Made by a program: the position numbers and the translations under genes
Notes under the pieces: generated by a model
Told to the model about the DNA's origin: nothing
Databases searched by the model: none
Seen by the model: the letters and a program-made list of their open reading frames with translations, nothing else
Shown here: positions 1-64,000 of the stretch, piece after piece
How positions within the stretch are numbered: position 1 is the stretch's first letter
How the letters are laid out: every line of letters begins with the position of its first letter
Assembly: GCA_963791615.1 (NCBI GenBank)
Contig: CAWBTE010000005.1
Span: forward strand, 136,033-200,032
DNA from: an uncultured Pseudomonadota bacterium
GTDB lineage: Bacteria; Pseudomonadota; Gammaproteobacteria; Steroidobacterales; Steroidobacteraceae
DNA length: 64,000 bases
Reading direction: 5' to 3'

Positions 1-1631
1 AGCTGTAATGCGCTGATCCAGTTGCTGCGCAGCGGCGCTGGGCTGGTGATGCGCATTGGCAAGCAACCTGCGCGACAGCCACGGCGTGATGATCAATGCG
101 ACCGCCAGCGAAATCAGCATGCCCATGCTGGCATTGATGGGGATGGGACTCATGTACGGCCCCATCAGGCCACTGACAAAGGCCATTGGCAGCAGAGCTG
201 CTATAACAGTAAACGTCGCCAGAATCGTCGGGCCACCAACTTCATCCACTGCGTGCGGCACGACCTTCGCCGGATCACTATTATCTCCACTTCGATTCAA
301 GGCAAAGTGCCGGTGAATGTTCTCCACCACCACGATGGCGTCGTCCACCAGAATGCCAATCGAGAAAATCAAAGCAAACAAAGACACCCGATTGATAGTG
401 AAGCCGTAAGCCCACGATGCAAATAGCGTCGCTGCCAGCGTGACAACAACCGCCGTACCGACTGTGACTGCTTCGCGCCAGCCCACCGCAACCACCACCA
501 GCACAATGACCGACAAGGTTGCAAAGACCAGCTTCTGGATCAGTTTCTGCGCCTTGTCATTGGCGGTCTCGCCGTAGTTGCGCGTAACCGTGTATTCCAC
601 CCCTTCCGGTATGAAGCTGTTGCGCAGTGACTGCATTCGTAGCAGCACATTATCGGTAATGTCCTTGGCATTGCGGCCCGCCTGTTTGGAAACGGCAATG
701 GTCACTGCGGGCGATTCAATGCCTGCCAGCGCACCAGCTGCCGGGCCATTGGCATGTTTCACATACTGTTCCGGCTGATCCGGACCCCGACGAATTTCGG
801 CGACATCCTGCAGATAAACTGGTTTGCCGTTATTGAGCCCGACGATCAAGATTGGCGACGTCTTCGCTGCGCGCGAAGAAATTCACCGGCATGTACCGGC
901 GTGCTCTGGTTGTTGGCGGTGACGTTGCCAGTGTCGAGTGCAACATTGGCGGCAGACAGCGCTGTTTGCAGATCAAGCGCCGTCAGGCCGAAGCCGGACA
1001 ATCGCGATGGATCGAGCAACACATGCACCGTGTCATCAGGGCCACCGATGCTGTACACATTGCGGGTGCCCGGCACGCGCTTCAGTTCAGCCTCAATGGA
1101 ATGCGCCACCTGCTTGAGTTCCTGCGCACCCCGCTGTGTATCGCGGGTCCACAGGGTCAAGCTCATGATCGGCACATCATCAATGCCCTTGGGTTTGATA
1201 ATGGTTCCATCACGCCCAAGACCTGCCGGTCGCCAGTCACGATTGGAATACACGGCGTTGTACAGGCGCACAATGGCTTCGTTGCGCGGCACGCCTACCT
1301 TGTACTGCACGGTAACGATGGCTACGCCCGGACGCGACACCGAGTAGATGTGCTCGACGCCTTCAATCTCACCCAGTACCTGTTCCATGGGCGAGGCCAC
1401 CAGTGACTCCACCTGCGCGCTGCTGGCACCGGGAAACGCCACGATGACATTGGCCATGGTCACATCGATCTGCGGCTCTTCCTCACGCGGCGTCACCAGC
1501 ACCGCGAACACGCCCAGCAACATCAGCGACAAGGCAATCAACGGTGTCAGTTCGTTATTGAGGAACAGCCGGGCCAGTCGGCCGCTGAATCCCAGCTTCT
1601 GGTCCGTGCCTGCGGTGCTCATCTCATTCAC
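1..1631 (-). pseudogene. RND (AcrB-type) efflux permease, N-terminal ~540 codons; runs off the window start; reading frame broken near 845-880
   Basis: ORF 846..1631 begins MNEMSTAGTDQKLGFSGRLARLFLNNELTPLIAL (RND N-terminus) and stops at TGA 846-848. My translation of a different minus-strand frame from ~878 to 1 has no stops and continues the RND homology (LIVGLNNGKPVYLQDVAEIRRG, LFALIFSIGILVDDAIVVVENIHRH). The start overlaps the stop of the upstream adaptor gene. Confidence 0.8.
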
Positions 1632-2715
1632 TCACACTGGCGGCGCTGCCGGCACTGAGCTGTGCGGCTGCGACCGGCTCCAGCACCACCTGATCACCCA
1701 CCGATAATCCAGCCAGCACTTCAACACGATCATTGAAGCGCTGACCGAGACGCAACTGACGCAAGGTCAATGCGTCATTCTTGCCACGCACATACACAGC
1801 GGTGACTTCACTGCGTGTCACCAGTGCGCTGAGCGGAATCAGCAGACGTTCTGCCTCGCCCACAACCAGCCCTACTTTTACAAACATGCCGGGATGCAGA
1901 TCAGTCGCATTCTCGGGCAGATTGGCGCGGGCCTGAAAGGTATGCGTATTGGCATCGGCTTGCGGAAATACGGTAAAGCTGGTGGCCTCGACACGCTTGT
2001 CTGTCGCACCGTCATTCACGTAAATGGCGGCCTTGCGAATGGCGCGTACTTTTTCGACCACACTTTGCGGCAGTTCAATATTCACGCGCAGGTATTGCAG
2101 TGACACGCCACTCATCAGTGCTGATCCCGGTTGCACAGTTTCGCCCACCTGCACATGACGCCGCGAAACAATGCCGGCATACGGTGCACGCACCTCGGTA
2201 TAGGCCAGCCCTTCGGAAGCCGATGACAATGCCGCTTTTGACGATGCCAGCTGCGCCTGTGCGGCATCGCGATTGGCCAGCGCCGTGTCGTATTCAGCTT
2301 TGGTAGCCACCTTGTCCTTGTACAGACCTTCCACGCGCGAAAACTGCTGCCGCGCTTCCTGTTCGCGACTGGTGGCTTGTTGCACGGCGGCTTGCGCCTG
2401 CTGCAAACCGGCACGCTGTTCGGTGGCGCGCAGGCGCATGATCACCGCGCCGGCCGGAACGAAATCATTCACATCATAGAAAATTTCCGTGATGCGGCCG
2501 GAGGTCTGTGCCGACACGGTGGCCTGATTGATGGCTTCGATGGTGCCATCCACCACGCGCTCCAGCGGCGCCTTCTCCAGCGCCATGATCTGTACCTTGA
2601 GCTGTGCAACGGCTGCGTCCGCAGCCGGCTGCTCGTCTTTTGACGAACAGCCGGCTGCAATTAGTAACACTGCGGGCAGCACTGCAGACACTATCCAGCT
2701 GGCTGGCTTGTTCAT
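1624..2715 (-). CDS. RND efflux periplasmic adaptor (membrane fusion protein, HlyD family), lipoprotein
   Basis: ORF 1624..2775. I prefer the ATG at 2715 (MNKPASWIVSAVLPAVLLIAAGC, lipobox LIAAGC). It has a coiled-coil hairpin (QQAQAAVQQATSREQEARQQF ... ANRDAAQAQLASSKAAL) and sits immediately upstream of the RND permease. Confidence 0.85.
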   Translation of the reverse strand: MNKPASWIVSAVLPAVLLIAAGCSSKDEQPAADAAVAQLKVQIMALEKAPLERVVDGTIEAINQATVSAQTSGRITEIFYDVNDFVPAGAVIMRLRATEQRAGLQQAQAAVQQATSREQEARQQFSRVEGLYKDKVATKAEYDTALANRDAAQAQLASSKAALSSASEGLAYTEVRAPYAGIVSRRHVQVGETVQPGSALMSGVSLQYLRVNIELPQSVVEKVRAIRKAAIYVNDGATDKRVEATSFTVFPQADANTHTFQARANLPENATDLHPGMFVKVGLVVGEAERLLIPLSALVTRSEVTAVYVRGKNDALTLRQLRLGQRFNDRVEVLAGLSVGDQVVLEPVAAAQLSAGSAASVSE

Positions 2716-2746
2716 GGGGTGTACCTTGATGCCGCAGGTATGGATT

Positions 2747-2947
2747 TCAGAATGCCGCGCCGGAACGTACGCCAAGCTTCTTCAGAATCATGGCCAGCGG
2801 GCAAAATCCGGTGAACGAAGACTGCAACAGGTTGGCGCCGACAAAGGCGGTCAACCAGTACCAGTTGGGGTGCACGTAGTGGCCCAGCGCCAGACTCACC
2901 AGAACAACTACACCCGCGAATCTCATTACGGCTTTATCGATTGTCAT
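2747..2947 (-). CDS. DUF2892 (YgaP C-terminal-like) small membrane protein
   Basis: ORF 2747..3016. Likely start is ATG 2947 (MTIDKAVMRFAGVVVLVSLALG), preceded by GAGGAAACA. It has two TM helices and the FTGFCPLAMILKKLG motif typical of DUF2892. Confidence 0.7.
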   Translation of the reverse strand: MTIDKAVMRFAGVVVLVSLALGHYVHPNWYWLTAFVGANLLQSSFTGFCPLAMILKKLGVRSGAAF

Positions 2948-3147
2948 GGCTGTTTCCTCATGTGGTTTCGAATGAGCCTGGTTGGTCAATATGGTTGATC
3001 CATATGACTGGTCCATATTGGCCCTCCCGGCTCTGTTACAAGATCAGTATCAATACCTACTGTCAGTCATGTCGCAGCGACGTCAATCAACCGCCGGGGC
3101 GGGATCGACCCGCACTGCTGCTGATCATGGATGACTGGCCGTCTTTA

Positions 3148-3165
3148 TATTAGTATTTGCTAATA
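3148..3165. promoter_or_regulatory. Inverted repeat TATTAG-N6-CTAATA in the divergent DUF2892/arsR intergenic region; candidate ArsR-family operator
   Basis: Read directly: tatTATTAGtatttgCTAATAcag at 3146-3168, about 50 nt upstream of the arsR start and inside an AT-rich patch. Confidence 0.35.
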
Positions 3166-3215
3166 CAGTCAACCCTAATGTAATATTCTGCCACTACCAA
3201 CCAACGGAGCCGACC

Positions 3216-3557
3216 ATGACCGCCCGCGCCACCGCCAAGCGCAGCAAAGCAAACAAGCCCATGGATATGGAGGACATGCTGGTGCACGCCGGTGAAGCCG
3301 CCGAATTTCTCAAGGCGCTGGCCAATGACCAGCGTCTGGCCATCCTGTGCAGCCTGCTGGACAAGCCCCTGTCTGTCGGCCAGATCAATGAGCGGGTGCA
3401 TCTCAGCCAGTCGGCCTTGTCACAACATCTGGCGGTGTTGCGTGAGCGCGAACTGGTCACGACGGAAAAGCAGGCGCAAACCGTCTATTACTCGGTGCCC
3501 AGGGGCAAGACGCGCCGCATCCTGAGCCTGCTGCATGAATGTTTCTGTGGCAGCTGA
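3216..3557 (+). CDS. ArsR/SmtB-family transcriptional repressor, BigR/SqrR/YgaV-like
   Basis: 113 aa. It has a winged-HTH core (FLKALANDQRLAILCSLLDKPLSVGQINERVHLSQSALSQHLAVLRERELV) and GGAG 7 nt upstream of the ATG. Cys in helix 2 (AILCSL) and in the C-terminal HECFCG sit at the positions used by BigR/SqrR persulfide sensors. Confidence 0.85.
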   Translation: MTARATAKRSKANKPMDMEDMLVHAGEAAEFLKALANDQRLAILCSLLDKPLSVGQINERVHLSQSALSQHLAVLRERELVTTEKQAQTVYYSVPRGKTRRILSLLHECFCGS

Positions 3558-3560
3558 ATC

Positions 3561-4580
3561 ATGCTCGCCGCTCTGGGTGCCCCAGGGTCTGTTAACCATG
3601 ATCCGATCGCTGCGACGGCGGTCAAAAGGACTCAGGACGCGGCGCACCGAGCGCGGTGTACTTAACGTACTCCAGCGAGGTGCAACAAAGTCCTGAGTCC
3701 TTTTGGCCCCGTCCCTCCGGGTTGGGCCTCTGAAAGCGCCATGCCGCGTTACTCGTCGCTTATTTGGAATGACCAAACCTCACTCCTCGCGCCTTGCCTG
3801 GCGCTTTCAGAGACTCCAACGCAGCGATCGGATCATGGTTAACAGACCCTAGTCATTGGCCTCAGTCTGGGGCTGCTGGGTTCAGGTGGATCAATTCTGA
3901 CTGTACCGGTACTGGTCTATCTGGTAGGCGAGCCGGAAAAGCTGGCCATTGCCGAATCCCTTGCCATCGTCGGCACCATTGCCGGCCTGGGCTCACTGAT
4001 GCATGCACGGGAAAAACATATCGACTGGCGCAGTGTCTGGCTGGTCGGGCCCTCGGCCATGATGGGTTCGTTTGCCGGCGCATGGCTGTCGCAGTGGCTG
4101 CGCGGTCGTGTGCAATTGCTGCTGTTCGCCGTAGTGATGCTGTTTGCAGCCTGGCGCATGTTCATGAATTCATGGAGCGGGACTGAACTGCAACCCAGCT
4201 ACTGCCGACCCTGGTGCCTGCTGGGCCTGGGAACGGGGATTGGTCTGCTGAGCGGACTGGTGGGTGTGGGAGGCGGCTTCCTGATCGTTCCTGCACTGGT
4301 GCTGCTGGGTGGACTGGCGATGCCGGTTGCGGTCGGCACCAGCCTGATGATCATCTGCCTCAGCTCATTCACCGGATTTGCCAAACATCTGCACCTGCTG
4401 CAAGCCAGCGGCACTACGCTTCACTGGCCGACACTGGGCATGTTTGTGCTGGTTGGCGCACTGGGCAGTCTCGCCAGCGTACCCATTGGAACCAGGCTGC
4501 CGCAGGTCAGACTGCAACAGACTTACAGTGTCATGGTGGTGCTGATGGCCGTATTCATTCTGTGGCACTCCTTGTCCTGA
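3561..4580 (+). pseudogene. TauE/SafE (DUF81) sulfite/anion exporter family gene, interrupted after codon ~8 by a 267-bp element
   Basis: ATG 3561 (MLAALGA..) lies 3 nt after the arsR stop. From 3852 the same frame reads VIGLSLGLLGSGGSILTVPVLVYLVGEPEKLAIAESL... through to the 193-aa track ORF (3999..4580, [15 protein letters not shown] motif). Between them, stops occur in all frames of the insert. Removing 3584-3850 gives a 250-aa ORF of typical TauE length. Confidence 0.8.
3584..3850. mobile_element. MITE-like non-autonomous element, 267 bp, perfect 31-bp terminal inverted repeats
   Basis: Left end AGGGTCTGTTAACCATGATCCGATCGCTGCG (3584-3614) is the exact reverse complement of 3820-3850. Internal arms: 3620-3638 pairs with 3690-3708 (18/19), and 3728-3741 pairs with 3799-3812 (14/14). 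Flanked by CCAG / CTAG. No credible ORF inside. Confidence 0.8.
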
Positions 4581-4588
4581 ACAGACTG

Positions 4589-7033
4589 TCAGAACTGCCA
4601 GCGATATCCTGCGTAGTAGAAGTAACGCGTGGTTTTCTGCGCGTTGATTGCGGCATCGCGCTTTGAAAGTTCGGCACCCGCTTCCAGCTCAAACTGCACC
4701 GTGCGTCTTTGCAGACCGATACGCAATGATGGCGCATACAACCACAGGGTACTGGCATCACTCTTGAACTCACGCCGGTCAATGCGCAGCTGCGGCCCGA
4801 GACGCCAGTCACTCCACACTGGCACACGACTGCTCAAGCCCAGCGAAGTCGTCGTCACCGAACCACCACTCTGCTGACGAATTCCGATGATATTGACATC
4901 CCCACTGCGCATGACGCTGGCGGCCAGCAGTTGCGCCGAGGCTATGAACTCCGGACCTTCTGCCGGAAACCCGTCCACTGCGGGAAACGCCGGGTCAATC
5001 GCCGAACCATCAGAGGGCGGCGCCGCGCCGGTTGAAATACTTTGCGTGGTAACCGACAACTGAAACCGCTCACCAATGGCTCGCGATGCAGTCAGGCTGT
5101 ACACACTGGTGTCCGGCGTACGATCCAGAGCCAGCTGCTTGATCTGTTCGTCATTGAAGGCGCTGTCAAGCGCATCCAGCGAACGCACTGGCTGGCCAAT
5201 CAGTGCATTGCGGGTGGTCACCAGCGGACTCTTGCGCTGCTCCAGATCGATATTGAGCGTCCAGCGTGCAGGCAGTTGCAGCGTACCCACCACCACAGCG
5301 CTGTTGAGCGCCTGAAAGTGCAGGTCATAGTCAAAGAAACCGATGAGTACCCGCCCGGGACGGAAATAGCGCAACTCGGCACCAACGGCCTGACGATCAA
5401 TCCTGCCTTCAAATGTCTGGTTGACCAGATAAACGCTGGGCTCCCACGCATCTGCAAACGTACCGAAATTGAATGACAGTGATTCAAACAGGCGTCTGCT
5501 GTTCAGGCCACTGCGCGCACTGTCCACCGGCATGCCAATGGTGACATCGGACGTGAAATGTGGATGCCACTGGTAACTGGCGAGCAGACCATCAAACGTT
5601 CCGAACGAGCCACTACCGGAACGATTCTGCCGGCCAAGGCTGCCATACCAGCCGCGATCACGATCCGACCACTCCACAAACGCATTGCTGACATGCACCT
5701 GATCGCCTGGACCATTCTGCAGCAAGTCCTTGTTGTAGCCGGCACTGACACGAATGCGGGTATCAGTTGCAAAACTGCGATAGCGTGCGGTCAGATCAAA
5801 ATCATTGAGCAGCGCGTGCTGGGTAATCTGGTCCTGAGTGGTGGCATCTACCGTAATGCGACTGTCATCGCGTCGATAGTACTGGGCCAGACCACCATTC
5901 AACTTCCAGACTCCCTCCTCATCATCATTGCCACCCGCTCCTGCACGTCCGGGCAACGTCGCAGTGCGCAAGGCGTTCAGGCGCTTTCTGACCCGATTGG
6001 CACGACGATCCCTGGGGAATTCACGCAGGAAAAGCTCGTACTCGGCTTGCGCATGCGCCAGTTCGCCGCTGCGTTCATGCGCGATGCCAAGCAACTCCTG
6101 CGCCTGGACGCGATACTTGCGACTGGAACGCGCCAGCAGCTTGGTCAGCAATTCGATGGCCGGCGCGTACTGCCTGCGACGAAATTGTTCATTGGCGCTG
6201 GACCACAGTGCATCGGCTTCCTTGTCGGTGATACGGGTGTCGGCAGCATCATCCGTTGTCGAACCGGCGGTGGTTTCTGATTCGAGCGTCAGATCCTGCT
6301 CATCCACCGCTTCGTCGGCAATAGCCAGCCAGGCACGCGGGTAACTATGCTGGGCAGCAAGCAAGGTACGCTCCGCGTCTTCACGCAACACGATAGGCCC
6401 GTAACGCAGGCGATACCAGCGCGCGCCGTCGATATCGACCTCAGAAGTATAGACCCGTGCACCAAGGGCATCCTGCGCCTGCCTGACTACCGTCTCCGCA
6501 AACGGCGTCAGCGATGACTCAAGATTGATGGCATACGCCGTCGCGACATCGGCAATGGGTACTTCATTGACCAGAATCCTGCCCGCCGCGCCAGCCGTTT
6601 CGCCACTGCGCAGAATGCGGATGCGCAGACCACGCTGATCATTGGTCGGCACCACCAGGAATTGTTGTGACAGACGCCAGCGGATCAGCAGTTCGGCGTC
6701 ACTGGCCAGCAGGGGTGACAGCTCGATGCTGCGCACCACGGCGGGCGCGGGTGTAACCAGCGACTCAACCCCTGAACGTGATGGACCGCAGTCACTGCCC
6801 AATGTGATTCGCACGCGCAGTTCAGCGCCCTGCTCTACCGGCGTGTGCGAGACATAGCGAACCGTGCAGGCAAAGCGGATGGTGAGGTCGTAGCGGGCGG
6901 GCGTCTCGGCAACATCGGCTTCATCGAGAACGCGTGATGGCGCCTGTGCCGATACCATCGAAAAATATCCGCATAGCAGCAACGTTGCCAGGCCAGTGAA
7001 TTGAGCAGAACTCAGATACTTCCGAGAACTCAT
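4589..7033 (-). CDS. Secreted outer-membrane protein: N-terminal domain, TPR-like segment, C-terminal beta-barrel
   Basis: ORF 4589..7057. The ATG at 7033 gives MSSRKYLSSAQFTGLATLLLCGYFSMVSAQA (signal peptide). TPR-like helices occur around YAPAIELLTKLLARSSRKYRVQAQELLGIAHERSGELAHAQAEYELFLREFP. The C-terminal ~420 aa have alternating beta-strand patterns and end YFYYAGYRWQF (aromatic terminal residue). Confidence 0.7.
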   Translation of the reverse strand: MSSRKYLSSAQFTGLATLLLCGYFSMVSAQAPSRVLDEADVAETPARYDLTIRFACTVRYVSHTPVEQGAELRVRITLGSDCGPSRSGVESLVTPAPAVVRSIELSPLLASDAELLIRWRLSQQFLVVPTNDQRGLRIRILRSGETAGAAGRILVNEVPIADVATAYAINLESSLTPFAETVVRQAQDALGARVYTSEVDIDGARWYRLRYGPIVLREDAERTLLAAQHSYPRAWLAIADEAVDEQDLTLESETTAGSTTDDAADTRITDKEADALWSSANEQFRRRQYAPAIELLTKLLARSSRKYRVQAQELLGIAHERSGELAHAQAEYELFLREFPRDRRANRVRKRLNALRTATLPGRAGAGGNDDEEGVWKLNGGLAQYYRRDDSRITVDATTQDQITQHALLNDFDLTARYRSFATDTRIRVSAGYNKDLLQNGPGDQVHVSNAFVEWSDRDRGWYGSLGRQNRSGSGSFGTFDGLLASYQWHPHFTSDVTIGMPVDSARSGLNSRRLFESLSFNFGTFADAWEPSVYLVNQTFEGRIDRQAVGAELRYFRPGRVLIGFFDYDLHFQALNSAVVVGTLQLPARWTLNIDLEQRKSPLVTTRNALIGQPVRSLDALDSAFNDEQIKQLALDRTPDTSVYSLTASRAIGERFQLSVTTQSISTGAAPPSDGSAIDPAFPAVDGFPAEGPEFIASAQLLAASVMRSGDVNIIGIRQQSGGSVTTTSLGLSSRVPVWSDWRLGPQLRIDRREFKSDASTLWLYAPSLRIGLQRRTVQFELEAGAELSKRDAAINAQKTTRYFYYAGYRWQF

Positions 7034-7053
7034 CAACGCTGGGCTCTGCTCGA

Positions 7054-9120
7054 TCAAAACTCGTTATCCGTCACGCGATGCTCGCCATTGCGCGTAGTTC
7101 TGATCGTAGTCAGCGTAGCGTCCGTATAGATATGACACGCACCCGCACAGTTGCGCAGCTCGCTGACCGTGTACTTGGACACATTATTGACCTTGGTGTG
7201 CGGACCGGATTCATAGTCGTTCGCATGACAGCCGGCGCAGGCAGGTCGATAGGTGGCATTGCGCCAGGTAGCTGCATCGGTGTTGGTGGTATGGCAGCTG
7301 ATGCAGGTCAGGCCCAGTCGCGAGTTGTGGTTACCCGGATATTCACTGGAAGTATGCGTAAAGGTCAGCGGCGTCCACGCCGTGGTGGAGTGACAGACAA
7401 TGCACTCACGCGAGGTGGTCATGTGTCCGCTGTCCTTGCCGGTCGCAGAGGTGCCGTTATGGCATGCAGCACAGCCACCAGTAACGCCAACATGACTGAA
7501 CGTTGCCGGCTTCCAGGCCAGTGTTGAATGGCAGGAATCGCAAGAAGTGGTAGTCGGTATGTGCGTGACCGGCTTGCCGGTGGACGTCACACCATTGTGG
7601 CAAGTAGCACAGGTGCCTGCCTGCACGCCGGCATGATCGAAGCGGGCGGGTCGCCATGCAGTGCTGGTATGGCAGGTTTCGCAGGTATTGGCAGAAACAA
7701 TGTGATTGACCGACTTGCCGGTAGCCACTGTGCCGTTGTGGCAGGAATAGCAGCTGCCCGTCACCTGCGTGTGATCCACCGTGCTCACGGGCTTGAACGT
7801 TGCTGTCACGTGGCAGCTTTCGCACAAGTTGCTGGTACTGACATGCGCAAGGTTCTTGCCGGTCGCCGTCGTGCCATTGTGACAACTGAAACAGTTGCTG
7901 GTGATACCGTCATGACTGAAACGCGCCGGTGTCCAGGCCAGTGGCGAATGACAACTGCCACAGTCTGCGGTAGTCACCACATGCCCTGCCGGTTTGCCGG
8001 TTGCGGTCGTACCGTTGTGACAGGACGTACAACTGCCCGTCACTTGCGTGTGATCAACACGCGTCGCTGGCCGCCACGCAGCCGGCGTATGGCAGTTCTC
8101 GCACAAACCACTGGAAAGTATGTGCGTGGCGTTCTTGCCGGTTGCTCTCACACCATTGTGGCAACTCGAACAGCCGGAAGTAATGCCGGCATGGTCAAAA
8201 GTATTGGTTGTCCATGTCGAAGTGACATGGCACGTACCGCAATCGGCCGTTGTGGTGATATGCGTGGCGGACTTGCCCGTAGCCGTCGTGCCATTGTGGC
8301 AGCTGGCGCAGGCGCCCTGCACCTGGGCGTGATCCACTGTGCTCACCGGTCGCCAGACGCTGGTGACGTGGCAGGTCTCGCACAGGTTACTGCTGGCGAT
8401 GTGCGTAACGTTCTTGCCCGTAGAACGCACACCATCATGACAACTGGCGCAGTTGCTGCTGATACCGGCGTGAGTGAAGGTCGCCGGCCTCCAGGCGCTG
8501 GTGCCATGACAGGTATTGCACTCCGCCAGTGTTGGAATATGAGTGGCCGCCTTGCCAGTGGCCTGCACACTGTTGTGACAATTCGAGCAGCCTCCGGTGA
8601 TACCGGTGTGATCAAAACGCGCCGAGTTCCAGTTCAGAGTGCTGTGACAGGAGCGGCAATCCAGTGTGGTTTGCACATGTCCCGCCGGTTTGCCTATGGC
8701 TTGCAGATTGTTGTGACAGCTGGCGCAGGAACCAGTGACCTGCGAGTGATCAAAGCGACTGGCCGGGGTCCACGCTGTAGTGGTATGGCAATCAGCACAG
8801 TTGCTGCTGCTCAGCACATGATTGGGTGACTTGGCGCTGGCCAGTACCCGGGTACCGGCGGAGTGGCATCCGGCACAAGTGGCCGGCGTTCCCTTGAACA
8901 GCCCATCCACATGGCAGGTTTCGCAGCGCACCTGACGATGCTGGCCAGTCAGCTCGAAACCCGTGGTCAGGTGGTCGAACTGATTCATGATACTGACGCC
9001 AGAAGAGGCTTCATCGGCCGCTTGCACATCGGCTACCAGCAGCGTACCGACCATGATCAGGCACAACACCGGCCATAGTGTGCGTAATCGATACAGAGCA
9101 GGTGCGAACAGCGTGTTCAT
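7054..9120 (-). CDS. Secreted multihaem c-type cytochrome, 25 CXXCH + 1 CX3CH, ten tandem paired-CXXCH units
   Basis: ORF 7054..9180. The ATG at 9120 (MNTLFAPALYRLRTLWPVLCLIMVGTLLVADVQA) has GAGG upstream and lies 8 nt after the previous stop. I counted the motifs by hand: CETCH, CAGCH, CADCH, then 10 units of C-x-x-CH-N-G-x-x-ATGK-x-x-x-H...C-x-x-CH...W-x-P-x-x-F-D-H, then CISCH, CAGCH, CAGACH. Confidence 0.9.
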   Translation of the reverse strand: MNTLFAPALYRLRTLWPVLCLIMVGTLLVADVQAADEASSGVSIMNQFDHLTTGFELTGQHRQVRCETCHVDGLFKGTPATCAGCHSAGTRVLASAKSPNHVLSSSNCADCHTTTAWTPASRFDHSQVTGSCASCHNNLQAIGKPAGHVQTTLDCRSCHSTLNWNSARFDHTGITGGCSNCHNSVQATGKAATHIPTLAECNTCHGTSAWRPATFTHAGISSNCASCHDGVRSTGKNVTHIASSNLCETCHVTSVWRPVSTVDHAQVQGACASCHNGTTATGKSATHITTTADCGTCHVTSTWTTNTFDHAGITSGCSSCHNGVRATGKNATHILSSGLCENCHTPAAWRPATRVDHTQVTGSCTSCHNGTTATGKPAGHVVTTADCGSCHSPLAWTPARFSHDGITSNCFSCHNGTTATGKNLAHVSTSNLCESCHVTATFKPVSTVDHTQVTGSCYSCHNGTVATGKSVNHIVSANTCETCHTSTAWRPARFDHAGVQAGTCATCHNGVTSTGKPVTHIPTTTSCDSCHSTLAWKPATFSHVGVTGGCAACHNGTSATGKDSGHMTTSRECIVCHSTTAWTPLTFTHTSSEYPGNHNSRLGLTCISCHTTNTDAATWRNATYRPACAGCHANDYESGPHTKVNNVSKYTVSELRNCAGACHIYTDATLTTIRTTRNGEHRVTDNEF

Positions 9121-9128
9121 GGATACCT

Positions 9129-10700
9129 CTATTGCATCCGCACTTGCTTGAAGGAAATTGTGGTGTGACAACGCTGACACTGCCGGCCAAACTGACCGAA
9201 GTGCACGTCATCGCGCACATGACATGAACCACAATCGCGGGACAGCTTCACTTCACTGGCAGGCTGTTTATGGCAGCCAGCGCAGTCCAGCTTGGCATGT
9301 GCGCCAGTCAATGCAAAACGCGTGGCCTTGCCATGATCAAAGGTCCAGATATTCCAGCCGTTACTGTTGTGGCAACTTGCGCAGTTCTTGCCCAAGCCAC
9401 CCTTGTGTACATCGTCGGAAGCGTGGCAACTGCTGCAATCCGTTTTCACATCCTTGAATTGCTGCGTCAGGTGACACTGCTCGCAGGGAACAGCGACATG
9501 CAACCCCACCAGCGGAAAATCCGTCAGGTCGTGATCGAAGCGGATCTCGCCACGCCAGGTGTTCGCCACATGGCATTGATCACACTGCTCACCCAGTTTT
9601 CCGGCATGTGCATCCTGCGCGCGATGACAGCCGATACAGGTCGTACCCAGCTTCTGCGTGGCAATGTTGGCCGTATGGCAGGTATCGCAACTGAGTTTTG
9701 TGTGCGGCCCGGTCAGCGCAAATTCAGTATCGCGCGCATGGTCAAAGGTCGAAGTTTTCCAGTCGGTGCTGTTGTGGCACTGGTCGCACTTGTCGCCCAT
9801 ACGGCCGGCATGCGAATCCTGCGCCTTGTGGCAGCCGCTGCAGTCCTTGGGGATGGGATCATTCATGCGGCCCGTGGTATGACAACTTACGCAATCGGTG
9901 CGGGCATGCGCACCGTTCAACGCAAAGCCGGTTTCCCTGGCGTGATCAAACTTCGCAGTGGTCCAGCTGATTGTGGAATGGCATTGATCGCAAGTAGTGC
10001 CGCGCGTCGTCCGGTGCACATCATCTGGTGCATGGCAGGACACGCATTGCATCGGCGTGTTTTTATAGCGATTGCCCGCATGACAGGCTGAACACTGAAC
10101 TTCAGCATGTTTGTTGGCCAGGGAAAACCGCGTCTTGCCGTGGTCATATCTGGCATTCAGCCATGTGACAGAGCCATGGCAGGCCGCGCAGTCAGCGCCC
10201 AGTTGGCCGCCGTGTGGTTCATCCTTCTTGTGGCAGGCAACGCAGGTTGATTGTGCTTCGCGGTACTTCTTGCCTGTCTGATGACAACTGGCACAGGCCA
10301 CTGTGACATGCGCATCCCGCAAGGCAAAGTCAGTGCGCTGATGATCAAACTGCTCAGGAACAATCTTGACGATATCCCCATCGCGACCAATATGCTCGGT
10401 ATGACAGCCCTGACACTGTACGGTCGCGGCGTTGGGCATCTTGCCGTGAAAGCCGCTGCGCTTTTGCACATCAACCGCGACATCCTTGTGACAACTCAGG
10501 CACAAACTGGTCTGGGTTACCTTGTTGGTGCGGTCATGGCAATTGCTGCACTCGGCTTCCAGCTTGGCATGGGCATTACTGACCTTGCCGGGCATCAGCA
10601 ATGTCTCGAGGCTGGCCGCAGAAGCGACATGAGTTAATGACACAGCTAGCAACATAAGCAGTAGCGCAATCAGTCTGTTCCTGTATGAGTGCCAAACCAT
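9129..10700 (-). CDS. Secreted multihaem c-type cytochrome, 21 CXXCH, seven cytochrome c7-type trihaem modules
   Basis: 523 aa with signal peptide MVWHSYRNRLIALLLMLLAVSLTHVASAAS. 21 CXXCH counted by hand. The recurring module is F-DH..T.F.L.G.H....C..CH...(10-15)...C..CH..(D/Q)D.H.G..G..C..CH, as in polymerised c7 domains. Confidence 0.9.
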   Translation of the reverse strand: MVWHSYRNRLIALLLMLLAVSLTHVASAASLETLLMPGKVSNAHAKLEAECSNCHDRTNKVTQTSLCLSCHKDVAVDVQKRSGFHGKMPNAATVQCQGCHTEHIGRDGDIVKIVPEQFDHQRTDFALRDAHVTVACASCHQTGKKYREAQSTCVACHKKDEPHGGQLGADCAACHGSVTWLNARYDHGKTRFSLANKHAEVQCSACHAGNRYKNTPMQCVSCHAPDDVHRTTRGTTCDQCHSTISWTTAKFDHARETGFALNGAHARTDCVSCHTTGRMNDPIPKDCSGCHKAQDSHAGRMGDKCDQCHNSTDWKTSTFDHARDTEFALTGPHTKLSCDTCHTANIATQKLGTTCIGCHRAQDAHAGKLGEQCDQCHVANTWRGEIRFDHDLTDFPLVGLHVAVPCEQCHLTQQFKDVKTDCSSCHASDDVHKGGLGKNCASCHNSNGWNIWTFDHGKATRFALTGAHAKLDCAGCHKQPASEVKLSRDCGSCHVRDDVHFGQFGRQCQRCHTTISFKQVRMQ

Positions 10701-10703
10701 GAA

Positions 10704-11651
10704 CTAATACACATGCACCGCGATGACATGCACGATGCCGGCAATCAGCAGCATGAAGAACAGTGGCAGGTGCATCACATGCCACAATGAGAACAACTGG
10801 GTGTAAGCCTGAAATTCAGAGACCTCGCGCGTAGCGCGGAGCCGCTGGGAAACATAGCCGCGCGCTGTTTTCGACAGGCGTTGCTGCTGCCGGGCCATGA
10901 CATTTGACTGTGTAGCTGCTGCGCGCAAGGCACGCCGCACGTAGCGATTCAGCCGGCCACGCGCCAGCCAGCTCATGAAAAATGCACAGGTGGGGCGAAG
11001 CAACATCGGGCAATTTTCAACACGTTGCAGCAACTGCCGTTCTTCAGCGAGCAGACGATCGAACAACTCTGGCAGGAAGGTGACCGACAGTGAGACCTTG
11101 CGGAGCCGATCAGCATTGGCCTGCAATTCGGCCATCGTGGTGGCGCGTTCGCTCAGGCCATGGTGGATGCGCGTATAGATGTAGCGACCAACCAGGCCGC
11201 TGCCAGAGACAATCAGCATGCAGTACAACGCGACATTGCTGTTCACTGCGCCGGTACTGAAATTGGCGTGATACAGAACCAGGATTGGCCCCACCAGGCC
11301 CAGCACCATGTGTGTCTGGAACCAGGCCTTCACGCTGCCCATAAAAGACAGCCAGCGCCAGCGCTTGCGCGCCGGATACAACAGCAGCACCAGCATGGCG
11401 CTGCCGCCGACAATGCCCAGCACGTAACCCAGACCACGCTCCGGCGTCAGATAGCGATGTGTAGGCAGATTCAAGCCCAGTAGCAACGCCAACAGACAGG
11501 CCACGAAGAACAGCCCCTGAGCAGAAAGCAGAGGCCGCAGCCGGTGCGCCCAGCCGGCTCTGTTTACAACAGGTGTCGCCGGTGTCCCGGGTAACGACGA
11601 TACGGTATGACTTGCGATTGACCGTTTGGCGAGGTTGCTGTGCGCCATCAC
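10704..11651 (-). CDS. Polytopic inner-membrane protein with His-rich TM helices (function unknown; possible redox/haem-b protein)
   Basis: 315 aa with about 5 hydrophobic helices (LFFVACLLALLLGLNL, GYVLGIVGGSAMLVLLLY, THMVLGLVGPILVLYHANF, VALYCMLIVSGSGLVGRYIYTRIHH, LWHVMHLPLFFMLLIAGIVHVIAVHVY). The start overlaps the ccmI-like stop (TGATG). The start is either GTG 11651 or ATG 11648. Confidence 0.6.
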   Translation of the reverse strand: MMAHSNLAKRSIASHTVSSLPGTPATPVVNRAGWAHRLRPLLSAQGLFFVACLLALLLGLNLPTHRYLTPERGLGYVLGIVGGSAMLVLLLYPARKRWRWLSFMGSVKAWFQTHMVLGLVGPILVLYHANFSTGAVNSNVALYCMLIVSGSGLVGRYIYTRIHHGLSERATTMAELQANADRLRKVSLSVTFLPELFDRLLAEERQLLQRVENCPMLLRPTCAFFMSWLARGRLNRYVRRALRAAATQSNVMARQQQRLSKTARGYVSQRLRATREVSEFQAYTQLFSLWHVMHLPLFFMLLIAGIVHVIAVHVY

Positions 11652-12934
11652 GGCACCGCTCTGGAAATATTCAGCGCCACCGCCTGCGCTGCGCGCGTCG
11701 ATACAGTGACCGCAGCCGCCTGCAAGTCACCCGACTTGGCCAGTGCCTGGCCACTGCGGGAGAGACGCGCTTCCACAGTCACCTTCTCAAACTGCGACAA
11801 CTTGCGTGTCGGCATCATGGCCATGCTGTCATCCAGCACAAAACTGGCCGGCCAGGATTTGATAGTAGTGCGATAAGCCGCAACTGGCGCCGCCGAGTCG
11901 ACAGACTTGGCGTAGACAAACAGAACCATATCCGCAGTTACATATTTTCTGAGCGATGGATCAAGCGCAACGCTGCCACGAATCTGTGCGGTGGCCGCAG
12001 CCGACTGTACGACCTGCGTTGCTGCGGTAACAGGGGCAGCAGAGCTCGACAACGATCTGGATTCCGCAATGTTGGCGTCAATGATCTTCACATCCGGCGA
12101 AGTATCCGGTGTTACAGCACGTAGCTGCTGCCAGAGCTTCACGGCATCCGGGTAACGATGTTCTTCGTAAGCCAGGCTGGCTTTCAACCACAGGGCCTTG
12201 CTGTGCCCGGGTTCCAGCTTCAGCGCGGCTTCAAGCGCCGCACGCGTTTTTGAGTTCGTCAGCGTATCCGCCGCCGCAGCACTTGCATCAGCGTAGTCGG
12301 CCCATGCATCAGCATTCATGGCTTTGAGTTCAATTGCATGTTCATAGGCTGTAATCGCGCCAGCAAAGTCGCGGATTTTGCGCTGCAACTGCGCAATGGC
12401 CAGCCAGGCCGCCGCATCCCTGGGTTTGACTGCTACCACTTGTTGATACATTTTCAGTGTCGCTTGCTCGTCAATGTTGCCGGGGGCTGCGGGCATTGTT
12501 GCGGTGGAGGCAGTGTCAGCTTTCAGCTGATGCTGCCCGGCCAGTGCCGCACCTGCGGTATCACCCATGAATTCGTAAGATTGTTGTAGCAATTGCCAGT
12601 CGGCATCGCTGCCGTTACCCGATGCCAGTTTGCTGGCCAGTTTGGCCGTCGCCTCAGCCATCGAGCCAACGCTGCTGGCAGAGCCACCGGAAATATCTGG
12701 ATGGCTGCTCGTCATCGCGTTTGCTGCTGTCTGATCCGCCAGCTCGGGGCGTCCCACCGTGAAGTAAATAGTCATCGCAATCGCCAGGAATGCAGCCATG
12801 CCGGCAGCAAGTATCCATCTGGAGCGACTGGTCTGCGTGTTATCGGTCTGGTTATCACGACGCCACAGCTGTACGACAAAAAATGCCGCAGCCAGACCAG
12901 CCATGAAACCTGCGATGAACCAGAAATAATTCAT
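11648..12934 (-). CDS. ccmI: CcmI/CycH-like c-type cytochrome biogenesis (apocytochrome chaperone) TPR protein
   Basis: 428 aa. The N-terminal TM (MNYFWFIAGFMAGLAAAFFVVQLWRR) plus a second TM, the TPR-like repeats (AAWLAIAQLQRKIRDFAGAITAYEHAIEL, SKALWLKASLAYEEHRYPDAVKLWQQL) and the C-terminal LFVYAK...FVLDDSMAMMP...EARLSRSG segment are all characteristic of CcmI. Confidence 0.7.
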   Translation of the reverse strand: MNYFWFIAGFMAGLAAAFFVVQLWRRDNQTDNTQTSRSRWILAAGMAAFLAIAMTIYFTVGRPELADQTAANAMTSSHPDISGGSASSVGSMAEATAKLASKLASGNGSDADWQLLQQSYEFMGDTAGAALAGQHQLKADTASTATMPAAPGNIDEQATLKMYQQVVAVKPRDAAAWLAIAQLQRKIRDFAGAITAYEHAIELKAMNADAWADYADASAAAADTLTNSKTRAALEAALKLEPGHSKALWLKASLAYEEHRYPDAVKLWQQLRAVTPDTSPDVKIIDANIAESRSLSSSAAPVTAATQVVQSAAATAQIRGSVALDPSLRKYVTADMVLFVYAKSVDSAAPVAAYRTTIKSWPASFVLDDSMAMMPTRKLSQFEKVTVEARLSRSGQALAKSGDLQAAAVTVSTRAAQAVALNISRAVP

Positions 12935-13276
12935 GTTGTACTTTCAGCGTTCCTGATGATCAGCTCATGAAATGAGCGACAAAACCAGCCAGCGGTTGTG
13001 ATCAACGATGTCAATGCAAAGCATGAGACAGCAAGGAATATTAAGACGTACTGCAAGTCTCACAACGCAGACTCGGGAATGCAGCAAACCACGTTTATAT
13101 GCTTAATTTCCATTAAGCGTTTTTGTTGTGCGGATGTAGAGACAGCAACTAATTAACCTGACTAACGTGCAACAACGCACATAATCTGCATCACTCATTG
13201 CAGACAATGATCACTGTAATCAAGCCATGTGATTTGGCTGGTCATTAGACGAAATTTTCTGCTGCGGAGATTCTGA

Positions 13277-14587
13277 TTGAACGGCTTGCTGTACATAGTT
13301 TACGGACTACCTTTGTTGCTCATCTGGTGGCTTTACACCAGAAGCAGGAAAGCCGTGCACAGCGCCAACGTCGAAGTGTTCGAGGACTCACGCAGTGCCG
13401 GATTGCTTGAGCCGGCATCATTACATCCGGTGATTGATCCGAATCTCTGCGTCGGATGCGGCTCCTGCGTCAAAGCCTGCCCTGAACAACCCGAACACAG
13501 TGTGCTCGGTTTGATCAATGGCAAGGCTCAGTTGATCAGCCCCACCGATTGCATTGGTCATGGCGCCTGCAAGGTCGCCTGTCCCATGGATGCCATTTCA
13601 CTGGTGTTTGGCAGCGCCACGCGTGGCGTGGATATTCCCCTGATCAATTCGCACTTCGAAACCAATGTACCGGGCATTTTCGTAGCGGGCGAACTGGGCG
13701 GCATGGGACTTATTCGCAATGCACTTGAGCAAGGCAGTCAGGCGGTCGAGGCCATTTGTCAGCATCGGCCCCGTGGCAAGCAGGAACTTGACCTGGTCAT
13801 CGTGGGTGCGGGCCCAGCCGGCTTTTCCGCATCGCTGGCTGCGCTAGCAAAGAATCTGCGCTTTGTTACGCTTGAACAGGACTCATTGGGCGGCTGCGTA
13901 TTCCAGTATCCGCGCGCCAAGCTGGTCATGACCGCGCCTGCAACCCTGCCCATCGTCGGAAAAATAAATTTCAAACAGACTTCGAAGGAAGCACTGCTGG
14001 ATTTCTGGGTCGAGACCGAACGCAAGACCGGCGTGAAGATCAACTACAAGGAACGGGTCGATGTGATTCTCAACCTGAAAGACCAGGGCTTCCTGGTGCG
14101 CACGCCACTTGGCGAATATCTGACCCGTAACATCCTGCTCGCCATTGGTCGGCGTGGCACGCCGCGCAAGCTGGGTGTGCCCGGCGAAGAATTGCCCAAG
14201 GTGGTGTATCGCCTGATTGATCCCGAGCAATACGCTCATCAGCGCGTATTGATTGTGGGCGGCGGCGACAGCGCCCTTGAAGCCGCAACCAGCATTGCTG
14301 CAGTTGACGGCGCGCACGTCACCCTGTCATATCGCGGCGCAGTCTTTGATCGCGCCAAACCCAGCAATCGCCAGCGACTGGAGGCTGCCGTGAAAACCGG
14401 CAGCGTTGACCTGCTGATGAGTACACAGGTACAACAGATTGAACAGGATGCGGTCATCCTGCTGCAAGGCGACAAGAGTGTCGCGGTAGAAAATCAGTCC
14501 GTAATTGTGAATGCGGGCGGTGTCCTGCCCAACGATTTTCTGCGCAAGGTCGGCATTGAAATCGAGACCAAGTATGGCACCGCATAA
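13277..14587 (+). CDS. Membrane-anchored 2x[4Fe-4S] ferredoxin domain fused to an FAD/NAD(P)-binding (thioredoxin-reductase-like) oxidoreductase
   Basis: 436 aa, TTG start with GGAG 7 nt upstream. It has an N-terminal TM (LLYIVYGLPLLLIWWLY), two Cys clusters (CVGCGSCVKACP, CIGHGACKVACP) and two dinucleotide folds (LVIVGAGPAGFSASL, VLIVGGGDSALEAA). Confidence 0.85.
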   Translation: MNGLLYIVYGLPLLLIWWLYTRSRKAVHSANVEVFEDSRSAGLLEPASLHPVIDPNLCVGCGSCVKACPEQPEHSVLGLINGKAQLISPTDCIGHGACKVACPMDAISLVFGSATRGVDIPLINSHFETNVPGIFVAGELGGMGLIRNALEQGSQAVEAICQHRPRGKQELDLVIVGAGPAGFSASLAALAKNLRFVTLEQDSLGGCVFQYPRAKLVMTAPATLPIVGKINFKQTSKEALLDFWVETERKTGVKINYKERVDVILNLKDQGFLVRTPLGEYLTRNILLAIGRRGTPRKLGVPGEELPKVVYRLIDPEQYAHQRVLIVGGGDSALEAATSIAAVDGAHVTLSYRGAVFDRAKPSNRQRLEAAVKTGSVDLLMSTQVQQIEQDAVILLQGDKSVAVENQSVIVNAGGVLPNDFLRKVGIEIETKYGTA

Positions 14588-16595
14588 CCACAACAACCTT
14601 CCTCGTGTTTCTGCATTGGTGATCCCATATGTGATGGGTTGTTTGCTGTCTGCCTTACTGTGCAGCCAGTGCATTGCGGCTGCACCCATTCAACAACCCG
14701 CAACCGATGCGCTTGAGCCGGTGCGCGTCGCAATGCGCACCAAGAACTTCAAACGCGCCCGGGAATTGCTCGAACCACTGGCGAATGCTTCACAAAGTCA
14801 CGCTGAATATCTGCTGGGCACGCTGCATCGCGCCGGGCTGGGCACCGACACCGATCTGAAACAGGCGCGCACCTGGATAGGTCGTGCTGCCGAACATGGC
14901 GATGCTGATGCTGCTTATGCACTGGCTGCCATGCTCGTGGATGAAGAACCGGGCAACACGCAAATCCGGCAATGGCTGCAACGCGCCGCAGACAAGGGCC
15001 ATGCGCTGGCCACCAGAGCCCTCAAGGAGGGCGTGCAACCATTGCGCTTTCATCCTGAAAAGTCGCTGACCGATACCGTGGCACGACAAACTGCGTACTG
15101 GCTGGCAGCGCGACAGGATGATGCGGAACTGCTCAAGCTGTTGCAGGATGAATCGCTGTTGAAAAGTACGGATGAATTTGGTCGCAGCGCCCTGTCGCAT
15201 GCGTCACAGCAGGGGGCTGCTCGCGCGGTAATCTGGCTACTGCAATCAGGAGCCGCAGTAGATCAGCCTGATTCCTATGGAATCACTCCATTGATGCTGG
15301 CGACATCAGGCGGTCACGATGCCGTCATCACCGCACTGCTGGATGCCGGCGCCAACGCCAACCACCAGGATCGCAACAACAACACGGCGCTGATGTATGC
15401 CGCAGCCTACGACCACGCGCAGAGTGGCGAGTTGTTGCTGAACCGCGCTGCGAATATCCAGCTGCTGAATGCGCAATCCTGGTCAGCGCTGGACTGGGCA
15501 GTGCATGCCAGTTGTACGGGGCTGGTCAACAGTCTCAAGGCGCGCGGTCTGACGACAGCACGCAAAGCCAGTGTGGTCACTGATGCAATCAGCATACCCT
15601 TGCAGCATGCAGCGACTAACGACCTGTATCGAGGCTGGCCCGACCTGCTGATCGCAGCCAGCCGGTCTTCACCGGAGATGCTCACCGAAGTTGTGAAGGC
15701 CAAAGGCGTCTCGGCGGTGAGCGGCCCCAACGGCGAAACTCCCGTACTGGTTGCCGTCACATCCGGCAGTGTAACGGTGCTGGAAAAGCTGCTGGACTCT
15801 GGCGCTTCGGCGGCAGCCAGCAAGAACTGGTCAGAAAGTCCCTTGAGCTGGGCGGTGCGCCACAACCAGAGCAACATGGTGCAACTGTTATTGAACAGGG
15901 GCGTAGACCCCAATGCGTCTGGTGCATCCGAAGCGGCGCCACTGCTGGATGCGGTTCGCCACAATAGTGAATCCATGGTGAGCATGTTGCTGAGAGCCCG
16001 AGCCAGCACCGATGCGCGAGATACTTCTGATCGCACACCAGCCATGCTGGCGGCCAGCCAGAATCAGCCCCGGTTACTGACGTTGCTCATGACCGCAGGC
16101 GCTAATGCCGATGCCGTGGATAAGCAGGGTCGTAATACGTTGTGGTATGCCGCTGCAACAGGCGCCGACGATTGTCTGCGCCTGCTGCTCAACACCAGAC
16201 CCGATGTGAACAAACGCGACAAGGACGGTGTTTCTCCACTGCTGAAGGCAGCCTCTACCGGCCATGATAATACGGTCGCGCTGTTGCTTGCTGCCGGCGC
16301 CAGCATGAATGACTCGGCAGCAATGACTACCGCCTTGATGCTGGCAGCGGCGAATGGTCATGAAAACGTCGTCAAACAATTACTGGCCGCGGGTAGCAAG
16401 GTGGATGCTCAGAACAAGTTTGGCGATACCGCGCTGATGTTTGCTGTCCGCCATGGCCAGATGCAGACTGCCCGCGCATTGCTGGCGGCGGGCGCCAGTA
16501 CCGAACTACGCAACGCAGATCGCGTCTCGGCGCTGGATATTGCCGAGAAATTGCAACACAAGGACTTACTGTCAGTGCTTGCAAAGCAAGGCTAA
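14574..16595 (+). CDS. Secreted Sel1-repeat + ankyrin-repeat protein (about 13-15 ANK repeats)
   Basis: Track ORF 14511..16595. I prefer ATG 14574 (MAPHNHNNLPRVSALVIPYVMGCLLSALLCSQCIAAAP, signal-like), which overlaps the upstream stop by 14 nt; ATG 14634 is an alternative. Sel1-like segment: AEYLLGTLHRAGLGTDTDLKQARTWIGRAAEHGDADAAYALAAML. Many ANK consensus units are present (G.TPLM.A...GH..V...LL.AGA..N..D). Confidence 0.8.
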   Translation: MAPHNHNNLPRVSALVIPYVMGCLLSALLCSQCIAAAPIQQPATDALEPVRVAMRTKNFKRARELLEPLANASQSHAEYLLGTLHRAGLGTDTDLKQARTWIGRAAEHGDADAAYALAAMLVDEEPGNTQIRQWLQRAADKGHALATRALKEGVQPLRFHPEKSLTDTVARQTAYWLAARQDDAELLKLLQDESLLKSTDEFGRSALSHASQQGAARAVIWLLQSGAAVDQPDSYGITPLMLATSGGHDAVITALLDAGANANHQDRNNNTALMYAAAYDHAQSGELLLNRAANIQLLNAQSWSALDWAVHASCTGLVNSLKARGLTTARKASVVTDAISIPLQHAATNDLYRGWPDLLIAASRSSPEMLTEVVKAKGVSAVSGPNGETPVLVAVTSGSVTVLEKLLDSGASAAASKNWSESPLSWAVRHNQSNMVQLLLNRGVDPNASGASEAAPLLDAVRHNSESMVSMLLRARASTDARDTSDRTPAMLAASQNQPRLLTLLMTAGANADAVDKQGRNTLWYAAATGADDCLRLLLNTRPDVNKRDKDGVSPLLKAASTGHDNTVALLLAAGASMNDSAAMTTALMLAAANGHENVVKQLLAAGSKVDAQNKFGDTALMFAVRHGQMQTARALLAAGASTELRNADRVSALDIAEKLQHKDLLSVLAKQG

Positions 16596-16605
16596 GCAGC
16601 CCGGG

Positions 16606-17214
16606 CTATTGATCTGATACGGTAACCGCAGCGATAAAGCCATTCAGACCGAGCGTGTCGCCCCGCCACATGGCAAACATGCGCTCACCTTCCGCCATGC
16701 CAACGGGGCTCAGCGTCCAGCTGCGTGCGGTAGCCAGTGTGCGCAATTGTTGCAGCGTGACTGTGTAATACATCTGACGGGCATTGGGCGCCGGCAGGGT
16801 GAATACGGAAGTGCTGACACTGATACCTTGCTGTGTGGTGGCGCTGCGCTTGAGCAGCAACGGCTGATCGTCAGCCCACAAGGTGACGCTGGCGAAATCC
16901 GCTTCGGTTCTGGCCCACTGTTCAGCGCTGCGATCAATCGTGCTCCACAGCGTAAAGGCCAGATACCGGGTGCGTGCGCCGGAACGATTGATCTCGAACG
17001 CACCCAGCTCGACATAGTCACGCACATTCACGCCAGCGGGAAAATCCTCACGCGATAACACCAGCGAACCTGCCTGGGCGGTTATCGCTACCGCCGTGCC
17101 ACTGTCCACCCAGCTGCGCGGCGCGTCTTTCGGCGTCGTCTGGCACCCGGCCAAGCACAGGCCCAGGACCAGACCCGCCAGGGAACTCAATCGCCGTGAA
17201 CTGAAATTAGGCAT
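16606..17214 (-). CDS. Hypothetical lipoprotein
   Basis: ORF 16606..17253. The ATG at 17214 gives MPNFSSRRLSSLAGLVLGLCLAGCQT (lipobox LAGC). I recognise no family. Confidence 0.55.
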   Translation of the reverse strand: MPNFSSRRLSSLAGLVLGLCLAGCQTTPKDAPRSWVDSGTAVAITAQAGSLVLSREDFPAGVNVRDYVELGAFEINRSGARTRYLAFTLWSTIDRSAEQWARTEADFASVTLWADDQPLLLKRSATTQQGISVSTSVFTLPAPNARQMYYTVTLQQLRTLATARSWTLSPVGMAEGERMFAMWRGDTLGLNGFIAAVTVSDQ

Positions 17215-17332
17215 GGACAAATTGTGCGCAGCCAGCGAGCAAAAAGCCACCACTCATCGCAAGCGGCACGCGCTTAAGATTGCTTTGTGTCAAAATCACC
17301 ACGGTTCGGCGACTCAACTTCGGCAAGCACAC

Positions 17333-18307
17333 ATGAAACTACAACAGCTGCGCTACCTGGCTGCCGTCGCCCAGACGGGCTTGAACATCACCGCTGCTGC
17401 GGAAAAGCTGCACACTTCGCAGCCGGCGGTCAGCAAGCAACTGAAGTTGCTGGAAGACGAACTGGGCTTCAACATCTTCGTGCGCAGCGGCCGCACGCTG
17501 ACCAAAATCACGCCAGCGGGCCAGAAGGTCATCGAGCGTGCACTGCATATCCTGCGCGAAGTGCAGAACATCAAGAGCATTTCCGCCGATCTCAAAGACG
17601 AAGATCGCGGCACGCTGTCCATCGGCACCACTCACACCCAGGCTCGCTATGTGCTGCCCTCGGTGATCCAGCAGTTCCGCGCCAAGTACCCCAATGTGGA
17701 TCTGCATCTGCATCAGGGCACTTCGGAACAGATTGCAGAAATGGCTTCGCTTGATCGCATCGATGTCGCCGTCGCCACCGGCTCGCATGACCTGTTCCGC
17801 AAATATGTGCTGCTACCCTGCTATCAATGGCATCGCCAGCTTGTGGTGCCGGCAAGTCACCCGCTGGCGCAGATCAAGAAGCCGACACTGAAACAGCTGG
17901 CGCAGTATCCGATTGTCACCTATGTATTCAGCTTCACCGGTCCGTCGTCGCTGCAACAGATTTTTTCCAAGGCCGGACTCATTCCCAATGTGGCGCTGAC
18001 GGCGCGCGATGCGGATGTCATCAAGACTTATGTACGTCTTGGTTTTGGCGTCGGGATTCTGGCTGACGTCGCAGTGGATCCGAAAGAAGACCGCGACCTG
18101 GTCTCCATTGATGCTTCGCATCTGTTCCCGATCCATACCACCTGGATTGGCTTCTCACGCGATGGCGTACTGCGCCGCTATGTGTATGACTTCATGCAAC
18201 TGCTGGCGCCGCACCTCAATCGTCGCCTGGTGGATCGTGCTGGCAACACACAATCACAGGAAGAAGTGGAGGCGTTGTTTGCGGAGATTCCCTTGCCAGT
18301 GCGGTAG
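17333..18307 (+). CDS. cysB: LysR-family regulator of the CysB/Cbl type
   Basis: The in-frame ATG at 17333 gives MKLQQLRYLAAVAQTGLNITAAAEKLHTSQPAVSKQLKLLEDELGFNIFVRSGR (324 aa), with the CysB-like co-inducer domain TLSIGTTHTQARYVLP...TYVRLGFGVGILA. The upstream part of track ORF 17096.. is an artefactual extension. Confidence 0.85.
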   Translation: MKLQQLRYLAAVAQTGLNITAAAEKLHTSQPAVSKQLKLLEDELGFNIFVRSGRTLTKITPAGQKVIERALHILREVQNIKSISADLKDEDRGTLSIGTTHTQARYVLPSVIQQFRAKYPNVDLHLHQGTSEQIAEMASLDRIDVAVATGSHDLFRKYVLLPCYQWHRQLVVPASHPLAQIKKPTLKQLAQYPIVTYVFSFTGPSSLQQIFSKAGLIPNVALTARDADVIKTYVRLGFGVGILADVAVDPKEDRDLVSIDASHLFPIHTTWIGFSRDGVLRRYVYDFMQLLAPHLNRRLVDRAGNTQSQEEVEALFAEIPLPVR

Positions 18308-18416
18308 CGACTTTTTTCCGCCATTTACAACCAATTTATAACCCGGGCTCGACTGACTTTGTTACCAGCGCACTCCTAGCATATGACTCATCGTTCACGA
18401 GTCATCTGGAGTTCGC

Positions 18417-19953
18417 ATGTCATCCCGGAAATTCTGGCGCATCACCCCTCTTGCGCTTTTCCTCAGCCACGCTGCCGTAGCGCAAACCAGCGCGGAAGCA
18501 CCCAGCCTTGAACAAGCACTGGCCGAACAGGACCAGCGCATCAAGCTGCTGGAGCGCAAGCTGGAGCTGGCCAACGAGACGGCTACTGCTGCCGCTGCCA
18601 CCACGCCCGTAGTCAAATCTGCTGCCAGCGGCTTCTCGCTGAATTCGGCAGATGGCAAGAACGTGTTCAAAGTGCGCGGCACGCTGAATATTGATGGTCG
18701 CTACTTTGCCGGGTTTGATGACACCGCCAATCTCACCAACAATGTTGCCGGCACCAGCGCCTACCACTCGGCCAATGGCTTGTTGATTGCGCAAAGTTCG
18801 GCCGTATTTTGAAGGCACACTGAATGGCATTTACGACTGGCGCCTGCAGCCGGAATTCGCCGGCGGTCGCACGGTATTACTGGATGCCTATGTCGCCGCG
18901 CGTTTGAAACCCTGGGCGGTAGTGACTGCCGGCAAGTTCAAGAATCCGCTGGGACTGGAACGCCTGCAAACCGAGCAATACAACAAGTTTGTTGAATTGG
19001 GCTTCCCCAGCTCGCTGGCGCCGAATCGGGACATCGGCCTGCAATTTTCCGGCACAGCGCTGAACGGCGTACTGAGTTATGCCGCAGGTGTTTTCAATGG
19101 CGTGATTGATGGCAGTGGCTCGGAGAGCAATCCCAGTGCGGATGCCGACACGGATAACAAGCGCGAAGTGGCCGCGCGTGTGTTTGTGCTGCCGTTTGCC
19201 AACACCGACCACTACGCACTGCGCGGCCTGGGCATTGGTATTGCCGCAACCAGCGGATCGAAGAATGGTAACGCTGATATTTCCACACGCGGCACTGCAT
19301 TCGCGCCCACCACGCAGGTGGTGAGCTTCGTCAGCACCAACAGCTGGCTGCCCAGCTATCGCACCGCTACGCAGCAAACACTGTTCAGCTATCGCGGTGA
19401 CAATGCCGACACGCTGACACTCAACGAAGCCAGTTATGCGGACGGCAAACACAGCCGTTTTGCGCCACAGGCTTACTACTATGTCGGCAGTCTGGGCGTG
19501 CTGGGCGAATACACTGAATCCAGGCAGGCGGTCAGTCGTCACACCAGCACCACCGCAATACGCTCTGACACCCTGACGAACACCGCATGGCAAGTGGCAG
19601 CCTCGTGGTTTCTGACGGGTGAAGACGCCGCGTACAACAACGTCACGCCACGCAACAACTTTGCGCTGGGTCAAGCCGGCGCTGGCGCATGGGAAATCGC
19701 CGCACGTTATCAGCGACTGGATATTGATGACGAAGCGTTCGCGGGTGGTTCTGGATCGTTCGCCAATCCCGCCACTGCGGTCAGCGCGGCTATCGGCTAC
19801 AGCGTCGCCCTCAACTGGTATCTGAACCAGAACGTCCGCTGGACGCTTGAATACGATCGCACCCGTTTCGAAGGCGGCGCGGGTACGGCCGCAACCGTCA
19901 CTGACCGCAAGGATGAGAACGCCTGGGTCACCCGCTTTGCACTGGCCTTCTGA
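18417..19953 (+). pseudogene. Phosphate/anion-selective porin O/P family, split by a +1 frame break at ~18787
   Basis: ORF 18417..18812 (signal peptide, coiled-coil LEQALAEQDQRIKLLERKLE, GFSLNSADGKNVFKVRGTLNIDGRYF) and ORF 18787..19953 (RKVRPYFEGTLNGIYDWRLQPEFAGG ... TRFALAF) are the two halves of one porin. The total span is 1537 nt = 3n+1. Confidence 0.8.
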
Positions 19954-19988
19954 TCAATACCTTCAACCACTATTTTCTGGAGCACACC

Positions 19989-21008
19989 ATGTCACTCAAT
20001 CTCTGGCGCAGAACCCTGATACTGGGCATTGCGAGTACAGCAACCCTGCTGGCCATCCCGGCACAGGCAAAAAACATCGAACTGCTGAATGTGTCATACG
20101 ATCCGACCCGCGAACTGTACGACGACTACAACAAGGCCTTCAGCGCCTATTGGGAAAAGAAAACCGGTGACAAGGTCAGCGTCAAGCAATCACACGGCGG
20201 CTCGGGAAAACAGGCACGCTCGGTCATTGACGGCCTGAAGGCGGATGTCGTGACACTGGCGCTGGCTGCCGATATCGACGCCATTGCCAGCAACGCCAAG
20301 GCCTTGCCCATCAACTGGGCTTCACGTCTGCCCAACAACAGCGCCCCCTACACATCGACCATTGTGTTTCTGGTACGCAAGGGCAATCCCAAGGGCATCA
20401 AGGACTGGGGCGATCTCATCAAGCCGGGTGTCTCCGTCATCACCCCCAATCCAAAGACCTCGGGCGGTGCGCGCTGGAATTATCTGGCTGCCTGGGGCTG
20501 GGCGCTGAAACAGCCGGGTGGCAGTGAAGCCACCGCACAGGCCTTTGTGCAGAAACTGTTCAAGAACGTACCCATACTGGACAGCGGTGCGCGCGCATCA
20601 ACCACCACCTTCGTACAACGCGGCATCGGCGATGTGCTGCTGGCCTGGGAAAATGAAGCGTTTCTGTCCATCAAGGAATTTGGTGCGGACAAACTGCAAA
20701 TTGTGGTGCCCAGCGTCAGCATTCTGGCCGAACCACCGGTAGCAGTAGTGGACAAGAATGTGTTGCGCAAAGGAACCCGCGACGTTGCGACGGCGTATCT
20801 GGAATATCTGTACAGCGACGAAGGCCAGAACATTGCCGGACGAAATTTCTACCGGCCAGGCAATCCGCAGGTACTGGCGAAGTTCAGCACGGTGTTTCCG
20901 AAAATTCCGACGCTGGTGACCATTGCTGATTTCGGCGGCTGGAACAAGACGCAGGCAAAACACTTCGCGGATGGTGGCGTGTTCGACAAGATTTACCTGC
21001 CGCAATAA
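19989..21008 (+). CDS. sbp: Sulfate/thiosulfate ABC transporter periplasmic binding protein
   Basis: 339 aa with a signal peptide. It contains [51 protein letters not shown] and [13 protein letters not shown], which are typical of Sbp/CysP. Confidence 0.85.
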
Positions 21009-21033
21009 CACGGCAGTAGGCGCCAATGACAAA

Positions 21034-21064
21034 GGGACGATCAGGTAGCTGATCGTCCCTTTTT
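21034..21064. terminator. Rho-independent terminator hairpin between convergent genes
   Basis: GGGACGATCAG-gtag-CTGATCGTCCC followed by TTTTT; an AAA run precedes the stem, so it could act in both directions. Confidence 0.75.
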
Positions 21065-21095
21065 ATATCGGGGATATACGGACAAGCAGTCTGCG

Positions 21096-21560
21096 TTACT
21101 TGTCGCGTTTGAATTTTGACTTCAGCTTGTCCCAGGTCCCTTGCGGACTGGTTTCAACTTTCTGTTTTGCGGCATTGGCGTACTTGCTGGCCAGCGAGTT
21201 GCTGGTGACATTGCGATTGGGCGTTTGCTTGTGCGCCAAGGCGGGATGTGTTTGTGGAGTCACGTGACCGGATTTCAGTCCTCCGGAATCGTAAGGATTG
21301 ATGCCGCCACCGGGCAACACATCCTGTTCCTGCACAGACAACTCATTCTTTTTGGTCGGCGGCAAGGTGTCTTCCAGCTTCAAGTGCTGAGCTTCGAGCT
21401 TCTTCAGACGCTGCGTGGAAACATTGCGATCGAACACACCGGTCGAGGTCTTCCATTCCCAGACCGGATTGCCGCGCGAGTCAAAAGCCACCCGCCCAGA
21501 CTCCTTGGCTTCGCCATGGCGAGGCTTTGCGGGCGGATCTTTGGGCTTGTCGTCACTCAC
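21096..21560 (-). CDS. Hypothetical basic protein
   Basis: 154-aa ORF (MSDDKPKDPPAKPRHGEAKESGRVAFDSRGNPVWEWKTSTG...). No recognisable domain. Coding-like composition, with no competing ORF of better quality. Confidence 0.5.
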   Translation of the reverse strand: MSDDKPKDPPAKPRHGEAKESGRVAFDSRGNPVWEWKTSTGVFDRNVSTQRLKKLEAQHLKLEDTLPPTKKNELSVQEQDVLPGGGINPYDSGGLKSGHVTPQTHPALAHKQTPNRNVTSNSLASKYANAAKQKVETSPQGTWDKLKSKFKRDK

Positions 21561-21724
21561 GGTGTTCTTGGCGTCTCAATGGATCAGGAGGCACACGATC
21601 CATGTGCACGAACTATAACCAAACCAGGTGCGAAAACGATCAGCCATTGACTGAACGGTTGCACTCGTCTGTGACAGCCGACACACTCGGAGTTCTTGCA
21701 GACTAAGGACTTATACGCTTTTTC

Positions 21725-23565
21725 ATGGCTGCGCATCCACCCCTATCCGGCACTCAGAACCCGCAACTCAAACGCGGCTTTCTCGGTGTGTTTGCCTACA
21801 GTGGCCGCGCCCTGGAACTGGTCTGGAGCACCAATCGCCAGCTTACGCTGGTGCTGGCCAGCCTGACCTTGATTGCCGGTGTGCTGCCGGCCGGTATTGC
21901 CTATGTCGGAGCGACTATTATTGATGCGGTGCTGGAGGCCATTCGCCTGGGTGGCAGCAGTGCATCCCGCTCGATTGTGATCGAGCGCGTGCTGCTGGAA
22001 GCAGCGCTGGTCGCCTTGCTGGCGGGTGCGCAACGCGGCCTGTCCATGTGTCAGTCACTGTTGCGTGCGCAGCTGGGTCAGCGTGTCAACGTGATGATTC
22101 TGGAAAAGGCACTGACGCTGGAACTGACCCAGTTTGAAGACAGCGAGTTCTACGACAAACTGACTCGCGCGCGCCGCGAAGCCTCACAGCGACCCTTGTC
22201 ACTGGTGATGCGCAGTTTCGGCCTGATCCAGAACCTGATCTCGCTGCTCAGTTACGCCGCCTTGCTGGTGCAGTTCTCGGTGTGGGCGCTGGCGATTCTG
22301 CTCTGCTCGGGTTTGCCTGCTTTCATGGCGGAAGCCAAGTTCTCGGGTGATGCATTCCGCCTGTTCCGCTGGCGCTCGCCGGAAACGCGCATGCAGATGT
22401 ATCTGGAAACAGTCATCGCGCGCGAAGATCACGCCAAGGAAGTGAAACTGTTTGGCCTCGGCCCGCTGCTGCTGGATCGCTACAAGCAGATCTTTCACAA
22501 GCTGTACAAGGAAGATCGCGATCTCACCGTGCGACGCGATACCTGGGGCTTCTTCCTCGGCCTGCTCGGCACCGTCGCACTGTATGGCGCCTATGCATGG
22601 ATCGCCCTCAGCACCATTGCCGCACGCATCACACTCGGCCAGATGACCATGTACCTGATGCTGTTTCGCCAGGGTCAGGCCGCCGTATCCGCCAGCCTGT
22701 CTGCGGTCAGTGGCCTGTATGAAGACAACCTGTATCTGTCCACGCTGTACGAATTCCTGGAAACGCCGGTCAGGGAGTCAACCGGCAGTCATACCCGGGC
22801 GCAAGCACTGCCGACGGCATTCGCTTCGAGCAGGTGAGCTTCACCTATCCGGGCGCCGAGCAGCCGGCGCTGATCGATATCAACCTGCACATCCGTCCGG
22901 GTGAATCTCTGGCGCTGGTCGGCGAGAATGGGTCCGGCAAGACCACGCTGATCAAACTGCTGACGCGACTGTACACACCCGGCAGTGGCCGGATTCTGCT
23001 GGATGGTGTGGATCTGCGTGACTGGGATGAAGTCGTGCTGCGGCAGCGCATCGGCGTGATCTTCCAGGACTTCGCGCGCTATCAATTGATGCTGGGCGAG
23101 AACATCGGCGCGGGCGATGTACGCCATTTCGATGATGAAGCTGAATGGCGCAAGGCGGCCGAACAGGGCATGGCCGCGCCGCTGATCGAATCCATGCCCG
23201 CTGGCTACCAGACGCAGCTGGGCAAGTGGTTCAAGGCTGGCCGCGAGTTATCCGGTGGTCAGTGGCAGAAGATCGCGCTATCACGCGCCTTCATGCGTTC
23301 GCAGGCCGACATTCTGGTGCTGGATGAACCTACCGCAGCGATGGACGCCGGCGCTGAAGCACAGATATTCGAGCACTTCCGGACGCTGACACGGCAACGC
23401 ATTGCCATCCTGATTTCACATCGCTTCTCCACGGTGCGCATGGCAGACCAGATTGTGGTGATCAAGAATGGTCGCGTGATTGAACATGGCAACCATGCCG
23501 AACTGATGCAGCTGGATGGCCACTATGCGCATCTGTTTTCGCTACAGGCGAAGGGCTATCAGTAG
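21725..23565 (+). pseudogene. Fused ABC exporter (6-TM permease + ATPase, MsbA/ABCB-like), frame break between ~22770 and 22836
   Basis: ORF 21725..22837 is the TM domain. ORF 22834..23565 is the NBD (Walker A GENGSGKTT, signature LSGGQWQKIALSRA, Walker B ILVLDEPT). The NBD frame is open upstream and reads ...ADGIRFEQVSFTYPGAEQP, the normal TMD-NBD junction. The span is 1841 nt = 3n+2. Confidence 0.8.
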
Positions 23566-23585
23566 GGGCCGGTTTAAACCGGCCC
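23566..23585 (+). terminator. GC-rich hairpin after the ABC exporter
   Basis: GGGCCGGTTTAAACCGGCCC, a perfect palindrome 1 nt after the stop. No clear U-tract. Confidence 0.4.
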
Positions 23586-23616
23586 ACATTATCGTCAGAC
23601 GTTTATCCTGATGTAA

Positions 23617-23640
23617 AGGGCGGGTTTGAAACCCGCCCCT
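23617..23640 (-). terminator. Hairpin after the minus-strand zinc-ribbon gene
   Basis: On the minus strand this reads AGGGGCGGGTTTCAAACCCGCCCTTT (stem GGGCGGG/CCCGCCC followed by TTT), overlapping the stop at 23639. Confidence 0.5.
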
Positions 23641-24043
23641 ACGACTTTTTGCCAAACAGATCGTCCAGCGCGGATCGCGCCGCAGCGATTGCATCCGCCT
23701 TATCCTTCACCTTGTCGATTGCAACGTTGTTGCTGGCCGATTGTCCTGGGCTGCTGCCAAACAGCGCCTCCAGCTGCGCTCGCGAATCTTTGCTTATCGG
23801 CACTGGCTGATACGCATCATTACGCGGACTGAAGTAGTCACAGACATTGCTGCGCTGTTTGTCTTTGACTTCCTCAGCAATGGGTTCGCGGCATTGTTTG
23901 GCCACTGCCGGCGCATGGAACACGCATAACTTGCAGACATGCAGCTCGACGCCGCAGGCCTTGCAGGCATCAAAGCGCGAGAACGGCAGGCTCAGTGCTG
24001 CGAGCGACGCGCCGCATTGCCAACATACGGGAGTATTCGACAT
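23639..24043 (-). CDS. Hypothetical zinc-ribbon protein
   Basis: 134 aa with Cys pairs CWQCG ... CKACG ... CKLC ... C. The GGCAGGGG tract before the ATG is a plausible RBS. Confidence 0.55.
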   Translation of the reverse strand: MSNTPVCWQCGASLAALSLPFSRFDACKACGVELHVCKLCVFHAPAVAKQCREPIAEEVKDKQRSNVCDYFSPRNDAYQPVPISKDSRAQLEALFGSSPGQSASNNVAIDKVKDKADAIAAARSALDDLFGKKS

Positions 24044-24654
24044 CCCCTGCCTCGAGGCTTCAGAGCCAGTTGCTGGTCATCCATCTCTGCCCGGTCTTGC
24101 AGCTGGCTGGCCAGCTGCAAACGCCGCTTGCGGGCATTTTCAGCCAGATGAATTTCATCAATCAGATCCACGCCGGCGCCCAGCAGCTCGACCAGCGAAA
24201 TCACGGTATGGCCGGCATAGAACAATTCCGCCAGTTCGATTGCGCCTTCTTCAAGCGCAGTCAATGTCGCCATGGCGCTCAGCACGCCACGATCACTCAA
24301 CAAATAGAAACGCGCCTGCTTCTGCTCGGGCATCGGGAACTGTTCGACTGGCCTGCATTCGTTCTGTAGTTGTTCCGCGACCGTCAACATCCTGAGCGCT
24401 GCCTGCCGTACATCGGGGTGCAGGCCACAGCCAATGACGCCATCACCGTCGCTGAGATAGATGCTGACCGAACCATCGATCAGGGCCACCAGCGAGACCA
24501 CAATTTCGGGATGGCCCAGTTCCATCAGCACACCCCAGATCGCGTCGTTTTCATGCGGCCTACGGCCGATGTCTTCCGGCTTGATGGCCAGCACTCCGGC
24601 GCGCAGCAATGCGGTCATTTTGGCCGGATCCAGCGGAGTTGATGGCTTGTTCAT
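23992..24654 (-). CDS. Hypothetical protein
   Basis: Track ORF 23992..24699. The ATG at 24654 gives MNKPSTPLDPAKMTALLRAG. The 3-prime end overlaps the next gene by 52 nt. I recognise no family. Confidence 0.5.
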   Translation of the reverse strand: MNKPSTPLDPAKMTALLRAGVLAIKPEDIGRRPHENDAIWGVLMELGHPEIVVSLVALIDGSVSIYLSDGDGVIGCGLHPDVRQAALRMLTVAEQLQNECRPVEQFPMPEQKQARFYLLSDRGVLSAMATLTALEEGAIELAELFYAGHTVISLVELLGAGVDLIDEIHLAENARKRRLQLASQLQDRAEMDDQQLALKPRGRGCRILPYVGNAARRSQH

Positions 24655-24873
24655 TTTTTGTTCTTGTATGGAGATGACTGACCACGAGTTTGGCGGCAAT
24701 CACCCGGCATCACAAGGGCTGACGCTGATGTGCGACTGGCAGCCTGGTTGTTTTGCAGCCAGCGCTTTCCCCAGGCTGGCACCCGTCTCATCTCCCACAA
24801 TAAATTTCCTGCCGGAAGCTCACCCCCGATCCCGGCCCGGCTATGATGGCGGCCCGATTTGCCTCCAAGAACC

Positions 24874-26793
24874 ATGAATTCCAGCACCCACGGCGCGGCT
24901 GCGACCGCTCCTCCCACTGCAACACCGCAAAATCACCATGGCAGCAGCAAGGCCCTGATGCTGGGCGCACTGGGTGTGGTGTTCGGTGACATCGGCACCA
25001 GCCCGTTGTATGCGTTGCGCGAGTGTTTTGCCGGGCATCACCAACTGCCGGTCAACGTGGGCAACGTACTCGGCATCCTGTCACTGGTGCTGTGGTCGCA
25101 GATTCTCATCATCTCGCTGAAATACCTGGTCATTGTGATGCGCGCCGACAACAAGGGCGAAGGCGGCATTCTGGCGCTGAGCACGCTGCTGGTCACCGCC
25201 TCGCGCAACTGGCGACTCTGGACTCCCGTCGCCGCCATCGGTGTATTCGGCGCTGCCCTGTTTCTCGGCGATGGCTTTATCACGCCTGCCATATCGGTGT
25301 TGAGCGCGATGGAAGGGCTGGGCGTTGCCTCGCCAGAATTCAAACGCTTCATTGTGCCCGGTGCGCTGTTGATCCTGACCGCGTTGTTCATGGTGCAAAA
25401 ACGCGGCACTGGCGCCATGGGCCGCGCCTTCGGGCCGATCATGATGCTGTGGTTTGGCACATTGGCGCTGCTGGGCGTGCTGTCGATCTGGAAGGCGCCG
25501 CAGGTGTTGCAAGCCGTCAATCCGGTGTACGCCGTGTCGTTCCTGATCCACAACGGCTGGACCGGATTCATCACACTGTCATCGGTATTTCTCGCCATCA
25601 CCGGCGGCGAAGCGCTGTATGCCGACATGGGTCACTTTGGTCGCGAACCGATTCGCAATGTCTGGTTCATTGCAGTGTTGCCCGCCCTGACGCTGAACTA
25701 TTTTGGTCAGGGCGCACTGGTGCTGACCAATCCGGCTGCCATCAGCAATCCGTTTTACCTGCTCGCGCCCAACTGGGCCTTGCCGCTCCTGATTGTGCTG
25801 GCGACGGCGGCCACTGTCATCGCATCGCAAGCGGTGATTTCAGGCGTGTTTTCCATCGCGCGTCAGGCGATCAATCTCGGCTATCTGCCCCGATTGAAAG
25901 TGCAGCACTCTTCCAGTGAGGAAATCGGGCAGGTGTATCTGCCCACCATGAACTGGCTGCTGTTTGCCGGCACCGCCATACTGGTGCTGGGCTTCCAGTC
26001 GTCCAGCAGCCTGGCCGGCGCTTACGGGATTGCGGTCGCCAGTGACATGGTCATGGTCAGCCTCATGGTGATCCTGTTGATGCGCTCGGTGCAGTGGAAA
26101 TACGAACGACTGATCATGGTGACGCTGGGTTTTGTGGTGTTGATCGAACTGACCTTCCTCTGCTCCAACCTGCTGAAATTTTTTGATGGCGGCTGGCTGC
26201 CGCTGCTGATTGCCGGTGGCGCGTTCCTGTTGATGAGCACCTGGAAGCAGGGACGCAAGACGCTCAACTGGTTGCTGACCACACAGCAGGTATCGACACG
26301 CGATTTTCTGACCTCGCTGGAAAAAGATCCACCCCGGCGCGCGCCCGGCACGGCGGTATACATGGTCAGCGAAGCCAGCGGCGTGCCGCGTGCACTGACG
26401 CAGAACCTGCGCTTCAACGGCGTACTGCATGAACGCAATCTGCTGTTCACTTTTACCAGCGCCGATGTGCCGACCATTGCGGCGGAAGATCGCGTTTCCG
26501 TACAGACAGTGGGGCCGGGTCTGTATCGAGTCATTGCCCGCTTTGGCTTCATGGAAACGCCGAACATCCTTGCCGCGCTGCGCGCCGCCGAAGACAAGGG
26601 ACTGGAATACAAGCCCGACGAAACCACCTATGTGGTGGGGCGAGAGAACCCGCTGATTACCAGCAGTTCCGGCATGCCCGTGTGGCGCAAGCGCCTGTTC
26701 ACCATCATGGGCCGCAATGCCCAGCTGGCCTCCGTCCACTATGGCGTACCGGCGCATCGCGTGATTGAAATTGGCAGCCAGGTGCGGCTGTAA
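24874..26793 (+). CDS. kup: KUP/HAK/KT potassium uptake transporter
   Basis: The in-frame ATG at 24874 gives MNSSTHG...LMLGALGVVFGDIGTSPLYALRECF, followed by GGEALYADMGHFG and a C-terminal cytoplasmic domain. These are hallmarks of Kup. Confidence 0.9.
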   Translation: MNSSTHGAAATAPPTATPQNHHGSSKALMLGALGVVFGDIGTSPLYALRECFAGHHQLPVNVGNVLGILSLVLWSQILIISLKYLVIVMRADNKGEGGILALSTLLVTASRNWRLWTPVAAIGVFGAALFLGDGFITPAISVLSAMEGLGVASPEFKRFIVPGALLILTALFMVQKRGTGAMGRAFGPIMMLWFGTLALLGVLSIWKAPQVLQAVNPVYAVSFLIHNGWTGFITLSSVFLAITGGEALYADMGHFGREPIRNVWFIAVLPALTLNYFGQGALVLTNPAAISNPFYLLAPNWALPLLIVLATAATVIASQAVISGVFSIARQAINLGYLPRLKVQHSSSEEIGQVYLPTMNWLLFAGTAILVLGFQSSSSLAGAYGIAVASDMVMVSLMVILLMRSVQWKYERLIMVTLGFVVLIELTFLCSNLLKFFDGGWLPLLIAGGAFLLMSTWKQGRKTLNWLLTTQQVSTRDFLTSLEKDPPRRAPGTAVYMVSEASGVPRALTQNLRFNGVLHERNLLFTFTSADVPTIAAEDRVSVQTVGPGLYRVIARFGFMETPNILAALRAAEDKGLEYKPDETTYVVGRENPLITSSSGMPVWRKRLFTIMGRNAQLASVHYGVPAHRVIEIGSQVRL

Positions 26794-26821
26794 TTGAATA
26801 CTGTTTAACAAGAGGTTTCCC

Positions 26822-27352
26822 ATGAGTCTGGATCTGGTCATGCCCGGCAAGAACGCGCCGGATATCTTCAACGTCATCATCGAGATTCCGATGAACGCTG
26901 ATCCAATCAAGTACGAGGTGGACAAGGAAACCGGCGCCGTATTCGTCGATCGTTTCATGGGCACCGCCATGCACTATCCCTGCAACTACGGTTACGTGCC
27001 ACGCACCATCGCCGGTGATGGCGATCCGGTGGATGTACTGGTGATGACGCCCTATCCGCTGTTCCCCGGCGTGGTGGTGCGCTGCCGTCCACTGGGCGTA
27101 CTGAAGATGACCGACGAAGCCGGTGATGATGCCAAGGTGCTGGCCGTGCCCGACAACAAGATCCTGCCCATCTACAGCCACTGGAATTCGTACAAGGACA
27201 TCAACGAACATCGCCTGACGCCCATCCAGCACTTCTTCGAACACTACAAGGATCTGGAAAAAGGCAAGTGGGTAAAGGTGCAAGGCTGGGGCGATGTGGA
27301 CGATGCCAAGCAGGAAATTGTTGAGGGCATCAAGCGGTATCAAGCCAAGTAA
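26822..27352 (+). CDS. ppa: Inorganic pyrophosphatase (family I)
   Basis: 176 aa. It contains [50 protein letters not shown] and [13 protein letters not shown]. Confidence 0.95.
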
Positions 27353-27406
27353 CCCACTCAGCTATCGTAGTGCTCACAAACCAGGACACTTCGGGGCACC
27401 GCCGGT

Positions 27407-27571
27407 TTAGCGTTCGGCTTTCTTCGGCCGGCCGCGTTTGGCGCGTAACTCGGCTATTCCTTTATGTGCGGTTGCGCCGTCCCAGAACGACAGCACGGCA
27501 GCTTTGTCACGTACGCTATAAGACGCGTCAGCACCCGCTTTATCTTTGGGGGTAGATTTCTTCTTGTTCAT
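27407..27571 (-). CDS. Small basic hypothetical protein
   Basis: Track ORF 27407..27595. The internal ATG at 27571 gives MNKKKSTPKDKAGADASYSVRDKAAVLSFWDGATAHKGIAELRAKRGRPKKAER. Support is weak. Confidence 0.35.
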   Translation of the reverse strand: MNKKKSTPKDKAGADASYSVRDKAAVLSFWDGATAHKGIAELRAKRGRPKKAER

Positions 27572-27622
27572 GGGGTTCTGCCTCTCTACAAGCAATCACG
27601 CGCGGATCGCCCTCTCGGTCAG

Positions 27623-27667
27623 TCCACACCAACCCTCTCTCTGAGGGTGATCAGTGCTTAAGTAAGC
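27623..27667. repeat. Partial copy of the REP-like element seen at 44341-44400
   Basis: CCACACCAACCCTCTCTCTGAGGGTGAtcagtgCTTAAG compares with CCCCAACCCTCTCCCTGAGGGAGA...gtCTTAAG at 44349-44395. It is intergenic, between a small ORF and glk. Confidence 0.5.
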
Positions 27668-27677
27668 GTCATTTGCG

Positions 27678-28676
27678 CTACCCCCTTACCTCAATCCTCG
27701 GCCCCGGCGCGATGAATGATTGCGCCAGTCCGACAAACGCGGGTTGCGCGCTGTTGATGACGTACACCGGCACTGGCTTCAGATACTCCACAAAGCGGCC
27801 TTTGTTCTCGAAGCGGCGACGGAACATGGATTGTTTGAAGTAATCCCCCAGACGCGGCACGATGCCGCCGCCCACATACACGGCCTGTGTTGCGCCCAGT
27901 GTCAGCACCAGATTACCGGCCATGCTGCCCAGCAAGGCGCAGAACATTTCCAGTGCTTCGGTGCATTGATCACAGCTGCCGATCAGGCCGCGGTCAGTGA
28001 CATCGGCGGCCTGATAGGTTTGTACGGCGACACCGTCCAGTTCGCACAGCGCGGTATATAGATTCACCAGACCCATGCCGGACAACACACGCTCGGCCGA
28101 CACATGATCAAAGCGTCGCCACAACTGCTGCAATACGGCCGCTTCGCGCTCGTTGCCGGGCGCGAGGCTGGTATGACCACCCTCGCCTTGCAGCGGCAGC
28201 CAGTGTTCACCGGAGTGAATTAATGCTGATACACCGAGCCCCGTGCCCGCACCCAGCAGCGCAATCGGTGCAGTGGATGCATGCGGCGTACCGCCCACCT
28301 GTTGCAGCTCGTTGCGTGGTAAATGACGAATGGCCATGGCCAATGCAGTGAAGTCATTGAGCAGGATCAGTCGTTGCAGACCGAGCTTTTGCCGCAGACC
28401 ACTGACGGTAAAGCGCCAGCTGTGATTGGTCATGCTGATCTGGTCGCCAGTGAGTGACGCGGCAATCGCAAAGGCCGCGCCGGCAATCGTGCGGCGCTCA
28501 CCTACGGTTTGCAGGTAGTGATGCACGGCTGATTCAATATCCGGATAGTCAGCACAGCGCAGCTGCACTTCATCATGGATACGCGCGGCTTCACCCTGAA
28601 GTTCACACAGTGCGAAGCGGGCGTTGGTGCCGCCGATATCGGCGATCAGATTGGGCATATTGTAGGTGTTGTTCAT
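27678..28676 (-). CDS. glk: Glucokinase
   Basis: 332 aa. It contains LIADIGGTNARFAL, LLGAGTGLGVS and GGGIVPRL, and sits in a glk-pgl-zwf context. Confidence 0.9.
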   Translation of the reverse strand: MNNTYNMPNLIADIGGTNARFALCELQGEAARIHDEVQLRCADYPDIESAVHHYLQTVGERRTIAGAAFAIAASLTGDQISMTNHSWRFTVSGLRQKLGLQRLILLNDFTALAMAIRHLPRNELQQVGGTPHASTAPIALLGAGTGLGVSALIHSGEHWLPLQGEGGHTSLAPGNEREAAVLQQLWRRFDHVSAERVLSGMGLVNLYTALCELDGVAVQTYQAADVTDRGLIGSCDQCTEALEMFCALLGSMAGNLVLTLGATQAVYVGGGIVPRLGDYFKQSMFRRRFENKGRFVEYLKPVPVYVINSAQPAFVGLAQSFIAPGPRIEVRG

Positions 28677-29389
28677 GGTGACCAGAAAACTTCGAAGGGA
28701 ACCAGTTGTTGATGCAGTATGGCGCGGATCGGCAGTTGCGCCACCGGACCATGCGCCAGCGCTGCCTGATACACCGCCAGCTTCGATTCACCCTGTATAT
28801 GCAGGATGATGCGACGCGCATCCAGCAAGGCACTCAGGTTGAGACTGATCCGTGCCTGCGGCTGCACAGGCGCCTGCATGGCGACACAGGCAGGCGGACG
28901 GGATGAATCCAGCGCCTGTGTCAGTTGCGGTGACGGATTTGTCGGAGTTTGGGGAAACAGCGACGCGGTATGGCCATCATCGCCCATGCCCAGCAGCACC
29001 ACATCAAAGGGTCGAGTGATGCGCGACAGCGAACGCCAGGCCCATTCAATCCCCGCCTCCGGTGACTCGGCCGCATTCTTCAGGCCAATGAATTGCGCTT
29101 TTGCAGCGTTGCCACGCAGCAATTCAGTGCGCACCAGCAATTCATTGCTGGCTGTGTCATGTGGGTCCACCCAGCGTTCATCGGCCAGCGTCACACAGGT
29201 TTTTTCCCAGGGCAGCTTTTCGGTGGCCAGCTGATTGAACAACTTCACTGGCGTGCGGCCACCCGACACCACCAGCGAAGCAAAACCACGCGCGGCAATC
29301 GCTTCCTGAAGCTCAACCCGGATTTCGCCCGACAGTGCATGCGCCAGCGCCGCAGCGTCGGGAAAACGATGTACATGAGGGCTGTGCAT
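28673..29389 (-). CDS. pgl: 6-phosphogluconolactonase
   Basis: 238 aa. It contains LVVSGGRTPVKLF, DERWV and VLLGMGDDGHTASLFP. Its stop overlaps the glk start by 4 nt. Confidence 0.9.
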   Translation of the reverse strand: MHSPHVHRFPDAAALAHALSGEIRVELQEAIAARGFASLVVSGGRTPVKLFNQLATEKLPWEKTCVTLADERWVDPHDTASNELLVRTELLRGNAAKAQFIGLKNAAESPEAGIEWAWRSLSRITRPFDVVLLGMGDDGHTASLFPQTPTNPSPQLTQALDSSRPPACVAMQAPVQPQARISLNLSALLDARRIILHIQGESKLAVYQAALAHGPVAQLPIRAILHQQLVPFEVFWSP

Positions 29390-29395
29390 GATGGC

Positions 29396-30856
29396 TTACA
29401 ACTCGTCAGACCAGGCCAGACCCTGGCGACTGATCAGCGCACTGGATGCGGAAGGTCCCCAGCTGCCTGCGGTATAGGTTTTCAGTGGCTCTTCATACTG
29501 GGCCCAGCTGGCGCGAATCGGATCAATCCAGCGCCAGGCCGCATCCAGTTCGTCACGGCGCATGAACAGGGTGAGATTGCCCTTCACCACATCCATCAGC
29601 AGCCGCTCATACGCATCCATATGCCGTGGCTTGTGTGAATCATTCAGATCCAGCCCGAGATTCACCGGCATCAGCTTGATGCCTTCACCGGGATTCTTGG
29701 CGAGCAAGGTCAACGTGATGTTTTCATCGGGCTGCAGGCGGATCACCAGACGGTTGTTGGCGCGATCCGATATCGGACGATCAAAGATGGCATGTGGTAC
29801 CTCTTCAAAGGTGACCACAATTTCCGCCAGCCGATCCTGCATACGTTTGCCAGTGCGCAGATAGAACGGCACGCCTGCCCAGCGCCACGAATCAATCTGC
29901 GCCTTGAGCGCTACAAAGGTTTCGGTGGTGCTGTCAGCGGCGACGCCGGATTCTTCCAGATAACCCGCTACCGGCTTACCGCCAATGGCGCCGGCCTTGT
30001 ACTGGGCGCGCACCGAATTTTCAATGGCTTCGCGTCCGGTCAAGGGACGCAGCGCACGCAGCACTTTCAGCTTTTCGTCGCGCACGTCATCAGGCTTGCT
30101 GGTCGAGGGTGGCTCCATGGCAATGATGCACAGCAACTGCAACAGATGGTTCTGCACCATGTCGCGCAGCGCGCCGGTCTTGTCATAGAACGCAGCGCGT
30201 TGCTCAACGCCCACCTGTTCGGCCACGGTAATTTGCACATGCTGAATACGGCCACGCTGCCACAGCGGTTCGAACAGGGCATTGCCGAAACGCAACGCCA
30301 TCAGGTTCTGCACCGGTTCTTTGCCCAGATAGTGGTCAATGCGATAAATCTGGTCTTCGGTAAACGCGCCGCCCACCTGCTGATTGATCAACTGCGCCGA
30401 CACCAGGTCATGGCCCAGCGGCTTTTCCAGCACCACGCGCGATTTGGGCGTGACCAGTTCAAACACCTGCAACCTCGTGCAGATATCCACAAACAGCAGC
30501 GGCGAGGTGGACAGAAAATACACCCGCACGCAGTCATCACGATCCTGCAGGCGTTGCTTGAGCTGCGCAAAGTCTTCGTCAACCCGGGCATCGACTTTCA
30601 GATAATCCAGTTGCGCCACGAAACCCTGCCAGGCAGCGACATCGAAATCCGCGCCCACCCGATTGCGCACCGGCTCTTCGATACGCGCGATGAACTCCTC
30701 GCGGCTGCACTCAATGTTGGAAACCCCCAGCACCCGCGACTGGGCATCGAACTGACCGGCCGCATGCCGTCGATACAGCGCTGGCAGCAATTTTCTGGTT
30801 GCGAGATCACCGGTCGCACCAAACAGAACAATGTCAAACGTCTCTTGAACCGCCAT
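29396..30856 (-). CDS. zwf: Glucose-6-phosphate 1-dehydrogenase
   Basis: 486 aa. It contains LFGATGDLATRKLLPALY, RIDHYLGKE and MVQNHLLQLLCIIAMEPP. Confidence 0.95.
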   Translation of the reverse strand: MAVQETFDIVLFGATGDLATRKLLPALYRRHAAGQFDAQSRVLGVSNIECSREEFIARIEEPVRNRVGADFDVAAWQGFVAQLDYLKVDARVDEDFAQLKQRLQDRDDCVRVYFLSTSPLLFVDICTRLQVFELVTPKSRVVLEKPLGHDLVSAQLINQQVGGAFTEDQIYRIDHYLGKEPVQNLMALRFGNALFEPLWQRGRIQHVQITVAEQVGVEQRAAFYDKTGALRDMVQNHLLQLLCIIAMEPPSTSKPDDVRDEKLKVLRALRPLTGREAIENSVRAQYKAGAIGGKPVAGYLEESGVAADSTTETFVALKAQIDSWRWAGVPFYLRTGKRMQDRLAEIVVTFEEVPHAIFDRPISDRANNRLVIRLQPDENITLTLLAKNPGEGIKLMPVNLGLDLNDSHKPRHMDAYERLLMDVVKGNLTLFMRRDELDAAWRWIDPIRASWAQYEEPLKTYTAGSWGPSASSALISRQGLAWSDEL

Positions 30857-30985
30857 GCCTTCCTCTCCACAAATTCAGTCCGGATAATACATGAGGGAGA
30901 AGCACATAACGCGCCGGATCAAGGTGAGCGGCAACCTCAGCTGAGTGGATTGCGCTATCGGATAACGTCGAACCAGGCGCGATGA

Positions 30986-31885
30986 TCAGGGCTGCAGCAA
31001 ATCCATGGCCAGCACGATCGCGCCCTTGCGACCCGATTGGTCGGCAAGACCGGGCGCAACAATATATTGGTCTGACCAATTCGCCAGACGCTCCATCGGC
31101 AGATAGCCATTGAGCATTGCGCTTGCGCTGCGCCGAATGTGTGGAAAGAGTGTTTGACACTGCATCACGCCACCGCCGAACACGATGCGTTCAGTGGACA
31201 ACATCAGGGTGATGGTGGCGGCCAGCTGGCCAAGATAGTTGCCGATGATTTCATGCGCCACGTGGTCGCTAGCCAGTTGATCCAGCGATGCGCCCCACCG
31301 CGCCAGAATTGCCGGGCCGCTGGCCAGCCCCTCCAGACAATCGCCATGAAACGGGCAAACACCTGCGAACTCACTGTCGCGCGAATCACGCTGCACTCTG
31401 ATGTGACCCATTTCCGGATGCAACATGCCTTGCAAACTACGCCCATCCACCACCACTCCGCCGCCAATTCCCGTGCCCACGGTGACATAGGTCAACGAGC
31501 TGCAATCTTGCCCTGCTCCATAACGAGCTTCCGCCAAAGCCGCTGCATTCACATCGGTGTCGATGGCGACGGGACAACCGAACTGCTGGCGCAATGGCGT
31601 TACCAGGTCAGCGCCGCTCCAGCCCTGCTTGGGGGTGTCGAGAATGCATCCCCAGTCAGGAGAATGTTTGCGCAGATCAACCGGGCCAAACGTGCCCACG
31701 CCGAAGGCGTGAATTCGTCCATGCTGCTGCGCGGCAGAGAAAAAACGAACCACAGCGCCAAGTGTTTCGTCAGGGGTGGTAGTGGGGATGCGTATCTCCG
31801 CCAGCACTTCATCGACATTGCTGGCCAGCACGCAGACGAACTTGGTGCCACCTGCTTCAACTGCGCCAATCAAACGCTCGGACAT
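30986..31885 (-). CDS. ROK-family sugar kinase (fructokinase-like)
   Basis: The ATG at 31885 gives MSERLIGAVEAGGTKFVCV. It also has the ROK signature region VTVGTGIGGGVVVDG and the Cys/His motif GHI..........CPFHGDCLEG. Confidence 0.8.
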   Translation of the reverse strand: MSERLIGAVEAGGTKFVCVLASNVDEVLAEIRIPTTTPDETLGAVVRFFSAAQQHGRIHAFGVGTFGPVDLRKHSPDWGCILDTPKQGWSGADLVTPLRQQFGCPVAIDTDVNAAALAEARYGAGQDCSSLTYVTVGTGIGGGVVVDGRSLQGMLHPEMGHIRVQRDSRDSEFAGVCPFHGDCLEGLASGPAILARWGASLDQLASDHVAHEIIGNYLGQLAATITLMLSTERIVFGGGVMQCQTLFPHIRRSASAMLNGYLPMERLANWSDQYIVAPGLADQSGRKGAIVLAMDLLQP

Positions 31886-31960
31886 GCGGGACTCCAGAGG
31901 CAAGCCGGATGGTGCGTTATATACACACTATCCGGCTCATTCTTCATCAGCAAAACTTCA

Positions 31961-34444
31961 TCAGAACCGATAAGACAGCGACAGTTCCGTCGAGCGACCG
32001 GCAAATGGCCGGCAACGCGCCACGGACACGCCGTTGATCGGCGCGCCAATGCTGCCGTCTTCGCACTCTGACAACGCCAGCGCATCGAAGGCGTTGTTCA
32101 TGCTTGCGCTGACCGTAAAGTTGTCACCGAAGTCATAACTGCCGAACAGGTTGACCAGATTATAGCCCGGCAGCTTCAGCTGATTGCTGTCACTGGTATA
32201 CGCGTCTGTTGAACCCACCAGCGATGCGCCCACCTTGGCGTCACCGAAGCTGTAACTGGGCGAAAGGGTATAGATCAGGTCGGCCTGACGGCGTGGCTTG
32301 TGGCCGATCACAGTCGGGTCGTTGGCAAACTTGATCGTCGCATCCGTCCAGGTGGCATTGCCACGCAGATTGAAGCCACCCAGACTCAGTTGCCCTTCCA
32401 GCTCAACACCCTTCGATTCGTACTTGCGGACAATGGCCACATTGGTGCCGCCGCGCGTGCCATCTGAATTCGCCGCATCATCGGTCTCCGTGAAGAACAC
32501 GGTGGCAAATAACGCATGATAGTCACCGCGATTCCTCAAACCTGCTTCATAGCTGGTGACTTCGCTGTAAGCACTATTGTCAGCAATATTGCCGTTCTTG
32601 CCCACGGTCTGGGTGAAGAAACCGCCATCACCCAGACGGCTGGGATCAGAAGCACGCCCGCCAGAACCAATGCGACCATATACAGCCAGCGCATCATTGA
32701 TCTGGAAATTGGAACCCAGCGACCAGGACGTGTAGTTCCAGTCCCAACTCAGCGGCAGCGGATTGCCCGTGTACTGCGCGCCCGTTTCAACCGGATCAAC
32801 CACACCATTGCCATTCACGTCCTTGCCCGGCGTTGAGAACGCGCCGCCGGTGTAGTGACCATAACCCTTGCCATCGTCTACGCGCACCGTGGCATCGATA
32901 TTCAGGCGATCAGTCAGGTCACCGGCGAAATTGACGTAGTAAGCATCCAGATCACTGCGCACATCGGTGTCGCGATAGCAGCAACCACCCCAATCCGGCG
33001 CGCCATAGGAAATCAGGCCGGCGCGGGTAAGCGCCGTAGCTCCGTTGTAAATATCCAGCAGACGCGGATTGCTCGACACATCCTGCGCGAAGGTCTGCCA
33101 GTACCAGACGATGGTATCGGCCTGATAGGCCTTGTAATAGCCCAGTGTCACATCAAAGTCACCGACGCTTTTCGTCAGCCGGAAGTCATTGGTGAAATTG
33201 CTCAAGTCTTTCAGGTCACTGTCGAAGGAACGAATGTTCTGGATCAGGCCATTGCCATTCAACCCGGCCAGCTGTGCGTTGGTCAGATTGGTGCTGGTGC
33301 CTACATAGCGAATACCGTTGGCGCCGGCGAGGTTGGCAGCACCGGAAACACCGGCAAACGTAGTCGCCGCCCGGACGTCTGCACTGAATGCGCCAAAGAA
33401 GGTGCCACTGTTTCTGGCCCAGCGGAATTTCTCGCTGACGGTCAAACCATCAGCCGGCTCAAACACGAATTCACCACCAATAGCGGTGGACTTCGAGGTA
33501 TTACCGTCGACGATGGATGACTTGCGGCTGTTGGCGGCGGTCACGCTGCTGAGCCCCAAGGCGATATTGCTGTCCGATACGGCATCAAAGCCTGGCAGGC
33601 GTTTGAAACTTGGATTGCTGTTGCTGCCGCTTACGGCGATGGGCATAGGTAAATACGTTGGCACGCGGTCATTCAGATACTTGAAATAAAGGCGTACATA
33701 GCCCCCGCCATCAAAGTCCTTGGTGAGATTGGCCTTGATCTGGCCACCCTGTTCGGCGCGGAAGTTGACGTTGCGCGGGCCATCGCCAATCCGGTAGAAA
33801 CCGCCGACATGCATGCGCAGCGAATCGCCGAGATGCAGACCATATTCAAAATCAGTGCGGAAGCTATCGTAGTCCAGCCCTTTGGAGATGCCGACGCTGC
33901 CGCCTTCCTCTTCGCCGGTCTTGCTGATGAAGTTAACGACACCGCCGGGTGAGTTGCTGGCGAAGGCAATGGCCGAGCCGCTGCGTACGCCTTCAACTCT
34001 TGCAATCGTGGTGTCAGAACGCAGGAACTGGTCGGCCGTGCCCAGCACGATGTCGCCAAACTGCATGACTGGCATACCGTCTTCCTGGATTTGCAGGAAC
34101 TTGCCACCACCCGATGCGACCGGGATGCCGCGTACTGAAATATTTGCATTGCCTGAACCGCCGGACGACTCAGCGCGAATCCCGGGAATCGAACGCATGA
34201 TTTCTGCGGCGTTGCGCGGCGCGCTTTCAAGAATCTCTTCGAGATTCAATGACGAGACCGCCGTGCTGGACTTGAATGTGGTCTGTCCGCCACCGGCTGT
34301 GGCCGTGACCACAATCTCTTCCATGCCGAGTAGATCCACAGCTGGCTCCTGAGCCAGCGCTGGAATGATTCCGCCAAGGCCGACCAGTGCGCCGGACATC
34401 GCACTGATTACTGCCTTGTGGCTGACTGAATTGCTTTGCTTCAT
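31961..34444 (-). CDS. TonB-dependent outer-membrane receptor (sucrose/carbohydrate locus)
   Basis: 827 aa with a signal peptide and a plug domain (EEIVVTA, NAAEIMRSIPGIRAES, NISVRGIP, VARVEGVRSGSA). The C-terminal barrel ends STELSLSYRF. Confidence 0.9.
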   Translation of the reverse strand: MKQSNSVSHKAVISAMSGALVGLGGIIPALAQEPAVDLLGMEEIVVTATAGGGQTTFKSSTAVSSLNLEEILESAPRNAAEIMRSIPGIRAESSGGSGNANISVRGIPVASGGGKFLQIQEDGMPVMQFGDIVLGTADQFLRSDTTIARVEGVRSGSAIAFASNSPGGVVNFISKTGEEEGGSVGISKGLDYDSFRTDFEYGLHLGDSLRMHVGGFYRIGDGPRNVNFRAEQGGQIKANLTKDFDGGGYVRLYFKYLNDRVPTYLPMPIAVSGSNSNPSFKRLPGFDAVSDSNIALGLSSVTAANSRKSSIVDGNTSKSTAIGGEFVFEPADGLTVSEKFRWARNSGTFFGAFSADVRAATTFAGVSGAANLAGANGIRYVGTSTNLTNAQLAGLNGNGLIQNIRSFDSDLKDLSNFTNDFRLTKSVGDFDVTLGYYKAYQADTIVWYWQTFAQDVSSNPRLLDIYNGATALTRAGLISYGAPDWGGCCYRDTDVRSDLDAYYVNFAGDLTDRLNIDATVRVDDGKGYGHYTGGAFSTPGKDVNGNGVVDPVETGAQYTGNPLPLSWDWNYTSWSLGSNFQINDALAVYGRIGSGGRASDPSRLGDGGFFTQTVGKNGNIADNSAYSEVTSYEAGLRNRGDYHALFATVFFTETDDAANSDGTRGGTNVAIVRKYESKGVELEGQLSLGGFNLRGNATWTDATIKFANDPTVIGHKPRRQADLIYTLSPSYSFGDAKVGASLVGSTDAYTSDSNQLKLPGYNLVNLFGSYDFGDNFTVSASMNNAFDALALSECEDGSIGAPINGVSVARCRPFAGRSTELSLSYRF

Positions 34445-34488
34445 GATGACTCCCCATCTGTGTTGTGAATGTAACTCTTAATGCTTTA

Positions 34489-34502
34489 TACAATCGATTG
34501 TA
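34489..34502. promoter_or_regulatory. LacI-family operator palindrome TACAATCGATTGTA upstream of the TonB-dependent receptor
   Basis: Perfect 14-bp palindrome about 45 nt upstream of the receptor start codon. It matches the general LacI/GalR CG-centred operator shape. Confidence 0.6.
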
Positions 34503-34569
34503 TTTTGAAACTGATTTTGCCTTCGCTACTTGACCCTGAAACCCCGTGTCGGCTGTTTGTTGAAACGAC

Positions 34570-36057
34570 TTAATTTGGCAACGCAGCCGTGAGCCTCACG
34601 CTGTGGATCTCGCCCGCTGCTGAAAACAGCAACTGATGCCGGACGTGCACGAAATCAACATGCAGCTCGGCAAATTCCTCACCCGCATCCCAACGCAGCA
34701 CCAACTGACCGGCATGCTCATGAGCGCAACTGAACTGGCCATTGAATGCAGAATGGGTGTTGCGCAGGCGGATCAGCTCGCACAACTGCGTAACGACATT
34801 CTGTTTTAGCGCCGTCATGATCTCGTCGCGCGAGTAGTAATGACGATTGATGTCGCGCCCGACGCCACTGCGCGCCAGCAGCTGCGTATCGTTCTGGCCG
34901 GCCAGCAGGCCTACGTAGTAGACCTGTGGAATGCCCGGCAGGAAGAACTGGATGGCGCGCGCCAGCAGGTAGTTCACGTCATCGCGCGCCATGGCATCGT
35001 AAAAAGTGCAATTGACCTGGTACAGATCCAGGTTGGATGCGGCTGCGCCTGTGGCCAGTTTGCTGCTGCCGCCACTGTTGCGGTGAATGATCTCCACCAG
35101 TTGATCCAGTTCATCAGGCGGCACCAGTCCAGGTTGGCTTTCTGGAGCTTTGCGCTCGGCGCCGATATCGATGATGCCAATGCCATCATGCGTATCGAGC
35201 ACCGTCAGCGCATTGACTGGCCGGATATCGATCCATTCTTTAAGGTGCCTGGCCGTGCGAAATGCAAAGGCATGCAGCAACAGCGGCGGCAGCGCAAAGT
35301 CATACACCCAGTCGACATGGCGGGCAATTTCCACCTGCTTGCGATAATAGGAGTGAATCTCGACCAGGACTTCCAACCCCAGGCTACGTGCGATGCTGGA
35401 AAAATCGCCGATGAATTCAAAGGTCTCGGGCATCATGAAGCAGGACGAACCGGCTTTTTTGATTGCATAACCCACCGCATCGAGGCGCACCATGCGAATG
35501 CCGTTGTCGCTGAAGGTTTGCAGGATACGGTGCAGGTAAGCAGCGCCTTGCGGATGTTTGACATCAATATCGATTTGCTGCGGCGTAAAGGTCGTCCACA
35601 GCGTGCACTGCTCACCATTGGCCAGCTTGACCGGTGTGAATGGCAGCCCGGGCCGTGGTCGGTAGATGGCCTGCAAGTCCGGTTCGCTAGCGCCGTGCGG
35701 AAACACCTTGGCACGCGTCAGAAATAGGCCGTCATATTGCGAGGCATGGCCTTTCTGCAGGAAGTCGATGAACTGCGGCGATTCGCTGGACATGTGATTG
35801 ACGATGACATCGGCCATCACCTCGGTCTGTTGCGACAAGGCGCTGATATCCATCCAGCTACCCAGTCTGGGATCCACTTGCGTGTGATCTGTGGGATCAA
35901 AGCCTGCATCGGCACCGTCAATGGCATTGAAGAATGGCAGCAGGTGCACACCACCAAACAACCCCTCCATCGGGCCCTGCAGCAGCGCTAACAGTTCAGC
36001 GATGCCACCTCCAGCAAGGCGGTCGATATAAGTGATGAGCTGAACCTGATTCTTCAT
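34570..36057 (-). CDS. GH13 sucrose phosphorylase-family enzyme
   Basis: The ATG at 36057 gives MKNQVQLITYIDRLAGGGIAELL. It contains GVHLLPFFNAIDGADAGFDPTDHTQVDPRLGSW, VMADVIVNHMS, IRMVRLDAVGY and VLVEIHSYY (the catalytic-region pattern of sucrose phosphorylases). Confidence 0.8.
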   Translation of the reverse strand: MKNQVQLITYIDRLAGGGIAELLALLQGPMEGLFGGVHLLPFFNAIDGADAGFDPTDHTQVDPRLGSWMDISALSQQTEVMADVIVNHMSSESPQFIDFLQKGHASQYDGLFLTRAKVFPHGASEPDLQAIYRPRPGLPFTPVKLANGEQCTLWTTFTPQQIDIDVKHPQGAAYLHRILQTFSDNGIRMVRLDAVGYAIKKAGSSCFMMPETFEFIGDFSSIARSLGLEVLVEIHSYYRKQVEIARHVDWVYDFALPPLLLHAFAFRTARHLKEWIDIRPVNALTVLDTHDGIGIIDIGAERKAPESQPGLVPPDELDQLVEIIHRNSGGSSKLATGAAASNLDLYQVNCTFYDAMARDDVNYLLARAIQFFLPGIPQVYYVGLLAGQNDTQLLARSGVGRDINRHYYSRDEIMTALKQNVVTQLCELIRLRNTHSAFNGQFSCAHEHAGQLVLRWDAGEEFAELHVDFVHVRHQLLFSAAGEIHSVRLTAALPN

Positions 36058-36100
36058 TCTGTCTGGATAACGTATTGAGATCCCCATGTGCTGATTAAAA

Positions 36101-36114
36101 TACAATCGATTGCA
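36101..36114. promoter_or_regulatory. Second LacI-family operator TACAATCGATTGCA in the divergent GH13/MFS intergenic region
   Basis: 13/14 identical to the site at 34489-34502. It lies between the divergent start codons at 36057 and 36195. Confidence 0.6.
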
Positions 36115-36194
36115 TTCGTTGTAAAGAGGTATATTCTACAAACCGGGGAGACGCCAGCTTGATCGCACTGCAACAAAATACAGGCAGGAACACG

Positions 36195-37439
36195 ATGAAC
36201 ATGTCAGCCGCTACCAGCGATGATCACAACAGCACACTGATCAAGTGGCTCACTTATCTGATGTTTCTGATGTTCGCGATGACCAGCGATGCGGTGGGCA
36301 GCATCATCCCGAAGATCATCGAAGAATTCCGGCTGAGTCTCAAAGCCGCCAGCGCTTTTCACTATGTGCCGATGGCAGCAATTGCCGGCGGCGCAGTGTT
36401 GCTGGGTTTCATGGCTGATCGCGCCGGACGCAAGACCACCATTATCATCGGCTTGCTTCTCTATGGAGTGAGCTCGTTACTGTTCGCCTTCGGCAACTCT
36501 TTTGGCACATTCGTGGCGCTGCTGGCCTGCGCTGGCTTTGGCGTCAGCATATTCAAGGTTGGGGCTCTGGCCCTGATTGGCGATATTGCCAAGTCAACCA
36601 GCGAACATACGGCACTGATGAACAAGGTTGAAGGCTTCTTTGGCATCGGCGCGATTATTGGACCGGCCGTGGTTGCACTGCTGCTCAGCGCCGGCATGTC
36701 ATGGAAGTATCTGTATGTCTTTGCCGCCTGCATTTGCGGATTGCTGATTGCGATCGCGCTCATGGTGCGCTATCCACACACTCACCATGCAGGCACCGAG
36801 CCGATCAATCTGGCGCGCACGCTGAAGATGATGCGCAATCATTATGCTCTGGGCTTTTCAGCACTCATCATGCTGTACGTCGCCGTGGAAGTGGCCATCT
36901 ATGTGTGGATGCCCACCTACCTGCAGGACTATCAGGGCCCGATGACCTGGCTGGCTGGTTACGCACTGACCATTTTCTTTGTGCTGCGTGCGGCAGGCCG
37001 TTTTATGGGCGCCTGGTTATTGCAACGCTTCCGCTGGACGTTGATTCTGGCGGTGTTCGCCAGCGCCATACTGCTGTGTTTTGTGGGCGCGCTTTACGGC
37101 GGCGTGAGTGTCGGCGTTTACCTGCTGCCGCTTTCCGGCCTGTTCATGTCCATGATGTATCCGACCCTGAACTCCAAGGGCATCAGCTGTTTTATCAGGG
37201 ATGAACATGGCGCTGTAGCGGGTGTGATTCTGTTCTTTACCGCGTGTGCGGCTGCGGCTGGCCCGTTGCTGATGGCAGCCATCAGCGATGCCTTTGGTGG
37301 TATTCAGTATGGCTTCATGCTGGCCACTGCCTTTGCAGCGCTGCTGTGGATCGGATTACTCGCGAATCACCTGTTTGATCCGGCCGGGCGGCGTCTGCAA
37401 CAACTGGATCGCAGTGAATACGCGGAAGTCCAGACCTGA
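36195..37439 (+). CDS. MFS transporter (probable sugar importer of the sucrose locus)
   Basis: ATG 36195 (MNMSAATSDD), preceded by AGGCAGGAA. It has about 12 TM segments and the MFS motif GFMADRAGRK. Confidence 0.8.
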   Translation: MNMSAATSDDHNSTLIKWLTYLMFLMFAMTSDAVGSIIPKIIEEFRLSLKAASAFHYVPMAAIAGGAVLLGFMADRAGRKTTIIIGLLLYGVSSLLFAFGNSFGTFVALLACAGFGVSIFKVGALALIGDIAKSTSEHTALMNKVEGFFGIGAIIGPAVVALLLSAGMSWKYLYVFAACICGLLIAIALMVRYPHTHHAGTEPINLARTLKMMRNHYALGFSALIMLYVAVEVAIYVWMPTYLQDYQGPMTWLAGYALTIFFVLRAAGRFMGAWLLQRFRWTLILAVFASAILLCFVGALYGGVSVGVYLLPLSGLFMSMMYPTLNSKGISCFIRDEHGAVAGVILFFTACAAAAGPLLMAAISDAFGGIQYGFMLATAFAALLWIGLLANHLFDPAGRRLQQLDRSEYAEVQT

Positions 37440-37457
37440 TTCCAATTCGACCGCGAA

Positions 37458-38495
37458 CTAACGCTTGCCGGATACAACGCTCGATTCACGCAGGATCAAC
37501 TCGGCAGACATGGTAACCGAGGAGGTTTCTTCACCCTCAATACGCCGCAGCAGCAGATCCACCAGCGTTTTTGCGCCGCGCTGCAAATCCTGCCTCACCG
37601 TGGTCAAGGCAGGATGCACATGTGCCGCCATCGGAATATCGTCGAAGCCCACCACCGCCACATCAGCCGGAACGGACAGGCCGGATGCCGCAATCGCACG
37701 CATGGCGCTGATGGCAATCACATCAGTAGAAGCAAACACGGCGTCAAATCTGGCGCCGCTACGGATATGCGCCCGCACTGATTCATAGGCGGTATCAGGC
37801 ATCATGTGCGCCGGCACGATGCGATCCACCGCGACGCTGCGCGATACCCGCGCCAGTGCACTCAGATAACCTTCATGACGCAACTGGATTTCGGGAATGG
37901 CAGGATCACCCAGAAACAGGATGCGCCGCCGGCCAGTACTGAGCAGATGCTCAACGGCCATGCGTGCGCCAGCCTCGTTATCAGTGCCGACCGTGCAGTA
38001 ACGTTGCTGCGGAAGCTGGCCACCCCACACCACCAGCGGCAGATAGTTGCGGGCGGCATCCTGCAACGCGGCATGCTCGGTACTCTGACCAATCACGATG
38101 ATGCCGTCAGAGCGGCGTGCAGCGATCAGCGTCGTCAGCCAGCTGTCCATTGGCGGCAGCACTTTCTGCAGGAACATGCCATAACCGCGTTGGGTAATCT
38201 CGTCGGCCAGATGACCCAGCATGTCTACGAAGAATGGATCGGTCAGCGTCTGTCCGGTTTCGTGGCCCAGCGGAATCACCACGCTCAGCGTCTGGGTGCG
38301 ATTCAGACGCAGATTGCGCGCGGTGGAATTCACCACGTAGCCCTGTTCGCGCGCGACCCTGAGAATCTTGTCGCGCATGCTTTGCTCGACCAGCGGACTG
38401 CCAGCCAGAGCACGCGACACAGTCGATGCATGAACGCCCGCCAGTCTGGCTATGTCGGACATCCTCGCGGGACCGGATCGCTTGCGTTTGGTCAT
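37458..38495 (-). CDS. LacI-family transcriptional repressor
   Basis: 345 aa. It has an N-terminal HTH (MSDIARLAGVHASTVSRALAG) and a periplasmic-binding-protein-like sugar-binding domain. Confidence 0.9.
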   Translation of the reverse strand: MTKRKRSGPARMSDIARLAGVHASTVSRALAGSPLVEQSMRDKILRVAREQGYVVNSTARNLRLNRTQTLSVVIPLGHETGQTLTDPFFVDMLGHLADEITQRGYGMFLQKVLPPMDSWLTTLIAARRSDGIIVIGQSTEHAALQDAARNYLPLVVWGGQLPQQRYCTVGTDNEAGARMAVEHLLSTGRRRILFLGDPAIPEIQLRHEGYLSALARVSRSVAVDRIVPAHMMPDTAYESVRAHIRSGARFDAVFASTDVIAISAMRAIAASGLSVPADVAVVGFDDIPMAAHVHPALTTVRQDLQRGAKTLVDLLLRRIEGEETSSVTMSAELILRESSVVSGKR

Positions 38496-38702
38496 CTGTA
38501 TGTTCGTTTTGGGAGCGTATCGGAACTGGGTGATGGATATTGTGCCCCACGATGAGGCTCGTCAATTTTCGATCCTGTCGTTCTGCGATTTACCGTAGGC
38601 AAGCGCCCACTGTAAACCTACAATGGCCCGCATAAACTGTTCTGGGATGCCCACGCCGGCTGCATCACCACCCGGTTCTGCTATTACTCATGAGGCTTGG
38701 TA

Positions 38703-40532
38703 ATGACCGTCCATTCGCCACTGCATCCCCGCATTGCTGAAGTCACTGCACGCATCATCGAGCGCAGTCGGGATTCGCGCAAAGTTTATTTGCAGCGCAT
38801 GCAGGCGGCGCGTCACAGCGGTCCGTCGCGCGCGCAACTGGCCTGTACCAATCTCGCCCATGGTTTTGCCGCCGCCGATGCGCCGGACAAACCTCAATTG
38901 AAGTCGGGCCGCTGGCCCAACATCGGCATTGTTTCGGCGTACAACGACATGCTGTCGGCGCACCGGCCGCTGGAACGTTATCCGGCGCTGATCAAACTGG
39001 CCGCGCGCGAAGCCGGTGCGGTGGCGCAGTTTGCCGGCGGTGTGCCGGCGATGTGTGATGGCGTCACGCAGGGTCAGCCGGGCATGGAGCTGTCCCTGTT
39101 CAGTCGCGATGTGATTGCCATGAGCACCGCCATTGCCTTGTCGCACAACATGTTTGACGCCGCGCTGTGTCTGGGAGTGTGCGACAAGATCGTGCCGGGA
39201 TTATTTATTGGCGCGCTGTCCTTCGGCCATCTGCCGACGATCTTCGTGCCCGGTGGCCCGATGCCCTCCGGCCTGCCAAATAAAGAGAAGGCGAAAATCC
39301 GCCAGCTGTTTGCCGAGGGCAAAGTCGGTCGCGACGCATTGCTCGAATCTGAAGCACAGAGTTATCACAGCGAAGGCACCTGCACTTTTTATGGTACGGC
39401 CAACAGCAATCAGATGCTGATGGAGATCATGGGTCTGCATCTGCCGGGCAGCGCCTTCATTCAGCCCAACACGCCGCTACGTGATGCACTGACCAGCGCG
39501 GCGGCCAAACGGGTTGCACAGACGACTGCGCTCGGTGAGCAGTACTTGCCCATGGCCGAGATCATCAATGAGCGCGCCATCGTCAATGCCATTATTGGTT
39601 TGCTGGCGACGGGTGGTTCCACCAATCACACCCTGCATCTGGTGGCCATGGCCAAAGCCGCAGGCGTGCTGATCAACTGGGATGATTTCAGCGAACTGTC
39701 GGAGGTGATCCCGCTGCTGGCGCGCGTGTATCCCAACGGCAGCGCCGACGTGAATCATTTTCATGCTGCTGGCGGCATGGGCTTTCTTATTCGCGAACTG
39801 TTGCAGGCAGGCCTGCTGCATGGCGATGTAAATACCGTGATGGGCAAGGGCTTGCAGCACTTTACGCAGGAGCCTTTTCTGGGAGAAAGCGGCCTGGTGT
39901 GGCGTGACGCTCCCGTCAACAGCGGTGATGAAACCGTGCTGCGTCCGGCCAGCAACCCATTCAGTAGTGACGGCGGCCTGAAGCTGCTGCAGGGCAATCT
40001 GGGTCGTGCGGTCATCAAGACTTCCTCAGTCGCACCAGAACATCGCGTAGTCACTGCGCCCGCACTGGTATTCGACGATCAACTAGATGTGGTCAAGGCG
40101 TTCAAGGACGGCAAGCTGGCGCGTGACTTTGTTGCAGTGGTGCGTTATCAGGGGCCGCGCGCCAATGGCATGCCGGAACTGCACCAGCTCACACCCTCGC
40201 TGGCCTCACTACAGAGCAAGGGCTTTCATGTTGCGCTGGTCACGGATGGTCGTATGTCCGGCGCCTCAGGCACCGTCCCTGCGGCTATCCACGTCACGCC
40301 CGAATGTCTGAACAATGGCCCGCTACGGCATGTACGCGATGGCGACATCATCCATCTCGACAGCAATCACGGCATTCTTGAAGCCAGAGTGCCTGCTGAA
40401 GAATGGCATGCGCGACAGGAAGCCACCCCCGACCTGTCGCACAATGCCTTTGGCATGGGCCGCGAATTGTTCACCAGCTTCCGCAGCGTAGCCTGTGATG
40501 CAGAAGCCGGCGCCAGCAGTTTCGGGAATTGA
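38703..40532 (+). CDS. edd: Phosphogluconate dehydratase (Entner-Doudoroff)
   Basis: ATG 38703 gives [22 protein letters not shown]. It contains [26 protein letters not shown] and [10 protein letters not shown]. Confidence 0.95.
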
Positions 40533-40562
40533 TTTGTCGATTACCTACGAGATCATCCGCAT

Positions 40563-41189
40563 ATGAACATTCGCGACATCATGAAAGTAGCGCCGGTCAT
40601 TCCGGTACTGATCATTGAACGTCTGGAACATGCTGCACCATTAGCGCAGGCGTTGTGCGCCGGCGGCTTGCGGGTACTGGAAATCACGCTGCGCACACCG
40701 GTGGCGCTGGCCGCCATCGAAGCCATGCGCAAGGCCGTACCCGATGCCATTGTCGGCGTGGGCACACTGACCAGGCCGGAAGATTTTCAGGCAGCAGAAC
40801 GGGTGGGCGCACAATTCGGCGTATCGCCGGGCCTGACAGCGGAACTCGCGCAAGCATCACGCACCGTCAACTTCCCCTTGTTGCCCGGCGTGATGACGCC
40901 CGCAGAAGTCATCGCCGCACGCCTGCAAGGCTTCAACGCATTGAAACTGTTTCCCGCCATGCAGGCCGGCGGCATCGGCATGCTGAAAGCACTGGCCTCG
41001 CCCTTCAGCGATGTGATGTTCTGCCCCACCGGCGGCATCACCCGCGAATCAGCGCCGGAGTTTCTGGCATTGCCCAATGTCGCCTGCGTCGGCGGCTCAT
41101 GGGTAGCACCCGGCAAGTTGCTGGAAAGCGGCGACTGGCAAGGCATCGAGAAGCTGGCGCGTGAGGCGGCGGCGCTGCCGCGGAGTTAG
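40563..41189 (+). CDS. eda: KDPG/KHG aldolase
   Basis: 208 aa. It contains PVIPVLIIERLEHAAPLAQAL, LEITLRTP, KLFPA and FCPTGGI. Confidence 0.9.
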   Translation: MNIRDIMKVAPVIPVLIIERLEHAAPLAQALCAGGLRVLEITLRTPVALAAIEAMRKAVPDAIVGVGTLTRPEDFQAAERVGAQFGVSPGLTAELAQASRTVNFPLLPGVMTPAEVIAARLQGFNALKLFPAMQAGGIGMLKALASPFSDVMFCPTGGITRESAPEFLALPNVACVGGSWVAPGKLLESGDWQGIEKLAREAAALPRS

Positions 41190-41311
41190 GGCGGGAGCCG
41201 ACTCGAATGGGAAGCAGGTGTTGCTCCAGAGCAGTCACTTCCATTTATCGAAAAGGACAGCCATGCAAATTCCCCCTAACTCGGTGCCAGGCACCATTTG
41301 CGCGAGGCTGG

Positions 41312-43243
41312 CTAATACGACTTGCTCCCGGCACCCCTACCAGCCATTGCTCCTAGGCCAAAGCGCCGCGCCTCCTCCAAGTCTATACGAACGTTCTTCC
41401 CGGCTTGTTTCATCATGGCCAACAACTCACCTCCATTCACAAGCGTCAACGGCTTATTGCTCGCAAATGCATATGCGTCCGGCCCAAAAGTACTCGTCGT
41501 TACGAGAATTCCTTTGTTTGCACCTTCATTCATTACGGTGCCATAAAGGTCACGGACTGATGACACATCGACAGTGTTCGAATATCGTTTTGCCTGAATA
41601 ACAATCTTACCGCCTTTAATTGGATCAGGATCAAGCACCATTGCATCTACGCCACGATCGCGACTTGCTTGAGTGACTCTCACCTCCACGCCATCGCCAC
41701 CGAAAATTTTCTCAAACAACTCGCGTATCAGGTGTTCGAACTTTTCCCAATCCATAGTCGCAAGATTCATTCCTTCCGCCATATCGTCAAAAACATTCTG
41801 GCCTGTAACAAATCTGGGATCGCTTAAGTCGATAACGACTTGCGGACGAATAGGCACCACTTCATCAATCACTTGGGCAGATTGCCCGTTGTGATGCCTG
41901 AATGAACGATTTGGATCAATATCTGGCAAGCTAATATCACGAAGACGCGGCGGTGAGTCTAATAACGAAGCAACAAATGCGCTTTGTTCCTTGCCTGTGG
42001 TTTTTGACTTGTATTTGACCCAGCCATTGACTGCAATGGACTTCAAACGATTACTGAAATCAGCCAGCGCGAACTCAGCGGCGACTCGAAGAATGACCAG
42101 TGAATAAATCTCATTGAGCGTGTCTATTGTCTCGCGTTTATTGGCATTCTTAATTTCAATAGATGATGCGCCTCGCTTCGATTGCGACGCCTTCATTACC
42201 TGAAGCTCGCTGAGGACCGGTAAGCGAATCTCGGCGATCAATATCTCGCCAGCTTGATCTATTCCAATCACGAAGCGTTGCTCACACCAATCGGGAAGAG
42301 CAATTAACTTTCCTATCGCCTCGAAGTACGCTGATAGCCCTTCAGTCCCGCCCTGCTGATAACCTAACAGTAGCTGGCGATATTTCTCACGATGAGAAAA
42401 ACACGCTTTTGAATACCCATCAATGGCAGTTTGGTACTTTCTATCGAGGACTTTTTGTCTTTCAATTTTTGCACTATCAACCGCGTTTCTCTTTTCAGCC
42501 AAATTCCGTTCAATCAGACGGATGTTGTTGTTTGCTGCAGAAACTCTCTGAATCATATCCGTGACTCGAGCACGTGCAGCATTCACATCGCGCAGATCCT
42601 GAGCGTACAGCCGCAGTGTTAGCCGGCCGAGGATTGACATGGCATTGTGAACTTCAAAAACTGGCTCACTGAACGATAGAACCAGAGGTTGTATCGGGTC
42701 TGGCCACCCGATTCCCATGACTCTTGCCTGTGGCTTTGGAACGTTGACCAAGCATTTATCTTGTGACAAGCGACGGATCACAGCTGTAGGAGCGGGATAT
42801 GTCAGCGCGCAGATTTGTTTTCGTTGCTCAAGAACAATTATTGTCGTCTTGCTATCTCTGGGATCCGGCAGATCAACACCCTCGAAGACCGGCGGATCAA
42901 AGCCGTCTAGGACAACCTTTGGAAACTTCCAGCTATTTGCATCCTTGATCTGCGATTCAATTTCTAATAGCGCAAGATCATTCTCCTCAATATTGTCCGG
43001 AATCGACTTTGTAACCTGCGATTTAAGACGCCGCCGGAGATACCGCCGTATGGCTAGTGCAGTGGAATGGGCACTTCTTGATGCCGCATTTCCCGTGGCA
43101 GAAATAGCGCTCGCTCCCGCAGAAAACACTTCGGAAAGGAAATTGAACGCCGCTACGAGCACATAGCCAACTGAAAGCAGCAGAGCTATCCCTATTACTA
43201 TGTAAATCACTGCACCGACACCTGTGGTGGGAGCCCCAATCAT
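41312..43243 (-). CDS. Membrane-anchored coiled-coil protein with a C-terminal Mrr-like (PD-(D/E)xK) restriction endonuclease domain
   Basis: Track ORF 41312..43414. I prefer ATG 43243 (MIGAPTTGVGAVIYIVIGIALLLSVGYVLVAAFNF, TM helix), where the low-GC sequence begins. The C-terminus (WEKFEHLIRELFEKIFGG...RDRGVDAMVLD...KIVIQAKRYSNTVDVSSVRDLYG...GILVTTSTF) matches the Mrr_cat pattern. The middle contains a long coiled coil. Confidence 0.75.
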   Translation of the reverse strand: MIGAPTTGVGAVIYIVIGIALLLSVGYVLVAAFNFLSEVFSAGASAISATGNAASRSAHSTALAIRRYLRRRLKSQVTKSIPDNIEENDLALLEIESQIKDANSWKFPKVVLDGFDPPVFEGVDLPDPRDSKTTIIVLEQRKQICALTYPAPTAVIRRLSQDKCLVNVPKPQARVMGIGWPDPIQPLVLSFSEPVFEVHNAMSILGRLTLRLYAQDLRDVNAARARVTDMIQRVSAANNNIRLIERNLAEKRNAVDSAKIERQKVLDRKYQTAIDGYSKACFSHREKYRQLLLGYQQGGTEGLSAYFEAIGKLIALPDWCEQRFVIGIDQAGEILIAEIRLPVLSELQVMKASQSKRGASSIEIKNANKRETIDTLNEIYSLVILRVAAEFALADFSNRLKSIAVNGWVKYKSKTTGKEQSAFVASLLDSPPRLRDISLPDIDPNRSFRHHNGQSAQVIDEVVPIRPQVVIDLSDPRFVTGQNVFDDMAEGMNLATMDWEKFEHLIRELFEKIFGGDGVEVRVTQASRDRGVDAMVLDPDPIKGGKIVIQAKRYSNTVDVSSVRDLYGTVMNEGANKGILVTTSTFGPDAYAFASNKPLTLVNGGELLAMMKQAGKNVRIDLEEARRFGLGAMAGRGAGSKSY

Positions 43244-43423
43244 TGTGCAGCGGACCGCATACCTCAGCAAGTTACTTGAGGCGAAACTCTCGGATCGAGT
43301 GTGACCGGGACCGGGCCGGGATTGGCTATATAGAGCGGAACACGGTGCCGGGCACCGCGTTCGGGGGTATTCATATGGATTGACGTCGGGCCGTCGATCC
43401 GTAGATATTGGCACTGAGAGTGG

Positions 43424-43727
43424 TCATGCCGCACGCGGCATTCGAACTTTCACCGCCACATCAACCCTTGCACCGAGCAGATTGATCACCGCCATCAAAC
43501 GATCAACCGTGAAGCGACTCAAATCGGCGTTACGGATGCGGGAAAAATCCGCAGCGGCAATGCCTGTTTTAGCGTGCGCAGCTCGTGTGCTCAAGTCCAT
43601 CCTTGTCCATCCGCTTGATGATCTCCGCGGCCAGAATGGCCTTGAGTTGCTCAACGTCTGCATAGGGTCGTTTGACATCGCGGTAGACATTGCCGCTGCC
43701 ACGGGTCACTTCAATTCGTTCACTCAT
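43424..43727 (-). pseudogene. higA: HigA-type XRE-HTH antitoxin with a +1 frame break at ~43590-43595
   Basis: ATG 43727 overlaps the higB stop (ATGA). It reads MSERIEVTRGSGNVYRDVKRPYADVEQLKAILAAEIIKRMDKDGL and then hits a premature stop. The next frame continues STRAAHAKTGIAAADFSRIRNADLSRFTVDRLMAVINLLGARVDVAVKV. The span is 304 nt = 3n+1. Confidence 0.75.
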
Positions 43728-44071
43728 CGCAATATCTCCCGTAACCGCTTCAATCTATCTCTTACCAGATCAATTTCATGCCGCGGTGTTTTAATGCCCT
43801 GCGTGGATTTTTTCTGAAAGGCATGCACCACCCAGACATCCGCCCCAAGCTGCACCGCATATACGACACGAAATGCATTTCCAGCATAGGGCAACGCTAT
43901 TTCCAATACGCCCGAACCCAGACCCTTCAATGGTTTGGCTATATCCGACTTGCCGCCCTCAGCCGCAATGGTCAAAGCCGCCAAGCAAATCGATTGCGCC
44001 TCGTCAGGAAATTTGTTGAATTCCTTCAGTGCCGCATTGACCCAGGATATTGGTCGTGTCTTCCGTGTCAT
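43724..44071 (-). CDS. higB: HigB/RelE-superfamily toxin (phage Gp49-like, DUF891)
   Basis: ATG 44071 gives MTRKTRPISWVNAALKEFNKFPDEAQSICLAALTIAAEGGKSDIAKPLKGLGSGVLEIALPYAGNAFRVVYAVQLGADVWVVHAFQKKS. The toxin-first order with an XRE antitoxin downstream is typical of higBA. Confidence 0.8.
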   Translation of the reverse strand: MTRKTRPISWVNAALKEFNKFPDEAQSICLAALTIAAEGGKSDIAKPLKGLGSGVLEIALPYAGNAFRVVYAVQLGADVWVVHAFQKKSTQGIKTPRHEIDLVRDRLKRLREILR

Positions 44072-44234
44072 GGGGCAACTTTTGCACGGCCGGCTGGCTG
44101 ATGTCAAATATGACAACGTATGTATTTGCCCATACTGTGCCGGGTCATCGCTTGCTCCTCACTGCTGACAAGCAGTCATTCAAGCGTTCGGTATCGAGAA
44201 AATCGAAGCCGAGGCTCGAATGTCTCATAATGGG

Positions 44235-44402
44235 AATGGCGCTCTTAAGAGCAAGCTGCATCTTTTGGTGGTGATTGCGTCCTCTCTCCCCTTGCGGGAG
44301 AGAGACAGAGTGAGGGGCTTCTAGCTGCAGACGCGAACCACACCCTCACCCCAACCCTCTCCCTGAGGGAGAGGGAACTGGATCGGCGTCTTAAGCGCCA
44401 TT
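44235..44402. repeat. Inverted-repeat-bounded element carrying two REP-like hairpins
   Basis: The ends AATGGCGCTCTTAAGAG (44235-44251) and GTCTTAAGCGCCATT (44388-44402) are imperfect inverted repeats. Internal hairpins are CTCTCTCCC-cttgc-GGGAGAGAG (44283-44304) and CCCTCTCCC-tga-GGGAGAGGG (44355-44375). A related partial copy lies at 27623-27667. Confidence 0.6.
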
Positions 44403-44736
44403 ACTCTTAAGGCCTATATTCGACGCTCCTCGGAGTACATCCAACAACAAGCGTGGCTGGCCCTGATACACGTTACTTGCCAGGCCATGCGCCTGCCAGC
44501 TGACTGAAATGCCGTTGAGAACTGAGTGGTGATGCGGCTGCCTGACCACAGGCCGTGAGCATTTAACATCACGCTGGATTTCTTCTCACCCGTTACCCGG
44601 GGTGTGTGAGCCCACGCACACTTTGAGCGGTCGCGAGAAATTTCCGGCCCGGGCGTCAACCCGTGCGTTCCAGATTCGTTGTTGCTGTCATCCGGATAAC
44701 AAACCGACTGAACAACGACCCCTGGAGATCTGAGCA

Positions 44737-45327
44737 ATGAACACCGTACGTCAACACATTCGAATTCTGCTGTCGGCGACCGCCATCGCTGCACCGCTGG
44801 TACTGGGCCTGATGAGCCCGGCGGCCGAGGCCCGCGAGCGGGCCGTGCAGCGTAGCAATGCCGCAGGCGCCACCATTCACCGTAATACTGTGCGCAAGAT
44901 GGAAAGCGGCACGGTTACCAGCAACAACACACGAGTGGGCGCCAATGGTCAGGTCAGCACCCGCACCAGCACGGGGACACTCGACAAGGAAGCCGGCACC
45001 TGGTCGCGCAGCGCAATCACCACGGGCCCGAACGGCAAGACCAGCACCTTCAATGCCGATGTGGTCAAAACCGAAGACGGTTATGTACGTGACGCCAGCC
45101 GCGTCGGCCCCAATGGCAAAACCTCCAGCACACACACGGAGATGGTGAAGACCGAAGACGGCCGCTCTGTTGACACGACGCATACCGGCCCCAATGGCGG
45201 GGTGAGCACACGCTCCACCGATGTTGTGCGCACCGAAAACGGCAGCGAACGCAGCACCACGGTTACGGGCCCGCAAGGTCAGACCCGCTCAACGGTCACA
45301 AGCCGCACGTTCACGCCCGCCCCCTGA
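44737..45327 (+). CDS. Secreted protein with five tandem ~27-aa G-x-N-G repeats
   Basis: 196 aa with signal peptide MNTVRQHIRILLSATAIAAPLVLGLMSPAAEA. The repeats are GANGQVSTRTSTGTLDKEAGTWSRSAITT / GPNGKTSTFNADVVKTEDGYVRDASRV / GPNGKTSSTHTEMVKTEDGRSVDTTHT / GPNGGVSTRSTDVVRTENGSERSTTVT / GPQGQTRSTVTSRTF. Confidence 0.65.
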   Translation: MNTVRQHIRILLSATAIAAPLVLGLMSPAAEARERAVQRSNAAGATIHRNTVRKMESGTVTSNNTRVGANGQVSTRTSTGTLDKEAGTWSRSAITTGPNGKTSTFNADVVKTEDGYVRDASRVGPNGKTSSTHTEMVKTEDGRSVDTTHTGPNGGVSTRSTDVVRTENGSERSTTVTGPQGQTRSTVTSRTFTPAP

Positions 45328-45428
45328 TTGCCTCGCCCCCTTGCGGGCACTTCCTGTGGAGGTGCCCGCATTCTTGATGGCTGTCGTATAGTTGACCGTG
45401 AATTCACTTTTCTTTCTGCGGATGTTCC

Positions 45429-46367
45429 ATGCAACCCACTCTCACTGTTCGCAACAGCTCGCTGGCCCTGTGTCTGCTGGGCCTGACGTTCACGGCACAC
45501 GCTGCCGATGACAGTTATGTATCGGCCATGAACTATGTGTCGCTGGATGTGCAGGCCGACAATGCCGACAGTCGCGATGTGTCCTTCACAGGCAGTCTTG
45601 GCATGGGTCAGTATTTCTGGCTGCAGGGCAGCGTCGGCAAGCTGGAGGACAGCAGCAACCTCAACCTGGGCGACATGAATCACTTCGGCATCGGCATGGG
45701 GCTGCAGGGCCAGCATCTGATGTTCAGGATCAATACCAGCCGCTATAGCAGCGATGGTGCGTACCGGCAACGCGATGTGGATGCCAGCATTGAATGGCGT
45801 GCCGAACGTTTCACGGCGGGTTTCGATGCCAAGCATCGCAGCACCGACAACAGTCTGGATACGGTGCGCAACTTTCCCACGCTGGGGCAGACCAATGTCG
45901 CACTGCATGTTGACGAGACGCTGACTGGCCGCGGCTATGGCGCACACGCTTCATTCGAAGTGACGGATGCGTTCAGTGTTTATCTGGCCGGCATGACCTA
46001 CAGCTACGACAGCGACTACACGCTGACCTCCAGCACCAATCCGTTGCTGGTCCGGCGCCTGCTGAACCAGTATCCCACCCTTGCCGAAACTCTTTACTTG
46101 AACGATTCCGGCCTGACCCGCTCGCTGGCGCTGCTGGATAGCAGTTACAACCTCGGCGCCAGTTACCAGTTCAACTCGGCGCTGCTGTCCGCACAATATT
46201 TCATCGACCAGGCGCTCGACACCGGCGACCAGACCCAGACTGCCAGCGTCGGGCTGAGTTTCTTCGTGGGCGATCACTGGATTCTGGCGCCGCAGCTGGG
46301 TCAATCGAGCAGCGATGTCGCCGGCGACGTTACTTTTGGCGGACTGTCGATCAGCTACAACTGGTAA
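45429..46367 (+). CDS. Outer-membrane beta-barrel protein (unknown family)
   Basis: 312 aa with signal peptide MQPTLTVRNSSLALCLLGLTFTAHA. It shows an alternating-strand pattern and ends FGGLSISYNW. Confidence 0.65.
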   Translation: MQPTLTVRNSSLALCLLGLTFTAHAADDSYVSAMNYVSLDVQADNADSRDVSFTGSLGMGQYFWLQGSVGKLEDSSNLNLGDMNHFGIGMGLQGQHLMFRINTSRYSSDGAYRQRDVDASIEWRAERFTAGFDAKHRSTDNSLDTVRNFPTLGQTNVALHVDETLTGRGYGAHASFEVTDAFSVYLAGMTYSYDSDYTLTSSTNPLLVRRLLNQYPTLAETLYLNDSGLTRSLALLDSSYNLGASYQFNSALLSAQYFIDQALDTGDQTQTASVGLSFFVGDHWILAPQLGQSSSDVAGDVTFGGLSISYNW

Positions 46368-46457
46368 GTGGCCATCCTGTAGAAACTTCGGGGTGGATGC
46401 TTCAGGCGACGCGCCCGCGTAAACTAGTGGCTCTTTTCCCGTAGTTGAGGTTGAACC

Positions 46458-47018
46458 ATGAGCCTGTCGTTGCGTGAGCAATTGCTGCAAGCCGGGTTGG
46501 TCAGTTCCAAACAGGCTAAACAGGCCGAGCAGCAGAAACACCAGCAAACCAGGCAACAGCAAAAAACCCAGCCCCGCTCGCAGCCCGCTGCGCCTACTGC
46601 CCAGCAACTGGCGCAACAGCAGGTGCATGCCGCCAAAGTCGCACGCGATCAGGAACTGAATCGTCTGCGCCAGGAAGCCAGGGAGCGTCAGGCGCGGCTT
46701 GCCGAGATTCGCCAGATCGTCGAACAGAACCGCCTGCCGCGCATTGAAAGCGATGACTATTTCAATTTTGTTCACAAGAACAGGATTCACCGCATTGCGG
46801 TGGACGCCAGCTTGCGTGAACGCCTTGCCAGTGGCAGCGTGATGATTGTCCGCTATGGCAAGTTCTATGCGTCCGTGCTGCCGGAAATCGCTGAGCGGGT
46901 ACGCGAGCGTGACGCAGATTCGGTGGTGGATCTGAATGCACAACTGTCGGCTGACCGCGCACCCGCTGAAGACGATCCTTATAAAGACTTCGCAGTGCCG
47001 GATGATTTGATGTGGTGA
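46458..47018 (+). CDS. DUF2058 (YaiL-like) protein
   Basis: 186 aa. It has MSLSLREQLLQAGLVSSKQAKQAEQQKHQQTRQQQ, then a basic/Q-rich helix and a conserved C-terminal domain (FNFVHKNRIHRIAVD). Confidence 0.7.
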   Translation: MSLSLREQLLQAGLVSSKQAKQAEQQKHQQTRQQQKTQPRSQPAAPTAQQLAQQQVHAAKVARDQELNRLRQEARERQARLAEIRQIVEQNRLPRIESDDYFNFVHKNRIHRIAVDASLRERLASGSVMIVRYGKFYASVLPEIAERVRERDADSVVDLNAQLSADRAPAEDDPYKDFAVPDDLMW

Positions 47019-47026
47019 GTCAATCC

Positions 47027-47057
47027 CTGTCATTTCTCGCCACGCTCGAAATGACAG
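47027..47057 (+). terminator. Hairpin after the DUF2058 gene
   Basis: CTGTCATTTC-N11-GAAATGACAG, a 10-bp perfect stem. No strong U-tract, so the function is uncertain. Confidence 0.35.
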
Positions 47058-47074
47058 TCAGGCGATTTCCGTAA

Positions 47075-47812
47075 GTGAAATCTGCAACTCGCAAACACGG
47101 CCTGGCGCGCATCCTGTCGAAGCTGGGCATCTGCTCACGCACGCAGGCTGCTGCGATGATTGCTGCTGGCCGCGTCAGCGTGAACGGCCAGGTGCAACGT
47201 AACCCGGAACATCCCACCGACGGCACGCGCGATCGCATCAACATCGACGGCCATACAATACAAGCGGCAGAGCGCTTTTATATGGCCCTCAACAAACCCC
47301 GCGGACTGATCGTCAGTACCGCCGATGAACGCGGGCGCGACACCATCTATTCGCTACTTGATGCAACGAACCTGCCCTGGCTGGCGCCGGTGGGTCGGCT
47401 GGATAAAGCCAGCGAAGGATTACTGTTACTCAGCAATGATCCAGAATGGGCCGCCGGCATTACCGAGCCAAAAGGCAGGTTGCTCAAGACCTACCACGTG
47501 CAGATATCCGGCATTCCCGATCAGTCCGTGCTCGATACCATGATCAGCGGCATCGAAGATGCTGGCGAACATCTCCATGCAGTCAGCGTGCAAAGACTGC
47601 GTGTCGGCGAAAAAAATACCTGGCTTGAAGTGATTCTGGACGAAGGTCGCAACCGTCACATCCGGCGTTTACTGAGCGCACTGGATCATGAAGTGCTGCG
47701 GCTGGTGCGTATCGCCATTGGATCTGTGGAACTGGGAACACTGGCCAAAGGGCAATGGCGACGGCTGTCAGCGAGTGAAGCAGCTCAGCTCGCTACAGTA
47801 CGATCTCGTTAG
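47075..47812 (+). CDS. rRNA pseudouridine synthase, RsuA/RluB/RluF family (S4 domain + catalytic domain)
   Basis: 245 aa with a GTG start. It has an S4 domain (LARILSKLGICSRTQAAAMIAAGRVSVNG) and the catalytic motif VGRLDKASEGLLLLSND. Confidence 0.85.
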   Translation: MKSATRKHGLARILSKLGICSRTQAAAMIAAGRVSVNGQVQRNPEHPTDGTRDRINIDGHTIQAAERFYMALNKPRGLIVSTADERGRDTIYSLLDATNLPWLAPVGRLDKASEGLLLLSNDPEWAAGITEPKGRLLKTYHVQISGIPDQSVLDTMISGIEDAGEHLHAVSVQRLRVGEKNTWLEVILDEGRNRHIRRLLSALDHEVLRLVRIAIGSVELGTLAKGQWRRLSASEAAQLATVRSR

Positions 47813-47818
47813 CCCCTG

Positions 47819-49084
47819 TTACCACCCGATGGTCAGGTGTGTGCTGACCCACAGCGCAATCACCATCAAGATCAGACCAGGCACGACACGCAGGCCAAAC
47901 GCAAAGCCACCACTGACGAAGGCAATCACCGCCTTGGTGAGGGTATTGGCGCTAACCGCGAGCAATATGGCGAACACCGCCGTGGCAACAGACATACTGC
48001 CGCCCACCGCGAGTGTTGCTGCAGACGCCGTTGACGAATGTGCATCAGCGAAACCGGCCAGCACCACACCGATGCTGGCGCCCGCAGCGCCATAGCGATC
48101 AGCCAGAAAAGCTGAGACCAGCATCACTACCGTCACCATCAGGGCAAACCCGAAAGCGCGTTTCAACTCGAAGGCACGCCCCGGCAACTCGTTGCTGACC
48201 CGGGTTTGTTGCGCGTGCCAGGCAAGCACCACGCCATAAGCTGTCGTCACCAGCGCAACGAACAACAAGGCCGGTAACAGATCGTTGGCCAGGCCCGGAT
48301 TGGCCAGATACAGAATCATGATCAGTTGCAACACCGTGGCCACCGATGACAGCGCCGCGCCTGCGGCAGCAGCACGCATCAGTGGCGGGGTATTGCGATT
48401 GTGGGCCGCCATGGCCGCGATGGTAGCTGCGCTGGAAATAAAACCGCCGAAGAAACCTGCCCAGGCCAGGCCTTGTCCGTTTCTGAAACTGCGGATGGCC
48501 ACGTACCCGATGGCGTTGATCAATAGCACCAATACCGTGATGCGCCAGATCAGATGCGGATTTACTACGCCATAAGGGTCCAGGGCGTGATCCGGCAAAA
48601 CTGGCAGAATGATCAAGGCAGCAGCAGCCAGCAGGATACCGTCGAGCACTTCGCGATCGGACAGACGCCGCTTGACCAGCTCGTGCAGCCAGGAACGCGA
48701 GGCCAGTAACAAGGCCAACACCGTACCCAACGCCGCTGTCAGTTCTGGATGGGTGAGCGCCAGTACACCCAGCGCATAGGTTGCCAGCAATGCAACTTCG
48801 GTGGTGATACCCGGATCATCGCTCCGGGTGCGCCAGTAGCCTGCCGCAGTGAACACCACCACACCCATGCCGAACACAACCATCAGTGCAATCAGCGTGG
48901 AAGCAGCAGCGATTGCGCCGAGCAAGGCAACGATGGCAAAGGTACGCACGCCGGCTACGCTGCGATCGGGTCCACTGCCCTTGCTGCGTTCGCGCTCGAC
49001 GCCAATCAGCAGCCCCACACCCAGCGCCACGACCAGACCGAGCACTGTCGGCGTCCAGACTGAGTCAAAGGCATTCATTGGCAA
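47819..49084 (-). CDS. MgtC/SapB-family + DUF4010 membrane protein
   Basis: 421 aa. The N-terminus LGLVVALGVGLLIGVERERSKGSGPDRSVAGVRTFAIVALLGA is typical of MgtC. About 10 further TM helices follow. Confidence 0.75.
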   Translation of the reverse strand: MPMNAFDSVWTPTVLGLVVALGVGLLIGVERERSKGSGPDRSVAGVRTFAIVALLGAIAAASTLIALMVVFGMGVVVFTAAGYWRTRSDDPGITTEVALLATYALGVLALTHPELTAALGTVLALLLASRSWLHELVKRRLSDREVLDGILLAAAALIILPVLPDHALDPYGVVNPHLIWRITVLVLLINAIGYVAIRSFRNGQGLAWAGFFGGFISSAATIAAMAAHNRNTPPLMRAAAAGAALSSVATVLQLIMILYLANPGLANDLLPALLFVALVTTAYGVVLAWHAQQTRVSNELPGRAFELKRAFGFALMVTVVMLVSAFLADRYGAAGASIGVVLAGFADAHSSTASAATLAVGGSMSVATAVFAILLAVSANTLTKAVIAFVSGGFAFGLRVVPGLILMVIALWVSTHLTIGW

Positions 49085-49107
49085 CTCAGAGTATCAGCTG
49101 CGGCGAC

Positions 49108-49692
49108 TCATTCTTCAGCCTTGACCATCACCCGCTCGATACGCAAATCCGGCACCAGCCACATCAAGGCAACACCCACGTACAGCGCACAGGATAGCCA
49201 CACGTTGACAAAGGCCAAGCCAATGGCGGCTGCGTAAAACAGTGGCGATATCTTGCCCTTGAAGTCACTGCCCAATGCTTGCGCCAGCACTGAGTCCTTG
49301 CCATGCCGGGCGATCAATGCGTGGGCAAGAATGTAGTAAGCGATGGCGGCGCCCAGCAACACGATGCCGTAACCGGCAACCGGCCATGGCGCAAAATGAT
49401 TCTCGCCCATCCAGCCGGTCGCGAACGGCACCAGCGATAACCAGAACAACAAATGCAGGTTGGCCCACAGAATGCGGCCATTCACCTGCTTCACCGCATG
49501 CAGCATGTGGTGGTGATTATTCCAGTAGATGCCGATATACACGAAGCTGAGCACATAACTCAAAGCCACCGGCCACAAGGCCTGCAACGCCGACAGCGAC
49601 GCATCGTGCGGCACCTTCAATTCCAGCACCATGATGGTGATGATGATGGCGATTACGCCATCGCTGAATGCTTCAAGACGGCCTTTGCCCAT
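49108..49692 (-). CDS. TMEM175/DUF1211-family potassium channel
   Basis: 194 aa. It has MGKGRLEAFSDGVIAIIITIMVLELKVP (the RxxxFSD signature helix) and 6 TM segments. Confidence 0.8.
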   Translation of the reverse strand: MGKGRLEAFSDGVIAIIITIMVLELKVPHDASLSALQALWPVALSYVLSFVYIGIYWNNHHHMLHAVKQVNGRILWANLHLLFWLSLVPFATGWMGENHFAPWPVAGYGIVLLGAAIAYYILAHALIARHGKDSVLAQALGSDFKGKISPLFYAAAIGLAFVNVWLSCALYVGVALMWLVPDLRIERVMVKAEE

Positions 49693-52600
49693 CAGAGGTT
49701 TCCACGTGTGGCGATATGGATGATTTGCTCAGTGATGCGCGCAGTTTGCCGACCAGATGACTGACATATTCCGGCGAACGCGTATTGCGCGCCATCAGCA
49801 TGTATACCGCAGGCACCACATACAGCGTCAACACCAGCGACAGCGTGACGCCGAACACGATCACTGCACCGATTGGACGCCGACTTTCGGCGCCCGGGCC
49901 GGATGCCAGTAGCAAGGGCAGGCTGCCAAACACGATACACATGCTGGTCATGAGCACCGGACGCAACCGGGTAGCTGACGCATTGATAATTGCCTCGACA
50001 AACTCCATGCCGCGGTCACGCAACTGGTTGGCAAACTCCACAATCAGAATGCCGTTCTTGGCCGCCAGGCCAATCAGCATCACCGCGCCAATCTGGCTGA
50101 ATACATTGATGGAGCTGCCCTGCCACCACAGCCCCAATGCTGCCCCTGCAATGGCGATCGGCACGGTAGAGAGGATGATGGCCGGGTGCCGGAAGTTTTC
50201 AAACTGAGCCGCCAGCACCAGATAAACGATGACGAGGGCCAGCACGAACATGGTGTACAGCGCGCTGCCAGATTTCTTGAATTCATACGACTGGCCGTCG
50301 TAGCCGATGCTGGCCTCGGGCGGCAGTTCGGTACGCGCCACATTCTCCAGAAAGGTGAGCGCTTCGCCCAATGAATAACCATCGGCCAATCCTGCGGTAA
50401 TCTTGATGGCCCGCTGACGGTTGAAGCGGTTCAATTCCCGGGGAGCAGCCTCCTCTTTCACTACCACCAGATTGGATAGTGGGATCAGGGTGCCTGAATT
50501 GCTGGAGCGCACGTAGATATTGTCGAGATCGCTGGGTGAGGCACGGTCTTCGAGACGGGCCTGCAGCATCACATTGTATTCTTCACCACGATCCACATAC
50601 GTCGTCACTCGGCGGGCGCCGAGCATCGACTCCAGCGTCTGCCCGACGGTTTGCAGTGAAACGCCCAGATCCGCGGCGCGTTGCCGATCAATCTCGATCT
50701 TCAACTGTGGCTTGCGTTCGTCGTAGTCCGACATCGGATTGAGCAATCCGGGGTTGTCGCCGGCGCGCGCCAGAACGATGTCACGCCACTTGACCAGCTC
50801 TTCATAGCTCGGCCCACCCAGCACAAACTGCACCGGTTGGCCACCACCACCGCCGCCGCCACCTAGACCCGTCGGCGTTTGCACCGAGACGCGCACTCCC
50901 GGCAGCGCCGCAAGTTTGCCGCGCACCCGATTGGCCACTTGTTGTGCCGTGTCAGTGCGCTGATCCCAGGAAGATAACAGCAAAACCACTCGTGAGCCGC
51001 CCCCGCCTCCACCCCCGGGGCCGCCGCCACCCATACGCGCAACAAAACTCCTGGCAACGCCGCTTTCAAGCTCTTCCTTGGCCACTTCCTCCGCCTGTCG
51101 CAGGTAGCGATCAATGTACTGAACGCTGGAGCCTTCCGGCGCATTGAGGCTGATCATGATCCAGCCACGATCATCCTGCGGGACATATTCGCTGGGCAGC
51201 GTACGGAAAATGCCATAACCCATGGCAGAAACCAGTACCGCCAACGCAACGACCATCCAGGCATGATGCACTGCCACTGTCAGCGTGCGTCGATAGAACG
51301 CCACCAGCCTGCTGAATGCCGAATCCACGACACGTGTCACCCGACCGCGCACGATGCCGCGCGAGAACATGATGGACGCCAGCATGGGGGTCAGCGTCAA
51401 GGCAACAAAGGAGGAGAACAGGATGGCTGCGGCCATGGAAATGCCGAACTCAGCAAAAAGTTTGCCCAGGTTGCCGGGAATGAAAGAAAGCGGCAAAAAC
51501 ACGGCGGTCAGCGCCAGGGTGGTGGCAATCACCGCAAAGCCGATCTCCTTGCTGCCATCAATCGCCGCAATCAGGGCGGGTTCGCCTTCCTCAATGCGAC
51601 GTACGATGTTTTCCATCACCACGATGGCGTCATCCACCACCAGACCAATCGCCAGCACCGCCCCCAGCAAGGTCAGCACATTAATGGAGAAGCCGAGCGC
51701 CGACATGACCAGACAGGCTGAAACCAGCGACACCGGAATGGTGACCACCGGAATGAGTGTGGCGCGCAAGGTGCCCAGAAAGGCATAAATTACCACCAGC
51801 ACCAGCAGCAGCGCGATCCCGAGCGTCACAATCACTTCATGGATGGAATCAGCCACGAAGGTTGAATTGTCCTGCGCGATGGTGAGCTGTATGTCCTTGG
51901 GCAAATCACGCTTCAGCTCCTCCACCACGTTCCGAACCCCGGCCGCCACCTCAAGTACATTGGCTGTAGAAGTAGGCTGCACTTGCAGGGACACGTCCGG
52001 CTGTCCGGAACGCCGCGACACGGTGCGCGCATCCTCAGGACCAATGTTGACCGTCGCCACTTCGCTCAGTGGCACCAGGTAACCATTGGCGCCACGCCCG
52101 ACCACCAGATTGCGGAAGTCCTGTTCCGAAAGCATTCTGGTATCGGTGCGCAAGGTAAATTCGCGCTGCTCTGACTCCAGTCGTCCGGCGGGCAATTCAA
52201 CATTTTCCCTGCGCAGCGCAGTCTCGACGTCCTGCACGGTCAGTTGCCGCGCCGCAAGCGCACGCCGATCCAGCCAGACGCGCATCGAATATTTCTGCGC
52301 ACCCATGGTCTGCACCGTGGCAACACCGGGTACTACGGTAATACGATCCAGGATGTAGCGATTGGCGTAGTCGGTCAGGTCGCCGACGCTGCGTGTCTCG
52401 CTGCTCAACGACACACCCATCACACTTTCAGAAGTCACATCCACTTTGCTGATCTGCGGCGGATCGGCTTCTACGGGCAAATTGGCCGACACGCGTGACA
52501 CCCGATCGCGTACATCATTGGCCGCTGCCTCGATATCGGTGTCCACGGTGAACTGAAGACTGACGCGCCCATTCTCGTCCTGACTGGATGATTTGAGTTT

Positions 52601-52834
52601 TTCCAGCCCTTCGATCCCCGCCAGCTGGTTCTCCACCACACGGGTAATTTTGGTCTCAATCACATCGGCAGATGCGCCGCGATAGCCAATGCGCACACTG
52701 ACTTCCGGCGCTTCGACTCGCGGATATTCACGGACTGGCAGACGCGACAGCGCCATCAAGCCCAGAATGGTCAGCAACAGGCTGATCACCACGGCGAATA
52801 CCGGACGCCGCACCGAGATGTCGGAAATAATCAT
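49673..52834 (-). CDS. RND (AcrB/HAE1-type) efflux permease with two poly-Gly insertions
   Basis: 1053 aa. It begins MIISDISVRRPVFAVVISLLLTILG and has 12 TM segments and two large periplasmic loops. Gly runs are GGGGPGGGGGGG (50995-51030) and GGGGGGGG (50840-50863). The start overlaps the adaptor stop (ATGA). Confidence 0.9.
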   Translation of the reverse strand: MIISDISVRRPVFAVVISLLLTILGLMALSRLPVREYPRVEAPEVSVRIGYRGASADVIETKITRVVENQLAGIEGLEKLKSSSQDENGRVSLQFTVDTDIEAAANDVRDRVSRVSANLPVEADPPQISKVDVTSESVMGVSLSSETRSVGDLTDYANRYILDRITVVPGVATVQTMGAQKYSMRVWLDRRALAARQLTVQDVETALRRENVELPAGRLESEQREFTLRTDTRMLSEQDFRNLVVGRGANGYLVPLSEVATVNIGPEDARTVSRRSGQPDVSLQVQPTSTANVLEVAAGVRNVVEELKRDLPKDIQLTIAQDNSTFVADSIHEVIVTLGIALLLVLVVIYAFLGTLRATLIPVVTIPVSLVSACLVMSALGFSINVLTLLGAVLAIGLVVDDAIVVMENIVRRIEEGEPALIAAIDGSKEIGFAVIATTLALTAVFLPLSFIPGNLGKLFAEFGISMAAAILFSSFVALTLTPMLASIMFSRGIVRGRVTRVVDSAFSRLVAFYRRTLTVAVHHAWMVVALAVLVSAMGYGIFRTLPSEYVPQDDRGWIMISLNAPEGSSVQYIDRYLRQAEEVAKEELESGVARSFVARMGGGGPGGGGGGGSRVVLLLSSWDQRTDTAQQVANRVRGKLAALPGVRVSVQTPTGLGGGGGGGGQPVQFVLGGPSYEELVKWRDIVLARAGDNPGLLNPMSDYDERKPQLKIEIDRQRAADLGVSLQTVGQTLESMLGARRVTTYVDRGEEYNVMLQARLEDRASPSDLDNIYVRSSNSGTLIPLSNLVVVKEEAAPRELNRFNRQRAIKITAGLADGYSLGEALTFLENVARTELPPEASIGYDGQSYEFKKSGSALYTMFVLALVIVYLVLAAQFENFRHPAIILSTVPIAIAGAALGLWWQGSSINVFSQIGAVMLIGLAAKNGILIVEFANQLRDRGMEFVEAIINASATRLRPVLMTSMCIVFGSLPLLLASGPGAESRRPIGAVIVFGVTLSLVLTLYVVPAVYMLMARNTRSPEYVSHLVGKLRASLSKSSISPHVETSDGQRPS

Positions 52835-53973
52835 CAGGACTCCGCAGTACGCGCAGCGCCGGCCACCATTACCTTGGCGCCGTCACTGAGTTTCTCGCCA
52901 CCTTCCACCACCAGCAGATCGCCGGCCTTCAGCCCTTGCCGCGCTTCCACCATACCCGGCTTGCGCCGCCCGATGGACACCTGCACTTTGCTGGCCGTGT
53001 TGTCATTCACCACATACACATACTGCCGTTCGCCCTGTGGCATCAGCGCCTGCTCGGGAATCATCAACACATTGCCCTGCGAACGGGTCAGATGCACGGT
53101 CATGAACATACCGGGCTTGAGCTTCTGGTCACGATTGTCAATGAGTGCGCGCACCACCACCGAACGGGTGACCGGATCTACCCGCGTAGCCATGCTGCTG
53201 ACACGACCGCGGAAAGACTCACCCAGAAAGGCCGCGCTTTGCGCTTCCACAAGCTGGCCTTCCTTTACCGAGGCCAGATAGCTTTCCGGCATGGTGAAAT
53301 CGAGCTTGATGGTACTGGTATCGTCCAGCGTGCTGATCACCTGACCGGGCGTAACCAGTGACCCCACACTGACAATACGCAGCCCCATGCGACCACCGAA
53401 GGGGGCACGAATCACGGTGTCATTCACGCGTGCCTGTGCTGCATCCACCGCTGCCTTGCTGCTCAGCATCCTGGCTTCCAGCTGGATGAGGTCAGACTCG
53501 GACAGCGCCTTGCTCTGGAATAGCTCGCGGCTGCGCTGGTACTGACTCTGGGTATCACGCAGCGAGGCCTCTGCGGAGGCCAGATTGGCGCGCGCTTCTG
53601 AGCCATCAAACTCGATCAGCACTGCGCCCTGCTTGACGAACTGACCTTCGCGAAAATGCACCGCCACCACGCGATTGGTGGACTTGGCAGTAATATCAAC
53701 CGCCTCATTGGATTTGGCGGTACCCAGCGCTTCGGTTTCGTCAACAAAGTTACTTAGCTTGATGGGCTCCGCCACCACCGCAACGGCACGACTGGCACCC
53801 GCACCGGCGCCCATACCCGCAGCAGCCATACCGCTACCGGCTTGAGTCCCGGCCACCGGGGAATCGTTGTCATCAGCCTCATTGCTACACGCACTCACCC
53901 CCATCCAGGCAGCGAACACCAGACAAAGCACACGTCGCGCAGGTTGACCCGCTAGATTCAAACTGAATTTCAC
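52834..53973 (-). CDS. RND efflux periplasmic adaptor lipoprotein
   Basis: 379 aa with a GTG start sharing a base with the cysK stop. It has lipobox GVSAC and an MFP coiled coil (ANLASAEASLRDTQSQYQRSRELF...QLEARMLSSKAAVDAAQARV). Confidence 0.85.
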   Translation of the reverse strand: MKFSLNLAGQPARRVLCLVFAAWMGVSACSNEADDNDSPVAGTQAGSGMAAAGMGAGAGASRAVAVVAEPIKLSNFVDETEALGTAKSNEAVDITAKSTNRVVAVHFREGQFVKQGAVLIEFDGSEARANLASAEASLRDTQSQYQRSRELFQSKALSESDLIQLEARMLSSKAAVDAAQARVNDTVIRAPFGGRMGLRIVSVGSLVTPGQVISTLDDTSTIKLDFTMPESYLASVKEGQLVEAQSAAFLGESFRGRVSSMATRVDPVTRSVVVRALIDNRDQKLKPGMFMTVHLTRSQGNVLMIPEQALMPQGERQYVYVVNDNTASKVQVSIGRRKPGMVEARQGLKAGDLLVVEGGEKLSDGAKVMVAGAARTAES

Positions 53974-54914
53974 TAGAACTCCGCATCCGAACCGTCGTTG
54001 ATACCTTCAAACAGGACCGTACTCAAATAGCGTTCAGCCGTATCCGGCAACATGGCCAGAATCACTGAACCCGGCGGCGCTCCCTGCGCCACCTTAAGCG
54101 CTGCAGCAAATGTGCCGCCAGAGGAAATGCCGCAGAAAATGCCTTCCTTCATGGCCAGTGCCCGCGCGGTCTGGATGGCCTCGTCATCACTGACCGGGAC
54201 AATATCGTCTGCTACGGTGCGATCCAGCACGGCAGGCACGAAATCAGGCGTCCAGCCCTGAATCTTGTGCGGCTTGAACTCCGCTCCTTGGAGTAGCGAA
54301 GCACCGGCAGGTTCAGTCGCAATAACTTTTATGTCGGGACGCGCCTTCTTGAGTATTTGACCCGCGCCAGTCAGCGTGCCGCCGGTACCCCAGCCGGTGA
54401 CCCAGAAGTCCAGGCGCTTGCCGGCAAAGTCACTGAGGATTTCAGGGCCGGTGGTGTTGCGGTGATACTCAGGGTTGGCAGGGTTTTCAAATTGGCTGGC
54501 CCAGAACCAGCCATTCTTTTCCGCCAGTTCCTTCGCCTTGCGCACCATCCCGGTGCCGCGCTCAGCCGCTGGCGTGAGAATGACCTTCGCGCCCAGCGCG
54601 CGCATGATCTTGCGGCGCTCCACCGAGAAGGTTTCCACCATGGTGGCGACGAACGGATAGCCCTTGGCGGCGCACACCATGGCCAGCGCGATACCGGTGT
54701 TGCCGGAGGTGGCCTCCACCACGGTCTGACCGGGTTTGAGCGTACCGCGCCGTTCGGCGTCTTCGATGATGCCAATGGCCAGACGATCCTTCACTGAAGA
54801 CAAGGGGTTGAAGAACTCGCACTTGACGTACATCGTCACCTGCGCCGGGGCGAGGCGATTGATGCGGACGATGGGCGTGCGGCCGATGGTGCCGAGAATA
54901 CTGTCGTAAATCAT
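53973..54914 (-). CDS. cysK: Cysteine synthase (O-acetylserine sulfhydrylase)
   Basis: 313 aa. It contains IGRTPIVRINRL, NPLSSVKDR (PLP lysine), TSGNTGIALA and GWGTGGTLTG. Confidence 0.85.
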   Translation of the reverse strand: MIYDSILGTIGRTPIVRINRLAPAQVTMYVKCEFFNPLSSVKDRLAIGIIEDAERRGTLKPGQTVVEATSGNTGIALAMVCAAKGYPFVATMVETFSVERRKIMRALGAKVILTPAAERGTGMVRKAKELAEKNGWFWASQFENPANPEYHRNTTGPEILSDFAGKRLDFWVTGWGTGGTLTGAGQILKKARPDIKVIATEPAGASLLQGAEFKPHKIQGWTPDFVPAVLDRTVADDIVPVSDDEAIQTARALAMKEGIFCGISSGGTFAAALKVAQGAPPGSVILAMLPDTAERYLSTVLFEGINDGSDAEF

Positions 54915-55076
54915 GCCGACTCCCTGGATTAAGAGCGGTTGACCCCGCGCTGGGACGAACGGCGAGTATGGCCCGTTCAGATTGCAGTGGCGAGTTTCTT
55001 GACCTCCGTTGACATACTCAGGCGCTCCGAAACAATTGGGCCAAATGACAGGTTTTTGACAGGTAAAGTCAGGGTC

Positions 55077-56138
55077 TCACCTAGTGAGTAACCACTCCGC
55101 CAGCGCTTTGGGAATCTCCTGCTGCGCCTTGCTGCTGACATAGATGCCAATGTGACCACCGGTAAACGCCAGCTCGGAATAGTCCTTTGAGCCCACGTAC
55201 TGTCTGAGACAACTGGAAGCCGCTGGCGGCACCAGATGATCCTGCGTGGCATAGACATTCAGCACCGGCTGTTTGATGTTGCCCAACTTGACTGGCTTAC
55301 CGCCAATCACCAGCTCACCCTTTATCAGTCGATTGTGCTGGTACAGGTTGGTGACGAATTGCGCGAACATCGCACCGGGTTGATCGGGACTGTCGAATAT
55401 CCATTTTTCCATGCGCAGGAAATTTTCCAGTTTGGCAGGGTCCTGTGCGATATCCAGCAGCGCCATGTATTTCTGGCTCAGCAATCGAAATGGCATCAGC
55501 GTGACAAACACGGCATTGAGCAAGTCACCGGACACATTGCCCGAAGCCGCCACCAGCGCTTCAACATCCAGCTGTCGCACCCACTTCGACAGCAGATCGT
55601 CCGGCGTCTGGAAATCCACCGGCGTCACCATGGTGATCAGGCCTTTCACGCGTTCTGGATGTAGTGCGGTGAAGCACAGACTCAAGGCACCACCCTGACA
55701 CACACCGAGCAGATTAACCTGCGGCTCGCTGCGCAGCTCACACACTTTGTCGGCGCAGCGCAGCAGATAGCCATTCACGTAGTCATTCATGTCGAGAAAG
55801 CGGTCTGCACCATCGGGATAGCCCCAGTCGATCAGGAACACGTCAATGCCCTGCTGCAACAGACCGCGAATCAATGAGCGATCCGGCTGCAGATCCATCA
55901 TGTAGGGACGATTCACCAGCGCATAACAGATCAGTACCGCTGGCCCCGGCTCGACGCCTTCTGCTGGCCGATAGCGATACAGCGTGAGTTTATTTTCGCG
56001 ATACACCGCCTCCCTGGCTGCGGTACCGATGTCCACATCGCGAGTATTTGCCAGCGCACTCAGCAATTCAGCAGCGCGCTGTTGCATGTCAGCCACTTCA
56101 CGACGGGTCTGTTCGGGATCAGGTTGCCAGTTGTTCAT
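55077..56138 (-). CDS. phaC: Class III poly(R)-hydroxyalkanoate synthase catalytic subunit
   Basis: 353 aa, the class III size. It has the lipase-box-like GVCQGG and an adjacent phaE-like gene. Confidence 0.8.
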   Translation of the reverse strand: MNNWQPDPEQTRREVADMQQRAAELLSALANTRDVDIGTAAREAVYRENKLTLYRYRPAEGVEPGPAVLICYALVNRPYMMDLQPDRSLIRGLLQQGIDVFLIDWGYPDGADRFLDMNDYVNGYLLRCADKVCELRSEPQVNLLGVCQGGALSLCFTALHPERVKGLITMVTPVDFQTPDDLLSKWVRQLDVEALVAASGNVSGDLLNAVFVTLMPFRLLSQKYMALLDIAQDPAKLENFLRMEKWIFDSPDQPGAMFAQFVTNLYQHNRLIKGELVIGGKPVKLGNIKQPVLNVYATQDHLVPPAASSCLRQYVGSKDYSELAFTGGHIGIYVSSKAQQEIPKALAEWLLTR

Positions 56139-56143
56139 GCCGC

Positions 56144-56974
56144 TTAATCCTTGCGACGCGTACTGGTCTTCTTTCGGGCGCGTGGCTTGACGGCCAGTTG
56201 CTGCTCCAGCTCCGCCACTTTCGCCATCACTTCACGCAGACGCAGATGCACACTGTTCAGCTCACTGCGGGTGGGCAGATCCTGCTGGCGCAACCATTGC
56301 TCCATCAAGGCCTGCTGCGCCAGTTTCAGACGGCTCTGCGCGTTGCCACTGGCAGTCTGTGCGGCAATAAATTCGGGATCGCGCGCCAGTGGCGCAAAGG
56401 CCTGCTCGCCACATTCAATCCACAGTTCATACAAGTCACGCAAACCGGTGATAGGCCGGCCCTGTGCCGCGCGTGCTTCTATCTGTGCAGGTACAGCTTG
56501 TAGCGATTGCGCGAACACCTGGCCATAGGCCTGTGATACGGCCTGCGCACGCAACTGGTTTTCGGCCTGCGCCTTGAGATAGTCCTGCCACAGCGCTTGC
56601 TGTTCGCGCGCCGGACCCAGCGGGAAAACCTGCTGCATTTGCTGCCACCAATTCGCCTGTAGCTGTTTTTCAGACGGCGCGCCCAGCTCACCCACTGCAC
56701 CCATGCCAGACTGCAGCAGAGTCTGGAAACCCTGTATCACATTCGTTGCTTGCGGCGACAGGCCATCCATATTCAGATGCTCACGCAGGATGTCCATGCC
56801 CGCACGCATGGTATCGCTGCGCCCGGAGACCGCTGCTTGCCAGCGACCCAGCCAGTCATGCTGGGTTTCCAGCCAGGCATCGATCCAGTTCGGCTGGTGC
56901 GTAGTGCGATCGTGGTCAGTCACGGTAATGAGCGAAGCTCGTTTTGCAGCAGAGGGCCGCAGCTTAGCACTCAC
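56144..56974 (-). CDS. phaE: PHA synthase subunit PhaE-like
   Basis: 276 aa. It has a Trp-rich N-terminus (NWIDAWLETQHDWLGRWQ) and a C-terminal helical region ending in a basic tail, and lies 5 nt upstream of phaC. It is shorter than many PhaE proteins, so the call is tentative. Confidence 0.55.
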   Translation of the reverse strand: MSAKLRPSAAKRASLITVTDHDRTTHQPNWIDAWLETQHDWLGRWQAAVSGRSDTMRAGMDILREHLNMDGLSPQATNVIQGFQTLLQSGMGAVGELGAPSEKQLQANWWQQMQQVFPLGPAREQQALWQDYLKAQAENQLRAQAVSQAYGQVFAQSLQAVPAQIEARAAQGRPITGLRDLYELWIECGEQAFAPLARDPEFIAAQTASGNAQSRLKLAQQALMEQWLRQQDLPTRSELNSVHLRLREVMAKVAELEQQLAVKPRARKKTSTRRKD

Positions 56975-56989
56975 TTATCACTCATATCA

Positions 56990-57977
56990 TCACTCGGGTA
57001 CCGCTGCGGATAATGGCGAACCGTGGGCATATTCCCAGGCCAGAATCACCTGTTTGCGCTCCAGCCCGCCGCTATAACCGCCCAGCCCGCCATTGGCGCG
57101 CAACACGCGATGACAGGGAATGAGGCACAACAGTGGATTGGCGCCTACGGCATTGCCCACCGCCCGCGCGGCGCCGGGACGCTTGATCTGTGCCGCCAGC
57201 GCGCCATAGTCGGTAAATTGCTGCGAACCCAGCTTGAGCAAGGCCCGCCACACCTGTAGCTGGAAGTTGCTGCCCTGCACCAGCAGGCGCAGGGGCTGTG
57301 CAACTTTCGGCCATTGCCACAAGGCATACACGCGCGCTATCGCTGCTGTATCGTCACGCTGCCAGCGGGCATTCGGCCAGAAACGACGCAGGTGCTGTTC
57401 GGCACGGTACGCATCGGCATCGACCGGCATAAATTCAAGCTGACACAGACCACGTTCATTCCACACCAGCCAGGCCGGACCAAACGGACTCGCCGCGATT
57501 CCAAAGGTGAGCGACAGGCCAACGCCGCCAGACTTGTACTCGCCCGGCGTCATGGCTTCGAGCGTGACAAACAGATCATGCAGCCGCCCCGGTCCGGACA
57601 AACCGGATTCCAGCGCCGCACGCATCACTGAATGCGCTTGTGAATGCCCCTGTGCATACCTCTGGGAATCTCTGGGAATTCATCTGGGAATTCGCGTGGC
57701 GCAACTGCAATTTGGCGGCATCCAGCGTCAGTCGTTGCACGAATTGTTTGGGCGTAATGCCGGCCCACTGACGAAACAGGCGATTGAAGTGCGCGGCGCT
57801 CAAGCCGGCCTCACCAGCGATACGTAGCAGATCCGGCTGCTCGCGGAAATGCTCCGCCACATAAACAATGGCGCGCTCAATGCGGGCGTAGTCGATGGCA
57901 TTCAGAAAGTGGTCATCACTCATGCCGCAAGCATGCTGCAAGTCGCGCAGCCCGGCCACCCGATTCTTGCGCTTCAT
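56990..57977 (-). pseudogene. AraC-HTH / O6-alkylguanine-DNA methyltransferase fusion (Ada/AdaA-Ogt-like), split by a short tandem duplication
   Basis: ORF 57576..57977 carries the AraC HTH (LLRIAGEAGLSAAHFNRLFRQWAGITPKQFVQRLTLDAAKLQL). ORF 56990..57628 continues with ALESGLSGPGRLHDLFVTLEAMTPGEYK and the MGMT domain with LIPCHRVL. The span is 988 nt = 3n+1. The start may instead be ATG 57923. Confidence 0.8.
57661..57694. repeat. Short tandem repeat TCTGGGAAT(C/T) x3 (periods 10 and 12 nt) inside the Ada-like gene
   Basis: Read directly: tctgggaatc|tctgggaatt ca|tctgggaatt cg. Confidence 0.9.
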
Positions 57978-58009
57978 ACGCTACATTCATACGTTACACT
58001 GACGCGATC

Positions 58010-59458
58010 ATGAGAATTGCTTTCGTCGCCTCTGAAATCACTCCCTTTGCCAAGACCGGCGGGCTGGCAGATGTAGCGGGCGCCTTGCCACAAGCCCTGC
58101 AGCAACTGGGGCACGAGCTGCGGGTATTCATGCCGCTGTATGCCACTGTGCGCAATGGCCCGTTTGCTTTGCAGCCCGTGGAAAATATCCAGAACGTGGC
58201 GCTGACAATGGGTGCGCAGACCTACGAGTTTTCGGTGTTCAGCAGTACGCCGCCGGGGGCGGGTCTCGGCATCTACCTGATCGACTGCCCCGAGCTGTAT
58301 TCGCGCCGCACGCTGTACACCAATGATGCGGACGAGCATCGCCGTTTCATCCTGCTGCAACGCGCGACGCTGGAATCGCTGCAACGCATGCAGTTCGCGC
58401 CCGACATTCTGCATTGCAATGACTGGCACACCGCCTTGTTGCCATTGCTGCTCAGAACCAGTTACAGCTGGGATCGACTGTTCCAGAACACACGCTCGCT
58501 CATCAGCATTCACAATATCGGCTATCAGGGCATATTTGCCGCCTCCGCCATGCTGGACCTGGGCGTGCTGGACGTGCTGGCGCATATCCGCAGCGAAGAC
58601 CGCATGCTCGGTCAGATCAACTGGCTGAAGGAAGGCATCTATCACGCCGACGCAGTGAGTACGGTCAGCCCGACTTACGCACGCGAGATCTGCATGCCGG
58701 AAGAAGGTTACGGACTGGATACCACCTTGCGCGCCCGTACCGATGCCGTGGTTGGCATCCTTAATGGTGTGGACTATCAAAGCTGGAACCCAGCTACTGA
58801 CGCCATGCTGCCCGCGCAATTCACCGCCGATAATCTGCGTGGCAAGCAGCAGTGCAAGCGCGCGCTGCTCAAACTGGCGCAGCTTCCTGTAGACGAAACC
58901 ACGCCACTGATCGGGATTGTGTCGCGGCTCGCTCATCAGAAAGGCATCGACCTGTTGATGCAGACGCTGCCTGAGTTGCTGAGTTCACGCGAGTTCGCAC
59001 TGTGCATTCTCGGTAGTGGTGACCCACAGTACGTGGCGTTCTTCAATGAACTGGCGCAGCGCTTTCCGGAGCGCGTTTATTTCCGTCATGGTTATGATGA
59101 ACCCCTGGCGCACCTGATCGAAGCCGGCAGCGACCTGTTCCTGATGCCCTCGCTGTATGAGCCCTGCGGACTGAATCAGATGTACAGCCTCAAGTACGGC
59201 ACCATTCCCATCGTGCGCCGGACCGGCGGCCTGGCTGACTCGGTACAGATGTGGGATGGCCGCAACGGCAACGGCGTGATGTTCAACGACTACGATGCGG
59301 CTGCAGTGAACTGGGCCGTCAACACTGCGCTGGATCTGTTCAAGGACAATGTGGTCAGAGCGGCCATGATCCGCAATGGCATGACCCGGGATTTTTCATG
59401 GGAAAAGCAGGCACTGGAATATGTGCGGCTGTATGGACGGATGATTCAACCCACGTAG
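58010..59458 (+). CDS. glgA: Glycogen synthase (ADP-glucose type)
   Basis: 482 aa. It contains MRIAFVASEITPFAKTGGLADV, HCNDWHTAL, SRLAHQKG and PSLYEPCGLNQMY. Confidence 0.95.
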   Translation: MRIAFVASEITPFAKTGGLADVAGALPQALQQLGHELRVFMPLYATVRNGPFALQPVENIQNVALTMGAQTYEFSVFSSTPPGAGLGIYLIDCPELYSRRTLYTNDADEHRRFILLQRATLESLQRMQFAPDILHCNDWHTALLPLLLRTSYSWDRLFQNTRSLISIHNIGYQGIFAASAMLDLGVLDVLAHIRSEDRMLGQINWLKEGIYHADAVSTVSPTYAREICMPEEGYGLDTTLRARTDAVVGILNGVDYQSWNPATDAMLPAQFTADNLRGKQQCKRALLKLAQLPVDETTPLIGIVSRLAHQKGIDLLMQTLPELLSSREFALCILGSGDPQYVAFFNELAQRFPERVYFRHGYDEPLAHLIEAGSDLFLMPSLYEPCGLNQMYSLKYGTIPIVRRTGGLADSVQMWDGRNGNGVMFNDYDAAAVNWAVNTALDLFKDNVVRAAMIRNGMTRDFSWEKQALEYVRLYGRMIQPT

Positions 59459-59478
59459 GGGCAGTTCGCGAACCGTCC

Positions 59479-59943
59479 CTACCTCAATATCCCCAGATCC
59501 ACCATGCCCTGATCGGTGAAGGGAATCTTGCGCACGATGCCCTTGCTGAGCACCACCGTGCCGCTGAATGCGTACTGCACTTTGCCGTTGTTCTTGCTGT
59601 CCAGCTTGTTGAGCATACGGCCCACGCTGCTCATGAAGTTGGTGCGCACCACGGTGTCGAATTCCGCTTCACCCAGCGCAGGCACGATGAATGGCTCGTT
59701 GCTGGAGCCTTCGGCAAAGCTGTCACCCTGCAAATACAGCTTGTAGTCGATGCCACGGATGGGCAACTCGCGATCATTGGGATTGCGCACATGCAGGCGG
59801 ATCTTGAATTGCTGACTGAAGACATCGGCCGACACCATGCCGACATTGATGATCGACAGCTTCGGCGCTTCAAACCGGGTGCTGGCGCAACCGCCCATCA
59901 GCAACACACAGGCCAGCAGCAAACTCTTGCAGATCAGATTCAT
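59479..59943 (-). CDS. LEA_2 (LEA14/WHy-like) lipoprotein
   Basis: 154 aa. It has lipobox LMGGC and the pattern FKIRLHVRNPNDRELPIRGIDYKLYLQGDSFAEG typical of LEA type-2 domains. Confidence 0.7.
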   Translation of the reverse strand: MNLICKSLLLACVLLMGGCASTRFEAPKLSIINVGMVSADVFSQQFKIRLHVRNPNDRELPIRGIDYKLYLQGDSFAEGSSNEPFIVPALGEAEFDTVVRTNFMSSVGRMLNKLDSKNNGKVQYAFSGTVVLSKGIVRKIPFTDQGMVDLGILR

Positions 59944-60025
59944 GCCATCCTCGCCGGTAACGATTCCCGAATGATTTTCAATCGTGCTGATGGTAAGTCC
60001 CGCTGACGATAAACGACACCTGTCG

Positions 60026-60060
60026 CCAGTACCGGGACAGTGAGCCTGCCCCGGTACTGG
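60026..60060 (-). terminator. Hairpin just downstream of glgC
   Basis: CCAGTACCGGG-N13-CCCGGTACTGG, an 11-bp perfect stem 4 nt after the glgC stop. No U-tract. Confidence 0.4.
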
Positions 60061-60063
60061 CTG

Positions 60064-61365
60064 CTACAGCGCATCCAGCATTTCGCGCGTGATCAGCAAT
60101 CGGCCTTTTTCAGTGACGTAGAAACGCCTGGCATCTTCAACAGGATCAACGCCAATTTTCGTGCCCGGCGGCACCACCGCCCCGGTATCGATAATCGCAT
60201 TCTTGACAATGCAGTCAGGGCCGATACGCACATCCGGGAACAGCAGCGATTTTTCAATGTAGCTGCGCTCGTTGACCCGCACATTGGTGAACAGCAGTGA
60301 ATCCACCACTTCAGCGCCGGAAATAATGCAGCCACCCGATACCATGGAATTGATCGCCATGCCACGCCGGCCTTCTTCATTGAGCACGAACTTCGCAGGT
60401 GGCTGCTGTCGCTGGAAAGTCCAGATCGGCCACTGCGAATCATAGATGTTCAGTTCCGGATCGGCGGCTACCAGCTCCATGTTGGCTTCGTAGAAGGCGT
60501 CAACAGTCCCCACATCACGCCAGTACTGCTGCGCCCGCGTGCGCACATCCCGGAATGCATACGCCATCACATTCAGATTGTTGATGGCCTGCGGGATGAT
60601 GTTCTTGCCGAAGTCATGCGCGCTGTCCGGATCGGCGGCATCCGCCTCCAGCAGCTTGAACAACAGCCGCGCATTGAACACATAGATGCCCATGGAACCC
60701 AGGGACATATCTTCCCGGCCCGGCATGCAATCCGGATTGGCGGGTTTTTCATTGAACTTGACGACGCGCTGTCCATCATCAATGGTCATCACGCCAAACC
60801 CCTTGGCATCTTCACGCGGTACTTCCACCACACCGACGGTGATGTCGGCACGGCTCTCGACATGGAAAGCCAGCATCGGGCCATAGTCCATTTTGTAGAT
60901 ATGATCGCCGGCCAGCACCAGCACGAAACGCGGGTTGTGGAGCTTCATGATTGACAGGTTCTGATACAGCGCATCGGCCGTACCGCGATACCAGTCTTCG
61001 CCCAGCTGCTGCTGCGCCGGAATGATCTCGATAAACTCGCCAAACTCGCCACGCAGGAAGTTCCAGCCGCGCTGCATGTGACGAATCAGTGAATGCGCCT
61101 TGTACTGAGTCAGCACCGACACACGCCGGATGCCGGAATTGACGCAGTTGGACAGTACAAAATCGATGATGCGGAACTTGCCGCCAAACTGGGTGGATGG
61201 CTTGCAGCGATTCGCGGTCAGATGCTTCAGGCGCTCGCCGCGACCGCCTGCCATGATCACGGCCAGTGTGCTCTGTGTCATCCGGCTCACATAACGCCTG
61301 GGCGCAGCCTGACGGCTGGCAGCGGGCTTGGCCGGCGCTGTTTCCGGTTTTGGTTGATGATCCAT
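60064..61365 (-). CDS. glgC: Glucose-1-phosphate adenylyltransferase
   Basis: 433 aa. It contains AVIMAGGRGERLKHLT, KPSTQFGGKFRIIDFVLSNCVNSGIRRVSVLTQYKAHSL and WYRGTADA. Confidence 0.95.
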   Translation of the reverse strand: MDHQPKPETAPAKPAASRQAAPRRYVSRMTQSTLAVIMAGGRGERLKHLTANRCKPSTQFGGKFRIIDFVLSNCVNSGIRRVSVLTQYKAHSLIRHMQRGWNFLRGEFGEFIEIIPAQQQLGEDWYRGTADALYQNLSIMKLHNPRFVLVLAGDHIYKMDYGPMLAFHVESRADITVGVVEVPREDAKGFGVMTIDDGQRVVKFNEKPANPDCMPGREDMSLGSMGIYVFNARLLFKLLEADAADPDSAHDFGKNIIPQAINNLNVMAYAFRDVRTRAQQYWRDVGTVDAFYEANMELVAADPELNIYDSQWPIWTFQRQQPPAKFVLNEEGRRGMAINSMVSGGCIISGAEVVDSLLFTNVRVNERSYIEKSLLFPDVRIGPDCIVKNAIIDTGAVVPPGTKIGVDPVEDARRFYVTEKGRLLITREMLDAL

Positions 61366-61492
61366 GCTGACCTCTCTTGATCACGCGGTTCGCACATTCC
61401 GGATGCGCGGCTGCGTATTAACTTTCGTTATTCCCCACTACACTGTGCAAACCCTGCCGTTCCACAACATCGTCAAGGATCAATTCAGCGTA

Positions 61493-62224
61493 ATGCCCCG
61501 CTTTGCCTCACAAGACTTGAACACCCTGCCCGGCGTTCGCACTGTATCGCATCAATGCGGGTTGTGGCGATGCACACTTGCGTTGCTGACGACCCTGCTG
61601 ATCGCACCGCATTCAGTCAATGCCGCCGCTGCTGCCCCGGCGTCTGCCAACGACGCAGAACCAAAAACCACCCTGCAAAATCAATGCCTGCCCGGACAGG
61701 ATGCGTTGCTGCGCGTCCGGCTCAACGGCAGCATCAATCACGAACTGTCATGGGACGCGAGCCAGTTGAATTGCGCTGGATCAGTGCGACCAGACACCCA
61801 GGGTGGCAAGGGCGGTTTGCGCCTGCGCTTCAGCGCTCGTGGCAATGCCAAACCCGAAAATCTGGTCATGCTGTTCGGTATCACCGGTCTCAGGGAAGGC
61901 GCTGACGGCAAGGCACTGCCCGCCAACCTCACCATCATGATCGAGGGCAAAGGCGAGTTCTACGCCACGCAAGGTGACAACAAATGCACGGTGGATGAAA
62001 TCCACCAGACACCGCTGCAAGGAATCCCGTTACGCCAGCGCGCCTATCAAGTCAGTGCGCGCGGCTTCTGCACCCAGCCGGCGCGTGCCCTGAATGGCGA
62101 AGGCTCAGTGCTGGTCAGTCGTTTCGATTTTGTTGGTCGCGTCGACTTCAGTTCTGATGATTCGACTGACCCCGTTGCGGGCGCCAGCCGCCGCGTCACT
62201 CCATTGCAACAGAACAATCCGTGA
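61493..62224 (+). CDS. Hypothetical secreted protein
   Basis: Track ORF 61364..62224. The ATG at 61493 gives MPRFASQDLNTLPGVRTVSHQCGLWRCTLALLTTLLIAPHSVNA (signal-like). No known domain. Confidence 0.5.
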   Translation: MPRFASQDLNTLPGVRTVSHQCGLWRCTLALLTTLLIAPHSVNAAAAAPASANDAEPKTTLQNQCLPGQDALLRVRLNGSINHELSWDASQLNCAGSVRPDTQGGKGGLRLRFSARGNAKPENLVMLFGITGLREGADGKALPANLTIMIEGKGEFYATQGDNKCTVDEIHQTPLQGIPLRQRAYQVSARGFCTQPARALNGEGSVLVSRFDFVGRVDFSSDDSTDPVAGASRRVTPLQQNNP

Positions 62225-62236
62225 GTCATTCCCGAT

Positions 62237-62758
62237 ATGTATTCCACACTGAAAAAGCTGATCAACTCACTGTTTTTTGCCGCCTTGCTGGGCACCCTGA
62301 TCAACAGTGCCTGTGCGGATACCGCAACCACTCAGGTGGCGCCTGAACCTCTCAGTAAATTCCCGCAGTCAACACTGGCTATCCATACCCCCGACGGCCG
62401 TCAGCATGCCATCCGTATCTGGCTCGCTGACAGCGATGTACATCGTCAGCAGGGCCTGATGTGGGTGAAGTCATTGCCTGACAAGACCGGCATGCTGTTC
62501 GTATTTGATCGGCCGCAACAGATCCAGATGTGGATGAAGAACACGCTGATTCCGCTGGATATGCTGTTCATTGACGCGAATGGCCGCATCGACAGCATCG
62601 CCGTAAACACCACTCCCATGTCACTGAAAATCATCGCCGCCGAGAATCCGGTGCTCGGCGTACTGGAACTGGCGGGAGGCAGCACTTCGAAGCTGGGCAT
62701 CAAGGCGGGCGCAATCGTCAAATTTCCGACGTTTGGTTCAGTGAGAGGCAGTCGCTAA
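62237..62758 (+). CDS. DUF192 (COG1430) secreted protein
   Basis: 173 aa with a signal peptide. It contains QQGLMWVKSLPDKTGMLFVF, MWMKNTLIPLDMLFID and VLELAGG. Confidence 0.75.
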   Translation: MYSTLKKLINSLFFAALLGTLINSACADTATTQVAPEPLSKFPQSTLAIHTPDGRQHAIRIWLADSDVHRQQGLMWVKSLPDKTGMLFVFDRPQQIQMWMKNTLIPLDMLFIDANGRIDSIAVNTTPMSLKIIAAENPVLGVLELAGGSTSKLGIKAGAIVKFPTFGSVRGSR

Positions 62759-62870
62759 TAGCGCTAATAGCAGGTTGTATTAAGCCCCCCACCTGTGCTT
62801 TGCTTGAATCGTCGTTGAACAAGCAGGCTGCTTCAGCCAGAAAAATCGCCAGTTGAAATTTGAGAAATCC

Positions 62871-64000
62871 ATGTATTGCCGCAACATGAAAATTCGCCGC
62901 GCCGTGTTGATTGCGCTCTCGGCCACCCTGGCCAGTGGCAACTACGCGTTAGCCGCTGATGCCGCACCCGTAGACGCGCTGGAAGAAGTCATCGTGACTG
63001 GCTCGCGCATCCGTCAGGATACCTACAGCAGCTCGGCACCCATGGACATCCTGACGCCGACCACCGCAATGGCGCAGGGCATCAGCAGTGTGGCTGGCTT
63101 GCTGCAGTCTGCAACCATCGCCGCCGGCTCACCGCAGGTCACGGCCGCTTCATCAACTGCCTTTGTGGAAAATGGTGGCATCGGCGCATCGACTCTGTCA
63201 CTACGCGGCCTGGGCGCCAACCGGACCCTGACCCTGTTGAACGGCCGCCGCGCCGGTCCCGCCGGTACCCGCGGCGGCGTCTCGTCTTTTGATCTGAATG
63301 TGATTCCACTGGGCGCCGTCGAACGCATTGAAATACTCAAGGATGGCGCTTCGTCTGTATACGGCTCGGATGCAGTGGCAGGCGTGGTTAATATCATTAC
63401 CAGAAAAGGTGATGGCGGTTCCGTGGAAGGCTTCGTTTCCAGACCCACGGATAGAGGTGGCGCGGAATCACGCCTCAGCGCCACATGGGGTCAGCAGTTT
63501 GATCGTGGCAACTTCAGGGTGACGCTCGACCATCATCGCGAAGCAGAATTGGCCAAGGGTGATCGCGGTTATTTCAGCTGCAATGAATCATACATTTTCA
63601 ACCCCACCACAGGCGCACGCCGCGACGTGATCGATCCACGCACTGGCAAGCCACGTTGCAACGATCTGACCTGGGGACATGTATGGGTTTATGACTATGC
63701 CGCTGATTTCGGCGATGGCTCCAGCAACGTGCCGGATTTCCCTACTCTCACGCAGTACGACTATGACGGCAATCTGGGTCAGTACATCCCCGGCTACGAT
63801 GTGGATCCAGGCAATCCCTACTGGCTGACCACGCCGGCTGGCTGGTTTCCGGTGAACTACGATCGCGCGTCGGATGCCGTAACCAATGCGGATCACCCGT
63901 TCCAGGATGCAGCCTCACTGATCCCGAAAACTGACAGAGACACTCTGTTCGCTGAAGGTGAATTCGAATTCAGCGATAGCGTTACTGGCTATTCAGAAGT
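62871..64000 (+). CDS. TonB-dependent receptor, N-terminal part (runs off the window end)
   Basis: This ORF is not in the track because it has no stop in the window. My translation gives M(YCRN)MKIRRAVLIALSATLASGNYALAADAAPVDALEEVIVTGSRIRQDTYSS...LSLRGLGANRTLTLLNGRR...ERIEILKDGASSVYGSDAVAGVVNIITR (TonB box and plug). ATG 62886 is an alternative start. Confidence 0.85.
   Translation, partial: MYCRNMKIRRAVLIALSATLASGNYALAADAAPVDALEEVIVTGSRIRQDTYSSSAPMDILTPTTAMAQGISSVAGLLQSATIAAGSPQVTAASSTAFVENGGIGASTLSLRGLGANRTLTLLNGRRAGPAGTRGGVSSFDLNVIPLGAVERIEILKDGASSVYGSDAVAGVVNIITRKGDGGSVEGFVSRPTDRGGAESRLSATWGQQFDRGNFRVTLDHHREAELAKGDRGYFSCNESYIFNPTTGARRDVIDPRTGKPRCNDLTWGHVWVYDYAADFGDGSSNVPDFPTLTQYDYDGNLGQYIPGYDVDPGNPYWLTTPAGWFPVNYDRASDAVTNADHPFQDAASLIPKTDRDTLFAEGEFEFSDSVTGYSE

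Follow-up and report, generated by a model that had tools for sequence, protein, structure and literature searches.

A miniature inverted-repeat element of a widespread fold-back family interrupts tauE in an uncultured Steroidobacteraceae bacterium

The tauE gene examined here is interrupted near its start by a 265-bp non-coding element. With a probability of about 0.85, this is a miniature inverted-repeat transposable element (MITE) that was mobilised in trans and inserted in tauE, and that belongs to a widespread family with the termini GGGYCTGTTRAC of ~0.8-kb insertion sequences (IS) of the IS5 family (IS427-group type). The analysed DNA, referred to as the window, is a stretch of 64,000 nucleotides (64 kb) from contig CAWBTE010000005.1. 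In the mechanism proposed, a transposase of such an IS, encoded elsewhere in the cell, would bind both terminal repeats. The 265-bp element would insert at a TA, probably inside a CTAG that had arisen from local polymorphism in tauE codons 8–9. The TA would be duplicated at insertion, and its left copy would later have mutated to CA. The features of the locus are the following (window coordinates):

2747–3016, minus strand: YgaP-like membrane protein gene (89-aa ORF; Pfam PF11127 YgaP-like_TM, E = 5.4e-13)
3216–3557, plus strand: arsR-family regulator gene, first of the arsR-tauE pair (113-aa ORF; Pfam HTH_5, E = 1.3e-13)
3561–3582, plus strand: tauE 5' fragment, codons 1–7 and base 1 of codon 8, left of the insertion
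3583–3584: presumed left copy of the TA target duplication, now CA (assigned from family statistics)
3584–3614, plus strand: left terminal inverted repeat, arm of helix P1, perfect 31-nt complement of 3820–3850
3585–3849, plus strand: MITE proper, 265 bp, GGGTCTGTTAACC...GGTTAACAGACCC (183 bits, E = 1.2e-55 against a profile of 69 family members)
3620–3708, plus strand: hairpin 1 (P2), one copy of the hairpin unit (arms 3620–3638/3690–3708, 18/19 paired, 95%, 51 nt between)
3705–3724, plus strand: central motif GGCCCCGTCCCTCCGGGTTG with mini-hairpin CCCG-TCCCTC-CGGG, symmetry centre of the element (exact-match pattern, at least 119 genome stretches)
3728–3812, plus strand: hairpin 2 (P3), hairpin unit in reverse-complement orientation (arms 3728–3744/3796–3812, 16/17 paired, 94%, 51 nt between)
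3820–3850, plus strand: right terminal inverted repeat, arm of helix P1, perfect 31-nt complement of 3584–3614
3850–3851: presumed right copy of the duplicated target TA, part of a CTAG (assigned from family flank statistics)
3852–4580, plus strand: tauE 3' part, codon 9 to stop, separated from its own start codon

The tauE gene begins with an ATG at 3561, 3 nt past the arsR stop, and the insertion lies in codon 8 of this TauE/SafE gene. This agrees with the original prediction, which had placed the insertion after codon 7–8. The 5' fragment and the beginning of the intact 250-aa tauE in three related contigs (L001, L003, and L004) can be aligned base by base; in two of these contigs (L003 and L004), tauE shares 99% identity with the 3' part. 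In silico removal of 3584–3850 joins ...GCC CC|A GTC ATT... and gives back the 250-aa protein that had been foreseen for this deletion; it matches Pfam TauE over residues 5–243 (E = 2.7e-45). The divergent YgaP-like gene is also found in relatives with an empty site. The layout of 2747–4580, in which a YgaP-like gene is divergent from the gene for an ArsR-family regulator followed by tauE, presumably resembles that of YgaV/YgaP- and BigR-type sulfur-stress operons. The C-terminal end of the ArsR-family regulator is CFCGS.

The reading frame from 3561 is a 34-aa ORF that ends at a TAA (3663–3665) within the element. The downstream tauE frame contains a stop at 3840–3842, and its first ATG, GTG, or TTG occurs only at 3999 (193-aa ORF). 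Given the stop after 34 codons and the lack of an in-frame start before 3999, tauE is almost certainly knocked out by the element. At best, the largest possible TauE product would be a 193-aa fragment without the first 146 residues (start at codon 147). The gene is therefore best called a pseudogene; 243 tauE codons remain 3' of the element, and arsR is untouched. TauE could still be made if the insert were tolerated or removed at expression, either through in-frame translation, as with the palindromic RPEs of Rickettsia, or through self-splicing as an intron. The length of 267 nt is a multiple of 3 and the 31-bp helix brings the junctions together, as this idea would have it. Nevertheless, its probability is negligible in view of the two in-frame stops at 3663–3665 and 3840–3842, the family lengths of 265–273 bp, which are not limited to multiples of 3, and the lack of any match to intron or ribozyme models.

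Relatives were retrieved by an exact look-up of the ArsR protein, which returned ten contigs from one MAG and metagenome assemblies; in another count, 13 other contigs encode the identical protein. All seven ArsR-identical contigs that reach the site (L001–L004, L006, L007, and L009) read from GGTGCC directly into CTGATCATTGG, with no insert, and in three of them (L001, L003, and L004) the gene immediately following arsR is an intact 250-aa tauE. The flanks of the element are 98–100% identical to the empty-site contigs on both sides. No insert is present in distant orthologues (63–79% identity; nearest named relatives in the Steroidobacteraceae), whose N-terminus, GAL[I/L/A]IGLSLG, is uninterrupted down to 63% identity in other genera. 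This comparison of orthologous arsR-tauE loci, one of the checks proposed along with the prediction, shows that the insert is missing both from contigs of 98–99.5% identity and from distant orthologues. The intact, insert-free tauE of near-identical contigs identifies the event, at the level of the sequences compared, as a recent, strain-specific insertion.

The reverse scenario, in which tauE originally contained the 267 nt and the relatives lost them, for instance through palindrome instability, is effectively refuted. Long inverted repeats are indeed prone to deletion, and the CTGATC junction of the relatives is not the exact product of removal of the element. However, the N-terminus is uninterrupted in all orthologues examined, the element holds stop codons in the tauE frame, and homologous copies occupy unrelated loci in many phyla.

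The junction CTGATC contains no TA, while excision of the element would give CCAGTC or CTAGTC; an unsampled CTAGTC allele is therefore assumed. The sequence before insertion was probably GCC CTA GTC (ALV), not the APV that results from exact excision of 3584–3850. A CTA GTC (Leu-Val) target allele among unsampled strains is plausible because 5 of the first 21 tauE nucleotides are polymorphic and orthologues vary at the affected residue (I, L, or A). These five differences were seen between window positions 3561–3581 and the contigs L001–L009, which are otherwise 98–99.5% identical, and the tauE start is thus a local hot spot of polymorphism adjoining the insertion site.

The boundaries of the element were set with the help of the family. 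Its ends read GGGYCTGTTRAC...GTYAACAGRCCC, and the immediate flanks are usually TA, often within CTAG. Most copies have the ends GGGCCTGTTAACAC...GTGTTAACAGGCCC, those from Pseudomonas and Azotobacter have GGGTCTGTTGACG, and the window copy, with GGGTCTGTTAACC, is intermediate. The left flank dinucleotide is TA in 66 and CA in nine of 82 copies; the right one is TA in 64/82. Position -3 is C in 55/82 copies and position +3 is G in 58/82. The GGG/CCC at the element ends is invariant across the family; the target duplication would accordingly comprise only the 2-bp TA, with CTAG as the preferred context. With constant GGG/CCC ends and an outer C/G that belongs to the target context, the true element covers 3585–3849 and is 265 bp long.

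The original prediction had described a 267-bp element flanked by CCAG and CTAG as a possible 4-bp duplication. The repeat coordinates and the flanking letters are correct, but the length has to be reduced to 265 bp and the presumed duplication to the 2-bp TA, with the outer C/G as target context. A 4-bp CTAG duplication was rejected, since the GGG/CCC ends are invariant while positions -3 and +3 vary independently. In the window copy, the left flank reads CA and the right one TA, so that the presumed duplication is imperfect. The dinucleotide TA is its own reverse complement, so that a direct duplication is indistinguishable from an extended inverted repeat. Inverted-symmetric variants of the flanks occur in three copies, namely CA...TG in L026 and TG...CA in L030 and L115.

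The terminal repeats 3584–3614 and 3820–3850 are complementary in 31/31 nt, with 205 nt between the arms, exactly as had been claimed, and no comparable inverted match appeared in dinucleotide-preserving shuffles of the window. The outer 13 nt of the left repeat match the ends of IS5-family IS. For the interior, the 18/19 pair named in the prediction was recovered, and the second pair, given there as 14/14, proved to be only the perfect part of a 17-nt pair (16/17). Folding of the 267 nt yielded -169.4 kcal/mol (z = -15.9 against dinucleotide shuffles), in agreement with the near-complete self-complementarity that had been noticed. Only short ORFs cross the 265–267-bp element, and no transposase is encoded in it or elsewhere in the window, which bears out the view that it had to be mobilised in trans.

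If arsR and the element were transcribed together, RNase III might plausibly cleave at the perfect 31-bp duplex. A 15-nt inverted match (14/15) exists between the arsR 3' end (3512–3526) and an arm of hairpin 1 (3631–3645); it is probably due to chance, and pairing in a read-through transcript could occur.

The terminal 19-mer of the window copy had no exact match in genome and metagenome collections; a single viral match, located inside a phage gene, was dismissed as chance. By blastn against plasmids, homologous elements of ~260 bp were detected in Azotobacter chroococcum, and they have the central motif GGCCCCGTCCCTnCGGGTTG in common with the window copy. The central 20-mer was found in at least 119 stretches of species-representative genomes, which by our own count from the listing correspond to ~80 assemblies. 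At least about 100 homologous copies were recovered, mostly 265–275 bp long and of one layout, and terminal repeats were recognized in 95 of them. The element is therefore no orphan, and the homologous copies in many genomes identify it as a member of a widespread family.

The hosts most frequently represented among the matches listed are Acidobacteriaceae/Terracidiphilus. Gammaproteobacterial hosts include Pseudomonas, Azotobacter, Chromatiales, Sedimenticolaceae, Steroidobacteraceae, Solimonas, Nevskia, and Microbulbifer; Thiobacillus, Verrucomicrobiae, and an Oceanithermus MAG are single cases. Some MAGs harbour several copies per genome, and the homologous copies occupy unrelated loci. The closest relatives of the window copy, 77–87% identical, come from ten metagenome contigs, retrieved via a subfamily 21-mer, and from a Pseudomonadota MAG (L105); three of the ten are large contigs from one sample. 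A search of the 64-kb window with the profile of 69 copies returned the window copy only (183 bits), with no second copy.

A few copies lack one hairpin (~180 bp) and some carry small nested insertions. In Acidobacteriaceae, copies of 310–356 bp contain a ~40-nt palindromic repeat (GGGGTCCCCAGYGACAGGTCTTCGTCRCTGGGGTGGAAATC and its complement) nested in the hairpins (L017, L046, L055, L086, L088, L107, L108, L110, L113, L117, and L123), which looks like a separate small mobile repeat. Copies with AGAGCCTGTCTGTGAATAAATC ends lie between two genes of an apparent operon in L016 (reverse strand, ~6150–6430) and L056; in L016, the stop codon TAA of the upstream ORF is seemingly built from the TA flank and the first base of the element.

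The family is unannotated in the RefSeq plasmid records inspected and is absent from Rfam. Literature searches based on its terminal sequences, on Azotobacter or Acidobacteria MITEs, and on MITEs connected with IS427 found no description. Within the resources searched, the family thus appears to be undescribed, while the insertion into tauE is in itself an ordinary event. Two deletion primers for lpg2920-21 of Legionella pneumophila end in TTTAGGGTCTGTTGAC (primer list in PMC12457610), which suggests that a family member or an IS with such ends adjoins this toxin-antitoxin locus.

The consensus fold of 69 copies consists of a long helix P1, formed by the terminal repeats, the hairpins P2 and P3, and a mini-hairpin between them, a predicted 4-bp helix at columns 141–154 of alignment A3. 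Family loci were fetched by means of the central motif, so its invariance is a matter of construction and provides no covariation evidence for the mini-hairpin. Over the 69 copies, 94.6% of cells were paired, versus 75% in column shuffles and ~40% with the partners slid, and changes on both sides were seen in 63/79 pairs. Compensatory changes affected 13/17 pairs of the lower stem of P2 and 18/22 pairs of P3 across the family. The inner half of P1 is wholly different between copies and complementary within each.

The two hairpins are related to each other. When the reverse complement of P3 was aligned with P2 of other copies, scores of 67–91 were obtained; those of shuffles did not exceed 24, and those in forward orientation did not exceed 23. 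P2 and P3 have the motifs CAAGGnnCGAGGAG...AGCGACGAGnnACGC in common, and P3 is the reverse complement of the P2 unit; a terminal repeat plus hairpin unit is thus present twice in the element, as inverted copies on the two sides of the central motif. Elements with this interior also exist with at least five other terminal sequences, among them GGGTGTATCGACATATAC and AGAGCCTGTCTGTGAATAAATC. The family profile gave no match in the loci carrying the IS described below. Since its interior has no similarity to IS interiors, the MITE is no simple internal-deletion derivative; as judged from these alignments, the interior consists of one hairpin unit in two inverted copies and is not what remains of a deleted transposase gene. 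Because of this inverted duplication, a single strand of either polarity is predicted to fold into a multi-arm junction made up of the terminal-repeat helix, two long hairpins, and the 4-bp mini-hairpin.

The hairpin unit has been kept, with compensatory changes, from Acidobacteriota to Gammaproteobacteria. The complementarity of the three long helices is preserved even in very divergent copies, which suggests that the fold-back structure matters for propagation, with selection on transposition competence, or that it is maintained by palindrome-correcting replication errors or template switching. As a more far-reaching idea, which we put forward tentatively and consider rather unlikely, the conserved fold-back interior would be the functional core of mobile elements of a new class, in which a structure of the DNA, such as a cruciform or four-way junction, or of an RNA is needed for mobilisation or is beneficial, and which pass between different IS5-family helpers by exchange of the outer 14 nt.

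Strong covariation in three helices across phyla could also be taken as the mark of a functional structured RNA (or single-stranded DNA) gene that hitch-hikes on transposon ends, the insertion in tauE being incidental. The association of one interior with at least five terminal sequences and the conserved unpaired motifs CAAGG..GAGGAG / AGCGACGAG point in the same direction. Several results oppose this reading and make it quite unlikely. The two strands are equally stable in the 69 copies: the difference MFE(+) minus MFE(-) is 0.09 kcal/mol on average, and the plus strand is the more stable one in 31/69. Mismatches show no strand preference either, with 245 G:T (G:U) versus 223 A:C in a pair list pooled from both strands. 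An apparent 2.8:1 excess of G:U over A:C, which would have indicated a strand-specific RNA, was an artefact of pair prediction on one strand and was gone upon pooling.

The orientation of family members relative to neighbouring genes is unbiased, as assessed with crude stop-to-stop ORFs, by which calls of 'inside gene' are unreliable. Rfam 15 covariance models had no match at E <= 1 in 3000–4600 of the window, and nothing reached the gathering score in 16 loci with family members. A scan of 3100–4300 revealed no terminator-like sites, no promoter on the tauE strand, and a single weak promoter-like match on the minus strand; the earlier suggestion that the element may terminate or re-prime downstream transcription thus received no support. 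In addition, the two hairpins are inverted copies of one unit, which is a symmetry at the DNA level. Equal folding of the strands, balanced mismatches, unbiased orientation, and the lack of an Rfam match all place the symmetry of the element, as far as it can be read from these comparisons, at the level of DNA. The preferred reading remains that of a MITE mobilised in trans.

Candidate helper elements were found only by scanning viral contigs for the terminal 16-mer (TAGGGCCTGTTAACAC). Ten elements with TAGGGCCTGTTAACAC ends and TA on both sides were detected; their sizes are 812–819 bp, apart from one of 1037 bp. The 812–819-bp elements are bounded by TA|GGGCCTGTTAACA...TGTTAACAGGCCC|TA and contain two overlapping ORFs (e.g., L143), which match NF033580 transpos_IS5_3, PF13340, and PF01609 (L141). 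A further IS of 862 bp, with TA|GGGTCTGTTGACGTT ends, has a 249-aa IS5-family ORF. The MITE family and the IS5-family IS thus have 13–16 terminal nt in common in two different end classes, so that the search for a parent IS, which had been advised together with the prediction, turned up candidates in other organisms. On the Terracidiphilus contig L082, a MITE fragment and the end of such an IS occur together. Trans-frame transposases with two ORFs are known from the IS427 group (IS5 family), and a TA duplication from ISPsp10 (PMC4133298); IS1301 uses AYTAG as a target, with TA duplication (PMC2193550). Given the same ends, the same TA flanks, and the IS5-family transposases, the 812–862-bp elements of IS427-group type are likely to be the helpers acting in trans.

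Two of the viral elements deserve separate mention. The 1037-bp element (L139, 2252–3288) is a copy of the 819-bp IS with ~218 bp extra. A 293-bp element with GGGTCTGTTGACGTT-type ends (L170, 5501–5793) has the N-terminal coding part of an IS5-family transposase as its interior; in contrast to the hairpin-module family, this is a miniature IS of the classical kind that arises by deletion.

A tblastn search of the 64-kb window with the cognate IS transposase returned nothing convincing; mobilisation must therefore have occurred in trans, either by a transposase encoded at another place in the genome or at an earlier time. No TA-flanked elements of 0.6–3.5 kb with the exact terminal 9-mer were present in the 8-kb loci, no half-elements split by a transposase gene were found, and scans of viral sequences for the end classes GGGTGTATCGACATA and GAGCCTRTCYGTGAATAAAT gave no matches.

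A TA duplication and a CTAG context are also classic for IS630, and mobilisation by an IS630-family (Tc1/mariner-like) transposase, rather than by one of the IS5/IS427 group, was considered. Two Azotobacter plasmids each have an annotated IS630-family IS directly next to a family member; the two elements meet exactly at a TA common to both, at opposite ends of the MITE in the two cases. However, the terminal repeats of the abutting IS630 copy (GTGTTATGACAC...) are unrelated to the MITE ends, and the 13–16 terminal nt are instead shared with IS5-family IS, in two end classes. The adjacency is equally well explained by IS630 targeting CCCTAG at the MITE border, and an IS630-type mobilisation of the element is very improbable. 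The IS630-family IS in question lie at 1604–2790 of L012 and 1644–2832 of L013, both Azotobacter chroococcum plasmids, at the left end of the MITE in one and at the right end in the other. This arrangement suggests that IS630 preferentially targets the CCCTAG at the edge of the MITE.

Among known systems, the IS427 group (IS1301, ISPsp10) resembles the MITE family in the GGGYCTGTTRAC termini of the NF033580-type IS of 812–862 bp, in a TA duplication, presumed for the MITE family, and in a preference for (A)YTAG/CTAG (PMC2193550; PMC4133298). The window element differs in being 265 bp long and without a transposase; its interior is dissimilar, unlike that of the deletion-derived 293-bp element of L170.

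The Correia elements (NEMIS/CREE) of Neisseria, RUP, and ERIC are small, non-coding, and present in many copies, with terminal inverted repeats and TA duplication. Correia-type MITEs form long hairpins when transcribed and are located inside or beside genes. The family described here is likewise small, non-coding, multi-copy, TA-flanked, and capable of forming long hairpins, but it has no sequence similarity to these elements, the window element is about twice as long, and its interior is an inverted duplication of a ~90-nt hairpin unit with a multi-arm junction. Furthermore, the family is distributed across several phyla, not one genus, and no outward promoter or IHF site was identified in the window element.

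Tourist/mPing-type MITEs are non-autonomous partners of IS5-like DDE transposases (PIF/Harbinger, relatives of IS5); their terminal repeats begin with GGCC/GGGCC..GT, and they insert at T(N)A-type sites. They differ from the window family in being eukaryotic, in their 3-bp duplication (TAA/TTA), and in their unrelated interiors. Fold-back or REPIN-like repeats display a similar near-total self-complementarity, with arm pairing kept by compensatory change. REPINs, however, are mobilised by RAYT (IS200-like) proteins and have neither TA duplications nor DDE-type terminal repeats, whereas the ends of the window element match a DDE IS family.

For the locus analysed here, the appropriate annotation is a tauE pseudogene disrupted by a mobile element instead of a short ORF followed by a truncated gene. 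The affected gene encodes a TauE/SafE-type anion exporter and is paired with that of an ArsR-type regulator, and the insertion also provides a strain-level marker. The family is abundant in soil Acidobacteriaceae and in many Gammaproteobacteria. Its recognition would improve gene calling at several hundred loci. An internally duplicated fold-back interior that is conserved among different end classes and phyla makes the family a lead of moderate interest, and it may serve as a tractable system for studying what causes a MITE to retain so elaborate an interior when the ends bound by its transposase are exchanged.

Follow-up and report, generated by a model that had tools for sequence, protein, structure and literature searches.

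The window, i.e. the whole 64-kb stretch of DNA that was analysed, contains five co-directional genes on the minus strand between positions 4589 and 12934 (Table 1). From the operon start, these encode a CcmI/CycH-family protein, an inner-membrane protein (IMP), two multihaem cytochromes (MHC-A and MHC-B) and an outer-membrane SPOR-TPR-barrel protein. Spacings, read directly at each junction, range from -1 to 20 nt. The CcmI-family and IMP genes overlap in a TGATG at 11648 (GTGCCGTGATGGCG); 3 nt separate the IMP gene from that of MHC-A (TAG TTC ATG) and 8 nt, with a GAGG ribosome-binding site, separate the two cytochrome genes (TAG AGGTATCC ATG); the TGA of MHC-B is followed by 20 nt and the ATG of the barrel gene at 7033. 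No convincing minus-strand terminator was found within the five-gene block. The first-pass annotation had described such a tightly spaced set, and all five ORFs were recovered at the coordinates that it gave, as were its counts of CXXCH and CX3CH motifs in the two cytochromes and its CcmI-like assignment. Past 12934 the conserved unit continues on the plus strand as far as about 16595, which gives seven genes in all.

Table 1. Coordinates and identification of the features of the seven-gene unit (positions are those of the window)
Feature	Position	Strand	Basis
CcmI/CycH-family apocytochrome c chaperone paralogue, 428 aa	11648..12934	-	PF23892 (Ig_CycH) 2.3e-29; PF23914 (TPR_CcmH_CycH) 8.4e-16
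IMP, 314 aa, five TM helices	10704..11648	-	PCC3 motifs; AlphaFold2
MHC-A, PCC3 'periplasmic' cytochrome, 523 aa	9129..10700	-	Sec signal; 21 CXXCH; Cytochrome_C7 3.1e-30
MHC-B, PCC3 'extracellular' cytochrome, 688 aa	7054..9120	-	Sec signal; 25 CXXCH + 1 CX3CH
Outer-membrane protein, PCC3 'porin', 814 aa	4589..7033	-	Sec signal; AlphaFold2; profile matches
Divergent intergenic region, 342 bp	12935..13276	.	Separates two conserved transcription units
FerPyr, 436 aa, TTG start, GGAG ribosome-binding site	13277..14587	+	Pyr_redox_3 2.8e-39; Fer4 matches
Ank, about 673 aa from ATG 14574	14574..16595	+	Ank_2 6e-92; Sel1

The product of the operon's first gene carries two TM helices at its N-terminus, together with TPR and Ig-like domains. 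The IMP is a membrane protein, as had been noted earlier, but the accompanying description 'His-rich' overstated its 12 His in 314 residues. Four of these (H113, H127, H293 and H307) are invariant in an alignment of 56 sequences and lie in two TM helices, within the motifs WFQTH-x13-H on TM3 and WHVMH-x13-H on TM5; SGLVG is found on TM4. This pattern suggests that the IMP binds two b haems, with one predicted close to either membrane face. In the AlphaFold2 model (pLDDT 83), an Arg-rich helical bundle of ~130 aa (residues 158-290) prolongs TM4 and TM5 and probably lies in the cytoplasm. No Pfam family was assigned to the IMP, with weak DUF4405 matches in 22 of the 56 members, and no significant similarity was detected to solved folds or, by hhalign, to FRD/MsrQ (probability 1%). 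The label 'NOX-like' is therefore used for this protein by analogy only.

The haem sites of MHC-A are grouped in seven c7-like trihaem repeats of ~67 aa each, and the count of 21 CXXCH was the same in 52 of 52 intact homologues. The TIGR04257 nanowire_3heme model matched weakly (24, against a cutoff of 40). MHC-B, for which an alternative start extends the ORF to 9180, is 44% Thr+Ala+Ser+Gly, with about 23 aa per haem, and matched the Paired_CXXCH_1 (1.5e-24) and Cytochrome_C7 (1.1e-34) profiles. Its homologues contain from 11 to 61 CXXCH, and exactly one CX3CH in each of 53. In MHC-B the latter lies at residue 658 of the 688-aa form, inside a conserved C-terminal module of ~130 aa that ends in Phe. 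An extracellular location is predicted for MHC-B, although its sequence has no lipobox and no secretion system is encoded nearby. These counts suggest that MHC-A is a fixed-length 'ruler' that would span the periplasm and MHC-B a variable free end. According to Hoover et al. (2023), a cytochrome of 21-27 haems could cross the periplasm.

The outer-membrane protein ends in GYRWQF, and its ~440 C-terminal residues (~375-814) form a barrel of about 22 strands in the AlphaFold2 model (pLDDT 79.3), in keeping with the barrel and YRWQF terminus first annotated. A helical insert (607-637) lies on the extracellular side. The barrel is preceded by an N-terminal beta domain (~36-141), a SPOR-like domain (~167-238) and BamD-like TPR helices (~270-358); the first two were absent from the first-pass annotation. 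SPOR PF05036 matched all 22 aligned homologues (best 8.9e-9), alongside TPR/YfiO matches, and BamD TIGR03302 matched the protein itself at 4.7e-7. Foldseek returned only generic 16-24-strand barrels with low TM-scores. The family comprises 836 clusters at E<=1e-30.

On the opposite side of the divergent intergenic region, where both promoters presumably lie given its position, are the genes designated FerPyr and Ank. Sigma-70-like matches in that region were weak and no more numerous than in shuffled sequence. FerPyr consists of an N-terminal membrane anchor, a 2x[4Fe-4S] domain (CX2CX2CX3CP and CX2HX2CX3CP) and a YpdA/TrxR-type FAD/NAD(P)-binding domain without CXXC; its nearest PDB structures are YpdA/Bdr and TrxR-type ferredoxin-NADP reductases. 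The anchor and His95 are kept in 48 of 48 homologues. FerPyr is predicted to be cytoplasmic and is the candidate for a partner of the IMP on the NAD(P)H side. The Ank gene overlaps that of FerPyr by 14 nt and is translationally coupled to it. Ank, with a Sec-type signal, a Sel1 repeat and nine Ank_2 stretches, is predicted to be a periplasmic repeat protein; a signal-like N-terminus is present in 19 of 24 homologues.

Conservation was assessed at 56 related loci with enough upstream DNA, mostly from Steroidobacteraceae metagenome-assembled genomes (MAGs). MHC-A and MHC-B were detected in all 56, the CcmI-family protein and the IMP in 55 each, FerPyr in 50 and Ank in 41; an Ank homologue also occurs at locus L081. 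Gene order is kept in about 55 of the 56, with the CcmI-family gene at the operon head in 55, and FerPyr is divergent from and adjoins that gene at every locus where both were detected. Loss of the five-gene unit in relatives had been named beforehand as a possible refutation; it is apparent that the unit is kept. The seven-gene layout is shared by a paralogous barrel clade that has no SPOR domain.

Linkage of the IMP to a flavoprotein gene was also found on plasmids. In plasmid pEMTOL02 of Emticicia (Bacteroidota), ccsBA, an IMP homologue, a FerPyr orthologue (46.5% identity, E 4e-140), two multihaem cytochromes of 23 and 40 haems and a putative outer-membrane barrel are encoded in one direction. 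In four proteobacterial plasmids, the genes for a short IMP and a cytochrome c are directly preceded by one for an FAD/NAD plus 2Fe-2S protein; this flavoprotein is non-homologous to FerPyr and has a weak match (1e-5) to PF08030, 'ferric reductase NAD-binding'. A gene for a cytoplasmic NAD(P)-flavo-Fe-S protein is thus found beside that of the IMP in five of five plasmid-borne cases and at about 50 chromosomal loci. At one locus (L029), the IMP and FerPyr have both been lost.

On the basis of published defining features, rather than of measured homology to the types from ES-1 or Leptothrix, the locus at 4589-12934 is a new member of PCC3, a kind of porin-cytochrome cluster already described, with a predicted function (He et al. 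2017, Front Microbiol 8:1584; Hoover et al. 2023, mSystems 8:e00038-23). Known examples are Slit_0867-0870 and Slit_1446-1449 of Sideroxydans lithotrophicus ES-1 and those of Leptothrix cholodnii SP-6 and a Riftia endosymbiont. The IMP, periplasmic cytochrome, extracellular cytochrome and porin follow the order of Slit_1446-1449. The IMP is of ~300 aa, with five TM helices, SGXXG and two WX3HX13H motifs; the 21 haems in repeats of ~66-67 aa match the Riftia-endosymbiont example, and the repeat periods of about 67 and about 46-47 aa agree with those published for the Riftia endosymbiont and Leptothrix. A T/S/A/G-rich outer cytochrome, at about 26 aa per haem, is a further shared feature, and a barrel of about 22 strands is likewise predicted for L. 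cholodnii. The earlier statement that the parts differ from PCC3 was therefore wrong, since the cluster shows all of the testable defining features. Three elements go unmentioned in both papers: the CcmI-family gene heading the operon; the SPOR, TPR and N-terminal beta domains of the barrel protein; and the co-conserved divergent FerPyr-Ank pair. The host also differs, being here Steroidobacteraceae-like and probably heterotrophic.

Other systems offer partial parallels. MtrCAB, MtoAB and PioAB share with this locus a co-encoded periplasmic multihaem cytochrome and an outer-membrane barrel conducting across the outer membrane, and MtrCAB an outer cytochrome as well. In contrast, the barrel protein had no match to the MtrB_PioB porin family, and the DmsE/MtrA (122.7 bits, cutoff 192.2) and OmcA/MtrC models scored far under their cutoffs, in agreement with the first-pass annotation, which had reported neither an MtrB-like porin nor an MtrA-like decahaem. 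There are 21 and 26 haems here, as against 10; MHC-B is not a lipoprotein; and the inner-membrane partner is a putative b-haem protein rather than the NapC/NirT cytochrome CymA/ImoA. MHC-A resembles the c7-polymer 'nanowires' of Geobacter (GSU1996 family) as a polymer of c7-type trihaem domains, with seven units compared to four in GSU1996. PCC4 resembles the locus in the motifs of its IMP, next to which an Fe-S gene is found, but has no extracellular cytochrome, and Uet differs in its undecahaem cytochrome and other accessory proteins. Split NOX-like systems (Escherichia coli MsrQ plus Fre; bacterial and eukaryotic NOX/FRE) also have a small membrane protein with bis-His haem sites in two TM helices, and carry electrons from a cytoplasmic NAD(P)H flavoprotein through it to a periplasmic or extracellular acceptor, a route that gene linkage suggests here. 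No sequence or fold relationship to them is detectable, and the IMP has five TM helices rather than six; the partner flavoprotein has two [4Fe-4S] clusters and its own membrane anchor, and the acceptor would be a 47-haem wire.

Taken as a whole, the data make it reasonably probable that this PCC3 cluster specifies a haem wire that spans the envelope and runs outward, possibly with NAD(P)H as its electron source. Tight spacing and kept order indicate that one operon makes the parts. From its family and conserved position, the CcmI-family protein would serve as a dedicated chaperone, aiding System I in attaching 47 haems to the two cytochromes. The IMP, with two b haems between TM3 and TM5, may move electrons across the inner membrane, as its four invariant His and the pattern of He et al. 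suggest. MHC-A would act as a rigid string of seven trihaem units crossing the periplasm at fixed length, and MHC-B as a haem array of variable length with a conserved C-terminal docking module, threading or sitting upon the ~22-strand barrel to reach the cell exterior. The periplasmic SPOR and TPR domains could link the barrel to peptidoglycan and to its cytochrome partner. FerPyr may pass NAD(P)H-derived electrons on to the IMP, by analogy with Fre and MsrQ or with the dehydrogenase domain of NOX, and quinol input is possible beside it. Support for this coupling comes from gene linkage, namely pEMTOL02, the four proteobacterial plasmids and the joint loss in L029, and from the Fe-S gene found beside, or fused to, the IMP in PCC4 (He et al. 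2017). An NAD(P)H-linked FerPyr feeding the IMP would mean that net flow is outward, as linkage and thermodynamics suggest, with Fe(III)/Mn(IV) minerals, humics or O2 as the possible acceptors.

The published model of PCC3 is the reverse: an inward conduit in which MHC-B oxidises extracellular Fe(II) or reduced minerals and passes electrons through MHC-A to an IMP acting as quinone reductase, and so to the respiratory chain, with FerPyr and Ank as unrelated neighbours or in a maturation role. In favour of this model, PCC3 was first recognised in iron-oxidising bacteria and occurs widely in Gallionellaceae and Leptothrix. A dihaem cytochrome b that acts on quinone was the proposal of He et al., and in Sideroxydans CL21 the IMP belonging to PCC3 copy 2 was up-regulated when iron oxidation was possible. 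Both ES-1 clusters, however, are down-regulated on Fe(II), which argues for outward flow; the abundance of the Slit_1448 extracellular cytochrome was 0 in all proteome conditions shown, and the other PCC3 proteins listed for ES-1 ranked at low to middling percentiles. The closest relatives are MAGs of Steroidobacteraceae, and the window has genes for the Entner-Doudoroff breakdown of sugars and for other functions of heterotrophs, and none for lithotrophy; the host is probably an organoheterotrophic gammaproteobacterium related to Steroidobacteraceae. The tie between the IMP and a cytoplasmic NAD(P)-flavo-Fe-S protein across phyla, and the strongly uphill path from Fe(II) to NAD(P)+, also speak against inward flow, which is considered unlikely for this locus.

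An outward conduit with quinol as its sole input is rather doubtful. The IMP would then work as a quinol dehydrogenase in the manner of CymA, CbcL or ImcH, and FerPyr and Ank would lie off the electron path, e.g. in cytochrome maturation, redox sensing or repair. According to a secondary summary, the inner-membrane and periplasmic parts of PCC3 alone reportedly carry electrons when expressed heterologously; this result fits outward flow and, being apparently obtained without FerPyr, would favour a quinol-linked IMP or at least make FerPyr non-obligatory. He et al. compared the IMP with cytochrome b subunits, namely those of bc1 and [NiFe]-hydrogenase, a ubiquinone cofactor has recently been reported in MsrQ, and at locus L018 a transporter gene occupies the FerPyr-Ank position, which counts against a FerPyr-fed wire. 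Against quinol alone stand the joint loss in L029 and the recurrence of a flavo-Fe-S gene beside the IMP, in two non-homologous types; the invariant His-ligated [4Fe-4S] motif and anchor of FerPyr would also suit intermolecular electron exit at the membrane. It is quite improbable that the TPR-barrel is instead an exporter or assembly device that translocates MHC-B, which would then work outside the cell as a haem filament, either free or attached to the surface, rather than a cytochrome sheath. BcsC, PgaA, AlgK/AlgE and Slam share the layout of periplasmic TPR and C-terminal barrel; the TPR here is BamD-like and AlgE is among the Foldseek matches. MHC-B lacks a lipobox, its Phe-terminated module could be a recognition signal, and a T2SS cluster near one relative's locus points to a separate export route. 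The BCSC_C, PgaA, DUF560/Slam and alginate-export Pfam models, however, matched none of the 22 homologues, the structural matches were generic, and about 22 strands make a wider barrel than the 14-18 of TPR-plus-barrel exporters. Such a role would in any case be compatible with a conduit.

The core idea of the first-pass annotation, a single operon that encodes a non-Mtr trans-envelope conduit, the barrel belonging to it and a CcmI-like factor dedicated to it, agrees with every test run and with the published PCC3 hypothesis. Whether the combination was already characterised had been left undecided: it has been described bioinformatically (He et al. 2017; Hoover et al. 2023), but not functionally characterised. 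In the literature, complete PCC3 clusters are known as predictions; papers from 2025 call PCC3 'functionally unverified', and one from 2026 still places it among predicted, uncharacterised porin-cytochrome clusters. To this picture the present analysis adds the gene order kept in about 55 of 56 loci, the constancy of 21 haems in MHC-A as against the variation from 11 to 61 in MHC-B, the seven-gene unit, and the linkage of FerPyr, IMP and cytochromes on plasmids.

The five minus-strand ORFs that run from 12934 down to 4589 are listed in the table below, together with a divergent pair of plus-strand genes that lies across a 342-bp spacer. It is apparent that the layout described in the first-pass annotation is accurate: the junctions are a TGATG overlap followed by gaps of 3, 8 and 20 nt, the haem motif counts of both multihaem cytochromes are as proposed, and the outer-membrane barrel does end in YRWQF. 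No credible minus-strand terminator was found inside the five-gene block by a terminator scan. The signal in promoter and terminator scans was no better than in shuffled sequence, and Rfam and tRNA scans of the whole window found nothing.

Genes of the locus and their positions in the window. IMP, inner-membrane protein; MHC-A and MHC-B, periplasmic-type and outer-type multihaem cytochromes; barrel, outer-membrane protein; FerPyr, predicted iron-sulfur flavoprotein; Ank, ankyrin protein.
Product	Position	Strand	Basis or features
CcmI/CycH-family protein (CcmI), 428 aa	11648-12934	-	ORF
IMP, 314 aa	10704-11648	-	ORF
MHC-A, 523 aa, 21 CXXCH	9129-10700	-	ORF and motif count
MHC-B, 688 aa, 25 CXXCH + 1 CX3CH	7054-9120	-	ATG with GAGG ribosome-binding site
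Barrel, 814 aa, ends GYRWQF	4589-7033	-	ORF; starts 20 nt downstream of MHC-B
FerPyr	13277-14587	+	N-terminal membrane anchor and Arg cluster, 2x[4Fe-4S] domain, YpdA/TrxR-type FAD/NAD(P) domain
Ank	about 14574-16595	+	Sec signal, Sel1/ankyrin repeats

The porin-cytochrome c cluster type PCC3 was defined by He et al. 2017 (Front Microbiol 8:1584) as having four parts: a porin, an 'extracellular' MHC (median of 34 haems, with T/S/A/G-rich repeats), a periplasmic MHC (median of 21 haems, with 21, 24 or 27; repeats of ~66 aa; low aa:haem ratio) and an inner-membrane protein of ~300 aa with five transmembrane (TM) helices, SGXXG on TM4 and WX3HX13H on TM3 and TM5. Corresponding features are found in the window. 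A β-barrel gene adjoins the multihaem cytochrome genes; MHC-A has its 21 CXXCH motifs in repeats of ~67 aa, at 24.9 aa per haem; MHC-B, by its sequence, consists of low-complexity T/A/S/G-rich repeats with 26 motifs; and IMP has five TM helices, SGXXG and two WX3HX13H motifs. The order inner-membrane protein, periplasmic MHC, extracellular MHC, porin (11648 down to 4589) matches that of Slit_1446 (inner-membrane protein), 1447 (cyt-c_p), 1448 (cyt-c_e) and 1449 (porin) in Sideroxydans lithotrophicus ES-1. The repeat periods match those of the PCC3 examples from the Riftia endosymbiont, with a periplasmic MHC of 21 haems in 66-aa repeats, and from Leptothrix cholodnii, with an extracellular MHC of period 47 aa and a porin predicted to have 22 strands. 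Because all of the PCC3 defining features tested are present, the earlier claim that the parts of this locus differ from those of PCC3 is wrong. Judged from its sequence, the locus is a new PCC3 member and not a new design, a placement made by defining features and not by homology to the proteins of ES-1 or L. cholodnii SP-6.

The first-pass interpretation is partly supported, and its statement that the parts differ from those of Mtr systems stands. The MtrB/PioB porin family (PF11854) gave no match at E≤1 to the window barrel or to 22 of its homologues, and MtrB was absent from the top 50 Foldseek matches of the barrel model. MHC-B scored well under the cutoffs of both the MtrA/DmsE model TIGR03508 (122.7 bits, cutoff 192.2) and the OmcA/MtrC model TIGR03507 (43.4 bits, cutoff 209.3), and MHC-A matched neither model. 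An MtrC-like lipoprotein was considered for MHC-B and ruled out, as the protein has no lipobox.

Motif analysis of the window shows that MHC-A repeats a c7-like trihaem unit seven times, with a spacing of 16-18/17-18/32-33. In MHC-B, an array of paired CXXCH motifs, successive haems are 23-24 aa apart (26.5 aa per haem overall), and Thr, Ala, Ser and Gly make up 44% of residues (T 16.1, A 10.0, S 9.7 and G 8.0 %). All 52 intact MHC-A homologues have exactly 21 CXXCH motifs, and those of MHC-B have from 11 to 61 (median 41). Since the inner haem count is fixed and the outer one variable, MHC-A may act as a ruler that spans the periplasm, with MHC-B as a free-ended external array. The same length-based case for periplasm spanning is argued by Hoover et al. 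2023 (mSystems 8:e00038-23). Exactly one CX3CH is present in each of 53 MHC-B homologues (53/53); in the window the site reads NCAGACH and sits in a C-terminal module of ~130 aa (7054-7450), which is 57% identical on average and has a conserved terminal Phe. It is conceivable that MHC-B docks through this module to the barrel or to its BamD-like TPR.

The AlphaFold2 model of the barrel (pLDDT 79) comprises, after the signal peptide, an N-terminal β domain and a SPOR-like domain, then five TPR helices and, at residues ~375-814, a C-terminal barrel of about 22 strands, one long extracellular-side loop of which carries a helical insert (607-637). From the 22-strand geometry alone, a Cα diameter of about 43 Å is estimated. 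TonB-dependent receptor barrels are of similar size, and a slim haem chain would fit such a width. Each of the 22 aligned homologues has a SPOR match, and the TPR resembles BamD/YfiO. Foldseek returned only generic porins, ushers and AlgE, the AlgE matches being generic as well (TM 0.23-0.38), and no BcsC, PgaA, Slam/DUF560 or AlgE family Pfam match was found among the 22 homologues; the TPR-plus-barrel layout common to the exporters BcsC, PgaA, Slam and AlgE is a resemblance only. The barrel family comprises 836 clusters at 50% identity (E≤1e-30). Its constant core is TPR plus barrel, in 145 of the 147 top representatives, and the variable elements among these are SPOR (at least 93/147) and the N-terminal β domain (at least 68/147). 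A homologue search seeded with a distant representative, P0259, led to a second, SPOR-less clade from Steroidobacteraceae, not to Betaproteobacteria. Neither TPR, SPOR, CcmI nor ankyrin is mentioned in He et al. 2017 or Hoover et al. 2023.

A scan of one genome per species yielded 243 barrel relatives, of which the best 80 loci come almost all from Steroidobacteraceae or unclassified gammaproteobacterial MAGs, the closest being 75% identical. The survey of gene-neighbourhood conservation called for in the first-pass annotation was performed on the 56 loci with enough upstream DNA, and in practically every one of these the five genes keep their order and strand (CcmI in 55, IMP in 55, MHC-A in 56 and MHC-B in 56). 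FerPyr homologues were present in 50/56 and Ank homologues in 41/56, which extends the conserved unit to seven genes; in most loci that lack them, the DNA ends before that position. The SPOR-less paralogous barrel clade has an identical seven-gene layout. Individual losses were also observed: IMP and FerPyr are lost together in locus L029, only CcmI is lost in L074, and a transporter takes the place of FerPyr-Ank in L018. Two further loci, L081 and L082, have an extra gene of ~200-230 aa directly 3′ of the barrel gene. L082, a metagenome scaffold with the SPOR-less paralogue P0255, also has type II secretion genes (T2SS G, F and E plus secretin, 15913-22169) ~3.7 kb downstream of its barrel gene. 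Both the T2SS set and the extra gene are absent from the window.

The identification of the first operon gene as a CcmI-like chaperone was borne out by CcmH/CycH TPR and CycH Ig-like domains, both above their Pfam cutoffs (PF23914, 58.6 bits, cutoff 42; PF23892, 101.8 bits, cutoff 27). The protein is full-length, with N-terminal TM helices at 3-21 and 41-59. No ccm genes are present in the 64-kb window. Because its position is conserved (55/56 loci) and a ccsBA gene occupies the same place in Emticicia, CcmI is presumably a dedicated extra copy for PCC3. In FerPyr, the second ferredoxin motif (residues 92-103) is CX2HX2CX3CP, with a His invariant in 48/48 homologues, a pattern suggestive of a [4Fe-4S] cluster with a His ligand, as in the distal clusters at the surface of [NiFe]-hydrogenases. 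The FAD/NAD(P) domain has no redox CXXC. A role for FerPyr as a thiol-disulfide reductase for CXXCH reduction was ruled out, as it has neither a CXXC nor the YpdA active-site Cys.

Related clusters were found on plasmids. Plasmid pEMTOL02 of Emticicia oligotrophica (Bacteroidota; NC_018749.1, 78197-90781; loci L083/L085) contains a PCC3-like co-directional cluster of ccsBA (a System II maturase), IMP, FerPyr, a 23-haem MHC-A homologue, a 40-haem MHC, a 538-aa putative outer-membrane barrel and a GW-domain protein. Its IMP homologue has both WX3HX13H motifs, and its FerPyr orthologue (46.5% identity, E 4e-140) has the same anchor and Fe-S motifs. The barrel has no detectable sequence relationship to that of the window, and a tblastn search of plasmids with the window barrel gave no match. 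The phylum, the maturation system and the barrel all differ in Emticicia, but the same predicted functional set is kept. In four proteobacterial plasmids (two from Variovorax, one each from Methylophaga and Legionella), an annotated 2Fe-2S cluster-binding gene lies directly upstream of a short IMP-like gene, which is followed 3′ by a cytochrome c gene or, in Legionella, an unannotated one. The Variovorax WDL1 flavoprotein has FAD_binding_6, NAD_binding_1 and 2Fe-2S domains (Pfam, for that protein only) and is not homologous to FerPyr. This set of three genes resembles a pared-down relative of the inner-membrane part of PCC3. In Variovorax sp. WDL1, Methylophaga pinxianii and Legionella pneumophila (loci L084, L086 and L087), it encodes an FNR-like protein of ~610-690 aa, an IMP-like membrane protein of ~250 aa and, the unannotated Legionella gene apart, a small cytochrome c, and sits among copper and metal-resistance genes.

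The IMP motifs are WFQTH-x13-H at residue 109, SGLVG at 150 and WHVMH-x13-H at 289, and their residues are invariant in 56 homologues. The AlphaFold2 model has five membrane helices, and the invariant His pairs H113/H127 (TM3) and H293/H307 (TM5) form two predicted bis-His haem sites. With the positive-inside rule applied to that model, H113 and H293 would lie near the cytoplasmic face and H127 and H307 near the periplasmic face, and an Arg-rich helical bundle of 130 residues, formed by extensions of TM4 and TM5, would project into the cytoplasm. His pairs on two TM helices are a likeness to the FRD family (MsrQ/YedZ, NOX, FRE). No Pfam or NCBIfam family was assigned (only weak DUF4405 matches), and the FRD family PF01794 gave no match in 56 IMP members even at E≤10. 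The hhalign probability was 1.1% against Escherichia coli MsrQ and not significant against YodB, an IMP profile search of the PDB returned noise only, and Foldseek found no match to the model with E<0.7 and no solved-fold match. Because Pfam, hhalign and Foldseek show no relationship, the label 'NOX/MsrQ-like' is an analogy only.

The window also contains genes of an ordinary housekeeping kind, typical of a heterotroph (Entner-Doudoroff, TonB receptor, amylase, CysB regulon). A block at 17096-23565 encodes a CysB regulator, a porin O/P, a sulfate-type binding protein and an ABC ATPase, and one at 27678-41189 encodes sugar catabolism (glk, pgl, zwf, ROK kinase, TonB receptor, an alpha-amylase-family gene, MFS transporter, LacI, edd and eda). 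These sugar-catabolism and CysB blocks point to an organoheterotrophic host.

Several other features of the window may be recorded here. On the minus strand at 1-1631, the gene of an AcrB-type RND pump is broken into two ORFs that differ in frame (846-1631, Pfam profile positions 12-229; 1-849, positions 244-498). The break points to a frameshift near 846-906, so that the gene is a pseudogene or the assembly is wrong there; an HlyD-type fusion protein is encoded upstream (1624-2775). A TauE/SafE-family ORF at 3900-4580 (plus strand) starts at an ATG at 3999 and covers profile positions 55-236 only. Since the alignment with the homologue in locus L001 extends in that frame as far upstream as 3900, either the true start lies upstream at a codon other than ATG, GTG or TTG, or the N-terminus is damaged. 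Within a low-GC island at 41312-44101 (GC 0.506 against about 0.58 elsewhere; GC3 0.47) lies a gene for a protein of 700 aa whose C-terminal domain is a restriction endonuclease of the Mrr type; the gene was probably acquired by horizontal transfer and serves defence. Next come three minus-strand ORFs in a row without a Pfam match (44656-47033).

By analogy, IMP could form the membrane-spanning half of an electron exporter split in the manner of NOX/MsrQ-Fre, with FerPyr as the cytoplasmic half, a membrane-anchored NAD(P)H:2x[4Fe-4S] flavoprotein; this proposal is tentative and less likely than not. The alternative, that quinol feeds electrons into IMP, is favoured by a heterologous result: according to a one-line secondary summary of Jain et al. 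2022 (Microbiology 168:001240), the PCC3 inner-membrane and periplasmic parts carry electrons on heterologous expression. No other functional data on PCC3 parts were found in the literature beyond that summary, and recent papers describe PCC3 as 'functionally unverified'. In PCC4, an Fe-S gene is adjacent to or fused with the inner-membrane protein gene (He et al. 2017). Together with the plasmid modules and the joint loss in L029, this arrangement provides independent sequence support for a place of FerPyr in the electron path. With FerPyr as donor, the best-supported chain would run from NAD(P)H to FAD, two [4Fe-4S] clusters, two b haems, 21 c haems and 26 c haems. The parts of this chain, their motifs and their gene linkage are observed, and the binding of the cofactors, the contacts between parts, the site of MHC-B and the direction of flow are predicted. 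The 21 c haems of MHC-A would cross the periplasm, and the 26 of MHC-B, presumably placed at the outer membrane, would lead through or on the barrel to the outside.

Both PCC3 clusters of ES-1 are down-regulated on Fe(II), and in magnetite-grown cells their proteins are absent or of low-to-middling abundance. Reduction of NAD(P)+ (about -320 mV) from Fe(II), inward against the membrane potential, is doubly uphill. Therefore, if FerPyr is coupled to IMP, electron flow would be outward, a direction that agrees with the ES-1 expression data and with the heterotrophic content of the window.

PCC3 is among the most widespread predicted extracellular-electron-transfer gene sets and had already been defined bioinformatically; what is new here is the comparative findings, not the kind of system. 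Handles for testing are provided by the 21-haem 'ruler' with its variable outer array, the barrel with its TPR and putatively peptidoglycan-binding SPOR domains, and the cross-phylum linkage of IMP to a cytoplasmic NAD(P)H Fe-S flavoprotein gene and a dedicated maturation gene. With the seven-gene module and the FerPyr-IMP-MHC linkage, they make the direction and the electron source of PCC3 testable. If the proposed exporter is real, PCC3 would be a quinone-independent chain of ~50 redox centres (FAD, 2 Fe-S, 2 b haems and 47 c haems) from cytoplasmic NAD(P)H to the outside, with a factor dedicated to cytochrome maturation and an ankyrin scaffold in the periplasm as integral parts. It would then be an electron-export or reductase device of common soil and sediment heterotrophs, and not the iron oxidase assumed since 2017. 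If the flavoprotein does feed the wire, PCC3 would have to be seen no longer as a putative iron oxidase but as an electron exporter driven by NAD(P)H, the reading of PCC3 genes as metagenomic markers of iron oxidation would change, and the Steroidobacteraceae would stand out as candidate electroactive heterotrophs that had gone unrecognised.
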